Source: an uncultured Gammaproteobacteria bacterium
GTDB taxonomy: Bacteria > Pseudomonadota > Gammaproteobacteria > CAISUE01
Length of the DNA stretch: 64,000 nucleotides
Reading direction: 5' to 3'
Assembly (NCBI GenBank): GCA_964471475.1
Contig: CAYYFQ010000003.1
Location: 164-64,163 of the forward strand
A program made the position numbers and the translations under genes. Below the pieces are notes generated by a model. That model did not search any database. It saw nothing but the letters and a program-made list of their open reading frames with translations, and had not been told where the DNA came from. Below, piece by piece: positions 1 through 64,000 of this stretch; positions within the stretch are counted from its first letter, which is position 1; the number at the start of each line of letters is the position of its first letter.

Positions 1-149
1 GGTAAAATAATCGTTCTTCATCATATATTTTGGTGCTCCAATGAGAATACTTGATTAAAAAAACAAGGATGTTGTCTTATCTTTAAAGCTTTGAATCCAA
101 TGATCGGCGTTCAAGCTTAAATCCTTTAATTTTTTGATCGAGTATTTTT

Positions 150-1934
150 ATGACTTTTCCTAAAACGCCTTTGGCATTCTTATTTTATTTCGCCCGTCAG
201 CAGTGGTTTAAATTCTCCTTATTGCTTTTCACGGCAATGACTTGGGCAATCAATGATACTTTTTTTCCTTATTTTCTAAAACGTATTGTTAATGTGTTAC
301 GAAATTATCATGGGGCTGCTTCAGAAATTTATGCCGCTTTAAGTGGCACATTAATTTTGTTTGTTTTATTTTGGGTGGTGACAGAATTTTTTGGTCGTCT
401 TCAAGGAATTGTGGCTATCTATGCCTTCCCTAAGTTCCGCGCGCAAATGCGCGAAGTAGTGTTTAATTACGTCAATCAGCATTCGCACGAATATTTTTCT
501 AATCAATTCGCTGGCAATATTGGGAAAAAATTGTCTGATTTACCGACCAGTTGTCAGTCGATGATGGAAATGATTTGCTATCAATTTGTCACTGTGATTG
601 TAGGTGCCTGCATTGTGGTTGTGATGATGTGGCTTGTGAAACCTCTTTTTGCGTGCATTGTATTGATATGGCTTGCTTTACACTTTGGTTTAACATTGCT
701 TTGCTTGAAGGCTGCGGGGAATTTATGGGAAATTCATTCTGAGTCGGTTTCTACGTTGAGTGGAAAAATTGTCGATACTTTTACCAATATTTTAAATGTT
801 CGCTTGTTTGCGCGGCGTGATTACGAGAGTGAATACTTAAAAAAATTTCAGCACGATGAAATGAAAAAATCTCATAAAGTCATGTGGGCGATGGAGTTGA
901 CACGTATTGGTTTAGGATTGAGTGGGTTATTTTTAATCTTTACGACCACTTTCACGTTATTGCATGGCTATGTTCACGGTTGGATTAGCTTAGGAGATTT
1001 TACCCAAGTTGGCATGCAAGCTTTTTGGCTTTTAGGTTTTGTCTGGTTTGTGAGCTATCAAATTTTGGTTTTCTCGCGAGAAAAAGGAACGATTGATAAT
1101 GCCTTGCGTTTGGTCTCGCAAGGCCACGATGTTGTCGATGTGCCTCATGCGCAACCGATCTTGATTGATAAAGGCAAGATCGAATTTGATCACGTGGGAT
1201 TTGCTTATCAATCGGATCGTTGGATTTTTGAGAATTTAACTGTGACTATTCCAGCAGGTAAAAAAGTCGGTTTGGTAGGCTTTTCGGGATCTGGGAAGTC
1301 GACATTTGTTAATCTCATTTTGCGATTTTATGATATTCAAAAAGGTCATATTTTGATTGATGGGCAAAATATTGCCACAGCGACCCAAGATTCTTTGCGT
1401 TCGCAAATTGCGATGATTCCCCAAGATCCCATGTTATTTCATCTAAGCTTGATGGAGAATATTCGTTATGGACGCCTAGATGCTACCGATGAAGAAGTGA
1501 TCGCGGCCTCTAAATTGGCTCATTGCCACGAGTTTATTGAGGTCTTAGATGGTGGTTATGGAGCGTTGGTAGGGGAGCGGGGTGTAAAACTTTCGGGAGG
1601 GCAAAGGCAACGTATTGCAATCGCACGCGCTATTTTAAAAAATGCGCCTATTTTGATTTTAGATGAAGCGACTTCCTCACTTGATTCTGTCACTGAAAAA
1701 TTGATTCAGCAAAGTTTACAAAAATTAATGATGGGACGCACGACGATTGTTATTGCGCATCGACTATCTACATTAGCCAATATGGATGAAATTTTTGTTT
1801 TTGATCAGGGTAAAATTGTTGAATCAGGAACGCAAACTGCGCTATTGAATAATGAAAAACATTTTTCGCGCTTATGGAAAATGCAAGCAGATGGGTTTTT
1901 GCCGGCAGAAGTGCTATATACCCATTATGCTTGA
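150..1934 (+). CDS. Fused permease/ATPase ABC exporter (MsbA/MdlB-type, 594 aa)
   Basis: The N-terminal half is hydrophobic with about 6 helices. The C-terminal NBD has Walker A GFSGSGKST, ABC signature LSGGQRQRIAIARA and Walker B ILILDEATSSLD. Confidence 0.85.
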   Translation: MTFPKTPLAFLFYFARQQWFKFSLLLFTAMTWAINDTFFPYFLKRIVNVLRNYHGAASEIYAALSGTLILFVLFWVVTEFFGRLQGIVAIYAFPKFRAQMREVVFNYVNQHSHEYFSNQFAGNIGKKLSDLPTSCQSMMEMICYQFVTVIVGACIVVVMMWLVKPLFACIVLIWLALHFGLTLLCLKAAGNLWEIHSESVSTLSGKIVDTFTNILNVRLFARRDYESEYLKKFQHDEMKKSHKVMWAMELTRIGLGLSGLFLIFTTTFTLLHGYVHGWISLGDFTQVGMQAFWLLGFVWFVSYQILVFSREKGTIDNALRLVSQGHDVVDVPHAQPILIDKGKIEFDHVGFAYQSDRWIFENLTVTIPAGKKVGLVGFSGSGKSTFVNLILRFYDIQKGHILIDGQNIATATQDSLRSQIAMIPQDPMLFHLSLMENIRYGRLDATDEEVIAASKLAHCHEFIEVLDGGYGALVGERGVKLSGGQRQRIAIARAILKNAPILILDEATSSLDSVTEKLIQQSLQKLMMGRTTIVIAHRLSTLANMDEIFVFDQGKIVESGTQTALLNNEKHFSRLWKMQADGFLPAEVLYTHYA

Positions 1935-2251
1935 AGATGCGAGTTTCTAACGTTTCTTTTTCCTTGCAAAAAATGCTTTATTATAATTCTCGCATCTTCA
2001 GGTGTAATAATGGGTATAGTTGTTTGTTCTAAGCATTAGCGAAATTTCTTAGGTATCTGAGTTATGATCTTAATGAGATATTTTTTTTGTGAGAGTAGGG
2101 TGGTTAGTTCTTTAATGAGATGCTCAAGATTTGAAGCAAAAATTGAGCAAGCCATAGAAGAGCTGTTGATTTTGGTTCACAAACAAGGACTCACAAGTGG
2201 GCTCAACCAATAAGTGCAACCGCTATGGTAGAATAAAAAATAAAGTACTAT

Positions 2252-3247
2252 ATGGATAGTAACATGAAAAAACGGCAGCTTGGCAAACGAGGGCCTTTCG
2301 TTTCAGAAATAGGTATTGGTTGCATGGGAATGGTAGAATTCTATGGTTCTACAGATGATAAAGTCGCACTGCAAACTTTAAAGAAGTCTCTTGAATTAGG
2401 AATTACCTTTATTGATACTGCGGATATGTATGGCAGAGGGCGTAGCGAAGAATTAATCGCCAAAATATTTAATGGCTCACAGCGTGACAACATTATTATC
2501 TCAACTAAGTGTGGTTTTATACGCCCTAATGATGACATAAAAAAAATGTATCTAGATGGCTCACCAGAATATATTAAAAAGGCCTGTGAACAGAGCTTAT
2601 CTAGATTAAAAACAGACTATATTGATATTTATTTTTTACACAGAGTCGATCCTAAAATCCCTGTTGAAGAATCTATAGGAGCGATGAAACAATTAGTTCA
2701 AGATGGCAAAGTACGCCATCTTGGTTTATCCGACACAACAAAAGAAATAATTAAAAAAGCATCTTCCGTGCATCAAATAAGCGCCTATCAAGGTGAGTAT
2801 TCACTTTGGCATCGTGATGTCGAAAATGATTTACTTCCGGCATGCCAAGAGTTTGATATTGCTTTTATTCCGTACAGCCCGCTTGGGCGAGGTTTTTTAG
2901 CTGGAGGCATTCGCTCTTTTGAAACTATAGAACCAAATGATTTTAGAAAAATCTTGCCAAGATTTCAACCAAATAATCTACAAAAAAATATGGGGTATCT
3001 TGATAAATTATATGTGGTTGCAGAAAGTAAAAATTGTACCTTAGCTCAGTTGGCACTCGCTTGGCTATTAGCACAAAACTATTCAATCATTCCAATCCCT
3101 GGAGCTAAAACGCCACAACAGATAGAAGAAGATTGTGAAGCAGTTAACTTGGAGCTATCAAATTCAGAATTAATATTATTAAATGAGATCATGCCTATCG
3201 GATCTGCTGTAGGAACAGCTTATCCAGAAGAAATGGAAACTAAATAA
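2252..3247 (+). CDS. Aldo/keto reductase family oxidoreductase (331 aa)
   Basis: The N-terminus (MKKRQLGKRGPFVSEIGIGCMGM), FIDTADMYG, YIDIYFLHRVD and PYSPLGRGFL are typical AKR motifs. The true start may be the ATG at 2264 (MKKRQLG). Confidence 0.85.
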   Translation: MDSNMKKRQLGKRGPFVSEIGIGCMGMVEFYGSTDDKVALQTLKKSLELGITFIDTADMYGRGRSEELIAKIFNGSQRDNIIISTKCGFIRPNDDIKKMYLDGSPEYIKKACEQSLSRLKTDYIDIYFLHRVDPKIPVEESIGAMKQLVQDGKVRHLGLSDTTKEIIKKASSVHQISAYQGEYSLWHRDVENDLLPACQEFDIAFIPYSPLGRGFLAGGIRSFETIEPNDFRKILPRFQPNNLQKNMGYLDKLYVVAESKNCTLAQLALAWLLAQNYSIIPIPGAKTPQQIEEDCEAVNLELSNSELILLNEIMPIGSAVGTAYPEEMETK

Positions 3248-3279
3248 GCCTGATTAATTATTATTTAATTAGCTGAATT

Positions 3280-3453
3280 AAAAATTACCTCTGCACTGGA
3301 CAAAAAATCTCTGAAGCTGTCATCCAGCGACTTGTTCGCGGGATCCGAAAAGTTGAAATCTTGGGCCCCGCGAATAAATCGCGGGGCGACAGCGTTTTTA
3401 ACAAGCTTTTCCAAGTAGCTTTTAAATTTTTGTCTAGTGCAGAGAAAAATTAC
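3280..3453. mobile_element. MITE-like non-autonomous element: 18-bp terminal inverted repeats flanked by a 9-bp direct repeat (putative target-site duplication)
   Basis: The left TIR is CTCTGCACTGGACAAAAA (3289..3306). The right TIR is TTTTTGTCTAGTGCAGAG (3427..3444), matching 17/18 as reverse complement. AAAAATTAC occurs immediately outside both TIRs (3280..3288 and 3445..3453). The interior has no ORF and contains a GC-rich hairpin, CCCCGCGA-ATAAA-TCGCGGGG (3366..3386). Confidence 0.55.
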
Positions 3454-3475
3454 AATCCTTATGGAGAAATTAATA

Positions 3476-3964
3476 ATGATAGAAATTGTGACTCATAATC
3501 CAGCTTGGTCAAAAATGTTTGAATCTGAGGCGGTAAAAATTAAAAAAATTCTAGGAAGTAACTGCATTAATATCTATCATATAGGTTCAACATCTGTTCC
3601 AGATTTAGCCGCCAAACCTATTATCGATATAATGCCTGTTGTACATGATATTAAGGCTGTGGATTTATGTAACTTTAATATGCAACAACTAGGATATGAA
3701 GTTAAAGGGGAATATGGGTTTATGCTGAGAAGATTTTTTATTAAAAAAAATGCTTTTTATGTGCATGTATTTGAAGAAAATAACCCTGAAATTGAACGCC
3801 ATTTGAAGTTTTGTGATTGGATGAGAAATCATCCCAATGATAGAAATGAATATGCTTCTCTAAAAGAAAAACTAGCACAAAAATTTTCACATGATAGGAC
3901 ATCTTATTGTTTTGGAATGTTGCTCTTATCGACGAAAAGGCAGGGTGGCAGGGGATACGTATAG
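3476..3964 (+). CDS. GrpB (UPF0157) family protein; the 3' end is probably disrupted by a frameshift
   Basis: MIEIVTHNPAWSKMFESEA... and HIGSTSVPDLAAKPIIDIMPVV are characteristic of the GrpB domain. A GGAGA Shine-Dalgarno sits 8 nt upstream of the ATG at 3476 (the ORF track starts at a GTG, 3437, inside the MITE TIR). The last 20 or so codons look out of frame. Confidence 0.7.
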   Translation: MIEIVTHNPAWSKMFESEAVKIKKILGSNCINIYHIGSTSVPDLAAKPIIDIMPVVHDIKAVDLCNFNMQQLGYEVKGEYGFMLRRFFIKKNAFYVHVFEENNPEIERHLKFCDWMRNHPNDRNEYASLKEKLAQKFSHDRTSYCFGMLLLSTKRQGGRGYV

Positions 3965-4398
3965 TTAAAGCATTTATAGAAAAAGAATGGAATACTATAA
4001 AAAAAATTAGGAGAAAATATTACTTTGATAAGCTTCAAAATACAGATCCTTACACATGTACATTTAACGATCCAAATCATGTACACCTTGTAGTTTATCA
4101 AAAAACGAAGATTATTGGATATGCTCATATTCAACTTTGTGCTGATGAAAAAGCAGTAATTCATTTTATTTTTATTAATGAAAATAAACGTAATCAAAAT
4201 CTTGGCAGTCAACTCTTATCATTCGTTGAACAATGGCTTAAAAGTAGAAATTGTAAAAATCTATATTGTACGCCACCTTCTAATGAAATAATGCTGTTCT
4301 TTAAAAACAATGGGTTTGGCGATATGGTTTTTGATGATGGCAATGTCTGTAACATAATTATTCAAGATCAAGATGCATTAATGGGTAAGGTATTGTAA
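3907..4398 (+). CDS. GNAT-family N-acetyltransferase domain protein, probably the 3' half of a frameshifted GrpB-GNAT fusion
   Basis: The layout is GNAT-like (HVHLVVYQKTKIIGYAHIQL..., RNQNLGSQLLSFVEQWLKSRNCKNLY, FFKNNGF). The ORF overlaps the GrpB ORF by 58 nt and has only a TTG start. Confidence 0.6.
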   Translation: MFWNVALIDEKAGWQGIRIVKAFIEKEWNTIKKIRRKYYFDKLQNTDPYTCTFNDPNHVHLVVYQKTKIIGYAHIQLCADEKAVIHFIFINENKRNQNLGSQLLSFVEQWLKSRNCKNLYCTPPSNEIMLFFKNNGFGDMVFDDGNVCNIIIQDQDALMGKVL

Positions 4399-4425
4399 AA
4401 ACATTAATGATAGATGAGTTGCAGT

Positions 4426-4462
4426 TATTGTTTGAATCCACAAACCGTGAATTCAAACAATA
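4426..4462 (+). terminator. Hairpin downstream of the GNAT ORF (possible terminator)
   Basis: TATTGTTTGAAT (4426..4437) and ATTCAAACAATA (4451..4462) form a perfect 12-bp stem with a 13-nt loop. No clear U-tract follows. Confidence 0.3.
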
Positions 4463-4607
4463 GCACTTCTAAGCCCCTAATATCGAGTCGCTCAACATAA
4501 AGATACAAAATCTGTAATAACCGATCAATCGGATTTGGGAAGGATTTATATTTTTCTCTGCCGTTTTTTTGTGGAATATCTTTTTTAAATTTATTTATTC
4601 ACATCAT

Positions 4608-4639
4608 AAGTTGCATTTAATATGCAACTTAATTATAAT
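4608..4639 (+). promoter_or_regulatory. NsrR-type operator (11-1-11 palindrome) abutting a TATAAT -10 box
   Basis: AAGTTGCATTTAATATGCAACTT (4608..4630) is a near-perfect palindrome and resembles the enterobacterial NsrR box AAnATGCATTTnAAATGCATnTT. TATAAT lies at 4634..4639, about 90 nt upstream of the Rrf2 regulator gene. Confidence 0.6.
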
Positions 4640-4726
4640 GTAAGTGCATATCATCGGTTCTGTTTCTAAAAAAATAGAAGGTTGATAGGAGATACAGTAT
4701 TCACTTTATATTTGATAAAAAAATTT

Positions 4727-5173
4727 ATGCAACTCAATAGACAAACAGATTATGCCCTGCGCGCATTGATTTTTCTTGCTATGCAAAATGAATTAAGTAC
4801 TATTGATAATATTGCCAATAAGTTTTCAATTGCTCGAGAACATCTGACAAAAATTATTAGCCGATTAGCAAAATTAAATTACATTATTGCTCTTCGTGGC
4901 AAAGGCGGGGGGTTAAAATTAAATCCGCAAACGCTAAAGATTTCTTTAACGGAAATTGTTATGCAATTTGAGCCAACCTTTAAAGTTATTGATTGTACGG
5001 TTTTAGCTTGTCCTTTAGATGGTATGTGTCGCTTAAGCAAAGTGTTGAATGAAGCAAGTACAAATTTCCTTAATAATTTATCTCAATATACGTTAAGTGA
5101 TATTTTACCTCACACAGCACCTGAAAAATTAGCGGTAAAAAAACGGCTTAAAATTCAAAAAAAAAGGGGATAA
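4727..5173 (+). CDS. nsrR: Rrf2-family NO-sensing transcriptional repressor (NsrR-like)
   Basis: MQLNRQTDYALRALIFLA..., the wHTH ...ISRLAKLNYIIALRGKGGGLKL and the three-Cys cluster CTVLACPLDGMC align by eye with E. coli NsrR. The ORF-track start at 4682 is probably too far upstream. Confidence 0.8.
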   Translation: MQLNRQTDYALRALIFLAMQNELSTIDNIANKFSIAREHLTKIISRLAKLNYIIALRGKGGGLKLNPQTLKISLTEIVMQFEPTFKVIDCTVLACPLDGMCRLSKVLNEASTNFLNNLSQYTLSDILPHTAPEKLAVKKRLKIQKKRG

Positions 5174-5176
5174 CTA

Positions 5177-5551
5177 ATGGGCGAATTAACAAAAAAGCAT
5201 ATTGAAAAATTTGTCACGAATTTTTATCAACGTGTGAACGAAGATGAGTTGCTTGCACCTATTTTTAATGATACGGCAAAAGTAAATTGGGAGAATCATA
5301 TCCCATTATTGTGTAAATTTTGGAGTACTATCCTACTAAAAACCAATGAATATCATGGTAATGCTTATATGAAACATGTACTAATTGCCCAACAAATAAA
5401 AATTCAAGAAGCACACTTTACACGCTGGCTTAATTTATTTCAAGAAGAGGCAAAAAAACATTTGCCAGCTGAGGCGGCACAAGAGACCGTTCATAAAGCC
5501 GGTTTAATTGCCCAATCTTTGAAATATGGCATGCTAAGGCATGCTAAATAA
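5177..5551 (+). CDS. Group III truncated haemoglobin (Ctb-like, 124 aa)
   Basis: FYQRVNEDELLAPIFN...W..H...L.KFWSTILLKTNEYHGN...KH resembles the Campylobacter Ctb-type trHb. It starts 3 nt after nsrR. Confidence 0.75.
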   Translation: MGELTKKHIEKFVTNFYQRVNEDELLAPIFNDTAKVNWENHIPLLCKFWSTILLKTNEYHGNAYMKHVLIAQQIKIQEAHFTRWLNLFQEEAKKHLPAEAAQETVHKAGLIAQSLKYGMLRHAK

Positions 5552-5587
5552 ACTGTTATAAAACTTTAAAATAAAGAGGTGACAATA

Positions 5588-5875
5588 ATGAGTAAAGTAA
5601 ATCCAACTATCATTAGTAAACGCGATGGCTTAAAAGTTGTTCGCTTGCAAGTGGAGGCAGGAGGAATAGTACCCGAGCATTCAGCTAATGCACATGTAGT
5701 GATTGTGCCAATTAAAGGCAAAGGCACTTTTATCATTAATAAAGTACCACAACCTATTTTGGTTGGAGAAATCATAGAAATGGAGCCCAACACGCCACAT
5801 TCAGTAGAAGCTAATACAGATTTAGAGTTGATGGTAATTCAAATGCAGCTTGCACTTGCTAAAGCAGCATCTTAA
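5588..5875 (+). CDS. Small cupin-domain protein
   Basis: GGIVPEHSANAHVVIVPIKGKGTF....GEIIEMEPNTPHSVEA has the cupin two-motif pattern. An AGAGG Shine-Dalgarno precedes the ATG at 5588. Confidence 0.65.
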   Translation: MSKVNPTIISKRDGLKVVRLQVEAGGIVPEHSANAHVVIVPIKGKGTFIINKVPQPILVGEIIEMEPNTPHSVEANTDLELMVIQMQLALAKAAS

Positions 5876-5885
5876 TTGGTGACTT

Positions 5886-6332
5886 ATGCTAACACAAATG
5901 TTTATTCCCATTATTTTGTTATTATGGGCAGGTATGATTTTAGGAATTTCTTGTCTAGAAGCATGGGTTAAATTTAAAGCACCTACTCTTACTAAACAAG
6001 TGGGATTAGATGTAGGGCGAACTGTTTTTCAGGCATTTCAATATACACAATGGGGATTGGCGATACTTTTATTTCTTGCGATTTTATTTTTTCAGTTGCC
6101 TCTTACATATTTCGTTATACCTATAAGTCTTGGTGTGTTACTTGGCCTGCAAACATTTTGGTTTTTCCCTATGCTTTGCATTAATGTGGAGCTTATTTTG
6201 GCAGAGAAAAGCTCTCGCAAAAACGCTTATCATGCTTGGTATGCCTTACTGGAAATAGGAAAACTATGCTTATTAATAGGAAGCAGCTTATGTTGGTTTT
6301 ATTCAATGATATCAACTAAATGGGTTCCGTGA
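5886..6332 (+). CDS. Hypothetical integral membrane protein (about 4 TM helices), last gene of the nsrR operon
   Basis: The segments are strongly hydrophobic and the gene is tightly spaced after the cupin gene. I recognise no family. Confidence 0.5.
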   Translation: MLTQMFIPIILLLWAGMILGISCLEAWVKFKAPTLTKQVGLDVGRTVFQAFQYTQWGLAILLFLAILFFQLPLTYFVIPISLGVLLGLQTFWFFPMLCINVELILAEKSSRKNAYHAWYALLEIGKLCLLIGSSLCWFYSMISTKWVP

Positions 6333-6689
6333 CATATAGGAACGGATTGTTAAGTTTGGGTAATGTAACTATATATTTTTAATGATAAAATTTTATCTAA
6401 ATCAAATCCCTGAGCGCTATCAATTTTTGTAAAATCATATTTCCCGCGCATATTCACATGTTGCCAAGTCATTATGGAGCCATTTTTAACAGCTTCATTC
6501 CATCTCCTTATCAGTTATGTTTACATAGACAAACGGTATATTTTTATTTCTTTAACACCTGCAAATAATACTCCAGTGTCTGCATCTTACAGCGGTCAAT
6601 TGAATTTGCATTAAAATCATAAAGCATCGCATCCATTTGAAATTGCTAGTTACACAAGCATCATATGTTTTATAAGGAACACCGCGACA

Positions 6690-7922
6690 TTAGGCTTTTT
6701 CTTTATCGATTTCTGATGTTTTAGATTTAAGCAATGATAAGTGTCTTGTGGCTTCAAAGCGATCGGTTTGTGCCACATGGCGATAAAGCATTGTCGTGCC
6801 AATATCGCTGTGCCCTGCATTTTCCTGCGCCACTTTTAAGGGAGCCCCCGAATCTAATAAATAAGTGACGTAACTATGGCGTAACCAATGCGCTGAAGCT
6901 TGCCTGAGTTTAGAAGCTTTTTGTGGTTGGTCTGGTTCGAAGCAAGCTGCGCCTAAATTAAATGCCCATTTTAAAATTTGATCAATACGGCGAGGACTAA
7001 TCGATTGGTTTAGATTTTGCATAGGAATTAATGGCGTTTCTTCACGATACTGTGGCTCTGGAGAGGGTAGCCCAACTTGTAATCGAAACTCCGCTAACGC
7101 TTCTCGTAAAGCATCTGGCACAGGGATCTCCCGCAATTTTTTTCCTTTGCCGATGACTCGTAAAAACCAATTATTTTCACGTTGGATAAAATGCCCCATC
7201 GTATGATTCGCTGCTTCTGCAATCCGCATACCGGAATAAAATAGCAGCAAAATAATATAACGTGCCCGAACCACCTGAAAAGTTTGAATTTCATCATTAA
7301 TCGGATGAGAAGATAATGCATCTAAGGTAACTTGGATTTCTTCTTGTTCTAAATAACGGTCAATAATTCTTGGCTTTGCTTGGTTGCGTCGTTTTCTCCG
7401 TCTGTCTACAGCTAATGGGTTACCAATGAGATAATTCGTTTGCACTAAATAATTAAAAAAAGAATCTAAAATTTTGATGGCTTTTTTGAGAGAATTAGCG
7501 CCTAAGCCACCGGCAAAAGGTCGCCAAAGGAGATTGATACTGCCATCTTTTTTGAAACGTGCGGCACTTGGCCCACACCACAATTTTTTGGGTTCAGGAT
7601 TCTTAAGAAATTCTTGATATTCGGTCAAATGATTGCGACGTAAGCTTGAAATATTCACTTTAGCTACGTGAATGCACCACAGCAACAGACGTTCAACTTC
7701 TTTAGCATATGAGCGTAAGGTTTCTGGTGAATCTTTATATTCTTGTAAAAATACGGCAATGGCTTCTGCATCATTGCCCGCACCAATGAGCGCTTCTCCT
7801 ATTGCTTTGTTATAATCATCCTTAGCAAATTGCAAAATGAGATGATTTATTGAAAAGCCTTTATCCACAGGAAGAAATAAAGGCTTAATCATTTCTTGTA
7901 GCTCGAGTTTCTTGACCGTCAT
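6690..7922 (-). CDS. Tyrosine-type site-specific recombinase/integrase (410 aa)
   Basis: The C-terminal catalytic region carries ...GMRIAEA..., HWLRHSYVTYLLDSGAPLKVAQENAGHSDIGTTMLYRHV (R-H-R-Y signature). There is an N-terminal SAM-like core-binding region. Confidence 0.85.
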   Translation of the reverse strand: MTVKKLELQEMIKPLFLPVDKGFSINHLILQFAKDDYNKAIGEALIGAGNDAEAIAVFLQEYKDSPETLRSYAKEVERLLLWCIHVAKVNISSLRRNHLTEYQEFLKNPEPKKLWCGPSAARFKKDGSINLLWRPFAGGLGANSLKKAIKILDSFFNYLVQTNYLIGNPLAVDRRRKRRNQAKPRIIDRYLEQEEIQVTLDALSSHPINDEIQTFQVVRARYIILLLFYSGMRIAEAANHTMGHFIQRENNWFLRVIGKGKKLREIPVPDALREALAEFRLQVGLPSPEPQYREETPLIPMQNLNQSISPRRIDQILKWAFNLGAACFEPDQPQKASKLRQASAHWLRHSYVTYLLDSGAPLKVAQENAGHSDIGTTMLYRHVAQTDRFEATRHLSLLKSKTSEIDKEKA

Positions 7923-7924
7923 AA

Positions 7925-8218
7925 CTAATTCGCTAAAAGATTAACACTGTGTTTTGGCAAAGCCAATTTATTTTCATCATAAGCAAGTAATAAATGCCAA
8001 GTTTTTGCATAGCTCAAGATAAGCTGTATGGTTTCAGTACCAAGGTCATTCATAAGCTCATTTCGAGTCAGCGTTTTTTGCAGAAGTTCGATCGTTTGCT
8101 GTAATTCGTGAATGCCTTTTTCAGCTTGGTTTAATGATAGCCAAACAGTTTCTTCAGATAAGTTAACACTGAGTTGCACATGATCATCTTTTGCAGTATA
8201 AATAACAATTTCAGACAT
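7925..8218 (-). CDS. Hypothetical 97-aa protein, possibly a collapsed RhuM/Fic-associated family remnant
   Basis: The N-terminus (EIVIYTAKDDHVQLSVNLSEETVWLSLNQ) resembles the RhuM-type N-terminal motif. It is co-oriented with the integrase, 2 nt upstream of it. Confidence 0.35.
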   Translation of the reverse strand: MSEIVIYTAKDDHVQLSVNLSEETVWLSLNQAEKGIHELQQTIELLQKTLTRNELMNDLGTETIQLILSYAKTWHLLLAYDENKLALPKHSVNLLAN

Positions 8219-8385
8219 ATAAAAAACCTAGGTTGCATTTGAAAAATTAGCCCATTTTAGCATAAATATTTATATTCTGATAATAAGAGTACTCAGTAAT
8301 TATTGAGCATTTGCTGGGTACACCTTTATATCCGGATGCAAAGCGTGCACTGAACAAAGAAGGATTGATTGAAAATGATGAAGAT

Positions 8386-9438
8386 ATGGCTTATCATGCG
8401 TGCAAAAATGTGAAGCTAAGCCCTGTGATTACTCTTCCAAAATCCGAACTACATATCCATCTTGAAAGCGCTATTTCTCCTGCTTTATTAAAAAATTTTG
8501 CTAAAGCACAACACAAAGAGTTGCCACGAGAGCTTTTTACTGCTGATGGGGAAAACTATTATTTAAAAAATTTTACAGAACTTCACCACCTTTATGATTT
8601 CGTGGCTAGTTTTTTAACGACGCCTGAAGATTTTTATCAGTTGGCTTATAGTTATTTACAACATTTAACAGAGGACGGCGCAATTTATGCGGAGTTGATT
8701 ATTGCACCAGGCTATGCGCTTGCGCATGGGATTAGTTATTCTCAATTAATAGAAAGTTATGCAAAAGCTATTGATGATGCGAGGCGTGATTTTGGCATAG
8801 AAAGTCGATTATTACTTGCGCTCATTCGTCATCAGGGTTTGAATGAAGCCAAAAAAGCCTTAGATCAAGCATTATATGAACGTCATCCTTATTTAAGTGG
8901 TGTTAATCTAGTTGGAGACGTGACTCAGTATCCTTTAAAAATTTTTTTACCACTCTATGAAAAAGCGGCGAGTGCTGGGCTTGGTTGTACTATTCACGTC
9001 GGTGAAACTTTTCACCCTTTTGAATATGAAGAAATGCAATTAGTTTTAGATCATTTCCCCATTACAAGGATTGGTCATGGCATACGAGCAGTGGACTCCC
9101 CTCCTCTACTTGAAAAAATACTTGAAAAAAATATTGTCATGGAGATCTCTTTATCAAGTAATGTGTTATTACAATTTTCTAAAGACTATGCATCACACCC
9201 CCTCAGTATTTTTAAAAATTTAGGGATAAAATATTGTTTGAACACGGATGATTCTTATTTAATGAATACGACGCTTCAGCGCGAACATCAATTGGCGCAG
9301 ATGCATTTGAACCTTACTAAGGAAGATCTGCTTTGTGCCACTAAAACAGCTATTGAAGCTGCTTTTGTACCGGAAAATATTAAGCAACAACTTTTGCATA
9401 GGATAGCAGAGGCTTCTGCGCGCCTTCCCGTGCGCTAA
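8386..9438 (+). CDS. Adenosine/adenine deaminase family metallo-hydrolase
   Basis: LPKSELHIHLES (metal-binding HxH), HVGE and CLNTDDS are adenosine deaminase signatures. The ORF track starts at a TTG (8311); the ATG at 8386 gives a canonical N-terminal length. Confidence 0.8.
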   Translation: MAYHACKNVKLSPVITLPKSELHIHLESAISPALLKNFAKAQHKELPRELFTADGENYYLKNFTELHHLYDFVASFLTTPEDFYQLAYSYLQHLTEDGAIYAELIIAPGYALAHGISYSQLIESYAKAIDDARRDFGIESRLLLALIRHQGLNEAKKALDQALYERHPYLSGVNLVGDVTQYPLKIFLPLYEKAASAGLGCTIHVGETFHPFEYEEMQLVLDHFPITRIGHGIRAVDSPPLLEKILEKNIVMEISLSSNVLLQFSKDYASHPLSIFKNLGIKYCLNTDDSYLMNTTLQREHQLAQMHLNLTKEDLLCATKTAIEAAFVPENIKQQLLHRIAEASARLPVR

Positions 9439-9474
9439 GCTACTACGACAACTCCGGACGAAGATTTTTATATC

Positions 9475-11907
9475 TCACATCGTAGGTCTTGGGCTTGGGC
9501 TTTCATCTTCGGAAGGTACTTCCGCTGTTTCTTCAACCGTAGGTTTGGGTCTTGAGATTTCATTTTCGGAAGGTACTTCTGCTGCTTCTTCGCTTGCGGC
9601 AGCCCTGTCTTCAGAAGATACTTCCGCTGTTTCCGCCATCGCACCCCTCCTGTCTTCAGGAAAGGTGACAGAAGAAAGGATCCCACATATAATGCGTGAT
9701 TTTTCCAAATCATCAACCACTTTTCTTGTTTGATTTAGAAGTTCTTCTAGCCTGGAAGAATAAGTAGCGTTTTCTTTCTTTGTTTTGTTTGCTTTGTGGT
9801 TTGCTTTGTGGAATTTCAGTGCTAGAGCATTATATTCACGATTTAGCTGATTTGCTTGCTTCTCTGTTATTTTTTTTTGAGAGGCTACCTCTAGTGTTCT
9901 ATTCAACAGCTTATTTACCGAGCTCATAAGATCAAACAACTCTTCTTTTTCTGGAAAATTTTCTATTTCCGAATAAGCGTGTGAAAGCATTTTCTCAAGG
10001 TCGTGTGCGAACATGGTTAGTTTTGTACGTAGAGTTTCCAATGATCTATGTTTGCGTGTTAATATTGTATCCTGCAGTGTTCTTGTTTGGGATCGCAAAG
10101 AATCGACTAAGCTCTGGACATCTTGCGATAAAGGTTTTACTGGTTGCGAACCTGCTTCCTCTTCCATCTTTGCCATGGCTCGATCAAGATAACGTGCTAA
10201 TGGTTGATGTTCACCTCTCGTCAGGGGGGTAATGCTTTGAAGACTAGACATATAACATGCAATGGCCTGATTTAAAGCTGTTTTTTGAGGGGTTTCATCT
10301 TCAAGCTCAGCTGCTCGCTTGAGAATGATTGCCATTAATTGTTGCAATAAAGAGCGTAAGCCTCCTTTTGCCAGATAAAAATCACGGAAAATTTTATAAA
10401 AAAAATCTTGTGGGCCGAGCATCCATAGGGTATGCGCAAAGGGCAAATCATCCATATCCAACTCGAGGGTTGAGGCACCTTTTTCTAGAATTATTTTAAA
10501 GCAACCCATGCTACGCCTTCTAAATGCAAATTTTAAAAAGGAAAGATGCTCTCCGAACTCTGTTTCTATTCGATATCGATTAACAGGAAACGCACCTGTA
10601 TTTAGTAACAATTCTAAAGTTTTCCCCTCATCGTATTCAATAAGATATTTCAAAACACGGTTGGGCATATGCTTTGCAAAAACAGATAGTGTTTGAATAT
10701 CTGCTTCTTTCTGTTGATCTCTTGTTTTGATAAGAAGAAGATCGAAGTGTTGGCGTGTTTTTTGATCAAAATATGAATCTCGCATTATTGCTTCAATAAG
10801 CAGTTGAATACCAACGACCTCAGTTTCTTGGAGGGAGCGATGAACAAGAAAAAAGTCCTCTGCATTAAGGGGGTTTAGGCTTGGTGAACACTCTGAGAGG
10901 TACAACAAAGTTTCTTGCGCCTGCTGGTAACCTGTGGCAACGACATCACAGCTTGGAGGATTCATAGAATCAAAATGCGCTCGCCATGTTCGAAGTGTGC
11001 TTAGGCTTTCCTCTAAATTTCGCAGCTTTGCTGCTTGATCAGGAGAGATGGAGCTTGACCCACCGGCATTACTTGAAAGAGTGGCATGGCTTTTTGTATC
11101 TTCCTCCTCTAGCGCAAGAGAGGAAGATACGGTTTCAGCCACAGCAATATCCAAGGCTGAAGGCGAGATAATCTCAACTGTGTGTTGTTCCCGCAACCAA
11201 TCCGCATATTCCCAGCTAACAAATTCCTGATATTTTTCTAGAAGCTGTTTTTGTGTTTCGCTACCGCCTATACTCGCTAGATAGTTAGCTTCCACTAAAG
11301 CTTCTTCAATCCGTGCTAAAAGTTCCTTGAATATCGCAGAGATTTTATCCTTTTGTTTTTGATCGATGTCTATTGGGTGGTCTCGTGTACCGTGGTCTAT
11401 TGGCAGGTTAATCTTCAAAAGGAGATCTATTTTTTTGATAAGACTTTCTTGAGTGCTCTGAATGATGGTCTCTTGGGTCATGCGTAAAACGCTCATATCG
11501 GGAGCACATTGCATGATCGCCCATTGAATTAATAATTCTTTGTCTTCGGGTGGAATAGGAATAGCCTTGGGTGAAGTATCTAATAATGTGAGATAACAAG
11601 GTTTATCTTGATTATCAAAATAAATATGTAATTTATAAACTCCTCTCTCGAGTGTGACCGTATAATGGTAAAAACTAGAAGCTTTGTCAGGACGTATTAC
11701 TTCATAAATACTCATATGATGCTCGTCCACCACATGGGTTCTATTAGCTATTCTGAGCTCCTGACGTTTATTCGGTAAAGTAATGAGCGCAAACGACCCA
11801 TACGTAGGGGAAGATTTTAGTTGTAACCGATCGCCAGCAAAAATTCTATGACCAGTATCCTGTTGCAAAAGATTATAAAACGGGTTGGCTGCGTTCGTTC
11901 TTGGCAT
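9475..11907 (-). CDS. Large orphan protein (810 aa) with a Glu/Pro/Ser-rich repetitive C-terminus; candidate secreted (Dot/Icm-type) effector
   Basis: A long uninterrupted ORF with no family I recognise. It has predicted coiled-coil-like stretches. The C-terminus is ...AETAEVSSEDRAAASEEAAEVPSENEISRPKPTVEETAEVPSEDESPSPRPTM. Confidence 0.6.
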   Translation of the reverse strand: MPRTNAANPFYNLLQQDTGHRIFAGDRLQLKSSPTYGSFALITLPNKRQELRIANRTHVVDEHHMSIYEVIRPDKASSFYHYTVTLERGVYKLHIYFDNQDKPCYLTLLDTSPKAIPIPPEDKELLIQWAIMQCAPDMSVLRMTQETIIQSTQESLIKKIDLLLKINLPIDHGTRDHPIDIDQKQKDKISAIFKELLARIEEALVEANYLASIGGSETQKQLLEKYQEFVSWEYADWLREQHTVEIISPSALDIAVAETVSSSLALEEEDTKSHATLSSNAGGSSSISPDQAAKLRNLEESLSTLRTWRAHFDSMNPPSCDVVATGYQQAQETLLYLSECSPSLNPLNAEDFFLVHRSLQETEVVGIQLLIEAIMRDSYFDQKTRQHFDLLLIKTRDQQKEADIQTLSVFAKHMPNRVLKYLIEYDEGKTLELLLNTGAFPVNRYRIETEFGEHLSFLKFAFRRRSMGCFKIILEKGASTLELDMDDLPFAHTLWMLGPQDFFYKIFRDFYLAKGGLRSLLQQLMAIILKRAAELEDETPQKTALNQAIACYMSSLQSITPLTRGEHQPLARYLDRAMAKMEEEAGSQPVKPLSQDVQSLVDSLRSQTRTLQDTILTRKHRSLETLRTKLTMFAHDLEKMLSHAYSEIENFPEKEELFDLMSSVNKLLNRTLEVASQKKITEKQANQLNREYNALALKFHKANHKANKTKKENATYSSRLEELLNQTRKVVDDLEKSRIICGILSSVTFPEDRRGAMAETAEVSSEDRAAASEEAAEVPSENEISRPKPTVEETAEVPSEDESPSPRPTM
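9478..9657 (-). repeat. Imperfect in-frame repeats encoding E(T/A)AEV(S/P)SE(D/N)
   Basis: Three copies of about 27 nt (TTCGGAAGGTACTTCyGCTGyTTCTTC and a variant) lie near 9505, 9564 and 9611 on the plus strand. Confidence 0.5.
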
Positions 11908-12002
11908 AATAACCTCCAGTTTATTAAAATTATAGGGAGTAGTGAAGAGCTTGAACTCACATTGTGTGGTTTTTTGGAAGTGATTGTCAAATTAAAATTT
12001 TT

Positions 12003-12755
12003 TTACCAACTAATCAATCGGCCAACCGCCCAATTTACTATCCAATAGAATAAGAGGGATAAGATAATTAATACTAAGATGACCGCAAATACTAAATCAG
12101 TTTCAAAACGCCCATTAGCCTCAAGTAATAAAAACCCTAATCCTTGAGTGGCTCCAATCCACTCCCCAATAACAGCACCCATTAAGGCGCCAGCAGCCGC
12201 AATTCTTAAGCCGGATGCTAAATAAGGTAATGCCGCTGGAATTTGAATGCGCCATAATATCGCCCAAGAACGATCGGTCATTAAATGTGCAACCTCCAAC
12301 CATTGTGGATTCGTGCTTTTTAAACCATCTAAAAAAGCACTGGCCATCGGAAAAAACAGCATGATAGCCACTAAAATAATTTTTGATGTCACTCCGTAAC
12401 CTAACCACAACACGAGTAAAGGCGCAATAGCTAACGTAGGAAGAGCTTGACTAATTAGTAGTACTGGCCAAAATAAAAAACCTAATGCGCGATAACGAAA
12501 AAATAATAAGGCTGATGTCGTCGCAAAGAAAAAAGCGACTACGCTTCCTAAGAAAGCCTCTAACAAAGTTACTTCAGCAGCGTAAAGTAATAAATCAGCA
12601 CGCTTGAAAAGTAACTCAACCACGGTGAGAGGCGAAGGTAAAAAATATTTAGGGACATCGCCTAGCCAAATAACACTCTGCCACAATAGGCTTAAAAAAA
12701 TTAACAATAAGAATACACGGCTACATGACTTTAGAAGCTTGAGAGGATTTAACAT
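12003..12755 (-). CDS. ABC transporter permease (nitrate/sulfonate/taurine-type, 250 aa)
   Basis: A six-helix BPD-type permease. It overlaps the upstream ATPase gene by 7 nt. Confidence 0.8.
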   Translation of the reverse strand: MLNPLKLLKSCSRVFLLLIFLSLLWQSVIWLGDVPKYFLPSPLTVVELLFKRADLLLYAAEVTLLEAFLGSVVAFFFATTSALLFFRYRALGFLFWPVLLISQALPTLAIAPLLVLWLGYGVTSKIILVAIMLFFPMASAFLDGLKSTNPQWLEVAHLMTDRSWAILWRIQIPAALPYLASGLRIAAAGALMGAVIGEWIGATQGLGFLLLEANGRFETDLVFAVILVLIILSLLFYWIVNWAVGRLISW

Positions 12756-13489
12756 AAGGTGCTCGCCATAGATTCTAAAATGCGTGCTTGCAGTGTCAAT
12801 AATTCGGAAGTCAATGCGCGCGGTTTTGGCGTGAGAGGTACACTCATTGCTTTTAAAGTAGCCGGGGAACCTTGCAATATATAAATTTGATCCGCTAATC
12901 GTAATGCTTCTAAAGGATCATGTGTTACTAATAAGACCGTTTTATTTTGTGCAAAATGTCCTAAGAGATCTTGCATTTTATAGCGCGTAATAGCATCTAG
13001 CGCCGAAAAAGGCTCATCTAGCAACCATAATGGTTTATTTTCTACAAATATTCTTACTAATGCCACCCGCTGGCGCATGCCTCCTGATAACGCTGCTGGT
13101 TTCTTGATCCAATCTTTTTCTGGTAATCCTACTTGTAATAATGTTGCTTTCGCTTGTTGAATAATCTCGGTAGAACAATTATTACGTAAGCGATAACCCA
13201 GTAATACGTTATCAAGAATATTCAGCCACGGAAGTAAATTATCATTTTGTGTCATCAACATCACGCGATGCACTAAACTTTGATGATCAGAGGCAGTAAT
13301 TTCCCCATTCCATTGCATAGCATGCGCAGAAGTGTTAGCAATTAAATGGAGCAAGCTGCTTTTCCCGATGCCGGTGGTGCCAAGCAAACACACACACTGC
13401 CCATGTTTTATTGATAAAGAAAGATCTTGAGCAATTAATTGCTTATGATAACGGATAGTTAAGTGATTAATAGAGAGGTCAAAAGTCAT
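12749..13489 (-). CDS. ABC transporter ATP-binding protein (246 aa)
   Basis: Walker A GTTGIGKSS, signature LSGGMRQRVAL, Walker B LWLLDEPFSALD. Confidence 0.85.
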   Translation of the reverse strand: MTFDLSINHLTIRYHKQLIAQDLSLSIKHGQCVCLLGTTGIGKSSLLHLIANTSAHAMQWNGEITASDHQSLVHRVMLMTQNDNLLPWLNILDNVLLGYRLRNNCSTEIIQQAKATLLQVGLPEKDWIKKPAALSGGMRQRVALVRIFVENKPLWLLDEPFSALDAITRYKMQDLLGHFAQNKTVLLVTHDPLEALRLADQIYILQGSPATLKAMSVPLTPKPRALTSELLTLQARILESMASTLC

Positions 13490-13509
13490 TAGAAAGCCCC
13501 TTTATTTTT

Positions 13510-14901
13510 CTAGAACTTCAGCACTACAAAACTACTGGCATTTTGAGCAGGGCGAAATACATTTAATAAGAGCTGATTCGTATTCGTTTTGGCGATGCTA
13601 TTTAAATCACTAATGCTTGATACCGGTTTTAAATTAGCCGATAAAATAATATCTCCTTCACGAACACCTGAACGCCAAGCCAAACTATCCGTGGCCACAC
13701 GCAACACTTGAATACCCTTGACGGCGCCAGCCACAGAAGTTTGTACATCGATGGCTTGTAAATCTAAACCATATAAAAAAGGATTACTGATTTCGATTTG
13801 ATGCTGATAAACATCCGGATCGGCTGTGACTATATGAGTGGTGATTGTTTTGCCGCCACGTAAATATTCAATCATTAGCGTCGCACCTACTTGCTGTAAT
13901 CCCACATAATTACGCACCGAGGCCGCGTTTTTAATGGTAACGCCATTAATACGAACGATAATATCTCCTACTTTCAAACCCGCTTTTGCAGCAGGTGAGT
14001 TAGGAATCACTAAAGCCACTAAAGCCCCCTCTTCTTGCGTCACATGTAAGCTGGTTGCAATATCTGAGGTAAGATCATTGACAATAATCCCAATAAAACC
14101 ACGATGAATTGTGCCATATTTAATCAATTGCATCATCACACTATGTGCCATGTTAGCTGGAATGGCAAAGCCAATTCCCACATTTCCACCTGCGGGTGCC
14201 ACGATGGCCGTATTGACTCCGATCATCGCACCTGACGTATCAATGAGAGGGCCTCCTGAATTGCCAGGATTAATCGACGCATCGGTTTGAATAAAATCTT
14301 CAAAATTTTCGATATGCAAATCACTACGACCAAGACCACTAATAATTCCTGAAGTCACCGTCTGACCAATACCAAAAGGGTTCCCAATCGCATAAACGGA
14401 TTCCCCCACTTTAAGTCTGTCAGAATCTCCAAAACGAATAGCGCTTAAACGTTCTGGTTTTATTTGTAAAACCGCAATATCCGACTCTGCGTCAGTACCA
14501 ATGACTTTTGCGATAAAGCGTCGTTGATCTGTCAGTGTTACGGTAGTAGTTTTGGCATCTTTGATCACGTGCGCATTAGTAATGACATAGCCATGTGCGG
14601 CGTCTACAATCACTCCAGAACCTACACTGTTAAATTTTTTCTTCACTGGCAATAAGCCGCTCGATTGATCAAGCATCGTGTTAGGATCAATATCCATGGA
14701 TTCAGGGTCAGCATTTTTTATGCTTTTAGGATCAATCATCATTGAGATTTCACCCATAGTGGCAATATTGACTACAGCAGGTGAAATATTTTTAAGCATG
14801 GAGGGTAAATTGTTATTTGCTCCTATACTACCAAGATTTCGCTGCGCAAAAACCGGTAAGCTGATTAGAAACGCTAATATAAAAACAATAATTCGTTGCA
14901 T
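13510..14901 (-). CDS. htrA: Periplasmic serine endoprotease DegP/DegQ (HtrA family, two PDZ domains)
   Basis: Signal peptide MQRIIVFILAFLISLPVFAQ. The catalytic triad context is TNAHVI / DIAVLQI / GNSGGPL. Two PDZ-like regions follow. Confidence 0.9.
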   Translation of the reverse strand: MQRIIVFILAFLISLPVFAQRNLGSIGANNNLPSMLKNISPAVVNIATMGEISMMIDPKSIKNADPESMDIDPNTMLDQSSGLLPVKKKFNSVGSGVIVDAAHGYVITNAHVIKDAKTTTVTLTDQRRFIAKVIGTDAESDIAVLQIKPERLSAIRFGDSDRLKVGESVYAIGNPFGIGQTVTSGIISGLGRSDLHIENFEDFIQTDASINPGNSGGPLIDTSGAMIGVNTAIVAPAGGNVGIGFAIPANMAHSVMMQLIKYGTIHRGFIGIIVNDLTSDIATSLHVTQEEGALVALVIPNSPAAKAGLKVGDIIVRINGVTIKNAASVRNYVGLQQVGATLMIEYLRGGKTITTHIVTADPDVYQHQIEISNPFLYGLDLQAIDVQTSVAGAVKGIQVLRVATDSLAWRSGVREGDIILSANLKPVSSISDLNSIAKTNTNQLLLNVFRPAQNASSFVVLKF

Positions 14902-14914
14902 GGTAGATGAATCC

Positions 14915-15418
14915 TCAAACCGTATTATTTAAGATAAACTTAGATTGCTGATCTTTGGGTAAAAAACCTTGCAACCACTGCTCTAATGGCATAAAAGGCG
15001 GGATGAGGCGTGATTGCTGCCACCAAGACTCCTCCGTAGCGGGAGTTAATTTTAAAATCATCAAGAGTACGCCAACAATGAGAACACCTCGTAACAATCC
15101 AAAAAGTAATCCCAGTGAACGGTCTGTACCACTTAAACCTGTTTTATCTACTAATTGACCCAACAAATAATTTACGAGACCGCCTAAAATCATCGTAATA
15201 ACAAAGAGACCAATAAATGCAACGGGATATTGTAAGCTCTTCGAATGGATATAAGCCGACAATATCACTGCTAATTCTGAACTAAAATGCCAGGCCACCC
15301 AAAAAGCTACCACCCAGGTCACTATGGATAATAACTCCCGGATAAAACCACGAAAAATACTAATCACTGCAGAAAAAGCAATTAAGCCAATAATAATAAA
15401 ATCAAAAATATTTAACAT
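14915..15418 (-). CDS. cvpA: Colicin V production protein CvpA (membrane protein)
   Basis: MLNIFDFIIIGLIAFSAVISIFRGFIRELLS... is the typical CvpA N-terminus, with 4 TM helices. Confidence 0.85.
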   Translation of the reverse strand: MLNIFDFIIIGLIAFSAVISIFRGFIRELLSIVTWVVAFWVAWHFSSELAVILSAYIHSKSLQYPVAFIGLFVITMILGGLVNYLLGQLVDKTGLSGTDRSLGLLFGLLRGVLIVGVLLMILKLTPATEESWWQQSRLIPPFMPLEQWLQGFLPKDQQSKFILNNTV

Positions 15419-15426
15419 AATATGCC

Positions 15427-15840
15427 CTAGTCATTACTTGATATAAAACAGCAAGGGATGGTTACGGGTTGCTGATGCTCGTTTGTAATAGCATTAATCG
15501 TATGCCAATCGAGTTGTGAATTAAATTCCGCTAAAAAAGGCCCAAGCCGCGCTCCCTTCTGCGTCACTTCTATGGGTAATTCATTTTGTACCAGCTGAGC
15601 CATAGAAATGAGGCTTTCCTTTGAGAATGGAATATAAAAAATAGTATTCACGTTAATCGTTGGGTTGACAGTATAACTGAATTTAGGAGTGATGGGTATG
15701 AAAAATCGTGTTTTAGGCATCAATATATTAATTATCTCAGTTTTATGTGTAAAAGGATAAAATAATATCGACGCCACAATAAGAAGCACCGCAATGAAGA
15801 TTCTCTGGTTACGCCGTAGATGCTTTCTTCGAAAAACCAT
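15427..15840 (-). CDS. Hypothetical membrane-anchored protein, possibly SPOR/DedD-like
   Basis: It has a single N-terminal TM helix and sits upstream of cvpA, as dedD does in enterobacteria. There is weak SPOR-like sequence (ARLGPF). Confidence 0.35.
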   Translation of the reverse strand: MVFRRKHLRRNQRIFIAVLLIVASILFYPFTHKTEIINILMPKTRFFIPITPKFSYTVNPTINVNTIFYIPFSKESLISMAQLVQNELPIEVTQKGARLGPFLAEFNSQLDWHTINAITNEHQQPVTIPCCFISSND

Positions 15841-15854
15841 AAAATAAGTTGCTC

Positions 15855-18695
15855 TTAACGATCAATCGTATAATAAATGTCTGCCCCATTACCAAAGGTG
15901 CTGCTTTCAGTTTGTGCCATCCATGAACGGGAAATTTGGTATTTTACATTAAATATACTCGCACCTTCCCCTACGGCTGCACTATAACTTAAATATAATC
16001 GGGGAGAGAGGGCTTTACTCAAAATTAAAGCGGTTGATTGCGTCACTTGTTGGCTGTTAGGGTTATATTGAGATACGGTGCCTACATTGACGTCAATTCC
16101 CAAAGATTGTTTGACTTCATTTTGCAAATTAGTGACTGTATTGCTCGTAGAATTCCCTCCTAAAGCAGAAGCAGCACTTAATAATAGTTGGCCTCCCCCG
16201 CTGCCGGCTTGAGCTGCAGGCACACCTAAAATCAAATAAGATAAAATATCACTTTGTGTCAAACCCGATGGCATTGAAAATAATTGCATTTTATAACTTG
16301 ATAAAGGGCCTGCTATTTTTACACCAACCACTAATGTGCCATCCGGATTTGCCATAGGCGCCCCATTAATAAATCCCCCCGCTAAAGCTAAGCTAGAAAT
16401 ATTATGAAAAGTTTTTACTGCTTGAAAATCTAGAATAGGATCTGAAGCCGCTCTATGTACATAAGTTGCAGTGCCTTTTTGAATCGTTAAACTTTGCCCA
16501 TAGGCTTTGTAGCTACCATTGACCAAACGTAACTGCCCATTGGCTAAAACGGAAGCCCCAGCAGTTTGCATTAAGTTTACTTTGCCCTCTACTTTTCCTG
16601 ACAATCCTCCATAAGTCAGACTAATATCATCCCCCAAAATTAAATTTAAGTCACTCAAAAAATTGAGCACTGTATTTTGCTCTGAAACAAATTGAATATC
16701 AGAAGAAGGACTAATCACTTTGTCCGTATAGTCTGTAAAATTTAGACGTGCTTTTGGAATAAAAATATTTCCTGTTAAGCGCATTTGGGTTGCCTGACAT
16801 TCAAATAATAATTCCGGAGAAGCCCAAATTTTATAAAAAAATAAATTGGTCGCCAAAAAGTTTTTCCCTGCAATTTTTAATGCTATTTTGAGCCCACCAA
16901 AAATGTTTTCAATACGACCAGTTAATTGCAGACGCCCTGCTCCCGAGCCAATGATGCCATTAATTAGTAGGCTATGTTGTAAATCCCCTTCAATAGCCAA
17001 CGCCACTGGTTTTAACGTTAAATTATAAGTAAGCCAACTTGCGCTCCCTCTCAACAATTCAGCTTTCACATGAAAGTGCGGTTGGTTCAGCATACCACTT
17101 ATTTGAGTGTGCAGATTAATTTCGCCTTCAATGTTTTGTAAAGCGGGTAGAAGATTTTGTAAATAATTCAATTGATCGAAATGCCAGTCTACACTGCCTT
17201 GCACTGGTTGTTTGAGCCACTGCACGTTAAGAGAATCTCCCAACATAGGCAGCATAATATTTGCCATTCCATTTCCCCAATTGCTCTTTACATTTGCCTG
17301 AAGAGTTCCGGTATTATCATGGAAGGTGACAGCACAATCTCCTTGGGTAATCTCAATGGGGATTTGTGTATAGTCGTTGGCTTGGTAAGATAAAACCAGT
17401 GGCCATAACTGAAATGTTAAAGTCCCTTGCGGACGTCCTTTAGCATCAAAAATAAGATCCGTACTAAGTTGCGCCTTAGCTTGTGCTAAGTGCCATTGTG
17501 GAGATCTAAACGCAAAAATAGGCCAATTGATGACGGCTTGCAGATGATTTTGAGCCCAATTTCCTTTGCCATTGATGCTGAGTTGTTGAATGATGTTATC
17601 TTGCCACGAGATATTTTTTCCCACCACTGCTAACTTAAAATTTTTAATATCTTGATTCTTTATAGTAGCTTGCAAGCTATCAACCTCATAAGTTAACCAA
17701 TGCAAATGCATGATATGAGCAAAAGCTTCAATATAGGGATTTTGCCAATCTCCTTTTAAAAGACCTTGGCTGAAAATTTCGCCATGGCCAGTTGGTAACC
17801 AATAGGCCAAATCAGGAATATGGATAAGCCAATTTAAATGAGAATTTTTACTTAATTGCCCTGAAATATTAAGCTGCGCTTTGTCCACATGAATAAACCA
17901 ATTTTGCCAATCCACCAAGTCCTTACTCCAATGTAATTTGCCGCTCCCTTCTACTTCATGCCCATCCATACGGCCTGCTATTTTTTTTAAAAAAAGATTG
18001 CCTTCGTCGGGGCCATTTAGCTGGAATAACACATCTACTGACAGTTGGCTTGGCAGGTGCGCAATCGACTTAGTCCAAAAATAAGGATCTAACTCACCAA
18101 AAATATGGGCATCCAAATGGTGTGCAAGATGCCAATCATATCGTCCTACAAAATGTAGTGAGCTTGGCCACCACACGCTGTGAATTTGTTGGATCGTTAT
18201 GGTATGGGGAGAAACTTCGCCACCTAAAAATAACGTCGGAATAGGTTGCCAATGCGAAATCTCCATTCCGCTAATTTCCAATTGCCAGTTAGGATGTAGC
18301 AAAGGTCCATGCAGGGACAATTCTATATCTTTCAGAGTAGCAGGATGCGATGATTGCACATTTACTTCATGCAATCGTATACTGGGCACTTGCCATTGCA
18401 GTTTTAACAGAGGTAAAACATTCCAAGTGACACTTAAATTTTGGATGCGGAGAGATAAATTGGGCAATTCTACAGTCACTTTTTGAATAGCGAATTGATG
18501 CCACAAAGCACCGGAAACTTGTTGGTAAGAAAAAATATGGTGGGAATAAATACTCACTTGATTTAAGAACCAACGTGATCCACGCTCGCTATTAAATACG
18601 GTAAGGATAAATACAAAAGTAGCCAATAAGAAGGAAAATAAAATAGAAAAAATAACGATAATTATTTTTCCATAGGAAATTTTCATTGAGTTCAT
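15855..18695 (-). CDS. tamB: Translocation and assembly module protein TamB (DUF490 family, 946 aa)
   Basis: An N-terminal signal-anchor, a long beta-rich body and a C-terminal DUF490-like end (...LYLSYSAAVGEGASIFNVKYQISRSWMAQTESSTFGNGADIYYTIDR). Confidence 0.75.
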   Translation of the reverse strand: MNSMKISYGKIIIVIFSILFSFLLATFVFILTVFNSERGSRWFLNQVSIYSHHIFSYQQVSGALWHQFAIQKVTVELPNLSLRIQNLSVTWNVLPLLKLQWQVPSIRLHEVNVQSSHPATLKDIELSLHGPLLHPNWQLEISGMEISHWQPIPTLFLGGEVSPHTITIQQIHSVWWPSSLHFVGRYDWHLAHHLDAHIFGELDPYFWTKSIAHLPSQLSVDVLFQLNGPDEGNLFLKKIAGRMDGHEVEGSGKLHWSKDLVDWQNWFIHVDKAQLNISGQLSKNSHLNWLIHIPDLAYWLPTGHGEIFSQGLLKGDWQNPYIEAFAHIMHLHWLTYEVDSLQATIKNQDIKNFKLAVVGKNISWQDNIIQQLSINGKGNWAQNHLQAVINWPIFAFRSPQWHLAQAKAQLSTDLIFDAKGRPQGTLTFQLWPLVLSYQANDYTQIPIEITQGDCAVTFHDNTGTLQANVKSNWGNGMANIMLPMLGDSLNVQWLKQPVQGSVDWHFDQLNYLQNLLPALQNIEGEINLHTQISGMLNQPHFHVKAELLRGSASWLTYNLTLKPVALAIEGDLQHSLLINGIIGSGAGRLQLTGRIENIFGGLKIALKIAGKNFLATNLFFYKIWASPELLFECQATQMRLTGNIFIPKARLNFTDYTDKVISPSSDIQFVSEQNTVLNFLSDLNLILGDDISLTYGGLSGKVEGKVNLMQTAGASVLANGQLRLVNGSYKAYGQSLTIQKGTATYVHRAASDPILDFQAVKTFHNISSLALAGGFINGAPMANPDGTLVVGVKIAGPLSSYKMQLFSMPSGLTQSDILSYLILGVPAAQAGSGGGQLLLSAASALGGNSTSNTVTNLQNEVKQSLGIDVNVGTVSQYNPNSQQVTQSTALILSKALSPRLYLSYSAAVGEGASIFNVKYQISRSWMAQTESSTFGNGADIYYTIDR

Positions 18696-20122
18696 TACAA
18701 CACATTCGCTGCATATTCAGAAAGTCTTGAACGCTCTCCACGGACTAAAGTCACATGCGCTGCAAAAGGACAATTTTTAAAGCGATCTATCACATAGGTG
18801 AATCCGGACGTCACCTCATTAAGATAAGGTGTGTCAATCTGCTTAAGATCCCCTAAAATGACAATTTTTGTTTGTGGGCCAGCTCGAGTAATTAAAGTTT
18901 TTAATTGTTTAGAAGTTAAATTTTGTGCTTCATCGATAATTAAAAATTTATTTAAAAATGTTCTACCCCGCATAAAATTTAAGGAGCGTACTTTTAAATA
19001 TTGATTTAAAATTTCTAAAGTAGCTTCTTTTTCCCAGGTACTTTTTTCTTTCTTTTGATCTTTATGCAATACTTCAAGATTATCCATGAGCCCCCCCATC
19101 CATGGGGTCATCTTTTCTTCTTCAGTGCCGGGTAAAAAACCAATATCTTCGCCTAAGGGAATAGTGACCCGCGTCATAATGATTTCACTGTAAGTACGAC
19201 TTTCAATAGTTTGTTGGAGAGCAGAAGCTAAAGCAAGCAGCGTTTTACCAGTCCCAGCGGTTCCTTGTAAGGTAACTAAGTCAATAGTAGGATCCATTAA
19301 GTGATTAAGTGCAATAGTTTGTTCTACATTGCGTGCATTAATTCCCCAGACAGCGTGTTTAATTTGAGAATAGTCCCGCGCATATTCAAAAACAAGGCCT
19401 GTAGAATCTACCTTACGCACAATCCCTAAAAATTGTTCATCTCCTTCAATCAAAATAGCATCGTTAGGATTAAGAAATCCTAATTCTTTCGAATTAATTT
19501 TGTAAAAAGAACGCCCTTCTTCTTGCCATGATTCCAAGGCTTTACTGTTTTTTTCCCAAAAATCTTTGGGAAAATGATAAACGCCACTTCTTAATTCACT
19601 TAAATCATCCACGACTTGATCGTTAAAATAATCTTGTGCTACGACTCCTACTATCGTGGCTTTGATACGAAGATTAGTGTCTTTCGTTACAAGAATGATT
19701 TGGCGCTCTGGAGTTTTTTGCTGTAAAGCAAGCACTACCGCCAAAATAGAATTATCTGGTTTGTGAGAAGCCATTGTGACAGGAAGTTGAGCCGCCAATG
19801 GCATCGTTTGAAAAAATATTTTTCCGGTAGGAGCACTCGACATACCAGCAACAACATTGTCCGAACCAAGTGGAATGCCATCGATTATTTCTTGATAACT
19901 CGCTTTTTTAATAATATCATCTAAAAAGTGTGAAGCATGGCGCACATTGCGTGCCATTTCTGTAGCACCCTTTTTTAAATTATCTAACTCTTCTACTACC
20001 ACCATAGGAATAAAGATATCATGCTCTTCAAATTGCCAAAGGGCATAAGGGTCATGAATTAACACATTAGTGTCGATCACAAATAACTTGTTGGTATTAT
20101 TCCCGGAAGATGGTGTTGACAT
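18695..20122 (-). CDS. PIN-domain/PhoH-like ATPase (YlaK family, 475 aa)
   Basis: N-terminal PIN (FVIDTNVLIHDP...) and a C-terminal PhoH P-loop (LQGTAGTGKTLLALA; IIDEAQNL). Confidence 0.85.
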   Translation of the reverse strand: MSTPSSGNNTNKLFVIDTNVLIHDPYALWQFEEHDIFIPMVVVEELDNLKKGATEMARNVRHASHFLDDIIKKASYQEIIDGIPLGSDNVVAGMSSAPTGKIFFQTMPLAAQLPVTMASHKPDNSILAVVLALQQKTPERQIILVTKDTNLRIKATIVGVVAQDYFNDQVVDDLSELRSGVYHFPKDFWEKNSKALESWQEEGRSFYKINSKELGFLNPNDAILIEGDEQFLGIVRKVDSTGLVFEYARDYSQIKHAVWGINARNVEQTIALNHLMDPTIDLVTLQGTAGTGKTLLALASALQQTIESRTYSEIIMTRVTIPLGEDIGFLPGTEEEKMTPWMGGLMDNLEVLHKDQKKEKSTWEKEATLEILNQYLKVRSLNFMRGRTFLNKFLIIDEAQNLTSKQLKTLITRAGPQTKIVILGDLKQIDTPYLNEVTSGFTYVIDRFKNCPFAAHVTLVRGERSRLSEYAANVL

Positions 20123-20125
20123 TTA

Positions 20126-20875
20126 CTAGGTTCCTTGTAATATTTCTTCTGCTAGCGCTAAATACGCCTTACTGCCACTTGCATTTTGGTCATACAATAA
20201 TGCTGGTAAACCATAACTAGGTGCTTCGGCCAAACGAATATTGCGCGGAATAATCGTTTGAAACACTTTGTCGGTAAAATGCTCCAATAGCTGTGCAGAC
20301 ACCTCATTCATTAAAGAAGCACGTCCATCAAACATGGTACGTAAGATTCCTCTAATTTGCAAATGAGGATTGGCCTCTTGTTGTATTTGATGCATGGTGT
20401 TTAACAAGGCTGTTAAACCTTCTAACGCATAAAATTCACATTGTACAGGAATAATTAAACCCTTCGATGCAACAAGAGCATTTACAGTGAGCATATTTAA
20501 AGAAGGAGGACAATCAATTAAGACAAAATCATATTCCGTATGCGCTAAAATTTTAGTTAAGGTAAACTCTTTATCAGCATGACTTAAAAGTTCAAGTTCA
20601 GCTTGGGTTAATTCATGATTTGAAGGGATAAGATCATAGCCTCCAGGAGTGGGAAGCACACATTCTTCTAAAGTTTGACCAAGCAATAATGAATTGCTAG
20701 AAGCGAGCAATTCCATTTTATCTACCCCACTGCCCGTGGTCGCATTTCCTTGCGGGTCAAGATCGATTAATAGTATTTTTTTGCCAAGCGTTACTAAAGA
20801 TGCCGCAAGATTAACACATGTGGTGGTTTTTCCAACTCCCCCTTTCTGATTGGCAAAACAATAAATTTCAGTCAT
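20126..20875 (-). CDS. parA: Chromosome partitioning ATPase ParA/Soj
   Basis: Deviant Walker A NQKGGVGKTTT, then LLIDLDPQGNAT. Confidence 0.85.
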   Translation of the reverse strand: MTEIYCFANQKGGVGKTTTCVNLAASLVTLGKKILLIDLDPQGNATTGSGVDKMELLASSNSLLLGQTLEECVLPTPGGYDLIPSNHELTQAELELLSHADKEFTLTKILAHTEYDFVLIDCPPSLNMLTVNALVASKGLIIPVQCEFYALEGLTALLNTMHQIQQEANPHLQIRGILRTMFDGRASLMNEVSAQLLEHFTDKVFQTIIPRNIRLAEAPSYGLPALLYDQNASGSKAYLALAEEILQGT

Positions 20876-20881
20876 ATTCCT

Positions 20882-21610
20882 CTATTCAAAGGCAATTTTT
20901 ACCAAATGTCGCTCACTATCTAAAAAGGGCACCTCCAATTTCACCACTTCTTGTAAATGAAATTCTGGAGGTATTTCATGCAGTTCTGTTAAAGGATAAA
21001 CACCCTTCATTGCCAAAAATAAACCGTCTGCTTTACATAAATGTTCCGTATTGTATAACATATCACGAATTGAAGAAAAAGCTCGCGACACAATAGTATC
21101 AAATTGGCGCAATTTAGTGCCTGATTTCAGTTCATTAAGCTTCTGGTAACCTTCCACTCGTTCATTAATCACTAAAACATTATTTAATTTTAATGAGTGC
21201 TGGATATGAAATAAAAAACGTGCTTTTTTACCATTGCTATCGATTAACGTAAAATGTTTATCAGGATACGCAATGGCAAGCGGAATACCTGGTAAGCCAG
21301 CACCGCTCCCCACATCAATAATGTTATTTCCTTGTAAATAAGGACCTATACTTAAAGAATCAAAAATATGTCGTGTAATAATTTCTCGAGGCTCTCTTAC
21401 CGAGGTTAAGTTATAAGCTCGGTTCCATTTAATCATTAAGTCAACATAATCTAATAGTTTTTGTCGACGGGTAGCATCTAATTTTAAATTTAATTTTTCC
21501 AGTCCTTCTATCAAAAAATCATTTGGCGGTGCAATTGACTTGTTAATAGGGGTAGATTCTACAATAAAACGCACTTTATTGTCGGAGGGATTATTTTTTG
21601 TACTGGCCAT
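20882..21610 (-). CDS. rsmG: 16S rRNA (guanine527-N7)-methyltransferase RsmG (GidB), with an N-terminal extension of about 35 aa
   Basis: WNRAYNLTSVREPREIITRHIFDSL and the SAM motif DVGSGAGLPGIPLAI. Confidence 0.9.
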   Translation of the reverse strand: MASTKNNPSDNKVRFIVESTPINKSIAPPNDFLIEGLEKLNLKLDATRRQKLLDYVDLMIKWNRAYNLTSVREPREIITRHIFDSLSIGPYLQGNNIIDVGSGAGLPGIPLAIAYPDKHFTLIDSNGKKARFLFHIQHSLKLNNVLVINERVEGYQKLNELKSGTKLRQFDTIVSRAFSSIRDMLYNTEHLCKADGLFLAMKGVYPLTELHEIPPEFHLQEVVKLEVPFLDSERHLVKIAFE

Positions 21611-21787
21611 TGCTATCGTTTTCCTTGTTCAATTTTAGTTTTATTTCCTAGCCCATTTTTAAGCTTTTCTTATACATTCTTTTTCTTTAATTATTTAACA
21701 ATTTCCTCTTGTTGACCATTTAAAATCTAGTACATAACGTTCACGATTATACACCGCAAGTAGGGAGTTTTGACAATACAGTCTACT

Positions 21788-23191
21788 TTACAATGGAAAA
21801 ACCATCTCTTCAGGTTTTACCCATTGATTATATTCCGTTTCAGTCACAAACCCTAATTGTAAAGCGGCTGTTTTCAAAGAGAGGTTGTGATGCCACGCAT
21901 ATAAAGCAATTTTTGCCGCTTTTTCATACCCGATATGAGGATTTAAAGCAGTCACTAACATTAAGGAGTTGCGGAGATTGTGATCAATATTCACTAAATT
22001 GGGTTCAATGCCTTTTGCACACGATTGATTAAACGCATTGACGGCATCTGCCAATAACTCGCCAGATATCATTACATCATGCAACATGATGGGTTTATAA
22101 ACATTTAATTGAAAATTACCTTGAGAACCAGCAAATGCTACTGCATGGTCATAACCAAAAACTTGCACCACAACTTGCGTCAATGCCTCGCATTGGGTAG
22201 GGTTAATTTTGCCTGGCATAATAGAAGAGCCTGGCTCATTCGCAGGAATATTTAATTCTCCAATTCCTCCCCTTGGACCAGAAGCATACCAACGCACATC
22301 ATTAGCGATTTTCATTAAAGCTCCAGCAATCGTTCTTAACGCTGCGCTCATATTAACTACAGCGTCATGAGCTGAGAGTGCTGCAAATTTATTTTTGGCA
22401 GGTATAAACGGAAGTTGTGTTTCTTCAGCGATAAGACGTACAACAATTTCCGCAAACTTAGGATGCGCATTTAAACCCGTCCCTACCGCTGTACCCCCTT
22501 GCGCCAACTCATAAATCCAATGGAGCGCTTGTTCTACAATAACTAAAGCCTCTTCTAATTGGGCACGCCACCCAGAAATCATTTGGCCCACCGTTAAGGG
22601 GGTAGCATCTTGTAAGTGCGTACGTCCCAACATAATAATATGGGCAAATTGTTTTTCTTTGTCAGCAAAAGTATCACGTAATCCCTTAATGGCGGGGATA
22701 AAACGATGAGTAATCATTTCCGCGATAGCAATATGCATCACGGTCGGGAAAGTATCGTTGGACGATTGACTATGATTAACATCATCATTAGGATGAATAG
22801 GTTTTTTACTACCTCTTGGCATTCCTGCTAATTCATTGGCTCGAGAGGCAATCACTTCATTGGCATTCATATTCATTTGAGTGCCTGAACCTGTTTGAAA
22901 CACCACCAAAGGAAATTCCGCATTCAGCTTGCCATCAATCACTTCTTGTGCCCCTGTAACAATTAGTTGAACTTTATCAGGGGGCAATTCATTTAACTCA
23001 CCATTAGCAATTGCCGCACATTTTTTAACAATTCCAAAAGCACGCACAATATCTTTTTGAAAAAAGTAACGGTCCTTTCCAATAGGAAAATTACTAATAG
23101 AGCGTTGAGTTTGCGCACCCCAGTGTTTATCTGCGGGAACTTCTACTTCACCTAGAGAGTCTGAATCTTTGCGTGTGCCTACGACTGTCAT
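21788..23191 (-). CDS. fumC: Class II fumarate hydratase
   Basis: [21 protein letters not shown] and the [15 protein letters not shown] signature. The start is taken at MTVVG (23191); the ORF track extends to 23206. Confidence 0.9.
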
Positions 23192-23379
23192 TCTAAAATA
23201 TTCCAAAGTCTATTTTGCCCGTCGGAAAGTTTACCACTTCCAGAGAGTGATTAAAAGTGTTTTTATCAATATTTATATAACTAGTTAGTCAATTTTAGGG
23301 GAATAGCTAACCTAATCTATTTTGCTTGGATTAAATTAAGGAACTCGTCGCCCACCATTTACTTCAGGAAATTTTCATC

Positions 23380-24420
23380 ATGAGGCCTTCGCTAAAATCA
23401 AAATACTCATTACTTCAGCTAGACCCGTTCATTTATGAATTGGCGCATTTGCTCAACGCCGGAATACCTATTTTGCTCGCTCTACAAATTATTATGACTA
23501 GTACTCATCACAAGCAACACGTAATTTTGGCAAAACGCATTCAATTTCAATTAGCAAAAGGTTTAAATTTTGCCAATGCTTGGCAAAATATTACTCATGA
23601 AAGTTTTTCGAGTGCAATGCTATATGCGGCAGAAAACAGTGGTCTGCTAGGGGAAATGCTCACGCACATCCATGAATATGCTTTACAACAAAAATTACTG
23701 AGACAGGCGTTTTGGCAAGCACTGCGATACCCTTTATTTTTGTTGGCAATGACGGTGAGTTTATGTATTGGCTTGTATACTTATGTAATCCCTCAATTTG
23801 CTAACTTGTATGCTAATTTGAATGCGCCTTTACCAAGAATGACTTTAGAGATAATTTATATAGGTCAATGGCTATCCCATCACTTACCGTGGTGCTTGAG
23901 TTTTTTTCTAATCTTTTTCGGATTATATCGTTTTCCACTGAGTGTTCGCTTTATCTTCATTCACTCAGTAGTAGGATATTGTTTATATCAAACTCCATTT
24001 TATCGCTATTTCCAAGAGGTAAAATATTGGCAAGCAGTATCCTATATGCTGAATGCAGGGGTTTCTTTGATTAATGCTTTAAAAATTTGTCTTCCCTTAT
24101 GGCGCCATAGAGGCATGCTACAAAACGCTGAACAATGGATCCAGAAGCTTGAACAAGGGAGTTCCTTAAGTGAAATATTAAAAAGCTCTCCTTATATTTC
24201 TCCAAAACTAGGCACTATATTGTCTATTGGCGAAATAAGTGGGCGTTTAAATGAATTACTAAAGACCTATACGGACGAACAACAATACCAATTGCAAGAA
24301 AAGATTTTAAGCATGAAGGTATGGTTAGAGCCCATATTTTTATGCATAATAGGAATATTAATTGGAGGTGTTCTCATTGCGCTGTATCTACCAGTGATTC
24401 AACTGGGGGAATATGTCTAG
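23380..24420 (+). CDS. GspF/PilC-family (type II secretion / type IV pilus platform) protein, orphan copy (346 aa)
   Basis: Two GspF-type repeats with 3 TM helices. The C-terminus (LEPIFLCIIGILIGGVLIALYLPVIQLG) is typical of PilC/GspF. Confidence 0.7.
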   Translation: MRPSLKSKYSLLQLDPFIYELAHLLNAGIPILLALQIIMTSTHHKQHVILAKRIQFQLAKGLNFANAWQNITHESFSSAMLYAAENSGLLGEMLTHIHEYALQQKLLRQAFWQALRYPLFLLAMTVSLCIGLYTYVIPQFANLYANLNAPLPRMTLEIIYIGQWLSHHLPWCLSFFLIFFGLYRFPLSVRFIFIHSVVGYCLYQTPFYRYFQEVKYWQAVSYMLNAGVSLINALKICLPLWRHRGMLQNAEQWIQKLEQGSSLSEILKSSPYISPKLGTILSIGEISGRLNELLKTYTDEQQYQLQEKILSMKVWLEPIFLCIIGILIGGVLIALYLPVIQLGEYV

Positions 24421-24426
24421 GTGCCC

Positions 24427-26841
24427 CTAAAGGGTGCCCGGAGCAAAAGCATCCACATTAATCACTTGCATCCGCAAGGCTTGCATTTCTCGATAATCTT
24501 GAGCTTCTACTTGAGTAATCACGCCTTGTGTTAAGGCGTCATTTAATTGATCTTCCAAAGTATACCCACGCGCTTGCCCTTCCTTCACAGCTTGCAAGAA
24601 ACGTTTTTCTAAAGCTTCATTTTTAACGACTGCAGTCAACGTAATCGACAATAAGTGGATAGGATTATTCGGCGCATTACATTGATCAATACCATGAATT
24701 AAACGCTGACGAGCCTCTGATGGAATCATTAAAAAACGTGCGATTTTATGTTTTAAAGCATCTGAAGGCTCGTGATACGGTACTCCAAATTGTGGCCAAA
24801 TTAATGCGCGCAATAACCATGCAACGGGCCGATTCGGGAGCTCACGTAATATTTCTGTGAGCCGTTGACGCGCTTGCGCTAATAAATGCTGGCAGCCATA
24901 TTGGAATAATAAAATCTCTTCTTCACTGACACTTGAGGCTAAAAAATATTTTACCGTTCCAGAAGCTAAGTATAAGTAACTGAGCACATCACCTAAGCGT
25001 GCTGAAAGAGATTCTTTACGTTTTAATTCGGCTCCCAAAGTGAGCATAGCAACATCCGAAAGGAGGGCGAAATTACAACTGATGCGGGTAATTTTTTGTA
25101 CAAAGCGGCGTGCTACCCCATGCACAGGAATAGTCAGCGCAATCCCGTCAGTCACACTGAGCCATAATGAGCGAACAATATTACTCAAACTATAGCCGAT
25201 ATGTTTAAAAAGCACCTGGTCAAAAGCTTTGAGCGCCATCTTAGGATTAGACAATTGGGCTGCTTGCAATTCTTTTAACGCATAAGGATGGCAACGAATA
25301 GCACCTTGCCCAAAAATAATTAAGTTGCGAGTCAAAATATTTGCACCTTCCACGGTGATCATAATAGGAGCACCCTCATAAAAACGCCCTAAATAGTTAT
25401 GAGGCCCTAAACAAATTCCTTTGCCTCCATGGATATCCATTCCATCACAGATAGCCAGTCGCCCTGTTTCTGTCGCATGGTACTTCATGATAGCTGATAC
25501 AATTGGGGGTTTTTCTCCTTCCACAATCGCAGACAACGCCATGACGCGGGCAGCATTAAGATAATAAGTAGAGCCGCCAATGCGCGACAAAGGGTCTTCT
25601 ACTCCTTCAAAATTACCAATGGCCACGTTAAATTGGCGACGAATCCGAGCATATGCCCCAGTAGTATGTGTAACCATTTTCATTTGGCTGATAGCGCCCG
25701 TTGGTAAGGTAATAGCACGTCCTGCACATAGGCATTCCATCAACATGCGCCAACCTTGACCAATCATTGCTGCTCCCCCAATAATAAAATCAAGAGGGAT
25801 AAAAACATCGTGTCCCTCGGTTGGTCCATTTTGAAAAGGAATATTGAGGGGGAAATGACGTGCGCCATGTTTGACACCCGACCAATGAGTTGGAATTAAT
25901 GCGCAGGTAATACCACGCTCGACTTGCGAAGAAAGCAAGTGATCTGGATCATATAACTTAAAGGCTAAACCAATAAGAGTGGCTACAGGTGCAAGCGTAA
26001 TATAGCGCTTATTCCAAGTAAGCTTTAAACCAAGCACTTCTTTTCCTTCATGGATCCCTTTTGTCACAATCCCATGATCGGTAATAGAAGCCGCATCGGA
26101 CCCAGCCACCGGTGACGTTAAGGCAAAACATGGAATTTCTAGCCCGGCCGCTAGCCGCGGTAGATAATAGTTTTTTTGGGCTTCCGTGCCATAATAATGC
26201 AACAATTCGCCAGGCCCTAAAGAATTAGGCACTGCAACAATACATGCTAACGTAGTACTGCGGCTATATAGGCGCATTAAAATTTCTGATTGTGCATAAG
26301 CCGAAAAGCCTTTACCTTGATAGGCTTTGTCAATATTTAATCCAAAAAATCCCTTGGTTTTTATGTACTCCCAACAATTCGGAGGAATATCCAATAACTC
26401 ATGAGTTATTTGCCAATCATCAATCATTCTACATAAAGCTTCTACTTCATTATCAATAAAACTTTGCTCCTCTTGGGTTAATTGCGCCAAAGGTTTACTG
26501 ACAAATTTTTCCCAATTGGGTGCGCCTTGAAATAATTCAGCTTCAAAACCTACCGTACCTGCTTGAATCGCTTCTTTCTCCGTTTGGGACATTGAAGGCA
26601 TGAGATGTTGATAAATAGGCAAAATATGGCGAGTAATTAATTTACGGCGTAAGCCACGAAAGTTAAAAATAATTGCCACACTTAAGTAAATGGTCCATGC
26701 GATGATCAGCAATGCCACCCCACTGTTTCCCCACCGTGACCAAAGCAATAGGAGTACTAAAGTGGTGCCAGTCCACACCAATAATGACATGCGAAAATAA
26801 AATAAAATACCAATAATCAATAGTAATAAACAAAGCAACAT
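24427..26841 (-). CDS. fadE: Large acyl-CoA dehydrogenase FadE (804 aa)
   Basis: N-terminal TM helices, an ACAD core and a long C-terminal domain, with length and layout like E. coli FadE. Confidence 0.85.
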   Translation of the reverse strand: MLLCLLLLIIGILFYFRMSLLVWTGTTLVLLLLWSRWGNSGVALLIIAWTIYLSVAIIFNFRGLRRKLITRHILPIYQHLMPSMSQTEKEAIQAGTVGFEAELFQGAPNWEKFVSKPLAQLTQEEQSFIDNEVEALCRMIDDWQITHELLDIPPNCWEYIKTKGFFGLNIDKAYQGKGFSAYAQSEILMRLYSRSTTLACIVAVPNSLGPGELLHYYGTEAQKNYYLPRLAAGLEIPCFALTSPVAGSDAASITDHGIVTKGIHEGKEVLGLKLTWNKRYITLAPVATLIGLAFKLYDPDHLLSSQVERGITCALIPTHWSGVKHGARHFPLNIPFQNGPTEGHDVFIPLDFIIGGAAMIGQGWRMLMECLCAGRAITLPTGAISQMKMVTHTTGAYARIRRQFNVAIGNFEGVEDPLSRIGGSTYYLNAARVMALSAIVEGEKPPIVSAIMKYHATETGRLAICDGMDIHGGKGICLGPHNYLGRFYEGAPIMITVEGANILTRNLIIFGQGAIRCHPYALKELQAAQLSNPKMALKAFDQVLFKHIGYSLSNIVRSLWLSVTDGIALTIPVHGVARRFVQKITRISCNFALLSDVAMLTLGAELKRKESLSARLGDVLSYLYLASGTVKYFLASSVSEEEILLFQYGCQHLLAQARQRLTEILRELPNRPVAWLLRALIWPQFGVPYHEPSDALKHKIARFLMIPSEARQRLIHGIDQCNAPNNPIHLLSITLTAVVKNEALEKRFLQAVKEGQARGYTLEDQLNDALTQGVITQVEAQDYREMQALRMQVINVDAFAPGTL

Positions 26842-26845
26842 AAGA

Positions 26846-27646
26846 TCACCTTTTTAATAACAGTGTGTGGATCGCTTGAGCTGTCAATTCCGGATACTCT
26901 AAGGGAAATAAATGGCCGCCTCGATGAAAAGGATGCAAAGTTAAACCATAATGTTTCCGGATTGCATAAAACATACTCGGTTTTACTAAATCACTATAGA
27001 CCGAATAGAGTAAAGCTCCCGGTAAATTAGCTGGTTTTTGAAAAGAATATAAATTATCAGGCATCGTTGCATAGATTTGAGCTTCAGTTTCTCGATCAAA
27101 TCGAAGAACATAACCCTCTTCCGTACTTACTAATCCATATTGAACATATAATTCTAGACTTTTAGTAGAAAAATTTTTAAAGAGGGATTTTTTACGAAAA
27201 TAATGAAAAGCTTCCGCGGGACTTTCAAAAAGTACACGTCGGCTTTTGGCGCGCTCAACAGGCATAAAGTGATGGGTAAAATGAAACATTTTTGCCAAAT
27301 ACACAGCAAGCGAGCGCCAAAAACCAATCAAAGGAGAATCCAACGCAATAACTTGACGAAATAACTCAGGAGCTTGGCAGGCAGCCATATACATGAGCAC
27401 TCCTCCCATCGAGTGACCAATACCAATGACAGGCGCCTCATTTTTACTTTTAATAAAATTTATTAATTGATCTACCAACCCCGGCCAATTATCAGTAACT
27501 TCATAACCTCCTTGACCATAGATAGGCAAATAATGCACCGCATAGTCATTTCCTAAAAAATCAAACATCTCTTGGTAGATTTCCGCAGGAAAACCATTAC
27601 CAGGGGCAAAGTGAATTGAAATTTTATTTTCATCACAAGATAGCAT
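26846..27646 (-). CDS. Alpha/beta-fold hydrolase (266 aa)
   Basis: Nucleophile elbow GIGHSMGG. It is tightly packed between rpoZ and fadE. Confidence 0.75.
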   Translation of the reverse strand: MLSCDENKISIHFAPGNGFPAEIYQEMFDFLGNDYAVHYLPIYGQGGYEVTDNWPGLVDQLINFIKSKNEAPVIGIGHSMGGVLMYMAACQAPELFRQVIALDSPLIGFWRSLAVYLAKMFHFTHHFMPVERAKSRRVLFESPAEAFHYFRKKSLFKNFSTKSLELYVQYGLVSTEEGYVLRFDRETEAQIYATMPDNLYSFQKPANLPGALLYSVYSDLVKPSMFYAIRKHYGLTLHPFHRGGHLFPLEYPELTAQAIHTLLLKR

Positions 27647-27650
27647 AGTG

Positions 27651-27941
27651 TTAGTCTAAAAAATCTTCATCCTCAATGATGGGAGTGCTCGCAAGCACAG
27701 GCTCAACCGGTCTTTTATCAATTTCATTAATCATATCAGCGGTAATAAGATCAGCAGCTATTTCGCGTAAAGCGATCACGGTGAATTTATCTTTATCTAA
27801 ATTAAACTTATCTTTTTCAACGGTAATGCGAGGGTCATCTTTCCCTCGAGCCAACTGTCTTGCACGCTTGGCGGCCAACAATGTTAATTCAAATCGGTTT
27901 TCACAATGATGTAAACAATCTTCTACAGTAATACGCGCCAT
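27651..27941 (-). CDS. rpoZ: DNA-directed RNA polymerase subunit omega
   Basis: [30 protein letters not shown] is the canonical RpoZ N-terminus. Confidence 0.9.
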
Positions 27942-27990
27942 GGAGTGTGCCCTATTCTATTTTTAAAAATAAGAAGTATAGCATTTTTCA

Positions 27991-28020
27991 TTGCCTAACG
28001 CATCTAATTTTTGATACAAT
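27991..28020 (+). promoter_or_regulatory. Putative sigma70 promoter for tRNA-Pro
   Basis: TTGCCT (27991..27996), an 18-nt spacer, then TACAAT (28015..28020), 10 nt upstream of the tRNA 5' end. Confidence 0.4.
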
Positions 28021-28030
28021 CCTTTCTTTT

Positions 28031-28107
28031 CGGGGCGTAGCGCAGCCTGGTAGCGTACTTGCATGGGGTGCAAGTGGTCGCTGGTTCAAATCCAGTCGCC
28101 CCGACCA
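28031..28107 (+). tRNA. tRNA-Pro (anticodon GGG)
   Basis: Folded by hand. The acceptor pairs CGGGGCG with CGCCCCG (a C1:G72 pair, typical of bacterial tRNA-Pro) and is followed by A73 and an encoded CCA. The D arm is GCGC/AGCCTGGTA/GCGT. The anticodon arm is CTTGC-AT[GGG]GT-GCAAG. The T arm is GCTGG-TTCAAAT-CCAGT. Confidence 0.9.
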
Positions 28108-28142
28108 AATTTGTCACCCCATAAGCTCTGACGTCAAGTACA

Positions 28143-28343
28143 ATGACAGCTTTGGATTTTTATTCACCGTCTGATAAATCTAGATCTTTTTTTGCATCAA
28201 TTATCACCTACTATGAATTAAAGGCCAGAAAATTTGAGGTAGGTAATGGTGTTCAATTCGACATATATATGCATGCGGTAGATAATTTATTATGTCAGCC
28301 AGAAGACAAGCCCACCTTAGGGTTATTACACGTTTCTCTTTAA
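28143..28343 (+). pseudogene. Fragment of a YhcG/DUF1016-type PDDEXK nuclease gene
   Basis: ELKARKFEVGNGVQFDIYMHAVDNLLCQPEDKPTLGLL resembles the conserved ELK..KF...G...FY..AVD.LL....D.P.IGL core of that family. Only about 66 codons are present, and the fragment is wedged between the tRNA and the NRPS stop codon. Confidence 0.45.
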
Positions 28344-28350
28344 AAATTTT

Positions 28351-40300: not shown

Positions 40301-43300
40301 TGCGGAAAATCTGTCGCCGAAAATTGCCTTAATACACTCGGCGTTAACACGGCAACTTCAATGGGATGTTTGGTTAAGACTTGCTTCAAAGACTCCATGA
40401 TGGAATAGCGACTTGATAACAAATGTAAAATCCCGCCCACCATTAAAGTAGCCAAATCCCAAACCATGGCATCAAAATTCATCGCAGCAAATTGCAATAC
40501 ATGCGTACCGTCACCAACTTCTTGAATAAGCGCGGCCTCTCTTAAAGTATCTGCAACTCCATGATGCTCAATCATGACTCCTTTAGGCGTACCAGTTGTC
40601 CCAGACGTATAAATAACATAAGCGAGACTATCTGGACTCACGGTATTTCTTATATTTTCTTCTAATAGCTGCGTGTTAGCTAGACTGTTTAAATCGGTTA
40701 CCAAAAACGGGTATTCATCATTTGATAAGCTCAACCATCTGGGTACAAGATGAGTTTGGGTTAACACCAAAGACACTTGGGTGTCTTTCAACATGTAGCG
40801 CAAACGTTCATCAGGATGTGCAGGGTCCATCGGCACATAAGCTCCACCTGCTTTCAATACCGCTAAAATTCCAATGATTATTTCAAAAGAACGCTCTATG
40901 CTTAATCCCACTAGCTGGTCAGGTATGGAACCAATCCCTTGAGCGCTTAGATAATGCGCAAGCTGATTGGCTCTTGCATTCAGCACTCGATAAGTCATGG
41001 TTTGATCTTCATATACCAAGGCAATTTGGTCGGGTGTTCTTGTTACCTGGGCTTCAAAGAATTCATGAACCGTTGTTTTGGGGTAATCACATTGTGTTTG
41101 GTTCCATTCAACTAATTGTTGGTGAACTTCTGCTTCGCTAAGCAGTGACAATTCGTGTAAATAAGCTTCTGGCCGCTTGACCATCTGCGTTAAAAACCGC
41201 TCAAAGCGCTCCATTAAACGATGTATTGTTTTTGGTTTAAATAGATTTTTTGAATATTCCATATAAGCATGGATTGCTTTTCCTCGATATACCATATCAA
41301 GTGCCAGATCAAACTTCGCAATGGGGTATTCCCCCTCTTCTAAAAAAGAAACATCTAGATTTCCTAAAGGTTGTAATTCCGTAGTATCTTCTCGATAAGC
41401 CAACATCACTTGAAATATCGGATTTGCGTTGGTTTGACGGACAATATTTAAGTGATTCACCAGGTGTTCAAATGGAATATCTTGATGTGCATAAGCATCC
41501 AGCGTCGTCGCTTTTATTTGCTCAATGAATTCCTTAACCGTTAATTTTTCACTAAAGTCAGCTTTTAATGCTAAAGTATTGACGAAAAATCCTATCAGCG
41601 ACTCGGTTTGTTCTGCCCGCCGATTCGCAATGGGGCTACCCACCACAATAATTTTTTGACCACTATAGCGATGTAATACTGCCTGAAAAGCAGCTAACAT
41701 CACCATATACATCGTAACTTGGTTTGCTTGAGCAAATATTTTAAGTTTACTCACCACTTCTTCAGACAAATTAAAACCCACACGTCCACCGGCGTAAGTT
41801 AATTCCTTCGGGCGTGGGTAATCGGTAGGTAAGGTTATTAGTTCAGGAATATCATTGAGCTGTTGTTGCCAATAAGCGACTTGTTCTTGTAGCACCGCAT
41901 CTTTTAACCAAGTGCGCTGCCACAAAGTATAATCCACATATTGCACAGGAAGCGGCGCTAATTCCTGACTGCCTTCACTATACTGACGATAAAACTCAAA
42001 TAACTCTCGTAAGTAAATTTGTATGGATACACCATCCGTAATGATATGGTGCATCACAACAAATAAAATAAATGTATCTTTTTCTAAAACAATCAATTCA
42101 CCACGAATCAGTGGCCCACGTGTTAAATCAAATGGAGCTAAGATTCCCTCTTCTATGTATGTCTTTACGTCTTTAGACAAACTGGCAGCATGTTGAATCA
42201 AGAGTCTAGGAATTTTATTGGCTTCATCAACAACCTGAGTAGCTTCGCCGACCACCGATTCAAAGTGCGTGCGTAAGCTTTCATGGCGTTCGATCATTGC
42301 CATATAAGCACGACTTAAAGCATCGGTATGACATTGCCCCTGCAGCTTTAACACTAAAGGCACTTGGTACACTGCGTTCCCCGGCCTGAGTTGTTCTAAA
42401 AACCACAAGCGCTGCTGCGCAAATGATAAAGGAATAAACTCAGAACGCAATTGCTTCGTTAATACGGGTAACGCTAAGGTTTGACCCAGCGATTCATCAA
42501 TTGCTTTTGCCATCGCTTGCAAATCAGCTAAATTAAAAATAGCTTTTAAACTGAGCTCCGTTTGCCAACCTTCGCGAACTTTGGATAATAAGCTCATCAT
42601 GAGCAATGAGTGTCCGCCCAAATGAAAAAAGTTATCGTGTAAGCCAATTCTATCCACCGGTATATGCAATATCTCGGACCAAAGCGCTGCCAGGCGTTTT
42701 TCTGTTGTTGTTTCTGGCGCATGATAATCTTGCTTGTCGCCATCATCAATAGAGAGTTGTGACAATGCCTTGCGATCAATCTTCCCATTCACATTTAATG
42801 GCATGGTATCAACCAACATCATGTGCGCAGGAACCATGTAATCCGGTAAAACAGTTGCTAATTGTGTTCTTAGTGTTTGAATATAATCTTTCTTACTCTG
42901 TAAATCCTCACCCAATAGTTGAGCAGGAACAACATAGGCCACCAATTGTTTGTTACCGGCCTCTTCTCTGACTAAAACCGCGGCGCAATCAACCTGCGCT
43001 TGTTGTGATAATTGTTCTTCAATTTCCTCTAACTCAACTCTAAATCCTCGAATCTTAATTTGATTATCTGCACGTCCAATATAGTCCAAATCGCCATCGA
43101 CCGAATAACGCACCCAATCGCCTGTTTTATACAATCTTACGGGTTCGCTTTCGCTATCAAATCGATGCCAAATAAATCGCTCTTTGGTCAAATCCTCTCG
43201 ATTTAAATAACCTCGTGCTAAACCCACACCACCAATGTACAGCTCTCCAGCCGCCCCTAGCGGCAAAAGATTTAAATTCTCATCCAACACATAAGCTAAA

Positions 43301-45930
43301 GTATTACTAACAGGATATCCTATAGAAATATTTTCATCTTTGACCACAGCAACAAATGAGGTAATCGTCGTTTCAGTCGGACCATAGACATTAAAAATTT
43401 TTGTATCTGCATCGCCTTTAATTTTTTTACAAATACTGGCCGTTAATTTTTCACCTCCCGCTATAATTCTTTTGACAGACCTCACTCTATCAAACGTATA
43501 AAGTTCTAAAAGGCTCGGCGTAGCATGTACATGGGTAACACCATGCGCATTAAGATAATGGTAAAATTGCTCTTTTTGTAACCACAATCGATTAGGCAAC
43601 AGCAACAACTCATAACCATTTAACAGCGGCAACATGATTTGCTCTACTGAAGCATCAAAAACATAATTAAAAAATTGCAACATCACTTCGCTACGGTCAA
43701 GCTGATAACGTTGTTTTAGATCAAACAATAAACTTACAACACCAGCATGCTGTACAAGCACCCCTTTGGGTTTTCCTGTGGAACCTGAAGTATAGATAAC
43801 ATAAGCCAAATCTTGCGGCTTTGATGTTCCTACCAGATTGTCTTGCGCAAATGCATCAAAAATATCAGTCTGATCTAAAGGGACTATTGAAAATTGAGGC
43901 ATGCCTACAGACAATTTGCGCCATCTTGGTAATAAACTTTCTTGTGTCAGCAATATATTTATTTGAGTGTCCCCCAGAATATAGCTTAGCCGGTCATCGG
44001 GGTAAGTAGGATCCATCGGCACATAAGCAGCACCTGCTTTTAATATGCCTAATATGCCAATAATCATTTCAAAGGAACGCTCGATAACTAAGCCTACAAA
44101 TTGATCGGCATCTGAGCTTATTCCATGTGCTCTTAAGTAATGCGCTACTTGATTTGCTCTGGCATTCAGCTCGGCATAACTCATTCGTTGATTTTCATAA
44201 GCAAGTGCAACCTGATGTGGGGTTCTTGCAACTTGCGCTTCGAAGAGTTGATGCAATGTCGCTTGGGGAAAAGGCTGGGTCGTTTGGTTCCACGTTAGAC
44301 GTTGTTGATGAACTTCTGCCTCCGTCAGCATTCTAATGTCTTTAAGCGCAATTTGTGGCGCTGCAGTCACAACGTCAAGGATTCGACAATAGTGCGTAAA
44401 TAATCGCTCAATACAAGCTTGGGTATATAAATCACTTCGATAATTGAAAGTTAAATAAACTTGACGCTGGTTTTCAATGAATTCCACCCCGATAGGATAC
44501 TTGACTGTGCCTGGCGTTTCATGATCGACAGGATAGGATTGGAATGTAAAGGGTAAATGATAATCGGTTTGAGATGCACCTAAATTCAAGCCAAGCTGAT
44601 AGACAAAAAACGCTTCAATCAGATCGTCCGCATGTCCTGTTTTTTGGAAAGCGCTTCTAACAATATCATTATAGGGTACCTGACCATTGAGTAAATCGTA
44701 TTGCACATCGGCTTTTAATATTTTTAACCATGTTGAAAATGTCTGCTCATTTTCGAGCTGACAGCGAAGCGGTAATGTATTGACAAAACAACCGACGGCA
44801 GACTCACATCCCGGCAATAAACGATTGAAAAATGCTGTCCCAACCAATATATCTTTTTGCTGAGTATATTTAGCCAATAAAATAAAATAAGTAGCTAAAT
44901 ATGTGGTAAAGGGCGTTGCTCCTTGTGCTTTACTTAACCGTAGCATACTTTGATGGTAAGCTTCTGGTAAGATAAAAGTCATGCTGTGCCCGCTCTCTTG
45001 AGTAACTATTGCCGAGCTAGTACTATGCACATCAGCAGGTAATACAATACGTGATTCATAACCACTTAACCGTTGCTGCCAGTAGCGTAACTGCACTTGA
45101 TAATCTTGAGAAGTGCACCAGTCTTTCTCCCACGCCGCATATTGACGAAATTGAAAAGCCGGCGGTAATAACGATAATGATAATTGAGGATTTGGATCTA
45201 AAAGGGCGCGATATAACGTAAAAAGATCTTTAAAAAATATTGAACCAGAAGCACCGTCAACAACAATGTGATGAAAAACAAAAAGTAATACAACCGTATT
45301 GGTAGAAGTATAAAATAGCTTCACCCGCCATAAAGGCGCTTTACTTAAATCAAATGGCTCTTTAATAAAACTACATTCTTGTACCCCAAGATTTTTAATA
45401 TCAATCGCTGCATCACTTCTTTTATCAGCAGTAACCAAAGATACCTGCGCTTCAGGTAAAATTTCTTGAATAATTTGTCCTGTTTCATCAAGCCTATACT
45501 GCGTACGCAAAATCTCATGACGCTGCATTAACTGAGCTAATGCTTGCTTAAAAATTTCTTCAGAAAATTGCCCACTTAACTCCAGCACATTATGTTCGTA
45601 ATAAGAAGCAGGCTCACCGAGTAGCTTATCTAGAAAATAAAATCGTTCTTGGCTTTTTGAAGCAGACAACACAATAGGTGCAGTCTGCTTTGTGAAAGAC
45701 ATAAGTTCATATTGCCCCTCACCTGAAAGATCTTCTTCCTCACAAATCCCTTCATGCTCTAGTAATAACTCAACTAGCTCATCAAATCCTAATTCTGCCG
45801 CCAATGCAGATGGTGTTAGTTTAGACACCGCATCGACACTCGATAAATTAACACCCTTTTTCAAAAAATATTGAACAGCCTGTTGATCGTTTTTACGAAT
45901 TGCATCAAAAATATTTGCGTACTCATACAT
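28351..45930 (-). CDS. Tetramodular NRPS with a fused C-terminal extension (5859 aa): ANK(N)-C-A-T-C-A-T-C-A-T-E-C-A-T-TE-ANK-TM(~12, MATE/MOP-like)-OTU
   Basis: Single uninterrupted ORF with a GGAGG Shine-Dalgarno 9 nt upstream. C-domain His motifs: HHIVVDGASG (~45250), HHIITDGVSIQ (~42040), HHIITDGVSMQ (~38850), HHAILDGWSG (34351..34383). E domain: HHLIVDAVSW (~35710). A-domain cores: YTSGSTGKPKG (~43780), YTSGTTGTPKG (~40600), YTSGSTGQPKG (~37410), YTSGSTGRPKG (~32950). Carrier Ser codons: 42607..42609 (GGHSL), 39418..39420 (GGHSL), 36244..36246 (GGDSI), 31783..31785 (GGNSL). TE GWSMGG Ser codon: 31390..31392. Confidence 0.95.
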   Translation of the reverse strand: MYEYANIFDAIRKNDQQAVQYFLKKGVNLSSVDAVSKLTPSALAAELGFDELVELLLEHEGICEEEDLSGEGQYELMSFTKQTAPIVLSASKSQERFYFLDKLLGEPASYYEHNVLELSGQFSEEIFKQALAQLMQRHEILRTQYRLDETGQIIQEILPEAQVSLVTADKRSDAAIDIKNLGVQECSFIKEPFDLSKAPLWRVKLFYTSTNTVVLLFVFHHIVVDGASGSIFFKDLFTLYRALLDPNPQLSLSLLPPAFQFRQYAAWEKDWCTSQDYQVQLRYWQQRLSGYESRIVLPADVHSTSSAIVTQESGHSMTFILPEAYHQSMLRLSKAQGATPFTTYLATYFILLAKYTQQKDILVGTAFFNRLLPGCESAVGCFVNTLPLRCQLENEQTFSTWLKILKADVQYDLLNGQVPYNDIVRSAFQKTGHADDLIEAFFVYQLGLNLGASQTDYHLPFTFQSYPVDHETPGTVKYPIGVEFIENQRQVYLTFNYRSDLYTQACIERLFTHYCRILDVVTAAPQIALKDIRMLTEAEVHQQRLTWNQTTQPFPQATLHQLFEAQVARTPHQVALAYENQRMSYAELNARANQVAHYLRAHGISSDADQFVGLVIERSFEMIIGILGILKAGAAYVPMDPTYPDDRLSYILGDTQINILLTQESLLPRWRKLSVGMPQFSIVPLDQTDIFDAFAQDNLVGTSKPQDLAYVIYTSGSTGKPKGVLVQHAGVVSLLFDLKQRYQLDRSEVMLQFFNYVFDASVEQIMLPLLNGYELLLLPNRLWLQKEQFYHYLNAHGVTHVHATPSLLELYTFDRVRSVKRIIAGGEKLTASICKKIKGDADTKIFNVYGPTETTITSFVAVVKDENISIGYPVSNTLAYVLDENLNLLPLGAAGELYIGGVGLARGYLNREDLTKERFIWHRFDSESEPVRLYKTGDWVRYSVDGDLDYIGRADNQIKIRGFRVELEEIEEQLSQQAQVDCAAVLVREEAGNKQLVAYVVPAQLLGEDLQSKKDYIQTLRTQLATVLPDYMVPAHMMLVDTMPLNVNGKIDRKALSQLSIDDGDKQDYHAPETTTEKRLAALWSEILHIPVDRIGLHDNFFHLGGHSLLMMSLLSKVREGWQTELSLKAIFNLADLQAMAKAIDESLGQTLALPVLTKQLRSEFIPLSFAQQRLWFLEQLRPGNAVYQVPLVLKLQGQCHTDALSRAYMAMIERHESLRTHFESVVGEATQVVDEANKIPRLLIQHAASLSKDVKTYIEEGILAPFDLTRGPLIRGELIVLEKDTFILFVVMHHIITDGVSIQIYLRELFEFYRQYSEGSQELAPLPVQYVDYTLWQRTWLKDAVLQEQVAYWQQQLNDIPELITLPTDYPRPKELTYAGGRVGFNLSEEVVSKLKIFAQANQVTMYMVMLAAFQAVLHRYSGQKIIVVGSPIANRRAEQTESLIGFFVNTLALKADFSEKLTVKEFIEQIKATTLDAYAHQDIPFEHLVNHLNIVRQTNANPIFQVMLAYREDTTELQPLGNLDVSFLEEGEYPIAKFDLALDMVYRGKAIHAYMEYSKNLFKPKTIHRLMERFERFLTQMVKRPEAYLHELSLLSEAEVHQQLVEWNQTQCDYPKTTVHEFFEAQVTRTPDQIALVYEDQTMTYRVLNARANQLAHYLSAQGIGSIPDQLVGLSIERSFEIIIGILAVLKAGGAYVPMDPAHPDERLRYMLKDTQVSLVLTQTHLVPRWLSLSNDEYPFLVTDLNSLANTQLLEENIRNTVSPDSLAYVIYTSGTTGTPKGVMIEHHGVADTLREAALIQEVGDGTHVLQFAAMNFDAMVWDLATLMVGGILHLLSSRYSIMESLKQVLTKHPIEVAVLTPSVLRQFSATDFPHLKTLIAMGEALDESLMQYWAEKCRIFINGYGPTEATICTTLSVYNSQAKNFLAARIGRPIANTNLYVFDENTQLLPIGIPGELYVGGQRLARGYLNRQDLTNERFIWHRFSGESDPVRMYRTGDLVRYSADGALEYIGRVDNQIKIRGLRVELEEIEAQLLKQAHIAHAAVIVREESGEKQLVAYLVTDQVFNEDVQSKKDYIQALRTQLAKFLPNYMIPAHMILIDVMPLNVNGKVDRKALSQLFIDDCAQQDYRAPETATEKHLAELWSALLHIPVDRIGLNDNFFHLGGHSLLMMNLLSEVREAWQTELSLKTIFNLASLQEMASTIDESLGQTLSLPALARKVRPDVVPLSFAQQRLWFLEQLMPGKAVYQVPLVVKLSGRCDIDVLSRAYTAMIERHESLRTRFASVAGEAVQVVDETDKIPRLMVRDVASLGEDVRAYLQKGIATSFDLTRGPLIRGELIVLGEDAFILFVVMHHIITDGVSMQVYLQELVRHYRQYSEGGHELTPLPVQYVDYTLWQRSWLKDEALQEQVDYWKQQLSDIPEMISLPTDYKRPKELTYSGGRVSFHLPLEVVEEIKAFAKANQLTMFMVVLAAFQTVLHRYSGQKIVVVGSPIANRRVQQLESLIGFFVNTLALKADFSEALTVNELIEQVKATTLDAYAHQDIPFEHLVNHLDIARQLNANPIFQVMLAYQEYIEQPELWEGTQATFLEEEYPIAKFDLTLSIHDQGKGFNGSIEYAKDLFKEETIACFSEHFQRILLEMVKRPEVYLHDLAFLSETEIHQQLIEWNQTQRPYLLTTIHALFETQVERTPDQTALVYEEHTMTYRELNARANQLARYLRTQGIGTTPDQLVGLGTERSFEMMIGILGILKAGGAYVPMDPIHPDERLRYMLQDTKVSLVLTQAHLISRWSALSSEAQQFSVIALDAMHDDSEFSQDNLLSLAKPEDLAYVIYTSGSTGQPKGVMIAHQGVVNLCARTARYDGFTQGSHVLQFSSMSFDAMVWEWTSALTLGGVLHLLSSRYPVLEALQIVLAQHPIEITLLTPSVLRQIPKKDLAHLKLLFVGAEALDPMLFNQYRHLCHFINLYGPTEITVFATNCIQTSDSLLPASCIGCAIDNTQMYVLDTHMQLLPKGAVGELYIGGVGLARGYLNREDLTQERFIWHRFDRESAPQRLYKTGDLVRYCADGYVEYIGRVDNQIKIRGFRVELEEIEAQLLKQAHVVHAAVIAKEASGSKQLVAYIVCDQIFDEGSENKQDYIQALRAQLATFLPDYMIPAHMMLLDQMPLTVSGKVNRQALPKFASDMLEQYVEPSNAVEATLCCIWAEVLNLEKVGVEDDFFRIGGDSILSIQLASKLRAAGFACSIKTLFECRTVQSLAQAISAHNALSIIDAEQGVLEGSFGLLPIQQYFFASHHIRPHHWNQSFLIKVPQLEFARLEAILPLLVNQHDALRLCYQNGAQTYHCAIPIPEIKRLECANLTVDDLQAKLTEWQSHFDIINGPLWQVGYIEGYADGSARIYFALHHLIVDAVSWRILAEDLKTLYEGGVVGTKTSSYRQWVNAVSTYGDRHQDELPYWRSVVQDQRVYPKLDDYPHTYQMKLDQDWTRDLVQRSSQTYYTEINDLLLTALAYALHAWNGSSGNHIILEGHGRENIAETLDVDHTIGWFTTLYPVRLVLGADVGSSIKLIKECLRKIPTKGLGYGVFRYQLQDQVLNAHPLPVVSFNYLGQFNATGDQLWQLSAEASGTGVHEDNLSDYYLNLNGAVVNGELQFSVTSKLGEPLSLAFIAAFEEALKTIIRHTMECIQTGLQQHTPSDFPYVTISATLLNQLEAEGAIEDIYPANSLQQGFIHHALMQPEDDAYRVQLLMDYHAPLEVDHYQAAWQKAIETYPILRTCFAWEEALIQIIYRSGKLIFKEHDISDEVDKEAAVKAIQAADREEAFDLSKRELLRIHLIKHAIDHYTIMKSEHHAILDGWSGPILLDTVQTYYAQLRQGESIIIQPDKSYIKVQEYFVTHKETVKRYWQEKLARGAEANDINALLSCHVDLDKVKAIRDPQTAIIILKNEDYASLHRLARAEGFTVNVLLQYAWHKLLHVYTRSTTTIVGTTIAGRDLPIEGVERSVGLYINTLPLIIDWDGEETVLEQLKQLHQRIMELNTHSYVELANLQQRGRRLFHSLFVFENYPVERAMVDEESQIVFRSSIEKLDYPLGIVAYESNGELGISLKYAGEYLETERAKQLLEQMVRIVKVLSMKLHQTHQQISLASEEEYQLQIYHWPQTQFTYPQMTLPELFEAQVDKTPDQVALVYEGQAMTYQKLNARANQVAHYLRSEGIGAIPNQLVGLGMERSFAMIIGILAVLKAGAAYVPMDPAYPEQRLYYMLEDTQITLLLTQTHLVQKWLSLSNAERPFAVVPLDSTAQYGMFPQENLPQVSRPECLAYVIYTSGSTGRPKGVMIETHGVVNYLFNLHEHFADAQRIDFSSNLSFDLSVTTTLYPLCFGKTIFLYSGSLLESDRFVQHLVENQIDLVKSTPALMSAIHLGFNGNYRLMYCIVGGEKLDRQSARHILSYSDCIYDEYGPTETTVGATYYRITDQTREYNIGKSYHNYQCYVLDPYHNILPIGVAGELYIGGAGLARGYLHRDDLTSERFITHQFSEMDAPVRLYRTGDLVRYAIDGNLEYIGRADNQIKIRGFRIELEEIETQLLKHAYVVNAVVVARENQGSKQLIAYLVLDQAFDGDSQDYVSQVRSQLATFLPDYMIPAQLVLLDKIPLTANGKVDRKALPALDFDQLSETYIAPQTVTERKLAELWSQMLHIPVECIGMRDNFFDKGGNSLLVIQLIHSVKAQLSIEMTIGHFYQSPTIETIIQAQESPSMDLMDASIIPFAVDRLAPPIFLFHPRSGFATLYRSFSSALAREFSVYAVNYPGLVEEEMVYYKAFSALAKDYIQRIKTVAPQGPYHLGGWSMGGSIAVEVTRQLQAAGEVVATLILIDSGYQTYADEVGYPFMKLFTNHLLAKLHPELANQFDVAQRITDISFHVENLMLAYQAEKIQAVEKIVFVKCQGHVVSLANQYAANIAWGFNSLFNGLEHCFAESQPIHFADIACGHFEVFDQPWQNILNRLVPSLLSEDALNAYRIGDDRHNLLLAAKRGATYQVRRILSETAHQLLNVQDEEGKSLLHHSIEFGHIHLANFLIARGIDINLRDHDGQTALDGLSTHTMSMAYLRDCLSLRLDIVPASNSDLEQAGAIHVDRAEERLQQVARRKGKHALHIKQLWRTFKATCRRDFIDSSWHSGLEVSLPYTAVGVLNLTQKLLILRMLSSNSLALIGAFVLDDTVVSTVSSLAQHLNTPLANYLNVALSRNNADEVGRAFNAGLFLSTSMVIPLFVYGSLAKQIGEAIGMESDLTQAWSLLAFTHMIGAIPALGSITLEGFYSIVYERRMMAFGAAMEAGAALLSTFLFNEKGDLNGQNLGIALSIGSISKFAFYMLDLYRQDHLRHYPLFRNFPWPLIKRYWADMGRYLYTPFFSLSNYLLTAALFASKDSSALDLVGYAVARSAFDLVNLSGSIIGPVSSLIMSRFEAGSQYKNILSMGVLGMTTSLSFAAIPAVVLSAISGEQLTQLFISTEAIPDLIESTFFGSVRFSAYFFIGISLINSLRTLLNRYLGQSFAYSAIQKIACYCSFLLCNGLILTTFLAFDVDAQNLIPEIFAVQAVSLLLELFEWLRVSDFECALEQGEQKIVEVETDLLPSIPVSKRPVSQIMPFFATAKLNTGSIDPHDMAKLSTLLINLERIKYELDLEQALHLSQATSGENVGSSSLLLTQATRYGFAIEDRLVWHDGNCFLHAVEDQLKIRNIEQNVSYEQLRERAAAFMLTHSEEFKPFIEALDEANPESYIRRAYKDGEWVDDPMISALARTMDMTFIIIRSDVEQPTVINPDKEHCLYIGYYVGLHYVSLRGAAIQDETRILIPRNNFKNT
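28396..28833 (-). other. C-terminal OTU-family cysteine protease (deubiquitinase-like) domain
   Basis: The Cys loop is VWHDGNCFLHAV (Cys codon 28759..28761) and the His loop is YYVGLHYVSL (His codon 28429..28431), about 110 aa apart as in OTU folds. An acidic/aromatic segment lies between them (YKDGEWVDDPMISALA). Confidence 0.8.
29120..30440 (-). other. Polytopic membrane domain (about 12 hydrophobic helices, about 440 aa) with MATE/MOP-exporter-like two-fold internal symmetry
   Basis: It runs from ...FIDSSWHSGLEVSLPYTAVGVLNL to ...LLLELFEWLRVSDFE. I counted 12 hydrophobic segments by eye. Each half has a MATE-like loop motif (NVALSRNNADEVGRAFNAGLFL and SLIMSRFEAGSQYKNILSMGVL). Confidence 0.6.
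30630..30880 (-). other. Post-TE ankyrin repeats (about 3)
   Basis: HNLLLAAKRGATYQVRRILSE...DEEGKSLLHHSIEFGHIHLANFLIARGIDINLRDHDGQTALDGL. Confidence 0.75.
30900..31640 (-). other. Type I thioesterase (TE) domain
   Basis: PPIFLFHPRSGFATLY... and PYHLGGWSMGGSIAVE (GxSxG). Confidence 0.85.
34800..36110 (-). other. Epimerisation (E) domain of NRPS module 3, followed by a DCL-type C domain
   Basis: It starts at ...GSFGLLPIQQYFF and carries HHLIVDAVSWRIL. The next C domain starts at YPANSLQQGFIHHAL. Confidence 0.8.
45750..45930 (-). other. N-terminal ankyrin-like repeats (about 2) of the NRPS
   Basis: MYEYANIFDAIRKNDQQAVQYFLKKGVNLSS...LTPSALAAELGFDELVELLLEHEG fits the ANK helix-turn-helix consensus. 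It is homologous to the PKS2 N-terminus. Confidence 0.65.
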
Positions 45931-45990
45931 CAGTATAATCCTCCAATAGAAAATTGATGTTTTATAACCGGCATGGCAGAATTACCCGCT

Positions 45991-48900
45991 CTATGGGGGA
46001 GCCAAAGAACTGGCAGCCGCTCCTAGTTGCTCTGTTGGTTTATTGGCTTCTTTAGGAGTTGGCAAAGAAGGGGGTTGAGGGAAAAACTCCATCGCGCTGC
46101 TTAAAGCGCGTGGCGACCTTGATCTTCCTAGTACCAACCGCTCAATAAATAATTGGCCTTCTTCTGGTATTGAAGATAAAAGTTGTACGATATCTTCCTC
46201 TTTAATATCTTGATAAAATAATTTCCCTTGTCGAATATTTTCTTTCAATGGCTCTACCGCTGGAGATTCTGATTCGATAATAAAATTACGAATGGCAATC
46301 GCGCCCAACAAATATTGCCGCACCGTTTGATCTTCCGTTAATGACAGCATTGCTTGATCAACCACAGGTAGATACCCTAAAAATGCTTGGGCTATTCTTG
46401 ACTTCTGACTATACAAGGCCAAAGCTAAAGGGGTAACACCTAAATGTGTTCGTTGGTTCAAATTAGCTCCTTTTGACAGTAACCACAGCGCCATATCCAT
46501 GTCATCTAATTGCACCGCCAAGTGGAGGCTCGTTTTACCATTAGCACCCGAGAGATTAATTTTCCTTGTTCCTTTTTCAAGTACTGAAGCAAGAAGTTTT
46601 TTATTATTTTTCCTCACGCAAACAAATAAGGTGTCGTTACCAATATCTGTTTTAAGCTCTATAAAACAGCTGAGGTGCAATGCCATAGCAGCAATACTTT
46701 TTTGCTGTAGAACATGCATGGGGTCAAATTGCTTCGTAGGTTCATCTTCCTTAAGTAAGGCCTCTTTTAACTCTGCTAAGCTAGTTTCGACTAATTGCGC
46801 TATTTGCTTATGCAATGTCAACCACTGCAACAGAGTTATTTTTTGAGTATCGCTTACATCATCAAATACACCTAATCTTTCTATTAAAAAGTGCGTCTTA
46901 AATATTTCCACCAATTGCATTTCTAAGCTTGTTCTTGGGGGGCAATATGCTGTTATCGCTGGTTGTCTTGGTTGAATCTGTACCGTTTTTGCTTCGGCTA
47001 ATTGATTCAATTGTGAAGTAATATATTGGCTTAGCTTTTCTAAAGTAGCACATTCCAGCATAATGGCATTGGACAAAATAATGTCGTTACCTAAAAGCGC
47101 TTGCAACCGATTTTTTAAATCCACTGCCATCAAAGAGTCAAGCCCCATCGCGGCAAATTCTGCATGAACATCAATCTCGCTCACTTCCAATTGGCTCACT
47201 TGTGCTACAAGTGCTTTCAATTTTTCTTGCACTGTTAATTGACGCACTTCCATCGACAATGCTAATAATCCTGTTAGCCATTTCCCATCGCCTGCAGTTG
47301 ATTTCATCGGAGCAGCAGATTGGTCAATTAATAGCTTTTCCAATAGCCGGTTAGTTATCGGGTTCATACTCGCCATTTGTGCCCAATTTGCATCAATCAA
47401 TATTGGTGAAGATTCTTGACCCAGCATTACTTGCTCAAATAAAGCTATTCCTTTGTCTCTACTGAAAGGATGGACCCCTCTAGATTCATGGAAAGACTGC
47501 AAACGACTGTCAGTTGCCATACCCACCTCGGCCCAAGGTCCCCAATGAATACTCTGGCCACTTAAACCTTGTTGTCGACGATAGGCCATCAATTCATCCA
47601 TAAAACTATTAGCTGCTGCATAATTTAACTGTCCAACATTACCGATGATAGAGGCCACTGATGAAAAACTAATAAAATATTCAAGTTCCGGCTGGCTATA
47701 GTGATGCAAATACCATAACGCCAATTTGGGTTTTAATACGGCCTCAAATTGTGGCCAACTTTGCTTCTCTAATAAATTATCTTGAATCACCCCTGCTGCA
47801 TGAATAATACCGCGCAGCGCAAGTCGTGTTTCGGTTAATTGCCTAAATAGATCCTCTACAGCATTAGCATCGGCGATGTCCAATTGAGATACTTGTACGC
47901 GTATGCCTTGACTTTGCCATTCACTGATTATCGCCTGTACTTCAGAAGAAGGAGCATGCCGACCAATGAGAATCAGATCCTCCACCCCTTGAGCAACCAG
48001 AAACTTCGCAACTTCCCAACCTAAACCTCTTAACCCTCCGGTGATTAAAAAGCTGCCTGGACGTTTTTCGAGTTTAGCGTGATATTCTGGAACAGTGCTT
48101 ATAATTATTTTGCCAATGTGTTCAGCACGCTGCATGGCTTTAAATGCTTCTTTCACTTCTGTTAATGCATAATGCTCATACGGTAAAGCGTGATAAATAC
48201 CTGTCTCAAATTGGGGCGATATTTTGTTCCACAATTTTTGAATAAACTCAGAATCATGAGCAATCATGCTATCCAAAGCTAACACCGTATAAACAATATC
48301 TTTACGACAATGATAAATTTGCTCTTCTGTCCATACATCGCGTTTACTTATTTCAACAAACCGCGCTTCTTGTGCACACACTTGTAAACTTGTTTCAATA
48401 TAACCTTGACCCGTTAACGTGTTGAGCACTACATCTACGCCTCGTCCCTGTGTATCTTGTAAAATAGCTGCTCCATACGCCAAGCTACGTGAATCATAAA
48501 TATGCTGTATCCCTAATGATTTTAAATAATCCCGCTTGCGCGCATCCCCCGCCGTCGCATAAATCTTCGCGCCAATGGCTTGTGCAATTTGAATTGCAGC
48601 TAAACCTACCCCACCTGTGGCTGTATGAATTAATACGCTTTCTTTAGGTTTTAGTTGAGCGCATTGAATGAGTGCTTGATACGCCGTTAAAAATACCACT
48701 GGCAACCCGGCTGACTCCGCATGACTTAATTGCTGAGGTTGTTTTGCTACGATGCGACCATCAACAATAACTTCACTTGAGAAGCTTCCCGCACAGTGAC
48801 GAACATCTTCCGCTAGCTGAGCGCCTATACCTAACACGCGATCTCCGGCTTGATAATGATCTATCCAATCACGACCAACTTCTACCACAACTCCTGCAAA

Positions 48901-51900
48901 ATCGCTCCCTAAAGAACCTGCATCGCCTGGATAGAGATTCATTGCGTTCAAAACATCTCTAAAATTTAAAGCAGCTGCTTTAAATTTAATACGAAGCTCA
49001 TGTGCTGCTAATGCACGTTGCGCACCAATGTTTTTAACCAAATGCAGTTCATCAATTAACCCTGCATTGCCTTTAACTAAGGTATAAGGCCCTGCTTCTT
49101 GTGGAAGCACTTTTTTATCTATAGCGATTGCTCCTTGCAATCTTCCTACATAGCGTTTGCCTGCACGATAGCGTACCTCACGCTCTATGAGACCATGCGC
49201 TAATATCTGTGTGATATAACGCCATTGTTCTAATTGAGGTTCAAAAAAATCCATATCAACATGGCAACATCGGATATCCCGTGCAGATAACTCTACCCAT
49301 AATGAGCGCATAAATCCTATTAATCCTGCCTGTACTAAATCATGATTATGCGCTCCTTGGCTCCATAGCACACAAGCTTTTAAGGAAGTAGTTGGCGTAA
49401 ATAATGTTTGCGTAATCAGGAACAAGCGGTGTAACAAGCGCTCACATGCGCTTGTTGGAGTAATGGTTTCTTCTAACTCATGTTGCAAATATTGCCAGTG
49501 AATGACTACTTGCACTGGGGATATCGGTAATGACATTATTTTAACTAAAGCTTGTTCACTATTCTCTGTTACTTCCCAAGCAGATGTTTCTGATCGATTC
49601 CATATTTGATAACAACCATTCGCAAGCATCACAATGCCTGTTTCATAGCGGTGACGAATTTCACTTGCCCATGTTTCATTAGCCACTAACCACAATGTTG
49701 GCTGTATTACACCGCCATTAGCAACATCTTTTTCACAAACTTGCCAAGCATATTCATAACATTCAGCTATTTGTTTACGCTTTAATCCCTGACTAAGCTG
49801 ATTCAAATAACTACTGAACTGAGCACGGTTCACAGCTTGTATTTTGACATCATGCAAATGGCAGCAACACTCACCCGATCGATCATACACGGCAACTTGT
49901 ATCTCTGTAGGAAAACCTGTTTCATTACATTTCCAATTTAGCGAGATATGACTTGCATGATTAAGAGCCTCTCTTTCTCCTGTATAAGTAAGCGCACCAA
50001 AACTCCCGAGTAAATAAATCATTTGGGCTAATGCGTGTTCACGATCATGCACAGCTAACATCAAGGCTTGCAGGACGCCATCTAATAAAGCTGGAGAAAG
50101 ATAATAGCCAGCATCAAGTTGCGTTGGCGCTTTTAACCGTACAACAGCTTCGTTTTCACTATAATTCACTAGATCAATTACTTGAAAAGCTGCTTGATAA
50201 TTAAATCCTGCCCTATTTGCTAATCTATAAAAATCATCTCCTCGCATCACTTGTCGGCAACGCCCTTCAATAGCAGGCGTCTCTAGCAATGAAGGCATTG
50301 ATGTCGTTTCTAACATGCGCACTTGCCCTTCGGCATGAAGCACAGCGCTTCCTGGCTCATCTTTTTCAGTACGGCTGTAAATCATAATTCGTAACACTTT
50401 GCTTGCTTTATCAATACTTAGCTGTGTTTGCAGCAAACGATCTTTGTTTAAGATCAATGGCGCATGAATATCAAGACTTTGCACTTGAACAACCGGCAGT
50501 TGCTCTTCTTCTAATAAAAAACGCGGAAAAGTCAAGCGTCCAGCCGCCAACATCATTTCCAGCAGCGCTACGCCCGGCATAATTGCCGTCTGTAAAATTT
50601 GATGATCCCACAAATATCTGAGCGCCGGATCGCTCAGTGATTGTTGATATAGCACTCCTCCTTCGGGTAAAACGGTCAACTGCCCCAATAAAGGATGACC
50701 GCTAGCCATTGTTCCATTGACCGAATAAGATGCTTGGTGTCTATGCGTTAATGCTTCTAGCCAATAACGTTTTCTTTGAAACGCATACGTCGGCAAGCTT
50801 ACCTTGCGATAAGAGTACCTTTGGGACCTGTAATAATTTTCCCAATATATTTCACAACCGGCTACATAACACTGACCTAAAGCCACTAACATGCTTTCAT
50901 GATTCCCAACATCTGCCTTGAGACTGTAACTCCAGCTTAAACCTTCCCTACCTTCTGCACATTGTTGTCCAAGAGTGGTTAATATAGCCCCAGGCCCTAC
51001 TTCAAGATATAACTGATTCTCTTGGAAAGATCTTTCCATCGCTCTTAAATAATTCACTGGACTTAGTAATTGATCACACCAATAATCCGCAGTAATCGCT
51101 TCCAATCGATCGCCCGTTACCGTTGAAATCATTGTAATTTGTGGCACTTTATAATGAATTGTTTCTGCAAGCTTTTTAAAATCTTCTCGCATAGGCCGCA
51201 TATGATCACTATGAAAAGCATGAGAAACCGATAACAGCGTCGAACGGATATTTTTGTCTGCGCAGCTTTGTTTCAATACTTGCAGTTTGTTTTTATCTCC
51301 CGAAACTACCGTTTGTTTAGGGGCATTAATACCCGCAATACTCAAGCCTAAATCTGCTATTAACGCTCGCGCTTCTTCCACAGAACATTGTAAAGCAAGC
51401 ATTCCTCCTTGATTTTCAGGTAACCCTTGCATCAGTCGCCCTCTTGCTGACACCAGTTTCAGCGCTTCTTCTAATGTCATCACCTCAGCAATCGTTGCTG
51501 CTACCAATTCCCCAATGCTATGACCAATAAGCTGATGTGGCATCACTCCTGAACTCATCCACAGCTTAGCCAAAGCATATTCCAATGCGAAAATCACAGG
51601 TTGCGCATATTGAGTTTGATTCAATAACTCCGTGTTATCACCAAACAATATACTATAAAAAGGTTGGGGCAATTCTTCTTTTAATAACTCCGCACATTCA
51701 TCTAATAGCGTTCGAAAAACAGGATATGTTTCATATAGCTCACGCCCCATATGGGCATATTGACTCCCTTGGCCCGTAAATAAAAACGTAATGGTTTTAG
51801 GAACCCTCGCATCACCACGAAGTAACTCATCCCTTGCTAGCTTTTCTTTGAAATCTTCTACGGTTCGCGCTACGACCGCACCTCGATAGGCAAAATGACT

Positions 51901-53649
51901 CCGTCCTACCGCACTCGTATACGCTATATTCCCTAGCTCTTCTTGGCTATCTTCCAAATAATGCGCGTATTTTTCTTTGAGTCCTTCTCGTGCATCGCTT
52001 TGTTTACCTGAAAATACAATCAACTGAGAACGTGTATCTTGAGAAGAATCTTGTGTGTGATCACAAGGTACTTCTTCAACTATCACATGCGCATTGGTGC
52101 CACTAAAGCCAAACGAACTAACACCAGCACGACGTATATGATGCTCTCGACGCTCCCACGCTTGCATACCTACGGGCAATTGAATGTTGCTACCCTCTAG
52201 ATCAATATGTGGATTTAATTGCTGAAAATGTAATAAGCTGGGTATTTGACCATGCTGTAATGAAAGTACAGTTTTGATCAAACCAGCCATACCGGCAGCT
52301 GCCTCCAAATGCCCCACATACGTTTTCGCCGTCCCCACTATGAGTGGCTGCTCTCTTGGTACGTCCGTGGAAAAAACTGATCTTAAAGCATTCAATTCAA
52401 TCGGGTCGCCAAGACTTGTCCCTGTACCATGTGCCTCAATATAATCAATGTCGTTAGGGCTAAGCTCGGCTTTTTTTAAGGCACTTTTTATCAACTGCTC
52501 TTGTGCAGGGCCATTCGGTACAGTTAGGCCGCTACTTGGGCCATCTTGATTCACTGCACTGCTGCGAATGACTGCTAAAATCGCATCATTATTGATAAGA
52601 GCTCGACGCAATGATTTTAAAATAACTATGCCACAACCTTCACCACGACCAAATCCATCGGCACTAGCATCAAATGTCTTGCATTTCCCATCCACCGATA
52701 GCATATGCGCTTGCGAAAAATTAATAAAATTACCTTCCGCAAGCAATAAATTCACGCCACCCACAATGGCCATTTGAATTTCACCGCTCTGAATGCGATG
52801 ACACGCCTCATCTAATGCCACTAAAGATGAAGAGCAGGCGGTTTCAATACTCATGGCAGGTCCTTGGCATCCCAACCAATAAGCAATTCTCCCTGCTGCT
52901 GTACTCAATGCATTTCCAGTCGCGGTATAAGCCGTATACGCTTCTTCCGGTTGTAGTTGATTAATCATTGCACCATAATCTTGTGCCGCAATGCCAACAT
53001 AGACCCCTGTGTTGCTTTCACGAAGTTTTTCAGGGACGATATGAGCCGATTCTAGTGCTTCCCATACGACTTCCATCAGCAAGCGCTGCTGTGGGTCTAA
53101 ATAGTTTGCTTCCTTCGGACTAATATTAAAAAAAGTAGCATCAAATGTTTTTACATCTTGCTGAAGAAAAGATCCTAATCGCGTATAACTTTTTCCCGGC
53201 ACGCCTTGAACTGGCGAATAATATGCATCTACCGACCAACGATCTCTTGGGATTTCAGCTGTTGCATCTTTTCCTTCTGACAGCATACGCCAAAAGCCCG
53301 ATAAATCACTTCCCATACCGGGGAAACGCGCACTCATTCCGATGATTGCAATAGGCTCAGTACTGCGTATATCTCGTGATGGTGAAAGTCCACTTCCCAA
53401 TCTTCTAAAAGATCTTTTAAAAGCATTCAGCGTATTTACATCAATATTAGGTGAGTCCTTTACTTCTTCTTCCAAAAGATCGTCCTTATCTTCATAAGGA
53501 ATTAATAGCTCGGAAATTTCATCAAAATCTAATTCTGCCGCTAGATCTAAAGCCGTACTTTGAGATTCTTTATCAACGCCTGCTTCGATAAAACCCCTAA
53601 CAGCGTTTATATCATTTGCTTTAACTGCTTCAAATATATTTTGATACAT
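45991..53649 (-). CDS. Fully reducing type I PKS module with terminal ankyrin repeats (2552 aa): ANK(N)-KS-AT-DH-ER-KR-ACP-[Ser-less CP-like]-ANK(C)
   Basis: KS: ETACSSSLVAL (Cys codon 52834..52836), EAHGTGTSLGDPIE, GHLEAAAG. AT: FLFTGQGSQY, GHSIGE (Ser codon 51517..51519) and a malonyl-type HAFH motif. DH: HPLLG, H-x8-P, LLDGVLQ. ER: LNFRDVLNAMNLYPG, ATGGVGLAAIQIA. KR: FLITGGLRGLG. ACP: GLDSLMAV (Ser codon 47134..47136). A GAGGAA Shine-Dalgarno is present and the gap to the upstream gene is 31 bp. Confidence 0.95.
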   Translation of the reverse strand: MYQNIFEAVKANDINAVRGFIEAGVDKESQSTALDLAAELDFDEISELLIPYEDKDDLLEEEVKDSPNIDVNTLNAFKRSFRRLGSGLSPSRDIRSTEPIAIIGMSARFPGMGSDLSGFWRMLSEGKDATAEIPRDRWSVDAYYSPVQGVPGKSYTRLGSFLQQDVKTFDATFFNISPKEANYLDPQQRLLMEVVWEALESAHIVPEKLRESNTGVYVGIAAQDYGAMINQLQPEEAYTAYTATGNALSTAAGRIAYWLGCQGPAMSIETACSSSLVALDEACHRIQSGEIQMAIVGGVNLLLAEGNFINFSQAHMLSVDGKCKTFDASADGFGRGEGCGIVILKSLRRALINNDAILAVIRSSAVNQDGPSSGLTVPNGPAQEQLIKSALKKAELSPNDIDYIEAHGTGTSLGDPIELNALRSVFSTDVPREQPLIVGTAKTYVGHLEAAAGMAGLIKTVLSLQHGQIPSLLHFQQLNPHIDLEGSNIQLPVGMQAWERREHHIRRAGVSSFGFSGTNAHVIVEEVPCDHTQDSSQDTRSQLIVFSGKQSDAREGLKEKYAHYLEDSQEELGNIAYTSAVGRSHFAYRGAVVARTVEDFKEKLARDELLRGDARVPKTITFLFTGQGSQYAHMGRELYETYPVFRTLLDECAELLKEELPQPFYSILFGDNTELLNQTQYAQPVIFALEYALAKLWMSSGVMPHQLIGHSIGELVAATIAEVMTLEEALKLVSARGRLMQGLPENQGGMLALQCSVEEARALIADLGLSIAGINAPKQTVVSGDKNKLQVLKQSCADKNIRSTLLSVSHAFHSDHMRPMREDFKKLAETIHYKVPQITMISTVTGDRLEAITADYWCDQLLSPVNYLRAMERSFQENQLYLEVGPGAILTTLGQQCAEGREGLSWSYSLKADVGNHESMLVALGQCYVAGCEIYWENYYRSQRYSYRKVSLPTYAFQRKRYWLEALTHRHQASYSVNGTMASGHPLLGQLTVLPEGGVLYQQSLSDPALRYLWDHQILQTAIMPGVALLEMMLAAGRLTFPRFLLEEEQLPVVQVQSLDIHAPLILNKDRLLQTQLSIDKASKVLRIMIYSRTEKDEPGSAVLHAEGQVRMLETTSMPSLLETPAIEGRCRQVMRGDDFYRLANRAGFNYQAAFQVIDLVNYSENEAVVRLKAPTQLDAGYYLSPALLDGVLQALMLAVHDREHALAQMIYLLGSFGALTYTGEREALNHASHISLNWKCNETGFPTEIQVAVYDRSGECCCHLHDVKIQAVNRAQFSSYLNQLSQGLKRKQIAECYEYAWQVCEKDVANGGVIQPTLWLVANETWASEIRHRYETGIVMLANGCYQIWNRSETSAWEVTENSEQALVKIMSLPISPVQVVIHWQYLQHELEETITPTSACERLLHRLFLITQTLFTPTTSLKACVLWSQGAHNHDLVQAGLIGFMRSLWVELSARDIRCCHVDMDFFEPQLEQWRYITQILAHGLIEREVRYRAGKRYVGRLQGAIAIDKKVLPQEAGPYTLVKGNAGLIDELHLVKNIGAQRALAAHELRIKFKAAALNFRDVLNAMNLYPGDAGSLGSDFAGVVVEVGRDWIDHYQAGDRVLGIGAQLAEDVRHCAGSFSSEVIVDGRIVAKQPQQLSHAESAGLPVVFLTAYQALIQCAQLKPKESVLIHTATGGVGLAAIQIAQAIGAKIYATAGDARKRDYLKSLGIQHIYDSRSLAYGAAILQDTQGRGVDVVLNTLTGQGYIETSLQVCAQEARFVEISKRDVWTEEQIYHCRKDIVYTVLALDSMIAHDSEFIQKLWNKISPQFETGIYHALPYEHYALTEVKEAFKAMQRAEHIGKIIISTVPEYHAKLEKRPGSFLITGGLRGLGWEVAKFLVAQGVEDLILIGRHAPSSEVQAIISEWQSQGIRVQVSQLDIADANAVEDLFRQLTETRLALRGIIHAAGVIQDNLLEKQSWPQFEAVLKPKLALWYLHHYSQPELEYFISFSSVASIIGNVGQLNYAAANSFMDELMAYRRQQGLSGQSIHWGPWAEVGMATDSRLQSFHESRGVHPFSRDKGIALFEQVMLGQESSPILIDANWAQMASMNPITNRLLEKLLIDQSAAPMKSTAGDGKWLTGLLALSMEVRQLTVQEKLKALVAQVSQLEVSEIDVHAEFAAMGLDSLMAVDLKNRLQALLGNDIILSNAIMLECATLEKLSQYITSQLNQLAEAKTVQIQPRQPAITAYCPPRTSLEMQLVEIFKTHFLIERLGVFDDVSDTQKITLLQWLTLHKQIAQLVETSLAELKEALLKEDEPTKQFDPMHVLQQKSIAAMALHLSCFIELKTDIGNDTLFVCVRKNNKKLLASVLEKGTRKINLSGANGKTSLHLAVQLDDMDMALWLLSKGANLNQRTHLGVTPLALALYSQKSRIAQAFLGYLPVVDQAMLSLTEDQTVRQYLLGAIAIRNFIIESESPAVEPLKENIRQGKLFYQDIKEEDIVQLLSSIPEEGQLFIERLVLGRSRSPRALSSAMEFFPQPPSLPTPKEANKPTEQLGAAASSLAPP
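46370..46650 (-). other. C-terminal ankyrin repeats (about 3) of PKS2
   Basis: DTLFVCVRKNNKKLLASVLEKGTRKINLSGANGKTSLHLAVQLDDMDMALWLLSKGANLNQRTHLGVTPLALALYSQ. Confidence 0.8.
46770..46960 (-). other. Degenerate carrier-protein-like segment lacking the phosphopantetheinyl Ser (PKS2)
   Basis: PPRTSLEMQLVEIFKTHFLIERLGVFDDVSDTQKITLLQWL mimics a PCP N-terminus (PRTxxExxLxxIWxxVL...IGxxDNFFxLGGxS), but no GGxS/DSL is present. Confidence 0.45.
51455..52104. repeat. Copy 1 of a 650-bp perfect direct repeat (KS end, KS-AT linker and N-terminal half of AT) in PKS2
   Basis: Identical to 60339..60988 (offset 8884 nt) wherever I compared the lines. The encoded peptides are identical from TNAHVIVEEVPCDHTQ... 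to ...SARGRLMQ. Confidence 0.8.
53485..53649 (-). other. N-terminal ankyrin-like repeats (about 2) of PKS2
   Basis: MYQNIFEAVKANDINAVRGFIEAGVDKESQSTALDLAAELDFDEISELLIPY. Confidence 0.65.
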
Positions 53650-53680
53650 ATCATCATTTCCTCTTCCATAAAAACTTTGT

Positions 53681-56600
53681 TTATCTACGATATTCCTCTG
53701 CCTGTTTTTTCTCTAAGGTATCTTTGGTCGGCTGCGATGACGAAGCCTGTTGGCCAAAAATTCCTACTCCTTCTAATAGAGGAGCGATAGCATGAGACGA
53801 AGTGCTTTGTGATACCTCTAAAATCCTATGCTCAATAAAGCGCTTTCCATAATCAGGTAAAAGCAATGATAGTTGTCTTATAAGATCAAGCGAAATATCT
53901 TGATCAAATCGTTTTCCTTGACGTAAATTTTCTTCAAAAGGCTTTATCCACGGGAGCCGTGAACCCAAAATACAATCACGTATAGCCATAGCACTCAAGA
54001 GATCATGCCTTATCGCCTCCGTTGATGTGAGCGCAAGTACTGCTTCATCTACTTTAGGCAAGTATATTAAAAGTTTTTTTACTACATCAAATTGCTGATT
54101 AAACAAAGCTAATGCCAACGGTGTAACACCTAGCCGAGTTTGCTGGTTGAGGTCAGCTCCCTGCGATAGTAACCATACTACCATCGCTGTATTGCCTAAT
54201 TGCGCTGCCAAATGAAGACTGGTTTTACCATTGCTATCTGCCATGTTAATTTTCTTCGCCCCTTTGGTAAGCAAGGAAGTAATTAAACTTTGATTATTTT
54301 TTTTGACAAAGGTAAATAAAGGATCCCGCTCAATAGCAACCTGAGACTCTACCAAGCAACTTAGATAAAGCGACATTTCTGCAATCGTATTTTTTTCCAA
54401 GATATTGATATCTAATTTTATTGCTGCATCTTCAGCTGCTTCTTGTCCTTGTGCTGGCAGCACTTTCATTTGCTCTTTCAGCGCGTTACTCAGTTCTTGC
54501 ATAGCGCGATGCATGCTCATCCACTGAGCAAGTGTGGTATTTTTCAAATCATTGATTTTGTCAATTACACTTATTGTCTGTATTGCAAATCGCTTCTTAA
54601 ACATTTCAACTAATTTTGTTTCTATTAACGTCCTTGGTAATCCATAAGCCATTTCTGCTGATTTTTCTGTTTGCTGAATACCTGTCGTTTTTTCTTCAAA
54701 AACATTAATCTGCTCAGTAAGATATTGGCTCAGCCGTTTTAGATTTGGATAGTCGAACAGCACTGTATTTGGTAAAGCGGCACTGTCTCCTAAAAAGCTT
54801 TGCAAGCGATTTTTTAGATCCATAATCATTAAAGAATCTAATCCCATCTCGGTAAATCCAGTTTGTTCGTTGAGGTCTTGCTCATTGAGTCCTGTAATCT
54901 TAGCAATCAGCTGTTTTAGTTTTGCTGCAATCCAAGATTGTCTTTCTGGTCTAGGTTTGCTTAAGATTTCTTTTAGCCACAGTGCATTTGTTGAGTTCAC
55001 ATTACCTTGACCTACGCTGGCTGCAATTAAAGGGTTCATAAAACGTTTGAGATTTGGTGTTGACATAGCACTAAACTTTTCCCAATTTGCTGATAGCACT
55101 GCTGTCTCATCTACGTTCGGATCTAATAAAATACGCTCAAGCGCGGCGACGCCTTCTTGTACACCCAGTTGCTTTAACCCTATTTTTTCATGGCGTGCTT
55201 TATAAATCGCTGCCGTGCCAATCTCCGCCCAAGGACCCCAGTGGATAGTTTGACCTACCAAGCCTTGCGCCCTTCTTGCATGAACTAAAGCATCTAAAAA
55301 AGCGTTGGCACTAGCATGGTTGGCTTGACCTACATTGCCTAAAAACGATGCTGTTGAGGAATACATCACAAAATAGTCTAATTCCATATTCAGGCGCTGG
55401 CTCCATTGATGTAAGTGCCAAGCACCATAGATTTTAGGTTTAAACACATATTCCATATGCGCCCAATCTTGCTGCAGTAATGTAGCATCCATCAATAAAC
55501 CGGCTGAATGAATAATACCTTTCAACGGCAAACATTCAGTTTGAATCATCTGCAATAAATCTTTAACCTGAATTTCATCACTCACGTCGACTTGCTTCAC
55601 TTGAATATCTACACCACTAGCCCGCCATTGCTCGAGCGTAGTTGCTGTTCTCGCATCAACTTGTTTTCGTCTACTGATGAGAACCAGTTGCTTCGCACCT
55701 CGATTCACCAGTAATTCGGCTGTCGCCAACCCTAGACCCGAAAGTCCTCCCGTAATTAAGTAACTTGCTTGTTGATCGAGTTGTAACTCGATTTGCAAAG
55801 GCCTTTGTAGCACAATCACCACTTTGCCGATGTGCTTTGCTTGTTGCATATGTTGAAATGCTTCTACTGCATGACCTATAGTAAAAGCCGTTACTGGCAA
55901 GGCTGTATAAGTTTTCTCTGCGAATAACGGTCGCATCGCTTCCCACATGACAGGTATATGTTCAGGCGATCGCGCCAAATCTTCGTCTAAAGCAATAACA
56001 CTATATTTAACATCAGCCCTTACTGCTGCCATCTGTGCTGTAGTCCAAATAGCCCGCTTACTTAATTCAATAAAATGACCATGTTGTGCACAACATGCAA
56101 GCGTGGCTTCGACAAATCCTTCTCCCGTTAAACTATTAAGCACGACATCCACGCCACTACCTTGAGTATCAGCTAATAACGCTTCTTGATAGGCTAACGA
56201 TCGCGAGTCATAGATATATTTAACACCGAGGTGACTCAAATAAGCACGCTTTTCAGGAGTTCCTGCGGTTGCATAAATTTCAGCACCCAGATACTTTGCC
56301 ATCTGAATAGCTGATAAACCGATTCCCCCCGTTGCAGCATGAATCAGAATCTTATCGCCTTTCTTTAATTGAGCTTCTTCAATTAACGCACGATAATTAG
56401 TTAAAAACACCGAAGGCAAAGTGGCCGCTTGGGGATATGTCAATTCTCGTGGTTTCGCATACACTTGGGTATGATGCGTAATAGCGATACTTGCCAAGCT
56501 ACCCCAAGCAATTCCGAACACGCCCTCACCTACATGTAGATGAGTCACTGCGGCCCCTACTTCAAGTACAGTACCCGAAAAGTCACTTCCCAAAGGCGAG

Positions 56601-64000: not shown

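What the first reader, a model, noticed from the sequence alone, without database searches (positions are those of the whole stretch)
45750..46650. Ankyrin repeats on both sides of the PKS2-to-NRPS junction: possible ankyrin-based docking domains
**What the sequence shows.**
- PKS2 ends with about 3 ANK repeats (NGKTSLHLAVQLDDMDMALWLLSKGANLNQRTHLGVTPLALAL).
- The NRPS begins, 60 bp downstream, with about 2 ANK repeats (IFDAIRKNDQQAVQYFLKKGVN...LTPSALAAELGFDELVELLL).
- The same pairing recurs at the PKS1/PKS2 junction.
- The N-terminal peptides are homologous to each other (MYQNIFEAVKANDINAV... versus MYEYANIFDAIRKNDQQAV...).

**Inference.** Classical docking domains are short helical or beta-hairpin elements. 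A split or stacking ankyrin solenoid that mediates ordered subunit assembly would be a new class of docking domain.
Basis: inference. Interest (0 to 1): 0.82.

Follow-up and report, generated by a model that had tools for sequence, protein, structure and literature searches.

The report
Ankyrin domains capping PKS/NRPS subunit ends
Three giant antibiotic-type enzymes encoded side by side carry matching ankyrin-repeat domains exactly where one protein must hand its product to the next, which makes them good but unproven candidates for a new kind of connector between such enzymes.

Summary
On the minus strand, PKS1 (53681..>64000) and PKS2 (45991..53649) each end with a homologous region of about 320 aa placed after the last ACP. 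That region contains three canonical ankyrin repeats. PKS2 and the NRPS (28351..45930) each begin with a homologous, acidic two-repeat mini-ankyrin of 55-62 aa.

One related cluster, on a metagenome contig (L005), has the same pair at both of its inter-subunit junctions. That makes 4 of 4 junctions. No ankyrin domain occurs at any module boundary inside a polypeptide.

The ankyrin termini are about as conserved between the two clusters as the catalytic domains (42-61% identity). The tails beyond them cannot be aligned. No classical docking-domain family was detected. No paper in the searched library links ankyrin repeats to docking.

A docking role is therefore the best explanation, at about 0.5 confidence, but no interaction was shown. 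An AlphaFold2 model of the fused termini shows the C-terminal ankyrin stack flanked within its own chain by further confident helices on both sides. Foldseek did not superpose the two ankyrin units as one continuous solenoid.

The family is rare. It was absent from 185,579 species-representative genomes for the two specific motifs scanned.

The parts
45745..45930 (-). NRPS residues 1-62: acidic two-repeat mini-ankyrin (net charge -5). It is followed by an acidic linker and then the first condensation domain.
   Evidence: Translation. Pfam Ank_2 25.4 bits, below cut-off. hhalign 97.1% against generic ankyrin. PDB DARPin matches. AlphaFold2 gives four helices with pLDDT 85-96. Net charge.
45931..45990 (-). 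60-nt intergenic spacer between the PKS2 stop and the NRPS start, containing a GGAGG ribosome-binding site
45994..46119 (-). PKS2 C-terminal tail (aa 2511-2552). Predicted disordered and not conserved among the four homologues.
   Evidence: pLDDT 36-46. Unalignable in A3.
46120..46365 (-). PKS2 helical extension after ankyrin repeat 3 (aa 2429-2510; five predicted helices). Present in PKS1 and P0143, absent in the L005 upstream PKS.
   Evidence: pLDDT 92-96. Alignment A3.
46366..46644 (-). PKS2 ankyrin repeats 1-3 (aa 2336-2428)
   Evidence: Pfam Ank_2 at aa 2341-2424. PDB ankyrin hits. AlphaFold2 helix pairs at 108-126, 142-160 and 175-192 of the construct.
46651..46722 (-). Conserved helix immediately before the ankyrin repeats (aa 2310-2333). 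It carries the family-specific motif IA[AE][MI][AS][LF][YH][LI]SC.
   Evidence: Alignment A3. Predicted helix at 78-101. Motif used.
46753..46941 (-). PCP-like remnant between the true ACP and the ankyrin domain (aa 2237-2299). The carrier serine position is Thr.
   Evidence: hhalign against the cluster's own PCPs: 57% probability, E 1e-4, 41 columns. This is weak.
53485..53649 (-). PKS2 residues 1-55: acidic two-repeat mini-ankyrin ahead of the KS domain (net charge -9)
53684..54643 (-). PKS1 C-terminal 320 aa, homologous to the PKS2 C-terminal region. The conserved helix plus ankyrin repeats lie at about 54062-54409.
   Evidence: 43% identity, E 2e-87. Pfam Ank_2 80.7 bits. Coordinates.
30640..30861 (-). 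Third ankyrin block, after the NRPS thioesterase (aa about 5024-5097). It is only generically similar to the docking-type domains.
   Evidence: Pfam Ank_2 30.1-30.9 bits and Ank_5 28.9-32.3 bits. 26% identity, E 7e-6 to the PKS2 C-terminus.

Best explanation
The two elements are a matched pair of subunit-terminal interaction (docking) domains that hold PKS1, PKS2 and the NRPS together in the right order.

- **C-terminal element:** a folded region after the last ACP, made of a PCP-like remnant, a conserved helix, three ankyrin repeats and usually a helical extension.
- **N-terminal element:** a 55-62 aa acidic mini-ankyrin with two repeats, lying ahead of the first KS or C domain.

The pairing would let the upstream ACP deliver its chain to the downstream KS or condensation domain.

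**Shown:**
- the domains exist and are ankyrin
- they sit only at polypeptide ends
- both partners are present at all four junctions examined in two diverged clusters
- they are conserved like catalytic domains

**Inferred:**
- that the two elements bind each other
- that binding is probably not a canonical end-to-end continuation of one solenoid, and that the small acidic mini-ankyrin instead docks on a surface of the larger, neutral-to-basic C-terminal domain
For: **1. Position.**
- The C-element follows the last ACP of PKS1 and PKS2.
- The N-element precedes the KS of PKS2 and the first C domain of the NRPS.

**2. Same N-element on different kinds of subunit.** It sits on a KS-first and a C-first subunit (47-52% identity). 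This points to a junction function rather than a catalytic one.

**3. A second cluster has the same pairs.**
- It was found by exhaustive HMMER search: P0143, E 3.7e-60, a single full-length match. It lies on contig L005.
- Its upstream PKS ends with the C-element.
- P0143 has both the N- and the C-element.
- Its NRPS starts with the N-element.
- Its module architecture differs: P0143 has three modules, PKS2 has one.

**4. Termini only.** Pfam reports no ankyrin domain at any intra-polypeptide module boundary of PKS1, P0143, the L005 upstream PKS or the window NRPS.

**5. Conservation between the two clusters.**

| Region | Identity |
|---|---|
| C-terminal ankyrin core | 42-54% |
| N-terminal mini-ankyrin | 36-61% (44% and 61% for the position-matched pairs) |
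| KS | 62-70% |
| First C domain | 52% |
| First A domain | 45% |
| KR | 34% |
| ACP | 26-43% |
| C-terminal tails | not alignable |

**6. No classical docking family.** No Pfam docking, dimerisation-element or TubC_N family hit appeared at E <= 1 on either kind of terminus.

**7. The last subunit lacks the element.** The terminal NRPS lacks the homologous C-element.

**8. Charge.** The mini-ankyrins carry net charge -5 to -11. The C-terminal ankyrin cores carry 0 to +7.

**9. Fold.** In the AlphaFold2 fusion model both units fold confidently, with pLDDT above 90 for the core and 85-96 for the mini-ankyrin; pTM is 0.66.
Against: - No interaction was measured or modelled. The structure tool returns no coordinates, PAE or multimer score.
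- The two clusters are homologous, so the four junctions amount to only one or two independent evolutionary observations.
- The N-termini of the first subunits lie outside the window and outside the contig. It is therefore unknown whether a subunit with no upstream partner lacks the mini-ankyrin.
- The same NRPS uses a further ankyrin block after its TE domain, where no downstream module exists. Ankyrin repeats in this system are therefore not exclusively docking elements.
- The charge complementarity is modest.
Confidence: 0.5

Rival explanations
1. Split-solenoid docking. The N-terminal mini-ankyrin stacks end-on to the last repeat of the upstream C-terminal ankyrin domain and completes one continuous five-repeat solenoid across the two proteins.
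For: - In L005 the upstream PKS ends only 7 residues after the core segment that includes repeat 3.
- The next protein starts with a cap-like ankyrin repeat.
- The roughly 11 residues across the stop and start are, by my reading, about the length of a normal inter-repeat loop.
- The mini-ankyrin aligns over the first ~50-60 residues of DARPins and has no C-cap of its own. One face may therefore be open.
Against: - In PKS1, PKS2 and P0143, repeat 3 is followed by about 80 aa of helices predicted at pLDDT 92-96, plus a tail.
- A conserved helix precedes repeat 1.
- Foldseek aligned both ankyrin units of the fusion model to long ankyrin proteins only at rmsd 22-26 A and TMq 0.2-0.3. They were therefore not modelled as one canonical stack.
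Confidence: 0.12
2. The ankyrin termini do not bind each other. Each recruits some other partner or location, such as a trans-acting enzyme, a membrane site or a host protein, as ankyrin domains of intracellular bacteria often do.
For: - The NRPS has a third ankyrin block after its TE. That block is joined to about 7 hydrophobic segments and an OTU protease domain. Ankyrin repeats therefore serve other contacts in this same assembly line.
- No interface was demonstrated.
Against: - The strict pairing, with a C-element on every subunit that has a successor and an N-element on every subunit that has a predecessor.
- Absence from internal module junctions.
- Retention of both partners in a second cluster.
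Confidence: 0.2
3. The C-terminal region is mainly a self-association or stabilising element for the dimeric PKS, like the post-ACP dimerisation helices of class 1 docking domains. The N-terminal mini-ankyrin is a separate stabiliser.
For: From general knowledge, modular PKSs are homodimers, and class 1 C-terminal docking domains include a dimerisation bundle (review PMC9113145).
Against: - The same N-element sits on an NRPS, which is normally monomeric.
- The element is absent from internal ACPs.
Confidence: 0.08
4. The ankyrin termini are a neutral relic of domain shuffling or gene fission and have no present function.
For: - The cluster looks accessory. It lies next to a tRNA-Pro gene and is missing from a syntenic relative.
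- From general knowledge, ankyrin repeats are frequently shuffled in host-associated bacteria.
Against: - Both elements are as conserved as the catalytic domains at a divergence where the tails are unalignable.
- The reading frames are intact, and the domains are predicted to fold.
Confidence: 0.05

Closest known systems
SLiM / beta-hairpin docking domain pairs of hybrid PKS-NRPS and NRPS systems (TubC-type betaHD)
   Same: A folded N-terminal domain of about 60-70 aa sits ahead of a C or KS domain. It is proposed to recognise the C-terminus of the upstream subunit, and it is used at PKS-to-NRPS junctions (review PMC9113145).
   Different: - Here the N-terminal domain is all-helical ankyrin, with no strands predicted.
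- There is no TubC_N Pfam hit.
- The upstream partner is a folded domain of about 250 aa, not a short linear motif.
- The upstream tails are not conserved.
Class 1 and class 2 cis-AT PKS docking domains (four- and eight-helix bundles)
   Same: Same positions: after the last ACP and before the first KS. Same presumed job of ordering subunits.
   Different: - Those are short helical peptides of 20-80 aa that form coiled-coil bundles.
- Here both partners are ankyrin-repeat domains.
- The C-terminal one is several times larger.
- No Pfam docking family was detected.
Ankyrin-repeat protein-binding domains, including DARPins
   Same: Clear sequence and predicted-fold membership: three canonical repeats at the C-termini and two ankyrin repeats at the N-termini. 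From general knowledge, ankyrin repeats are generic protein-binding scaffolds.
   Different: I found no report of them as terminal domains of PKS or NRPS subunits or as docking domains. Among the 150 best ankyrin-containing matches in 1.84 billion representative proteins, only the window's own PKS2 (P0026) and P0143 are PKSs.

Membership tests
Ankyrin repeat (Pfam Ank_2 PF12796 and relatives) | C-terminal regions match the ankyrin profile above the curated threshold | tested here: met
   - Ank_2 51.6 bits (PKS2) and 80.7 bits (PKS1) against a cut-off of 27.3.
- P0143 40.2 bits and the L005 upstream PKS 48.3 bits.
- PDB ankyrin hits to E 2.8e-66.
Ankyrin repeat (Pfam Ank_2 PF12796 and relatives) | N-terminal 55-62 aa peptides are ankyrin repeats | tested here: met
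   - Below the Pfam cut-off at 17.7 and 25.4 bits.
- hhalign 97.1%, E 5.4e-11.
- hmmsearch against single DARPins, E about 3e-13.
- Four predicted helices in two pairs, pLDDT 85-96.
PKS/NRPS docking domains (functional class) | Located at the extreme C-terminus after the last carrier protein, and at the extreme N-terminus before the first KS or C domain | tested here: met
   Domain maps. Sequences.
PKS/NRPS docking domains (functional class) | Occur as complementary pairs at inter-subunit junctions and not at intra-polypeptide module junctions | tested here: met
   4 of 4 junctions in two clusters carry both partners. Pfam reports no ankyrin domain at internal junctions of PKS1, P0143, the L005 upstream PKS or the window NRPS.
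PKS/NRPS docking domains (functional class) | The two partners bind each other specifically | not testable with these tools
   Only a monomer AlphaFold2 run on a fusion construct was possible, with no coordinates or PAE. The Foldseek result is indirect.
PKS/NRPS docking domains (functional class) | First subunit lacks the N-element and last subunit lacks the C-element | tested here: inconclusive
   - The last subunit (the NRPS) lacks the homologous C-element.
- The N-termini of the first subunits lie beyond the window end and the contig end.
Class 1 cis-AT PKS docking domain (Pfam Docking PF08990 / PKS_DE) | Profile match to the helical docking or dimerisation element | tested here: not met
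   No such family at E <= 1 on the 100-aa N-termini or the 299-aa C-termini.
Beta-hairpin docking domain (TubC_N type) | N-terminal alpha-beta-beta-alpha-alpha fold or a profile match | tested here: not met
   No Pfam hit. The predicted N-terminal domain is all-helical.

The most novel reading that the evidence does not exclude
A new structural class of megasynthase docking domain. A folded ankyrin-repeat domain at the C-terminus of one subunit binds a two-repeat mini-ankyrin at the N-terminus of the next. The same pair works at both PKS-to-PKS and PKS-to-NRPS junctions, and it may include a split-solenoid variant in the cluster whose upstream PKS ends right after repeat 3.
Probability: 0.45. 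Interest if true: 0.8.

Novelty: new variant of a known kind. Interest (0 to 1): 0.62.

Why it matters
Docking domains decide the order in which PKS and NRPS subunits assemble, and they are a main handle for re-engineering assembly lines. All structurally characterised classes in the 2021 review (PMC9113145) are one of three kinds:
- short helical bundles
- helix-hand motifs
- a short peptide bound to a small beta-hairpin domain

A pair built from ankyrin repeats would be a folded, larger interface that serves KS-first and C-first subunits alike. From general knowledge, binding specificity on the ankyrin scaffold can be redesigned, as in DARPins, so such a pair could yield orthogonal connectors.

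It would also show eukaryote-like repeat domains being recruited into bacterial secondary metabolism for a purpose other than host manipulation.

Tried and rejected
- **The search for homologous proteins.**
  - The C-terminal region returned only generic ankyrin proteins of 300-520 aa, not even the query itself.
  - The N-terminal alignment returned nothing.
  - This word-indexed search did not retrieve these giant proteins, so no conclusion on rarity was drawn from it.
- **Genome-contig scans.**
  - The first scan found nothing.
  - The second included the family-specific motif IA[AE][MI][AS][LF][YH][LI]SC and found only weak generic ankyrin matches.
- **Metagenome-contig scan.** It gave three generic ankyrin loci from human gut (L002-L004). 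These were rejected as relatives.
- **Single-sequence AlphaFold2 of the fusion.** It failed at pLDDT 39.5 and was discarded.
- **Alignments containing L005-derived or spliced P0143 rows.** The final alignment therefore had only two rows over the mini-ankyrin.
- **Taxonomic placement via FumC.**
  - It was uninformative. The nearest relative is 75% identical and unnamed.
  - My initial guess of Legionellales is unsupported, so the source is left as an unidentified Gram-negative-type bacterium (TamB, Mla, T2SS genes).
  - The Rickettsiella paper was irrelevant.
- **A conserved short linear motif in the C-terminal tails as the real docking element.** The tails differ in length and sequence, and one homologue has none.
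- **Position-specific grouping of the C-domains (before-NRPS versus before-PKS).** It is not clear from overall identity. By eye in the printed cores, a few residues track junction type (IAA versus IAE; DMALWL versus xMV[VI]WL).

Full report
**1. What is in the sequence**

Three large genes lie head to tail on the minus strand:
- PKS1, 53681..63946, which continues past the window end
- PKS2, 45991..53649, 2552 aa
- an NRPS, 28351..45930, 5859 aa

Pfam gives these domain orders:
- PKS1: ...ACP-KS-AT-MT-DH-ER-KR-ACP
- PKS2: KS-AT-DH-ER-KR-ACP
- NRPS: C, A and T (carrier) domains in repeated modules (five condensation matches in two overlapping scans), then a thioesterase

The PKS2 stop and the NRPS start are 60 nt apart, with a GGAGG ribosome-binding site between them. 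PKS1 and PKS2 are 31 nt apart.

**2.

*C-terminal regions.*
- Both PKS proteins carry about 320 aa after their last ACP. The two regions are 43% identical over 338 aligned positions, E 2e-87.
- Pfam Ank_2 scores 51.6 bits (PKS2) and 80.7 bits (PKS1) on the isolated termini, against a cut-off of 27.3.
- A profile of the two hits ankyrin and DARPin structures down to E 2.8e-66, always through profile positions about 100-205.

*N-terminal regions.*
- PKS2 and the NRPS both start with a homologous peptide: 47% identity over 47 aa, E 1e-9.
- Pfam leaves it below threshold at 17.7 and 25.4 bits.
- A four-sequence profile is 97.1% probable (E 5.4e-11, 54 columns) against generic ankyrin segments.
- The same profile hits single DARPins in the PDB at about E 3e-13. 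The match usually runs over the first ~50-60 residues of the DARPin. I read that stretch as the N-cap plus first internal repeat.

So the C-termini carry three canonical repeats and the N-termini carry two.

**3. Anatomy from a structure prediction**

A single-sequence AlphaFold2 run on the PKS2 C-terminal 320 aa joined to NRPS aa 1-75 failed, with pLDDT 39.5.

A second run used a 46-row alignment (A6). Its rows were:
- the two window fusions
- the P0143 C-terminus
- 43 generic ankyrin fragments covering the core only

This run gave mean pLDDT 78.9 and pTM 0.66. Reading the helices against the sequence:

| Construct residues | Feature | Confidence (pLDDT) |
|---|---|---|
| 9-67 | helical segment | block means 52-79 |
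| 78-101 | long helix with the motif IAAMALHLSC | block means 52-86 |
| 108-126, 142-160, 175-192 | three ankyrin helix pairs | 86-97 |
| 200-275 | five further helices | 92-96 |
| 279-317 | disordered tail | 36-46 |
| 327-379 | mini-ankyrin, two helix pairs | 85-96 |

- The 9-67 segment weakly resembles the N-terminal half of the cluster's own PCP domains (hhalign 57%, E 1e-4). The carrier-serine position is Thr in three homologues and Ser in one.
- In this model the ankyrin stack is flanked on both sides by helices of the same chain.
- Neither coordinates nor PAE were available.

**4. Relatives**

*The one true relative.*
- The exhaustive HMMER search of 1.84 billion representatives was swamped by giant multi-repeat ankyrin proteins.
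- It contained one true relative: P0143, 4733 aa, matched in a single stretch over profile positions 5-268, E 3.7e-60.
- Among the 149 other listed proteins, P0143 was the only one carrying PKS or NRPS motifs.
- P0143 lies on a 35.8-kb metagenome contig (L005).

*The L005 cluster.*
- Its upstream PKS is cut at the contig start. That PKS ends with the PCP-like remnant, the motif helix and three ankyrin repeats, then stops 7 residues after the core segment that includes repeat 3.
- P0143 starts with MYENISAAIQDNNLNAVKAFLNG..., a mini-ankyrin. It ends with the full C-terminal region.
- The following NRPS starts with MFDTIFDAIRANNKRAVQDFLEKG...LTPSNLALELDYDELAELLLEHEG.
- P0143 has three modules where PKS2 has one. 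The cluster is therefore related but not a copy.

*Rarity.*
- Two scans of 185,579 species-representative genomes found nothing specific. The second used the family-specific motif.
- The window's own proteins are singletons at 90% identity.
- The family is rare. The tools could not show how rare, because hits below 212 bits were hidden.

**5. Why docking is the best reading**

- **Position.** The elements sit where docking domains sit.
- **Same N-element on both subunit types.** It precedes both a KS and a condensation domain.
- **All junctions carry both partners.** All four inter-subunit junctions in the two clusters have both.
- **Internal junctions carry none.** Pfam reports no ankyrin domain at any intra-polypeptide module junction of PKS1, P0143, the L005 upstream PKS or the window NRPS.
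- **The last subunit lacks the homologous C-element.** Its post-TE ankyrin block is only generically similar: 26% identity, E 7e-6.
- **Conservation between the two clusters**:

| Region | Identity |
|---|---|
| C-terminal ankyrin core | 42-54% |
| N-terminal mini-ankyrin | 36-61% (44% and 61% for the position-matched pairs) |
| KS | 62-70% |
| AT | 62% |
| First C domain | 52% |
| First A domain | 45% |
| KR | 34% |
| ACP | 26-43% |
| C-terminal tails | not alignable |

- **No known docking family.** No Pfam docking, dimerisation-element or TubC_N family appears on either terminus at E <= 1.
- **Charge.** The mini-ankyrins are strongly acidic (net -5 to -11). The ankyrin cores are neutral to basic (0 to +7).

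**6. What is not supported**

It fits only the L005 upstream PKS. There the chain ends just after repeat 3, and the spacing across the stop and start resembles, by my reading, a normal inter-repeat loop.

In the other three C-terminal regions, about 80 aa of confidently predicted helices and a tail follow repeat 3.

Foldseek aligned the fusion model to long ankyrin proteins over 280-370 columns, but only at rmsd 22-26 A and TM 0.2-0.3. The two ankyrin units are therefore not arranged as one canonical stack in that model.

This is weak evidence. It was a monomer network, the alignment had two rows over the mini-ankyrin, and the linker was a natural 40-aa tail. It argues against the specific geometry, not against docking.

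**7. Caveats**

- No binding was shown.
- The two clusters share ancestry, so four junctions are not four independent observations.
- The N-termini of the first subunits could not be read.
- Ankyrin repeats have another use in the same NRPS: a block after the TE, followed by about 7 hydrophobic segments and an OTU protease domain.

**8. Literature**

- Five full-text searches combined ankyrin with docking domain, polyketide synthase, nonribosomal peptide, assembly line, NRPS, PKS or Legionella. None turned up a paper linking ankyrin repeats to subunit docking, judged from titles and abstracts.
- The 2021 review of all structurally characterised docking domains lists helical bundles, DHD domains, COM helix-hand motifs, PAX three-helix bundles and SLiM/beta-hairpin pairs. 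It has no occurrence of 'ankyrin repeat'.

**9. Context**

- The cluster ends next to a tRNA-Pro(GGG) gene (28031-28107) and rpoZ.
- A syntenic relative (FumC 75% identical) has the same housekeeping gene order, from rpoZ to degP. It has Mla and NADH-dehydrogenase genes in place of the cluster.
- The cluster is therefore accessory.
- The organism could not be named.

**10. Verdict**

- The docking interpretation is plausible and consistently supported by anatomy and comparison, but it is untested. I put it at about 0.5.
- The split-solenoid mechanism is unlikely for most junctions, at about 0.12.
- If the docking role is confirmed, this is a new structural class of a known kind of element.

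Noticed in passing
window 28354-30861 (minus strand; NRPS aa about 5024-5859): After its thioesterase, the NRPS continues with a third ankyrin block, then about 7 hydrophobic membrane-like segments (aa 5196-5609), then an OTU-family cysteine protease domain (Pfam PF02338, 54.8 bits). Fusing a membrane region and a deubiquitinase-like protease to an NRPS is unusual.
   Followed up: partly
window 27651-28107, compared with L042/L043: tRNA-Pro(GGG) lies at 28031-28107 (+), 244 nt from the NRPS stop. rpoZ lies at 27651-27941 (-). A syntenic relative (FumC 75% identical) keeps the order rpoZ-hydrolase-acyl-CoA dehydrogenase-T2SS F-fumC-gidB-parA-phoH-tamB-cvpA-degP. It has Mla/ABC and NADH-dehydrogenase genes instead of the cluster, and no tRNA there. 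The cluster therefore looks like an accessory insertion.
   Followed up: partly
window 46753-46941 and the equivalent part of PKS1 (about 54450-54640): Between the true ACP and the ankyrin domain lies a roughly 65-aa segment resembling the N-terminal half of a peptidyl carrier protein. The phosphopantetheine serine is replaced by Thr in three homologues and kept as Ser in the L005 upstream PKS (hhalign 57%, E 1e-4).
   Followed up: partly
window 6690-7922 (-) and 9475-11907 (-): There is a phage-type integrase gene, and nearby an 810-aa ORF with no Pfam match.
   Followed up: no
L001 (Logan SRR16481182, 1455 nt): A public sequencing run holds a contig encoding the identical 266-aa hydrolase next to rpoZ. 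The same or a very close organism therefore occurs in that sample.
   Followed up: no

Follow-up and report, generated by a model that had tools for sequence, protein, structure and literature searches.

How are consecutive megasynthases put in order when the protein ends that face each other at every junction carry ankyrin (ANK) repeats? Docking domains determine which subunit follows which in polyketide and peptide assembly lines and are the main handles for re-wiring such lines and for scaffolding unrelated enzymes. In the window analyzed here, a stretch of DNA of 64,000 nucleotides, the PKS1, PKS2 and NRPS genes are all on the minus strand. The PKS1 open reading frame runs from beyond position 64000 down to a stop codon at 53681-53683, and its C-terminus, 3' of the carrier domain, is a 344 amino acid extension with three ANK repeats, referred to here as the tail. 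The PKS2 start codon follows at 53649, and the protein opens with a 52 amino acid head, an N-cap plus one ANK repeat, located just upstream of the ketosynthase (KS) domain. The original prediction had placed the PKS2 start 31 bp past PKS1 and described a two-unit ANK cap, which both the coordinates and a profile of the head bear out; the peptides it quoted are found in the translated sequence. At the next junction, the NRPS head begins 60 bp past the PKS2 stop, in frame with PKS2. The locus contains, as had been proposed, an ANK/ANK junction between consecutive megasynthases that is paralogous to the PKS2-to-NRPS junction. The features of both junctions are as follows.

54491 to 54658, minus strand: two-helix element of PKS1 following the ACP, conserved in all four full tails and modelled by AlphaFold2 as helices with low confidence
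54341 to 54415, minus strand: conserved amphipathic helix of PKS1 preceding the ANK repeats, containing ..NTIAEMSLYLSC..
54041 to 54340, minus strand: ANK repeats R1 to R3 of PKS1, with ..NGKTSLHLAAQLGNTAMVVWLLSQGADLN.. in R2 and ..GVTPLALAL.. in R3, assigned by Pfam, Foldseek and register mapping
53816 to 54040, minus strand: family-specific helical extension of the PKS1 solenoid following the ANK repeats, containing ..ENLRQGKRFDQDI..
53684 to 53815, minus strand: C-terminal 44 amino acids of PKS1, predicted to be disordered (pLDDT below 50)
53650 to 53680, minus strand: intergenic gap of 31 bp between PKS1 and PKS2, with GGAAGAGGA, a Shine-Dalgarno-like ribosome-binding site, before the PKS2 ATG
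53494 to 53649, minus strand: PKS2 head, ANK N-cap plus one repeat, 52 amino acids, net charge -8
53359 to 53493, minus strand: acidic/basic PKS2 linker of 45 amino acids between head and KS, which begins at EPIAIIGMSARFPG
45994 to 47016, minus strand: C-terminal tail of PKS2, a paralogue of the PKS1 tail, with ANK repeats R1 to R3 at 46351-46650
45754 to 45930, minus strand: NRPS head, ANK N-cap plus one repeat, 59 amino acids, directly before the first condensation (C) domain

Profile and structure comparisons place the tails in the ankyrin repeat superfamily (Pfam Ank clan). The Pfam family Ank_2 (cut-off 27.3 bits) matches the PKS1 tail with 80 bits (E 1.9e-22) and the PKS2 tail with 51.6 bits, both above the cut-off, and the Ank family (cut-off 21.1 bits) gives 45 and 31 bits, respectively. 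Ank_2 scores for the two tails of L002, a related metagenome cluster, are 61.8 and 59.8 bits, and a Foldseek search with the predicted structure of the PKS1 tail returned DARPin and ankyrin matches exclusively. Within the tail, the element directly after the ACP looks like a degenerate carrier protein devoid of the phosphopantetheine serine motif. The helix preceding the repeats contains I, A, S and C residues that are invariant in an alignment of four tails; in the PKS1 tail model it spans residues 111-123 with a pLDDT of about 50. The stretch that follows ...PLALAL, originally put at about 110 amino acids, is in fact about 140 amino acids long. About 95 of these form the conserved helical extension, which AlphaFold2 models with higher confidence than any other part of the tail (pLDDT 85-92). 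We considered this region as a possible homologue of the head and rejected the idea, as the head HMM yields just 5 bits on tails. The disordered 44 amino acid end may carry an aromatic motif (GIFGQ in PKS1, EFFPQ in PKS2), a weak and purely visual impression.

The heads are shorter and their assignment is correspondingly more qualified. All heads score 14.8-25.6 bits with Ank_2 (PKS2 17.4 and NRPS 25.6), below the 27.3-bit cut-off, while Ank matches the NRPS head alone at 21.1 bits, exactly at its cut-off. The PKS2 and NRPS heads share 47-50% identity, and a profile built from the two retrieves only DARPins and ankyrins from the PDB, with E-values of about 1e-13 for single DARPins; in these alignments the heads cover the DARPin N-cap and first repeat. 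AlphaFold2 predicts four helices for the isolated PKS2 head with a pLDDT of 62. We accept the head as ANK-like on this basis, with Pfam scores below or at cut-off. It consists of two ANK units only and has no C-cap.

Tails and heads are confined to subunit junctions and belong to a very rare family, found at three loci. A HMMER search of 1.84 billion representative proteins with the tail profile gave only two meaningful matches besides PKS2 of the window, P0152 and P0153. P0152 carries a head and a tail on one protein, which fits the expectation for a middle subunit. Outside the window the tail family occurs in two places, L002 and a degraded copy, L005, which contribute two further tail-stop-head junctions and one, respectively. 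Together with the two in the window, this arrangement is present at all five inter-subunit junctions seen, with gaps of 8-60 bp. Head and tail HMMs run against six-frame open reading frames of the three loci match at subunit termini only; they find nothing at roughly nine internal covalent carrier-to-KS/C junctions in these loci, and in neither the window nor L002 do they detect a stand-alone protein with a head or a tail. The elements thus mark the boundaries between subunits and are missing where modules are joined covalently. They also occupy the extreme C- and N-termini beside carrier and KS or C domains where PKS/NRPS docking domains are located: each tail comes after the terminal ACP, and 10-45 amino acids separate each head from the KS or C domain. 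Because the three loci are homologous and belong to a single cluster family, the five junctions count as one evolutionary event and not as five independent cases. In the L002 geneA tail the helical extension after the repeats is missing, which indicates that at least this part is dispensable.

Other searches returned no additional members. A full-length PKS2 search found no ANK Pfam domain among the best 119 other PKSs, of which the closest are 36-46% identical to PKS2. A word-index homology search with the PKS1 tail and the two heads gave generic ANK proteins or nothing, and missed PKS2 (P0032) itself, so that its negative outcome carries no information. Patterns derived from two tails matched one irrelevant ANK lipoprotein on genome contigs, patterns from four tails matched two stand-alone ANK proteins on metagenome contigs, and tblastn with the tail against plasmids gave generic ANK proteins only.

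The tails of PKS1 and PKS2 are clearly paralogous, with 43% identity over 290 amino acids (E 5e-74), as had been predicted. The accompanying idea that they diverged at surface positions so as to discriminate between partners is not supported. The segments GNTAMVV and DDMDMAL do align with each other; on the canonical 33-residue ANK register they correspond to positions 15-21 of repeat 2, a stretch that covers the inter-helix turn and helix 2 and lies on the back face and partly in the core, outside the canonical concave binding face. We carried out the suggested comparison of substitutions on the concave surface, and the concave positions turned out to be better conserved than the convex ones: 4/17 concave-face versus 1/17 convex-face positions are invariant in four tails, and the two window tails are identical at 8/17 concave and 5/17 convex positions. 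Nor are the window copies further apart from each other than from their L002 counterparts. The window paralogues are 54% (tails) and 53% (heads) identical to each other, compared with 48% and 52% (tails) and 49% and 62% (heads) for each copy and its positional counterpart in L002. Positions specific to a junction type are few (tail alignment columns 7, 12, 24 and 78), and no clear specificity code appears visible in these alignments. In R2 and R3, canonical concave positions (Q13, L14; L3, V5) are invariant, hydrophobic and flanked by K/R. The heads carry net charges of -8 and -4 and the structured parts of the tails +2 and -1; charge complementarity is modest since the latter are near neutral overall.

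We consider a matched docking-domain pair, formed by the ANK tail and the two-repeat ANK head, to be the best explanation of this arrangement, with slightly better than even confidence. Terminal position, occurrence only at termini in three loci and the lack of any match to a known docking family support the docking role originally proposed, while the specificity argument offered for it is weak. The ANK ends would then probably represent a kind of connector, not previously described, that orders assembly-line proteins. The tail, comprising the conserved helix, three ANK repeats and usually the helical extension, would follow the last ACP of the upstream synthase, and the head, whose N-cap and single repeat sit on a short linker, would precede KS or C of the downstream synthase. 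Non-covalent binding of the two would replace the covalent linker between ACP and KS or C. It would place the upstream ACP next to the downstream KS at the PKS1-PKS2 junction and next to the downstream C domain at the PKS2-NRPS junction, and the growing chain could be passed along in the order PKS1, PKS2, NRPS.

Two candidate binding modes can be envisaged. The head, which is devoid of a C-cap, could stack end-on onto the tail solenoid to give a split ANK array. Alternatively, the acidic head or linker could occupy the conserved hydrophobic/basic concave groove formed by R1 to R3 of the tail. The absence of a C-cap and the moderate model of the isolated head fit an element that is stabilized by a partner. 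A tentative version of the first mode, which we regard as possible though doubtful, is that the junction cuts through an ANK solenoid, with R1 to R3 (and the extension) upstream and the next two units downstream, and that end-on reassembly amounts to fragment complementation. This is hinted at by L002: in a hand mapping, the last residue of the geneA tail falls exactly on canonical position 33 of R3, and the next head starts from about position 4 of a repeat unit.

ANK repeats are generic protein-binding modules, and the ANK ends could instead bind other partners such as a trans-acting enzyme, a host protein or a membrane complex, for example via the C-terminal region of the NRPS. In that region, beyond the TE domain, the NRPS has one more ANK block, unrelated to the others, together with an OTU domain and at least five TM-like segments, which is suggestive of a membrane-anchored system rich in eukaryote-like domains. 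This ANK block is not expected to have a downstream partner, so docking need not be the function of every ANK module in the system. The concave face, moreover, is conserved over all tails and is not partner-specific. We nevertheless judge this explanation unlikely, because tail and head are strictly paired at each subunit junction and absent elsewhere, and because a stand-alone form of either is lacking in the window and L002; megasynthases of 2,500-5,900 amino acids also seem improbable as secreted effectors.

The ends could also act in cis, as caps or as dimerization or solubility elements, leaving recognition to ACP-KS or ACP-C contacts alone. The tail would then stabilize or park the terminal ACP and the head would stabilize the N-terminus of KS or C. 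Docking regions of PKSs often include dimerization elements, a conserved two-helix, degenerate-carrier-like element is situated between ACP and ANK repeats, and the conserved concave face of the tail could hold its own ACP or the preceding helix. Such a role leaves unexplained why internal modules with the same ACP and KS types do not possess ANK elements and why one middle subunit carries both, and we regard it as quite unlikely. That the segments are non-functional accretions or relics in an ANK-gene-rich genome, with no biosynthetic role, appears highly improbable. Their extreme rarity, with three loci among 1.84 billion representative proteins, and the degradation of one of three copies would agree with it. 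However, tails and heads retain 40-62% identity between the two diverged clusters of the window and L002, comparable to the whole NRPS (46.6%) and similar to catalytic regions; the open reading frames remain intact, residues of the framework and the concave face are invariant and the extension after the repeats is confidently modelled.

If docking by the ANK ends holds true, a repeat-protein pair would provide a structurally unrelated connector, potentially orthogonal and, as the ankyrin scaffold is well understood through DARPin engineering, potentially designable. It would also mean that a eukaryote-like repeat domain was recruited to bacterial secondary metabolism, and a split ANK solenoid would constitute a new structural docking class orthogonal to all known ones.

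The docking classes described in the literature we searched are short helical bundles, COM helices and SLiM/beta-hairpin pairs, and we found no description of ankyrin docking domains on PKS or NRPS proteins there. The ANK ends resemble class 1 (DEBS type, PF08990) and class 2 (curacin type) docking domains of cis-AT PKSs in being helical, in their location at ACP C-termini and KS N-termini and in the presence of several paralogous pairs per assembly line. The helical bundles of these classes mediate subunit order, which is the role proposed here. The ANK elements are, however, several times larger and belong to the ANK superfamily, in contrast to short coiled-coil or four-helix-bundle motifs. 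Neither PF08990 (Docking) nor PF21394 (KS N-terminal) matches the termini (E up to 1) or the whole of PKS1 and PKS2, and we consequently rejected the heads as class 1 docking domains. PF21394 is common among the other PKSs matched in the PKS2 search and absent from the PKS2 entry (P0032).

SLiM/betaHD pairs operate at PKS-to-NRPS junctions of the EpoA/EpoB and TubB/TubC type (PMC13324335). The shared layout comprises an element after the C-terminal ACP of the PKS and a small domain that a short linker joins to the N-terminal C domain of the NRPS, both located only between separate polypeptides. Pfam reports ANK families only and no TubC-type domains at the PKS/NRPS termini. Assignment of the heads to the betaHD fold (TubC/EpoB type) was rejected, as the NRPS head matches ANK families only and the PKS2 head is predicted to be all-helical. 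The N-terminal element is thus predicted to be an all-helical two-repeat ANK unit and not a beta-hairpin domain, and the C-terminal element a folded ANK domain of at least 200 amino acids and not merely a short linear motif, with a SLiM possible within the disordered last 44 amino acids of the tail. Repeat signature and predicted fold are those of ANK binding modules including DARPins. Unlike these, the tail possesses a family-specific helical extension with no sequence match in the PDB, the head is limited to two units, and both are attached to the termini of PKS/NRPS megasynthases.

Three large minus-strand genes, arranged in tandem, encode successive megasynthase subunits:

Beyond the window end to stop 53681-53683, minus strand: PKS1, visible part DH-ACP-KS-AT-cMT-DH-ER-KR-ACP, then ankyrin (ANK) repeats
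45991-53649, minus strand: PKS2, 2552 aa, KS-AT-DH-ER-KR-ACP, then ANK repeats
28351-45930, minus strand: NRPS, 5859 aa, four modules and a thioesterase

The intergenic gaps measure 31 bp (PKS1-PKS2) and 60 bp (PKS2-NRPS), each with a Shine-Dalgarno-like site. The PKS1 frame is still open at base 64000 (window 63947-64000: LEALKAKYLHYLEYSTER..) and the TTG at 63946, listed as its start by the ORF tool, is therefore an artefact; the PKS1 N-terminus, including any N-terminal ANK element there, lies beyond the window.

PKS1 extends 344 aa past its last ACP. This ANK-containing C-terminal end, here called the tail, is composed of the following parts in order:

54491-54658, minus strand: conserved element of two helices that looks like a degenerate carrier domain
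Linker, 25 aa
Conserved helix (..TIAEMSLYLSC..)
54041-54340, minus strand: three ANK repeats (R1-R3)
Helical extension, 75 aa
44 residues, predicted disordered

The ANK part scores 80 bits in the PKS1 tail and 51.6 bits in the PKS2 tail (Pfam cut-off 27.3 bits) and the two tails are 43% identical across 290 aa (E 5e-74). The AlphaFold2 model of the PKS1 tail is poor as a whole (mean pLDDT 56) with a good stretch from repeat 2 through the end of the helical extension (pLDDT 74-92), and Foldseek searches with it returned DARPins and ankyrins only. All tails share, between the last ACP and the ANK repeats, a conserved stretch of roughly 55 aa (minus strand 54491-54658 and 46791-46950 in the window, and also in the tails of the related cluster described below) with the consensus ..PRT.IE.KLVE.FK..F......D......T..QW......, similar to the first two carrier-protein helices but without the phosphopantetheine serine motif.

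The corresponding N-terminal elements, or heads, precede the first catalytic domain of PKS2 and NRPS, with the first 52 aa of PKS2 aligning to the first 59 aa of NRPS at 47-50% identity. Pfam scores of 17.4 and 25.6 bits alone are no proof of ANK identity; a two-head profile searched against the PDB matched ANK proteins only, aligned as N-cap plus first internal repeat. The heads comprise an N-cap and one repeat, lack a C-cap, and are acidic (net charge -8 and -4); an AlphaFold2 head model shows the expected four helices at a pLDDT of 62. The original prediction had described the PKS1-PKS2 boundary as an ANK/ANK junction. Pfam tail scores and the head profile confirm this and the quoted peptides are found in the sequence, with one length correction: about 140 residues, most of them structured and conserved, follow ...PLALAL in PKS1, not about 110.

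The tail/head pair recurs at two further loci that, together with the window, are versions of one cluster family. Word-index searches with the tail paralogous to that of PKS2 or with the N-terminal 60 aa of PKS2 missed PKS2 itself (P0032), which a full-length query recovered; negatives of this index are consequently uninformative when the query is a short terminus of a giant protein. Of the 119 best-matching PKSs other than PKS2 itself in that full-length search, none carried an ANK domain. The decisive search took the family-specific post-ANK segment as query in a full HMMER scan across 1.84 billion representative proteins and gave two meaningful matches besides PKS2. P0152 is a 4733-aa, three-module PKS with a head at its start and a tail at its end, encoded on a metagenome contig (L002; ENA ERZ27248701) in the order PKS with tail, head-PKS-tail and head-NRPS, with successive gaps of 14 and 15 bp; this NRPS is collinear with that of the window at 46.6% identity. 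P0153 comes from a 1.6-kb contig (L005; GCA_020047435.1, JAHZTN010304482.1; 1-1607) holding the last part of a tail, a head, a condensation domain interrupted by a premature stop and unrelated AT-rich sequence, and owing to the stop and tail fragment this third junction copy is read as degraded. Its contig number exceeds 300,000, which points to an assembly that is large and fragmented, perhaps that of a eukaryotic host. Tail-pattern scans of genomes, metagenomes and plasmids revealed no further family members.

The six-frame ORFs of the window, L002 and L005 were all searched with HMMs built from five heads and five tails. Head matches occur only at protein N-termini and tail matches only at C-termini. 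All five inter-subunit junctions possess both elements, while the HMMs found neither at the roughly nine covalent carrier-to-KS/C junctions in these proteins. The middle subunits PKS2 and P0152 carry head and tail on the same protein. No known docking family was detected at these termini. As a termini-only, junction-paired pattern is what defines docking domains, a putative docking role is the best explanation for the tail/head pair. Between window and L002, heads and tails retain 40-62% identity, on par with the catalytic regions; because the three loci belong to one cluster family, tail/head co-occurrence does not constitute independent evidence.

A membrane or scaffolding role of the ANK modules remains a rival to docking, favored by the NRPS C-terminus. 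There, an ANK block unrelated to the heads and tails follows the thioesterase (aa 5026-5095; Pfam Ank_5 34 bits, Ank_2 31 bits), so that the ANK modules of the system need not all be docking elements. Further along come five or more hydrophobic TM-like segments (aa 5196-5581) and, at the C-terminus, an OTU cysteine-protease domain (Pfam 55 bits) with a DGNCFLHAV motif. In total, the NRPS runs about 950 aa past the thioesterase (window 28351-31350, minus strand; aa ~4860-5859). This terminus is unusual and may serve as a membrane anchor of the assembly line or in product processing.

For the docking reading, two binding modes can be considered. At the junction of geneA, the first PKS of L002, with P0152 (L002 8540-8600), the geneA tail lacks the post-ANK extension; by hand mapping it ends exactly at canonical R3 position 33, and the next head, 14 bp on, begins at about position 4 of a repeat unit. 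This junction looks like a continuous ANK solenoid cut at a repeat boundary, which suggests end-on stacking of head onto tail. The other tails possess the additional 75-aa structured extension and disordered end, and their docking geometry may therefore differ. Alternatively, the head or its linker could occupy a conserved concave groove of the tail.

The proposal that the paralogous tails diverged at a partner-discriminating surface (GNTAMVV versus DDMDMAL) is not supported. Mapped onto the canonical 33-residue ANK register, these heptads occupy R2 positions 15-21, the inter-helix turn and helix 2, where the exposed positions are limited to 18 and 21, both on the convex face at the back. Conservation is higher on the concave face: canonical concave positions (2, 3, 5, 13, 14, 33) are invariant in four tails at 4 of 17 sites and identical in the two window tails at 8 of 17, compared with 1 of 17 and 5 of 17 for convex positions. 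Together with F/Y13 of R3 and K/R residues on either side, the invariant concave residues (Q13 and L14 of R2, L3 and V5 of R3) make up a patch that is hydrophobic and mildly basic, and this conservation suggests a groove for a conserved rather than a discriminating ligand. Window paralogs share 54% (tails) and 53% (heads) identity with each other, versus 48% and 52% (tails) and 49% and 62% (heads) with their positional L002 counterparts, and the identity matrices show no clear clustering by junction type. The few junction-type-specific tail columns (7, 12, 24 and 78) are candidates only; column 78 is V/A at R2 position 20, within the heptad.

A tRNA-Pro(GGG) gene (28031-28107, plus strand) lies 244 bp past the NRPS stop, and about 20 kb further there is a phage-type integrase (6690-7922, minus strand); the biosynthetic cluster may be located at one edge of an integrated island. 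No Pfam family matches the 810-aa ORF at 9475-11907 (minus strand) at E up to 1e-5. The window has a G+C content of 40%, and its other genes include those for TamB, DegQ and a T2SS F protein. The best PDB matches of DegQ are 3pv2 and 4ynn, both Legionella DegQ structures, making a Legionellales-like host-associated bacterium a plausible source.

Literature searches yielded no description of ankyrin-based docking domains. At PKS-to-NRPS junctions, a short linear motif paired with a beta-hairpin docking domain is common (PMC13324335), whereas the window head is helical and ANK-like. Assembly-line subunits are already known to dock with one another, and the ANK/ANK pair would be a structurally new variant of this function.
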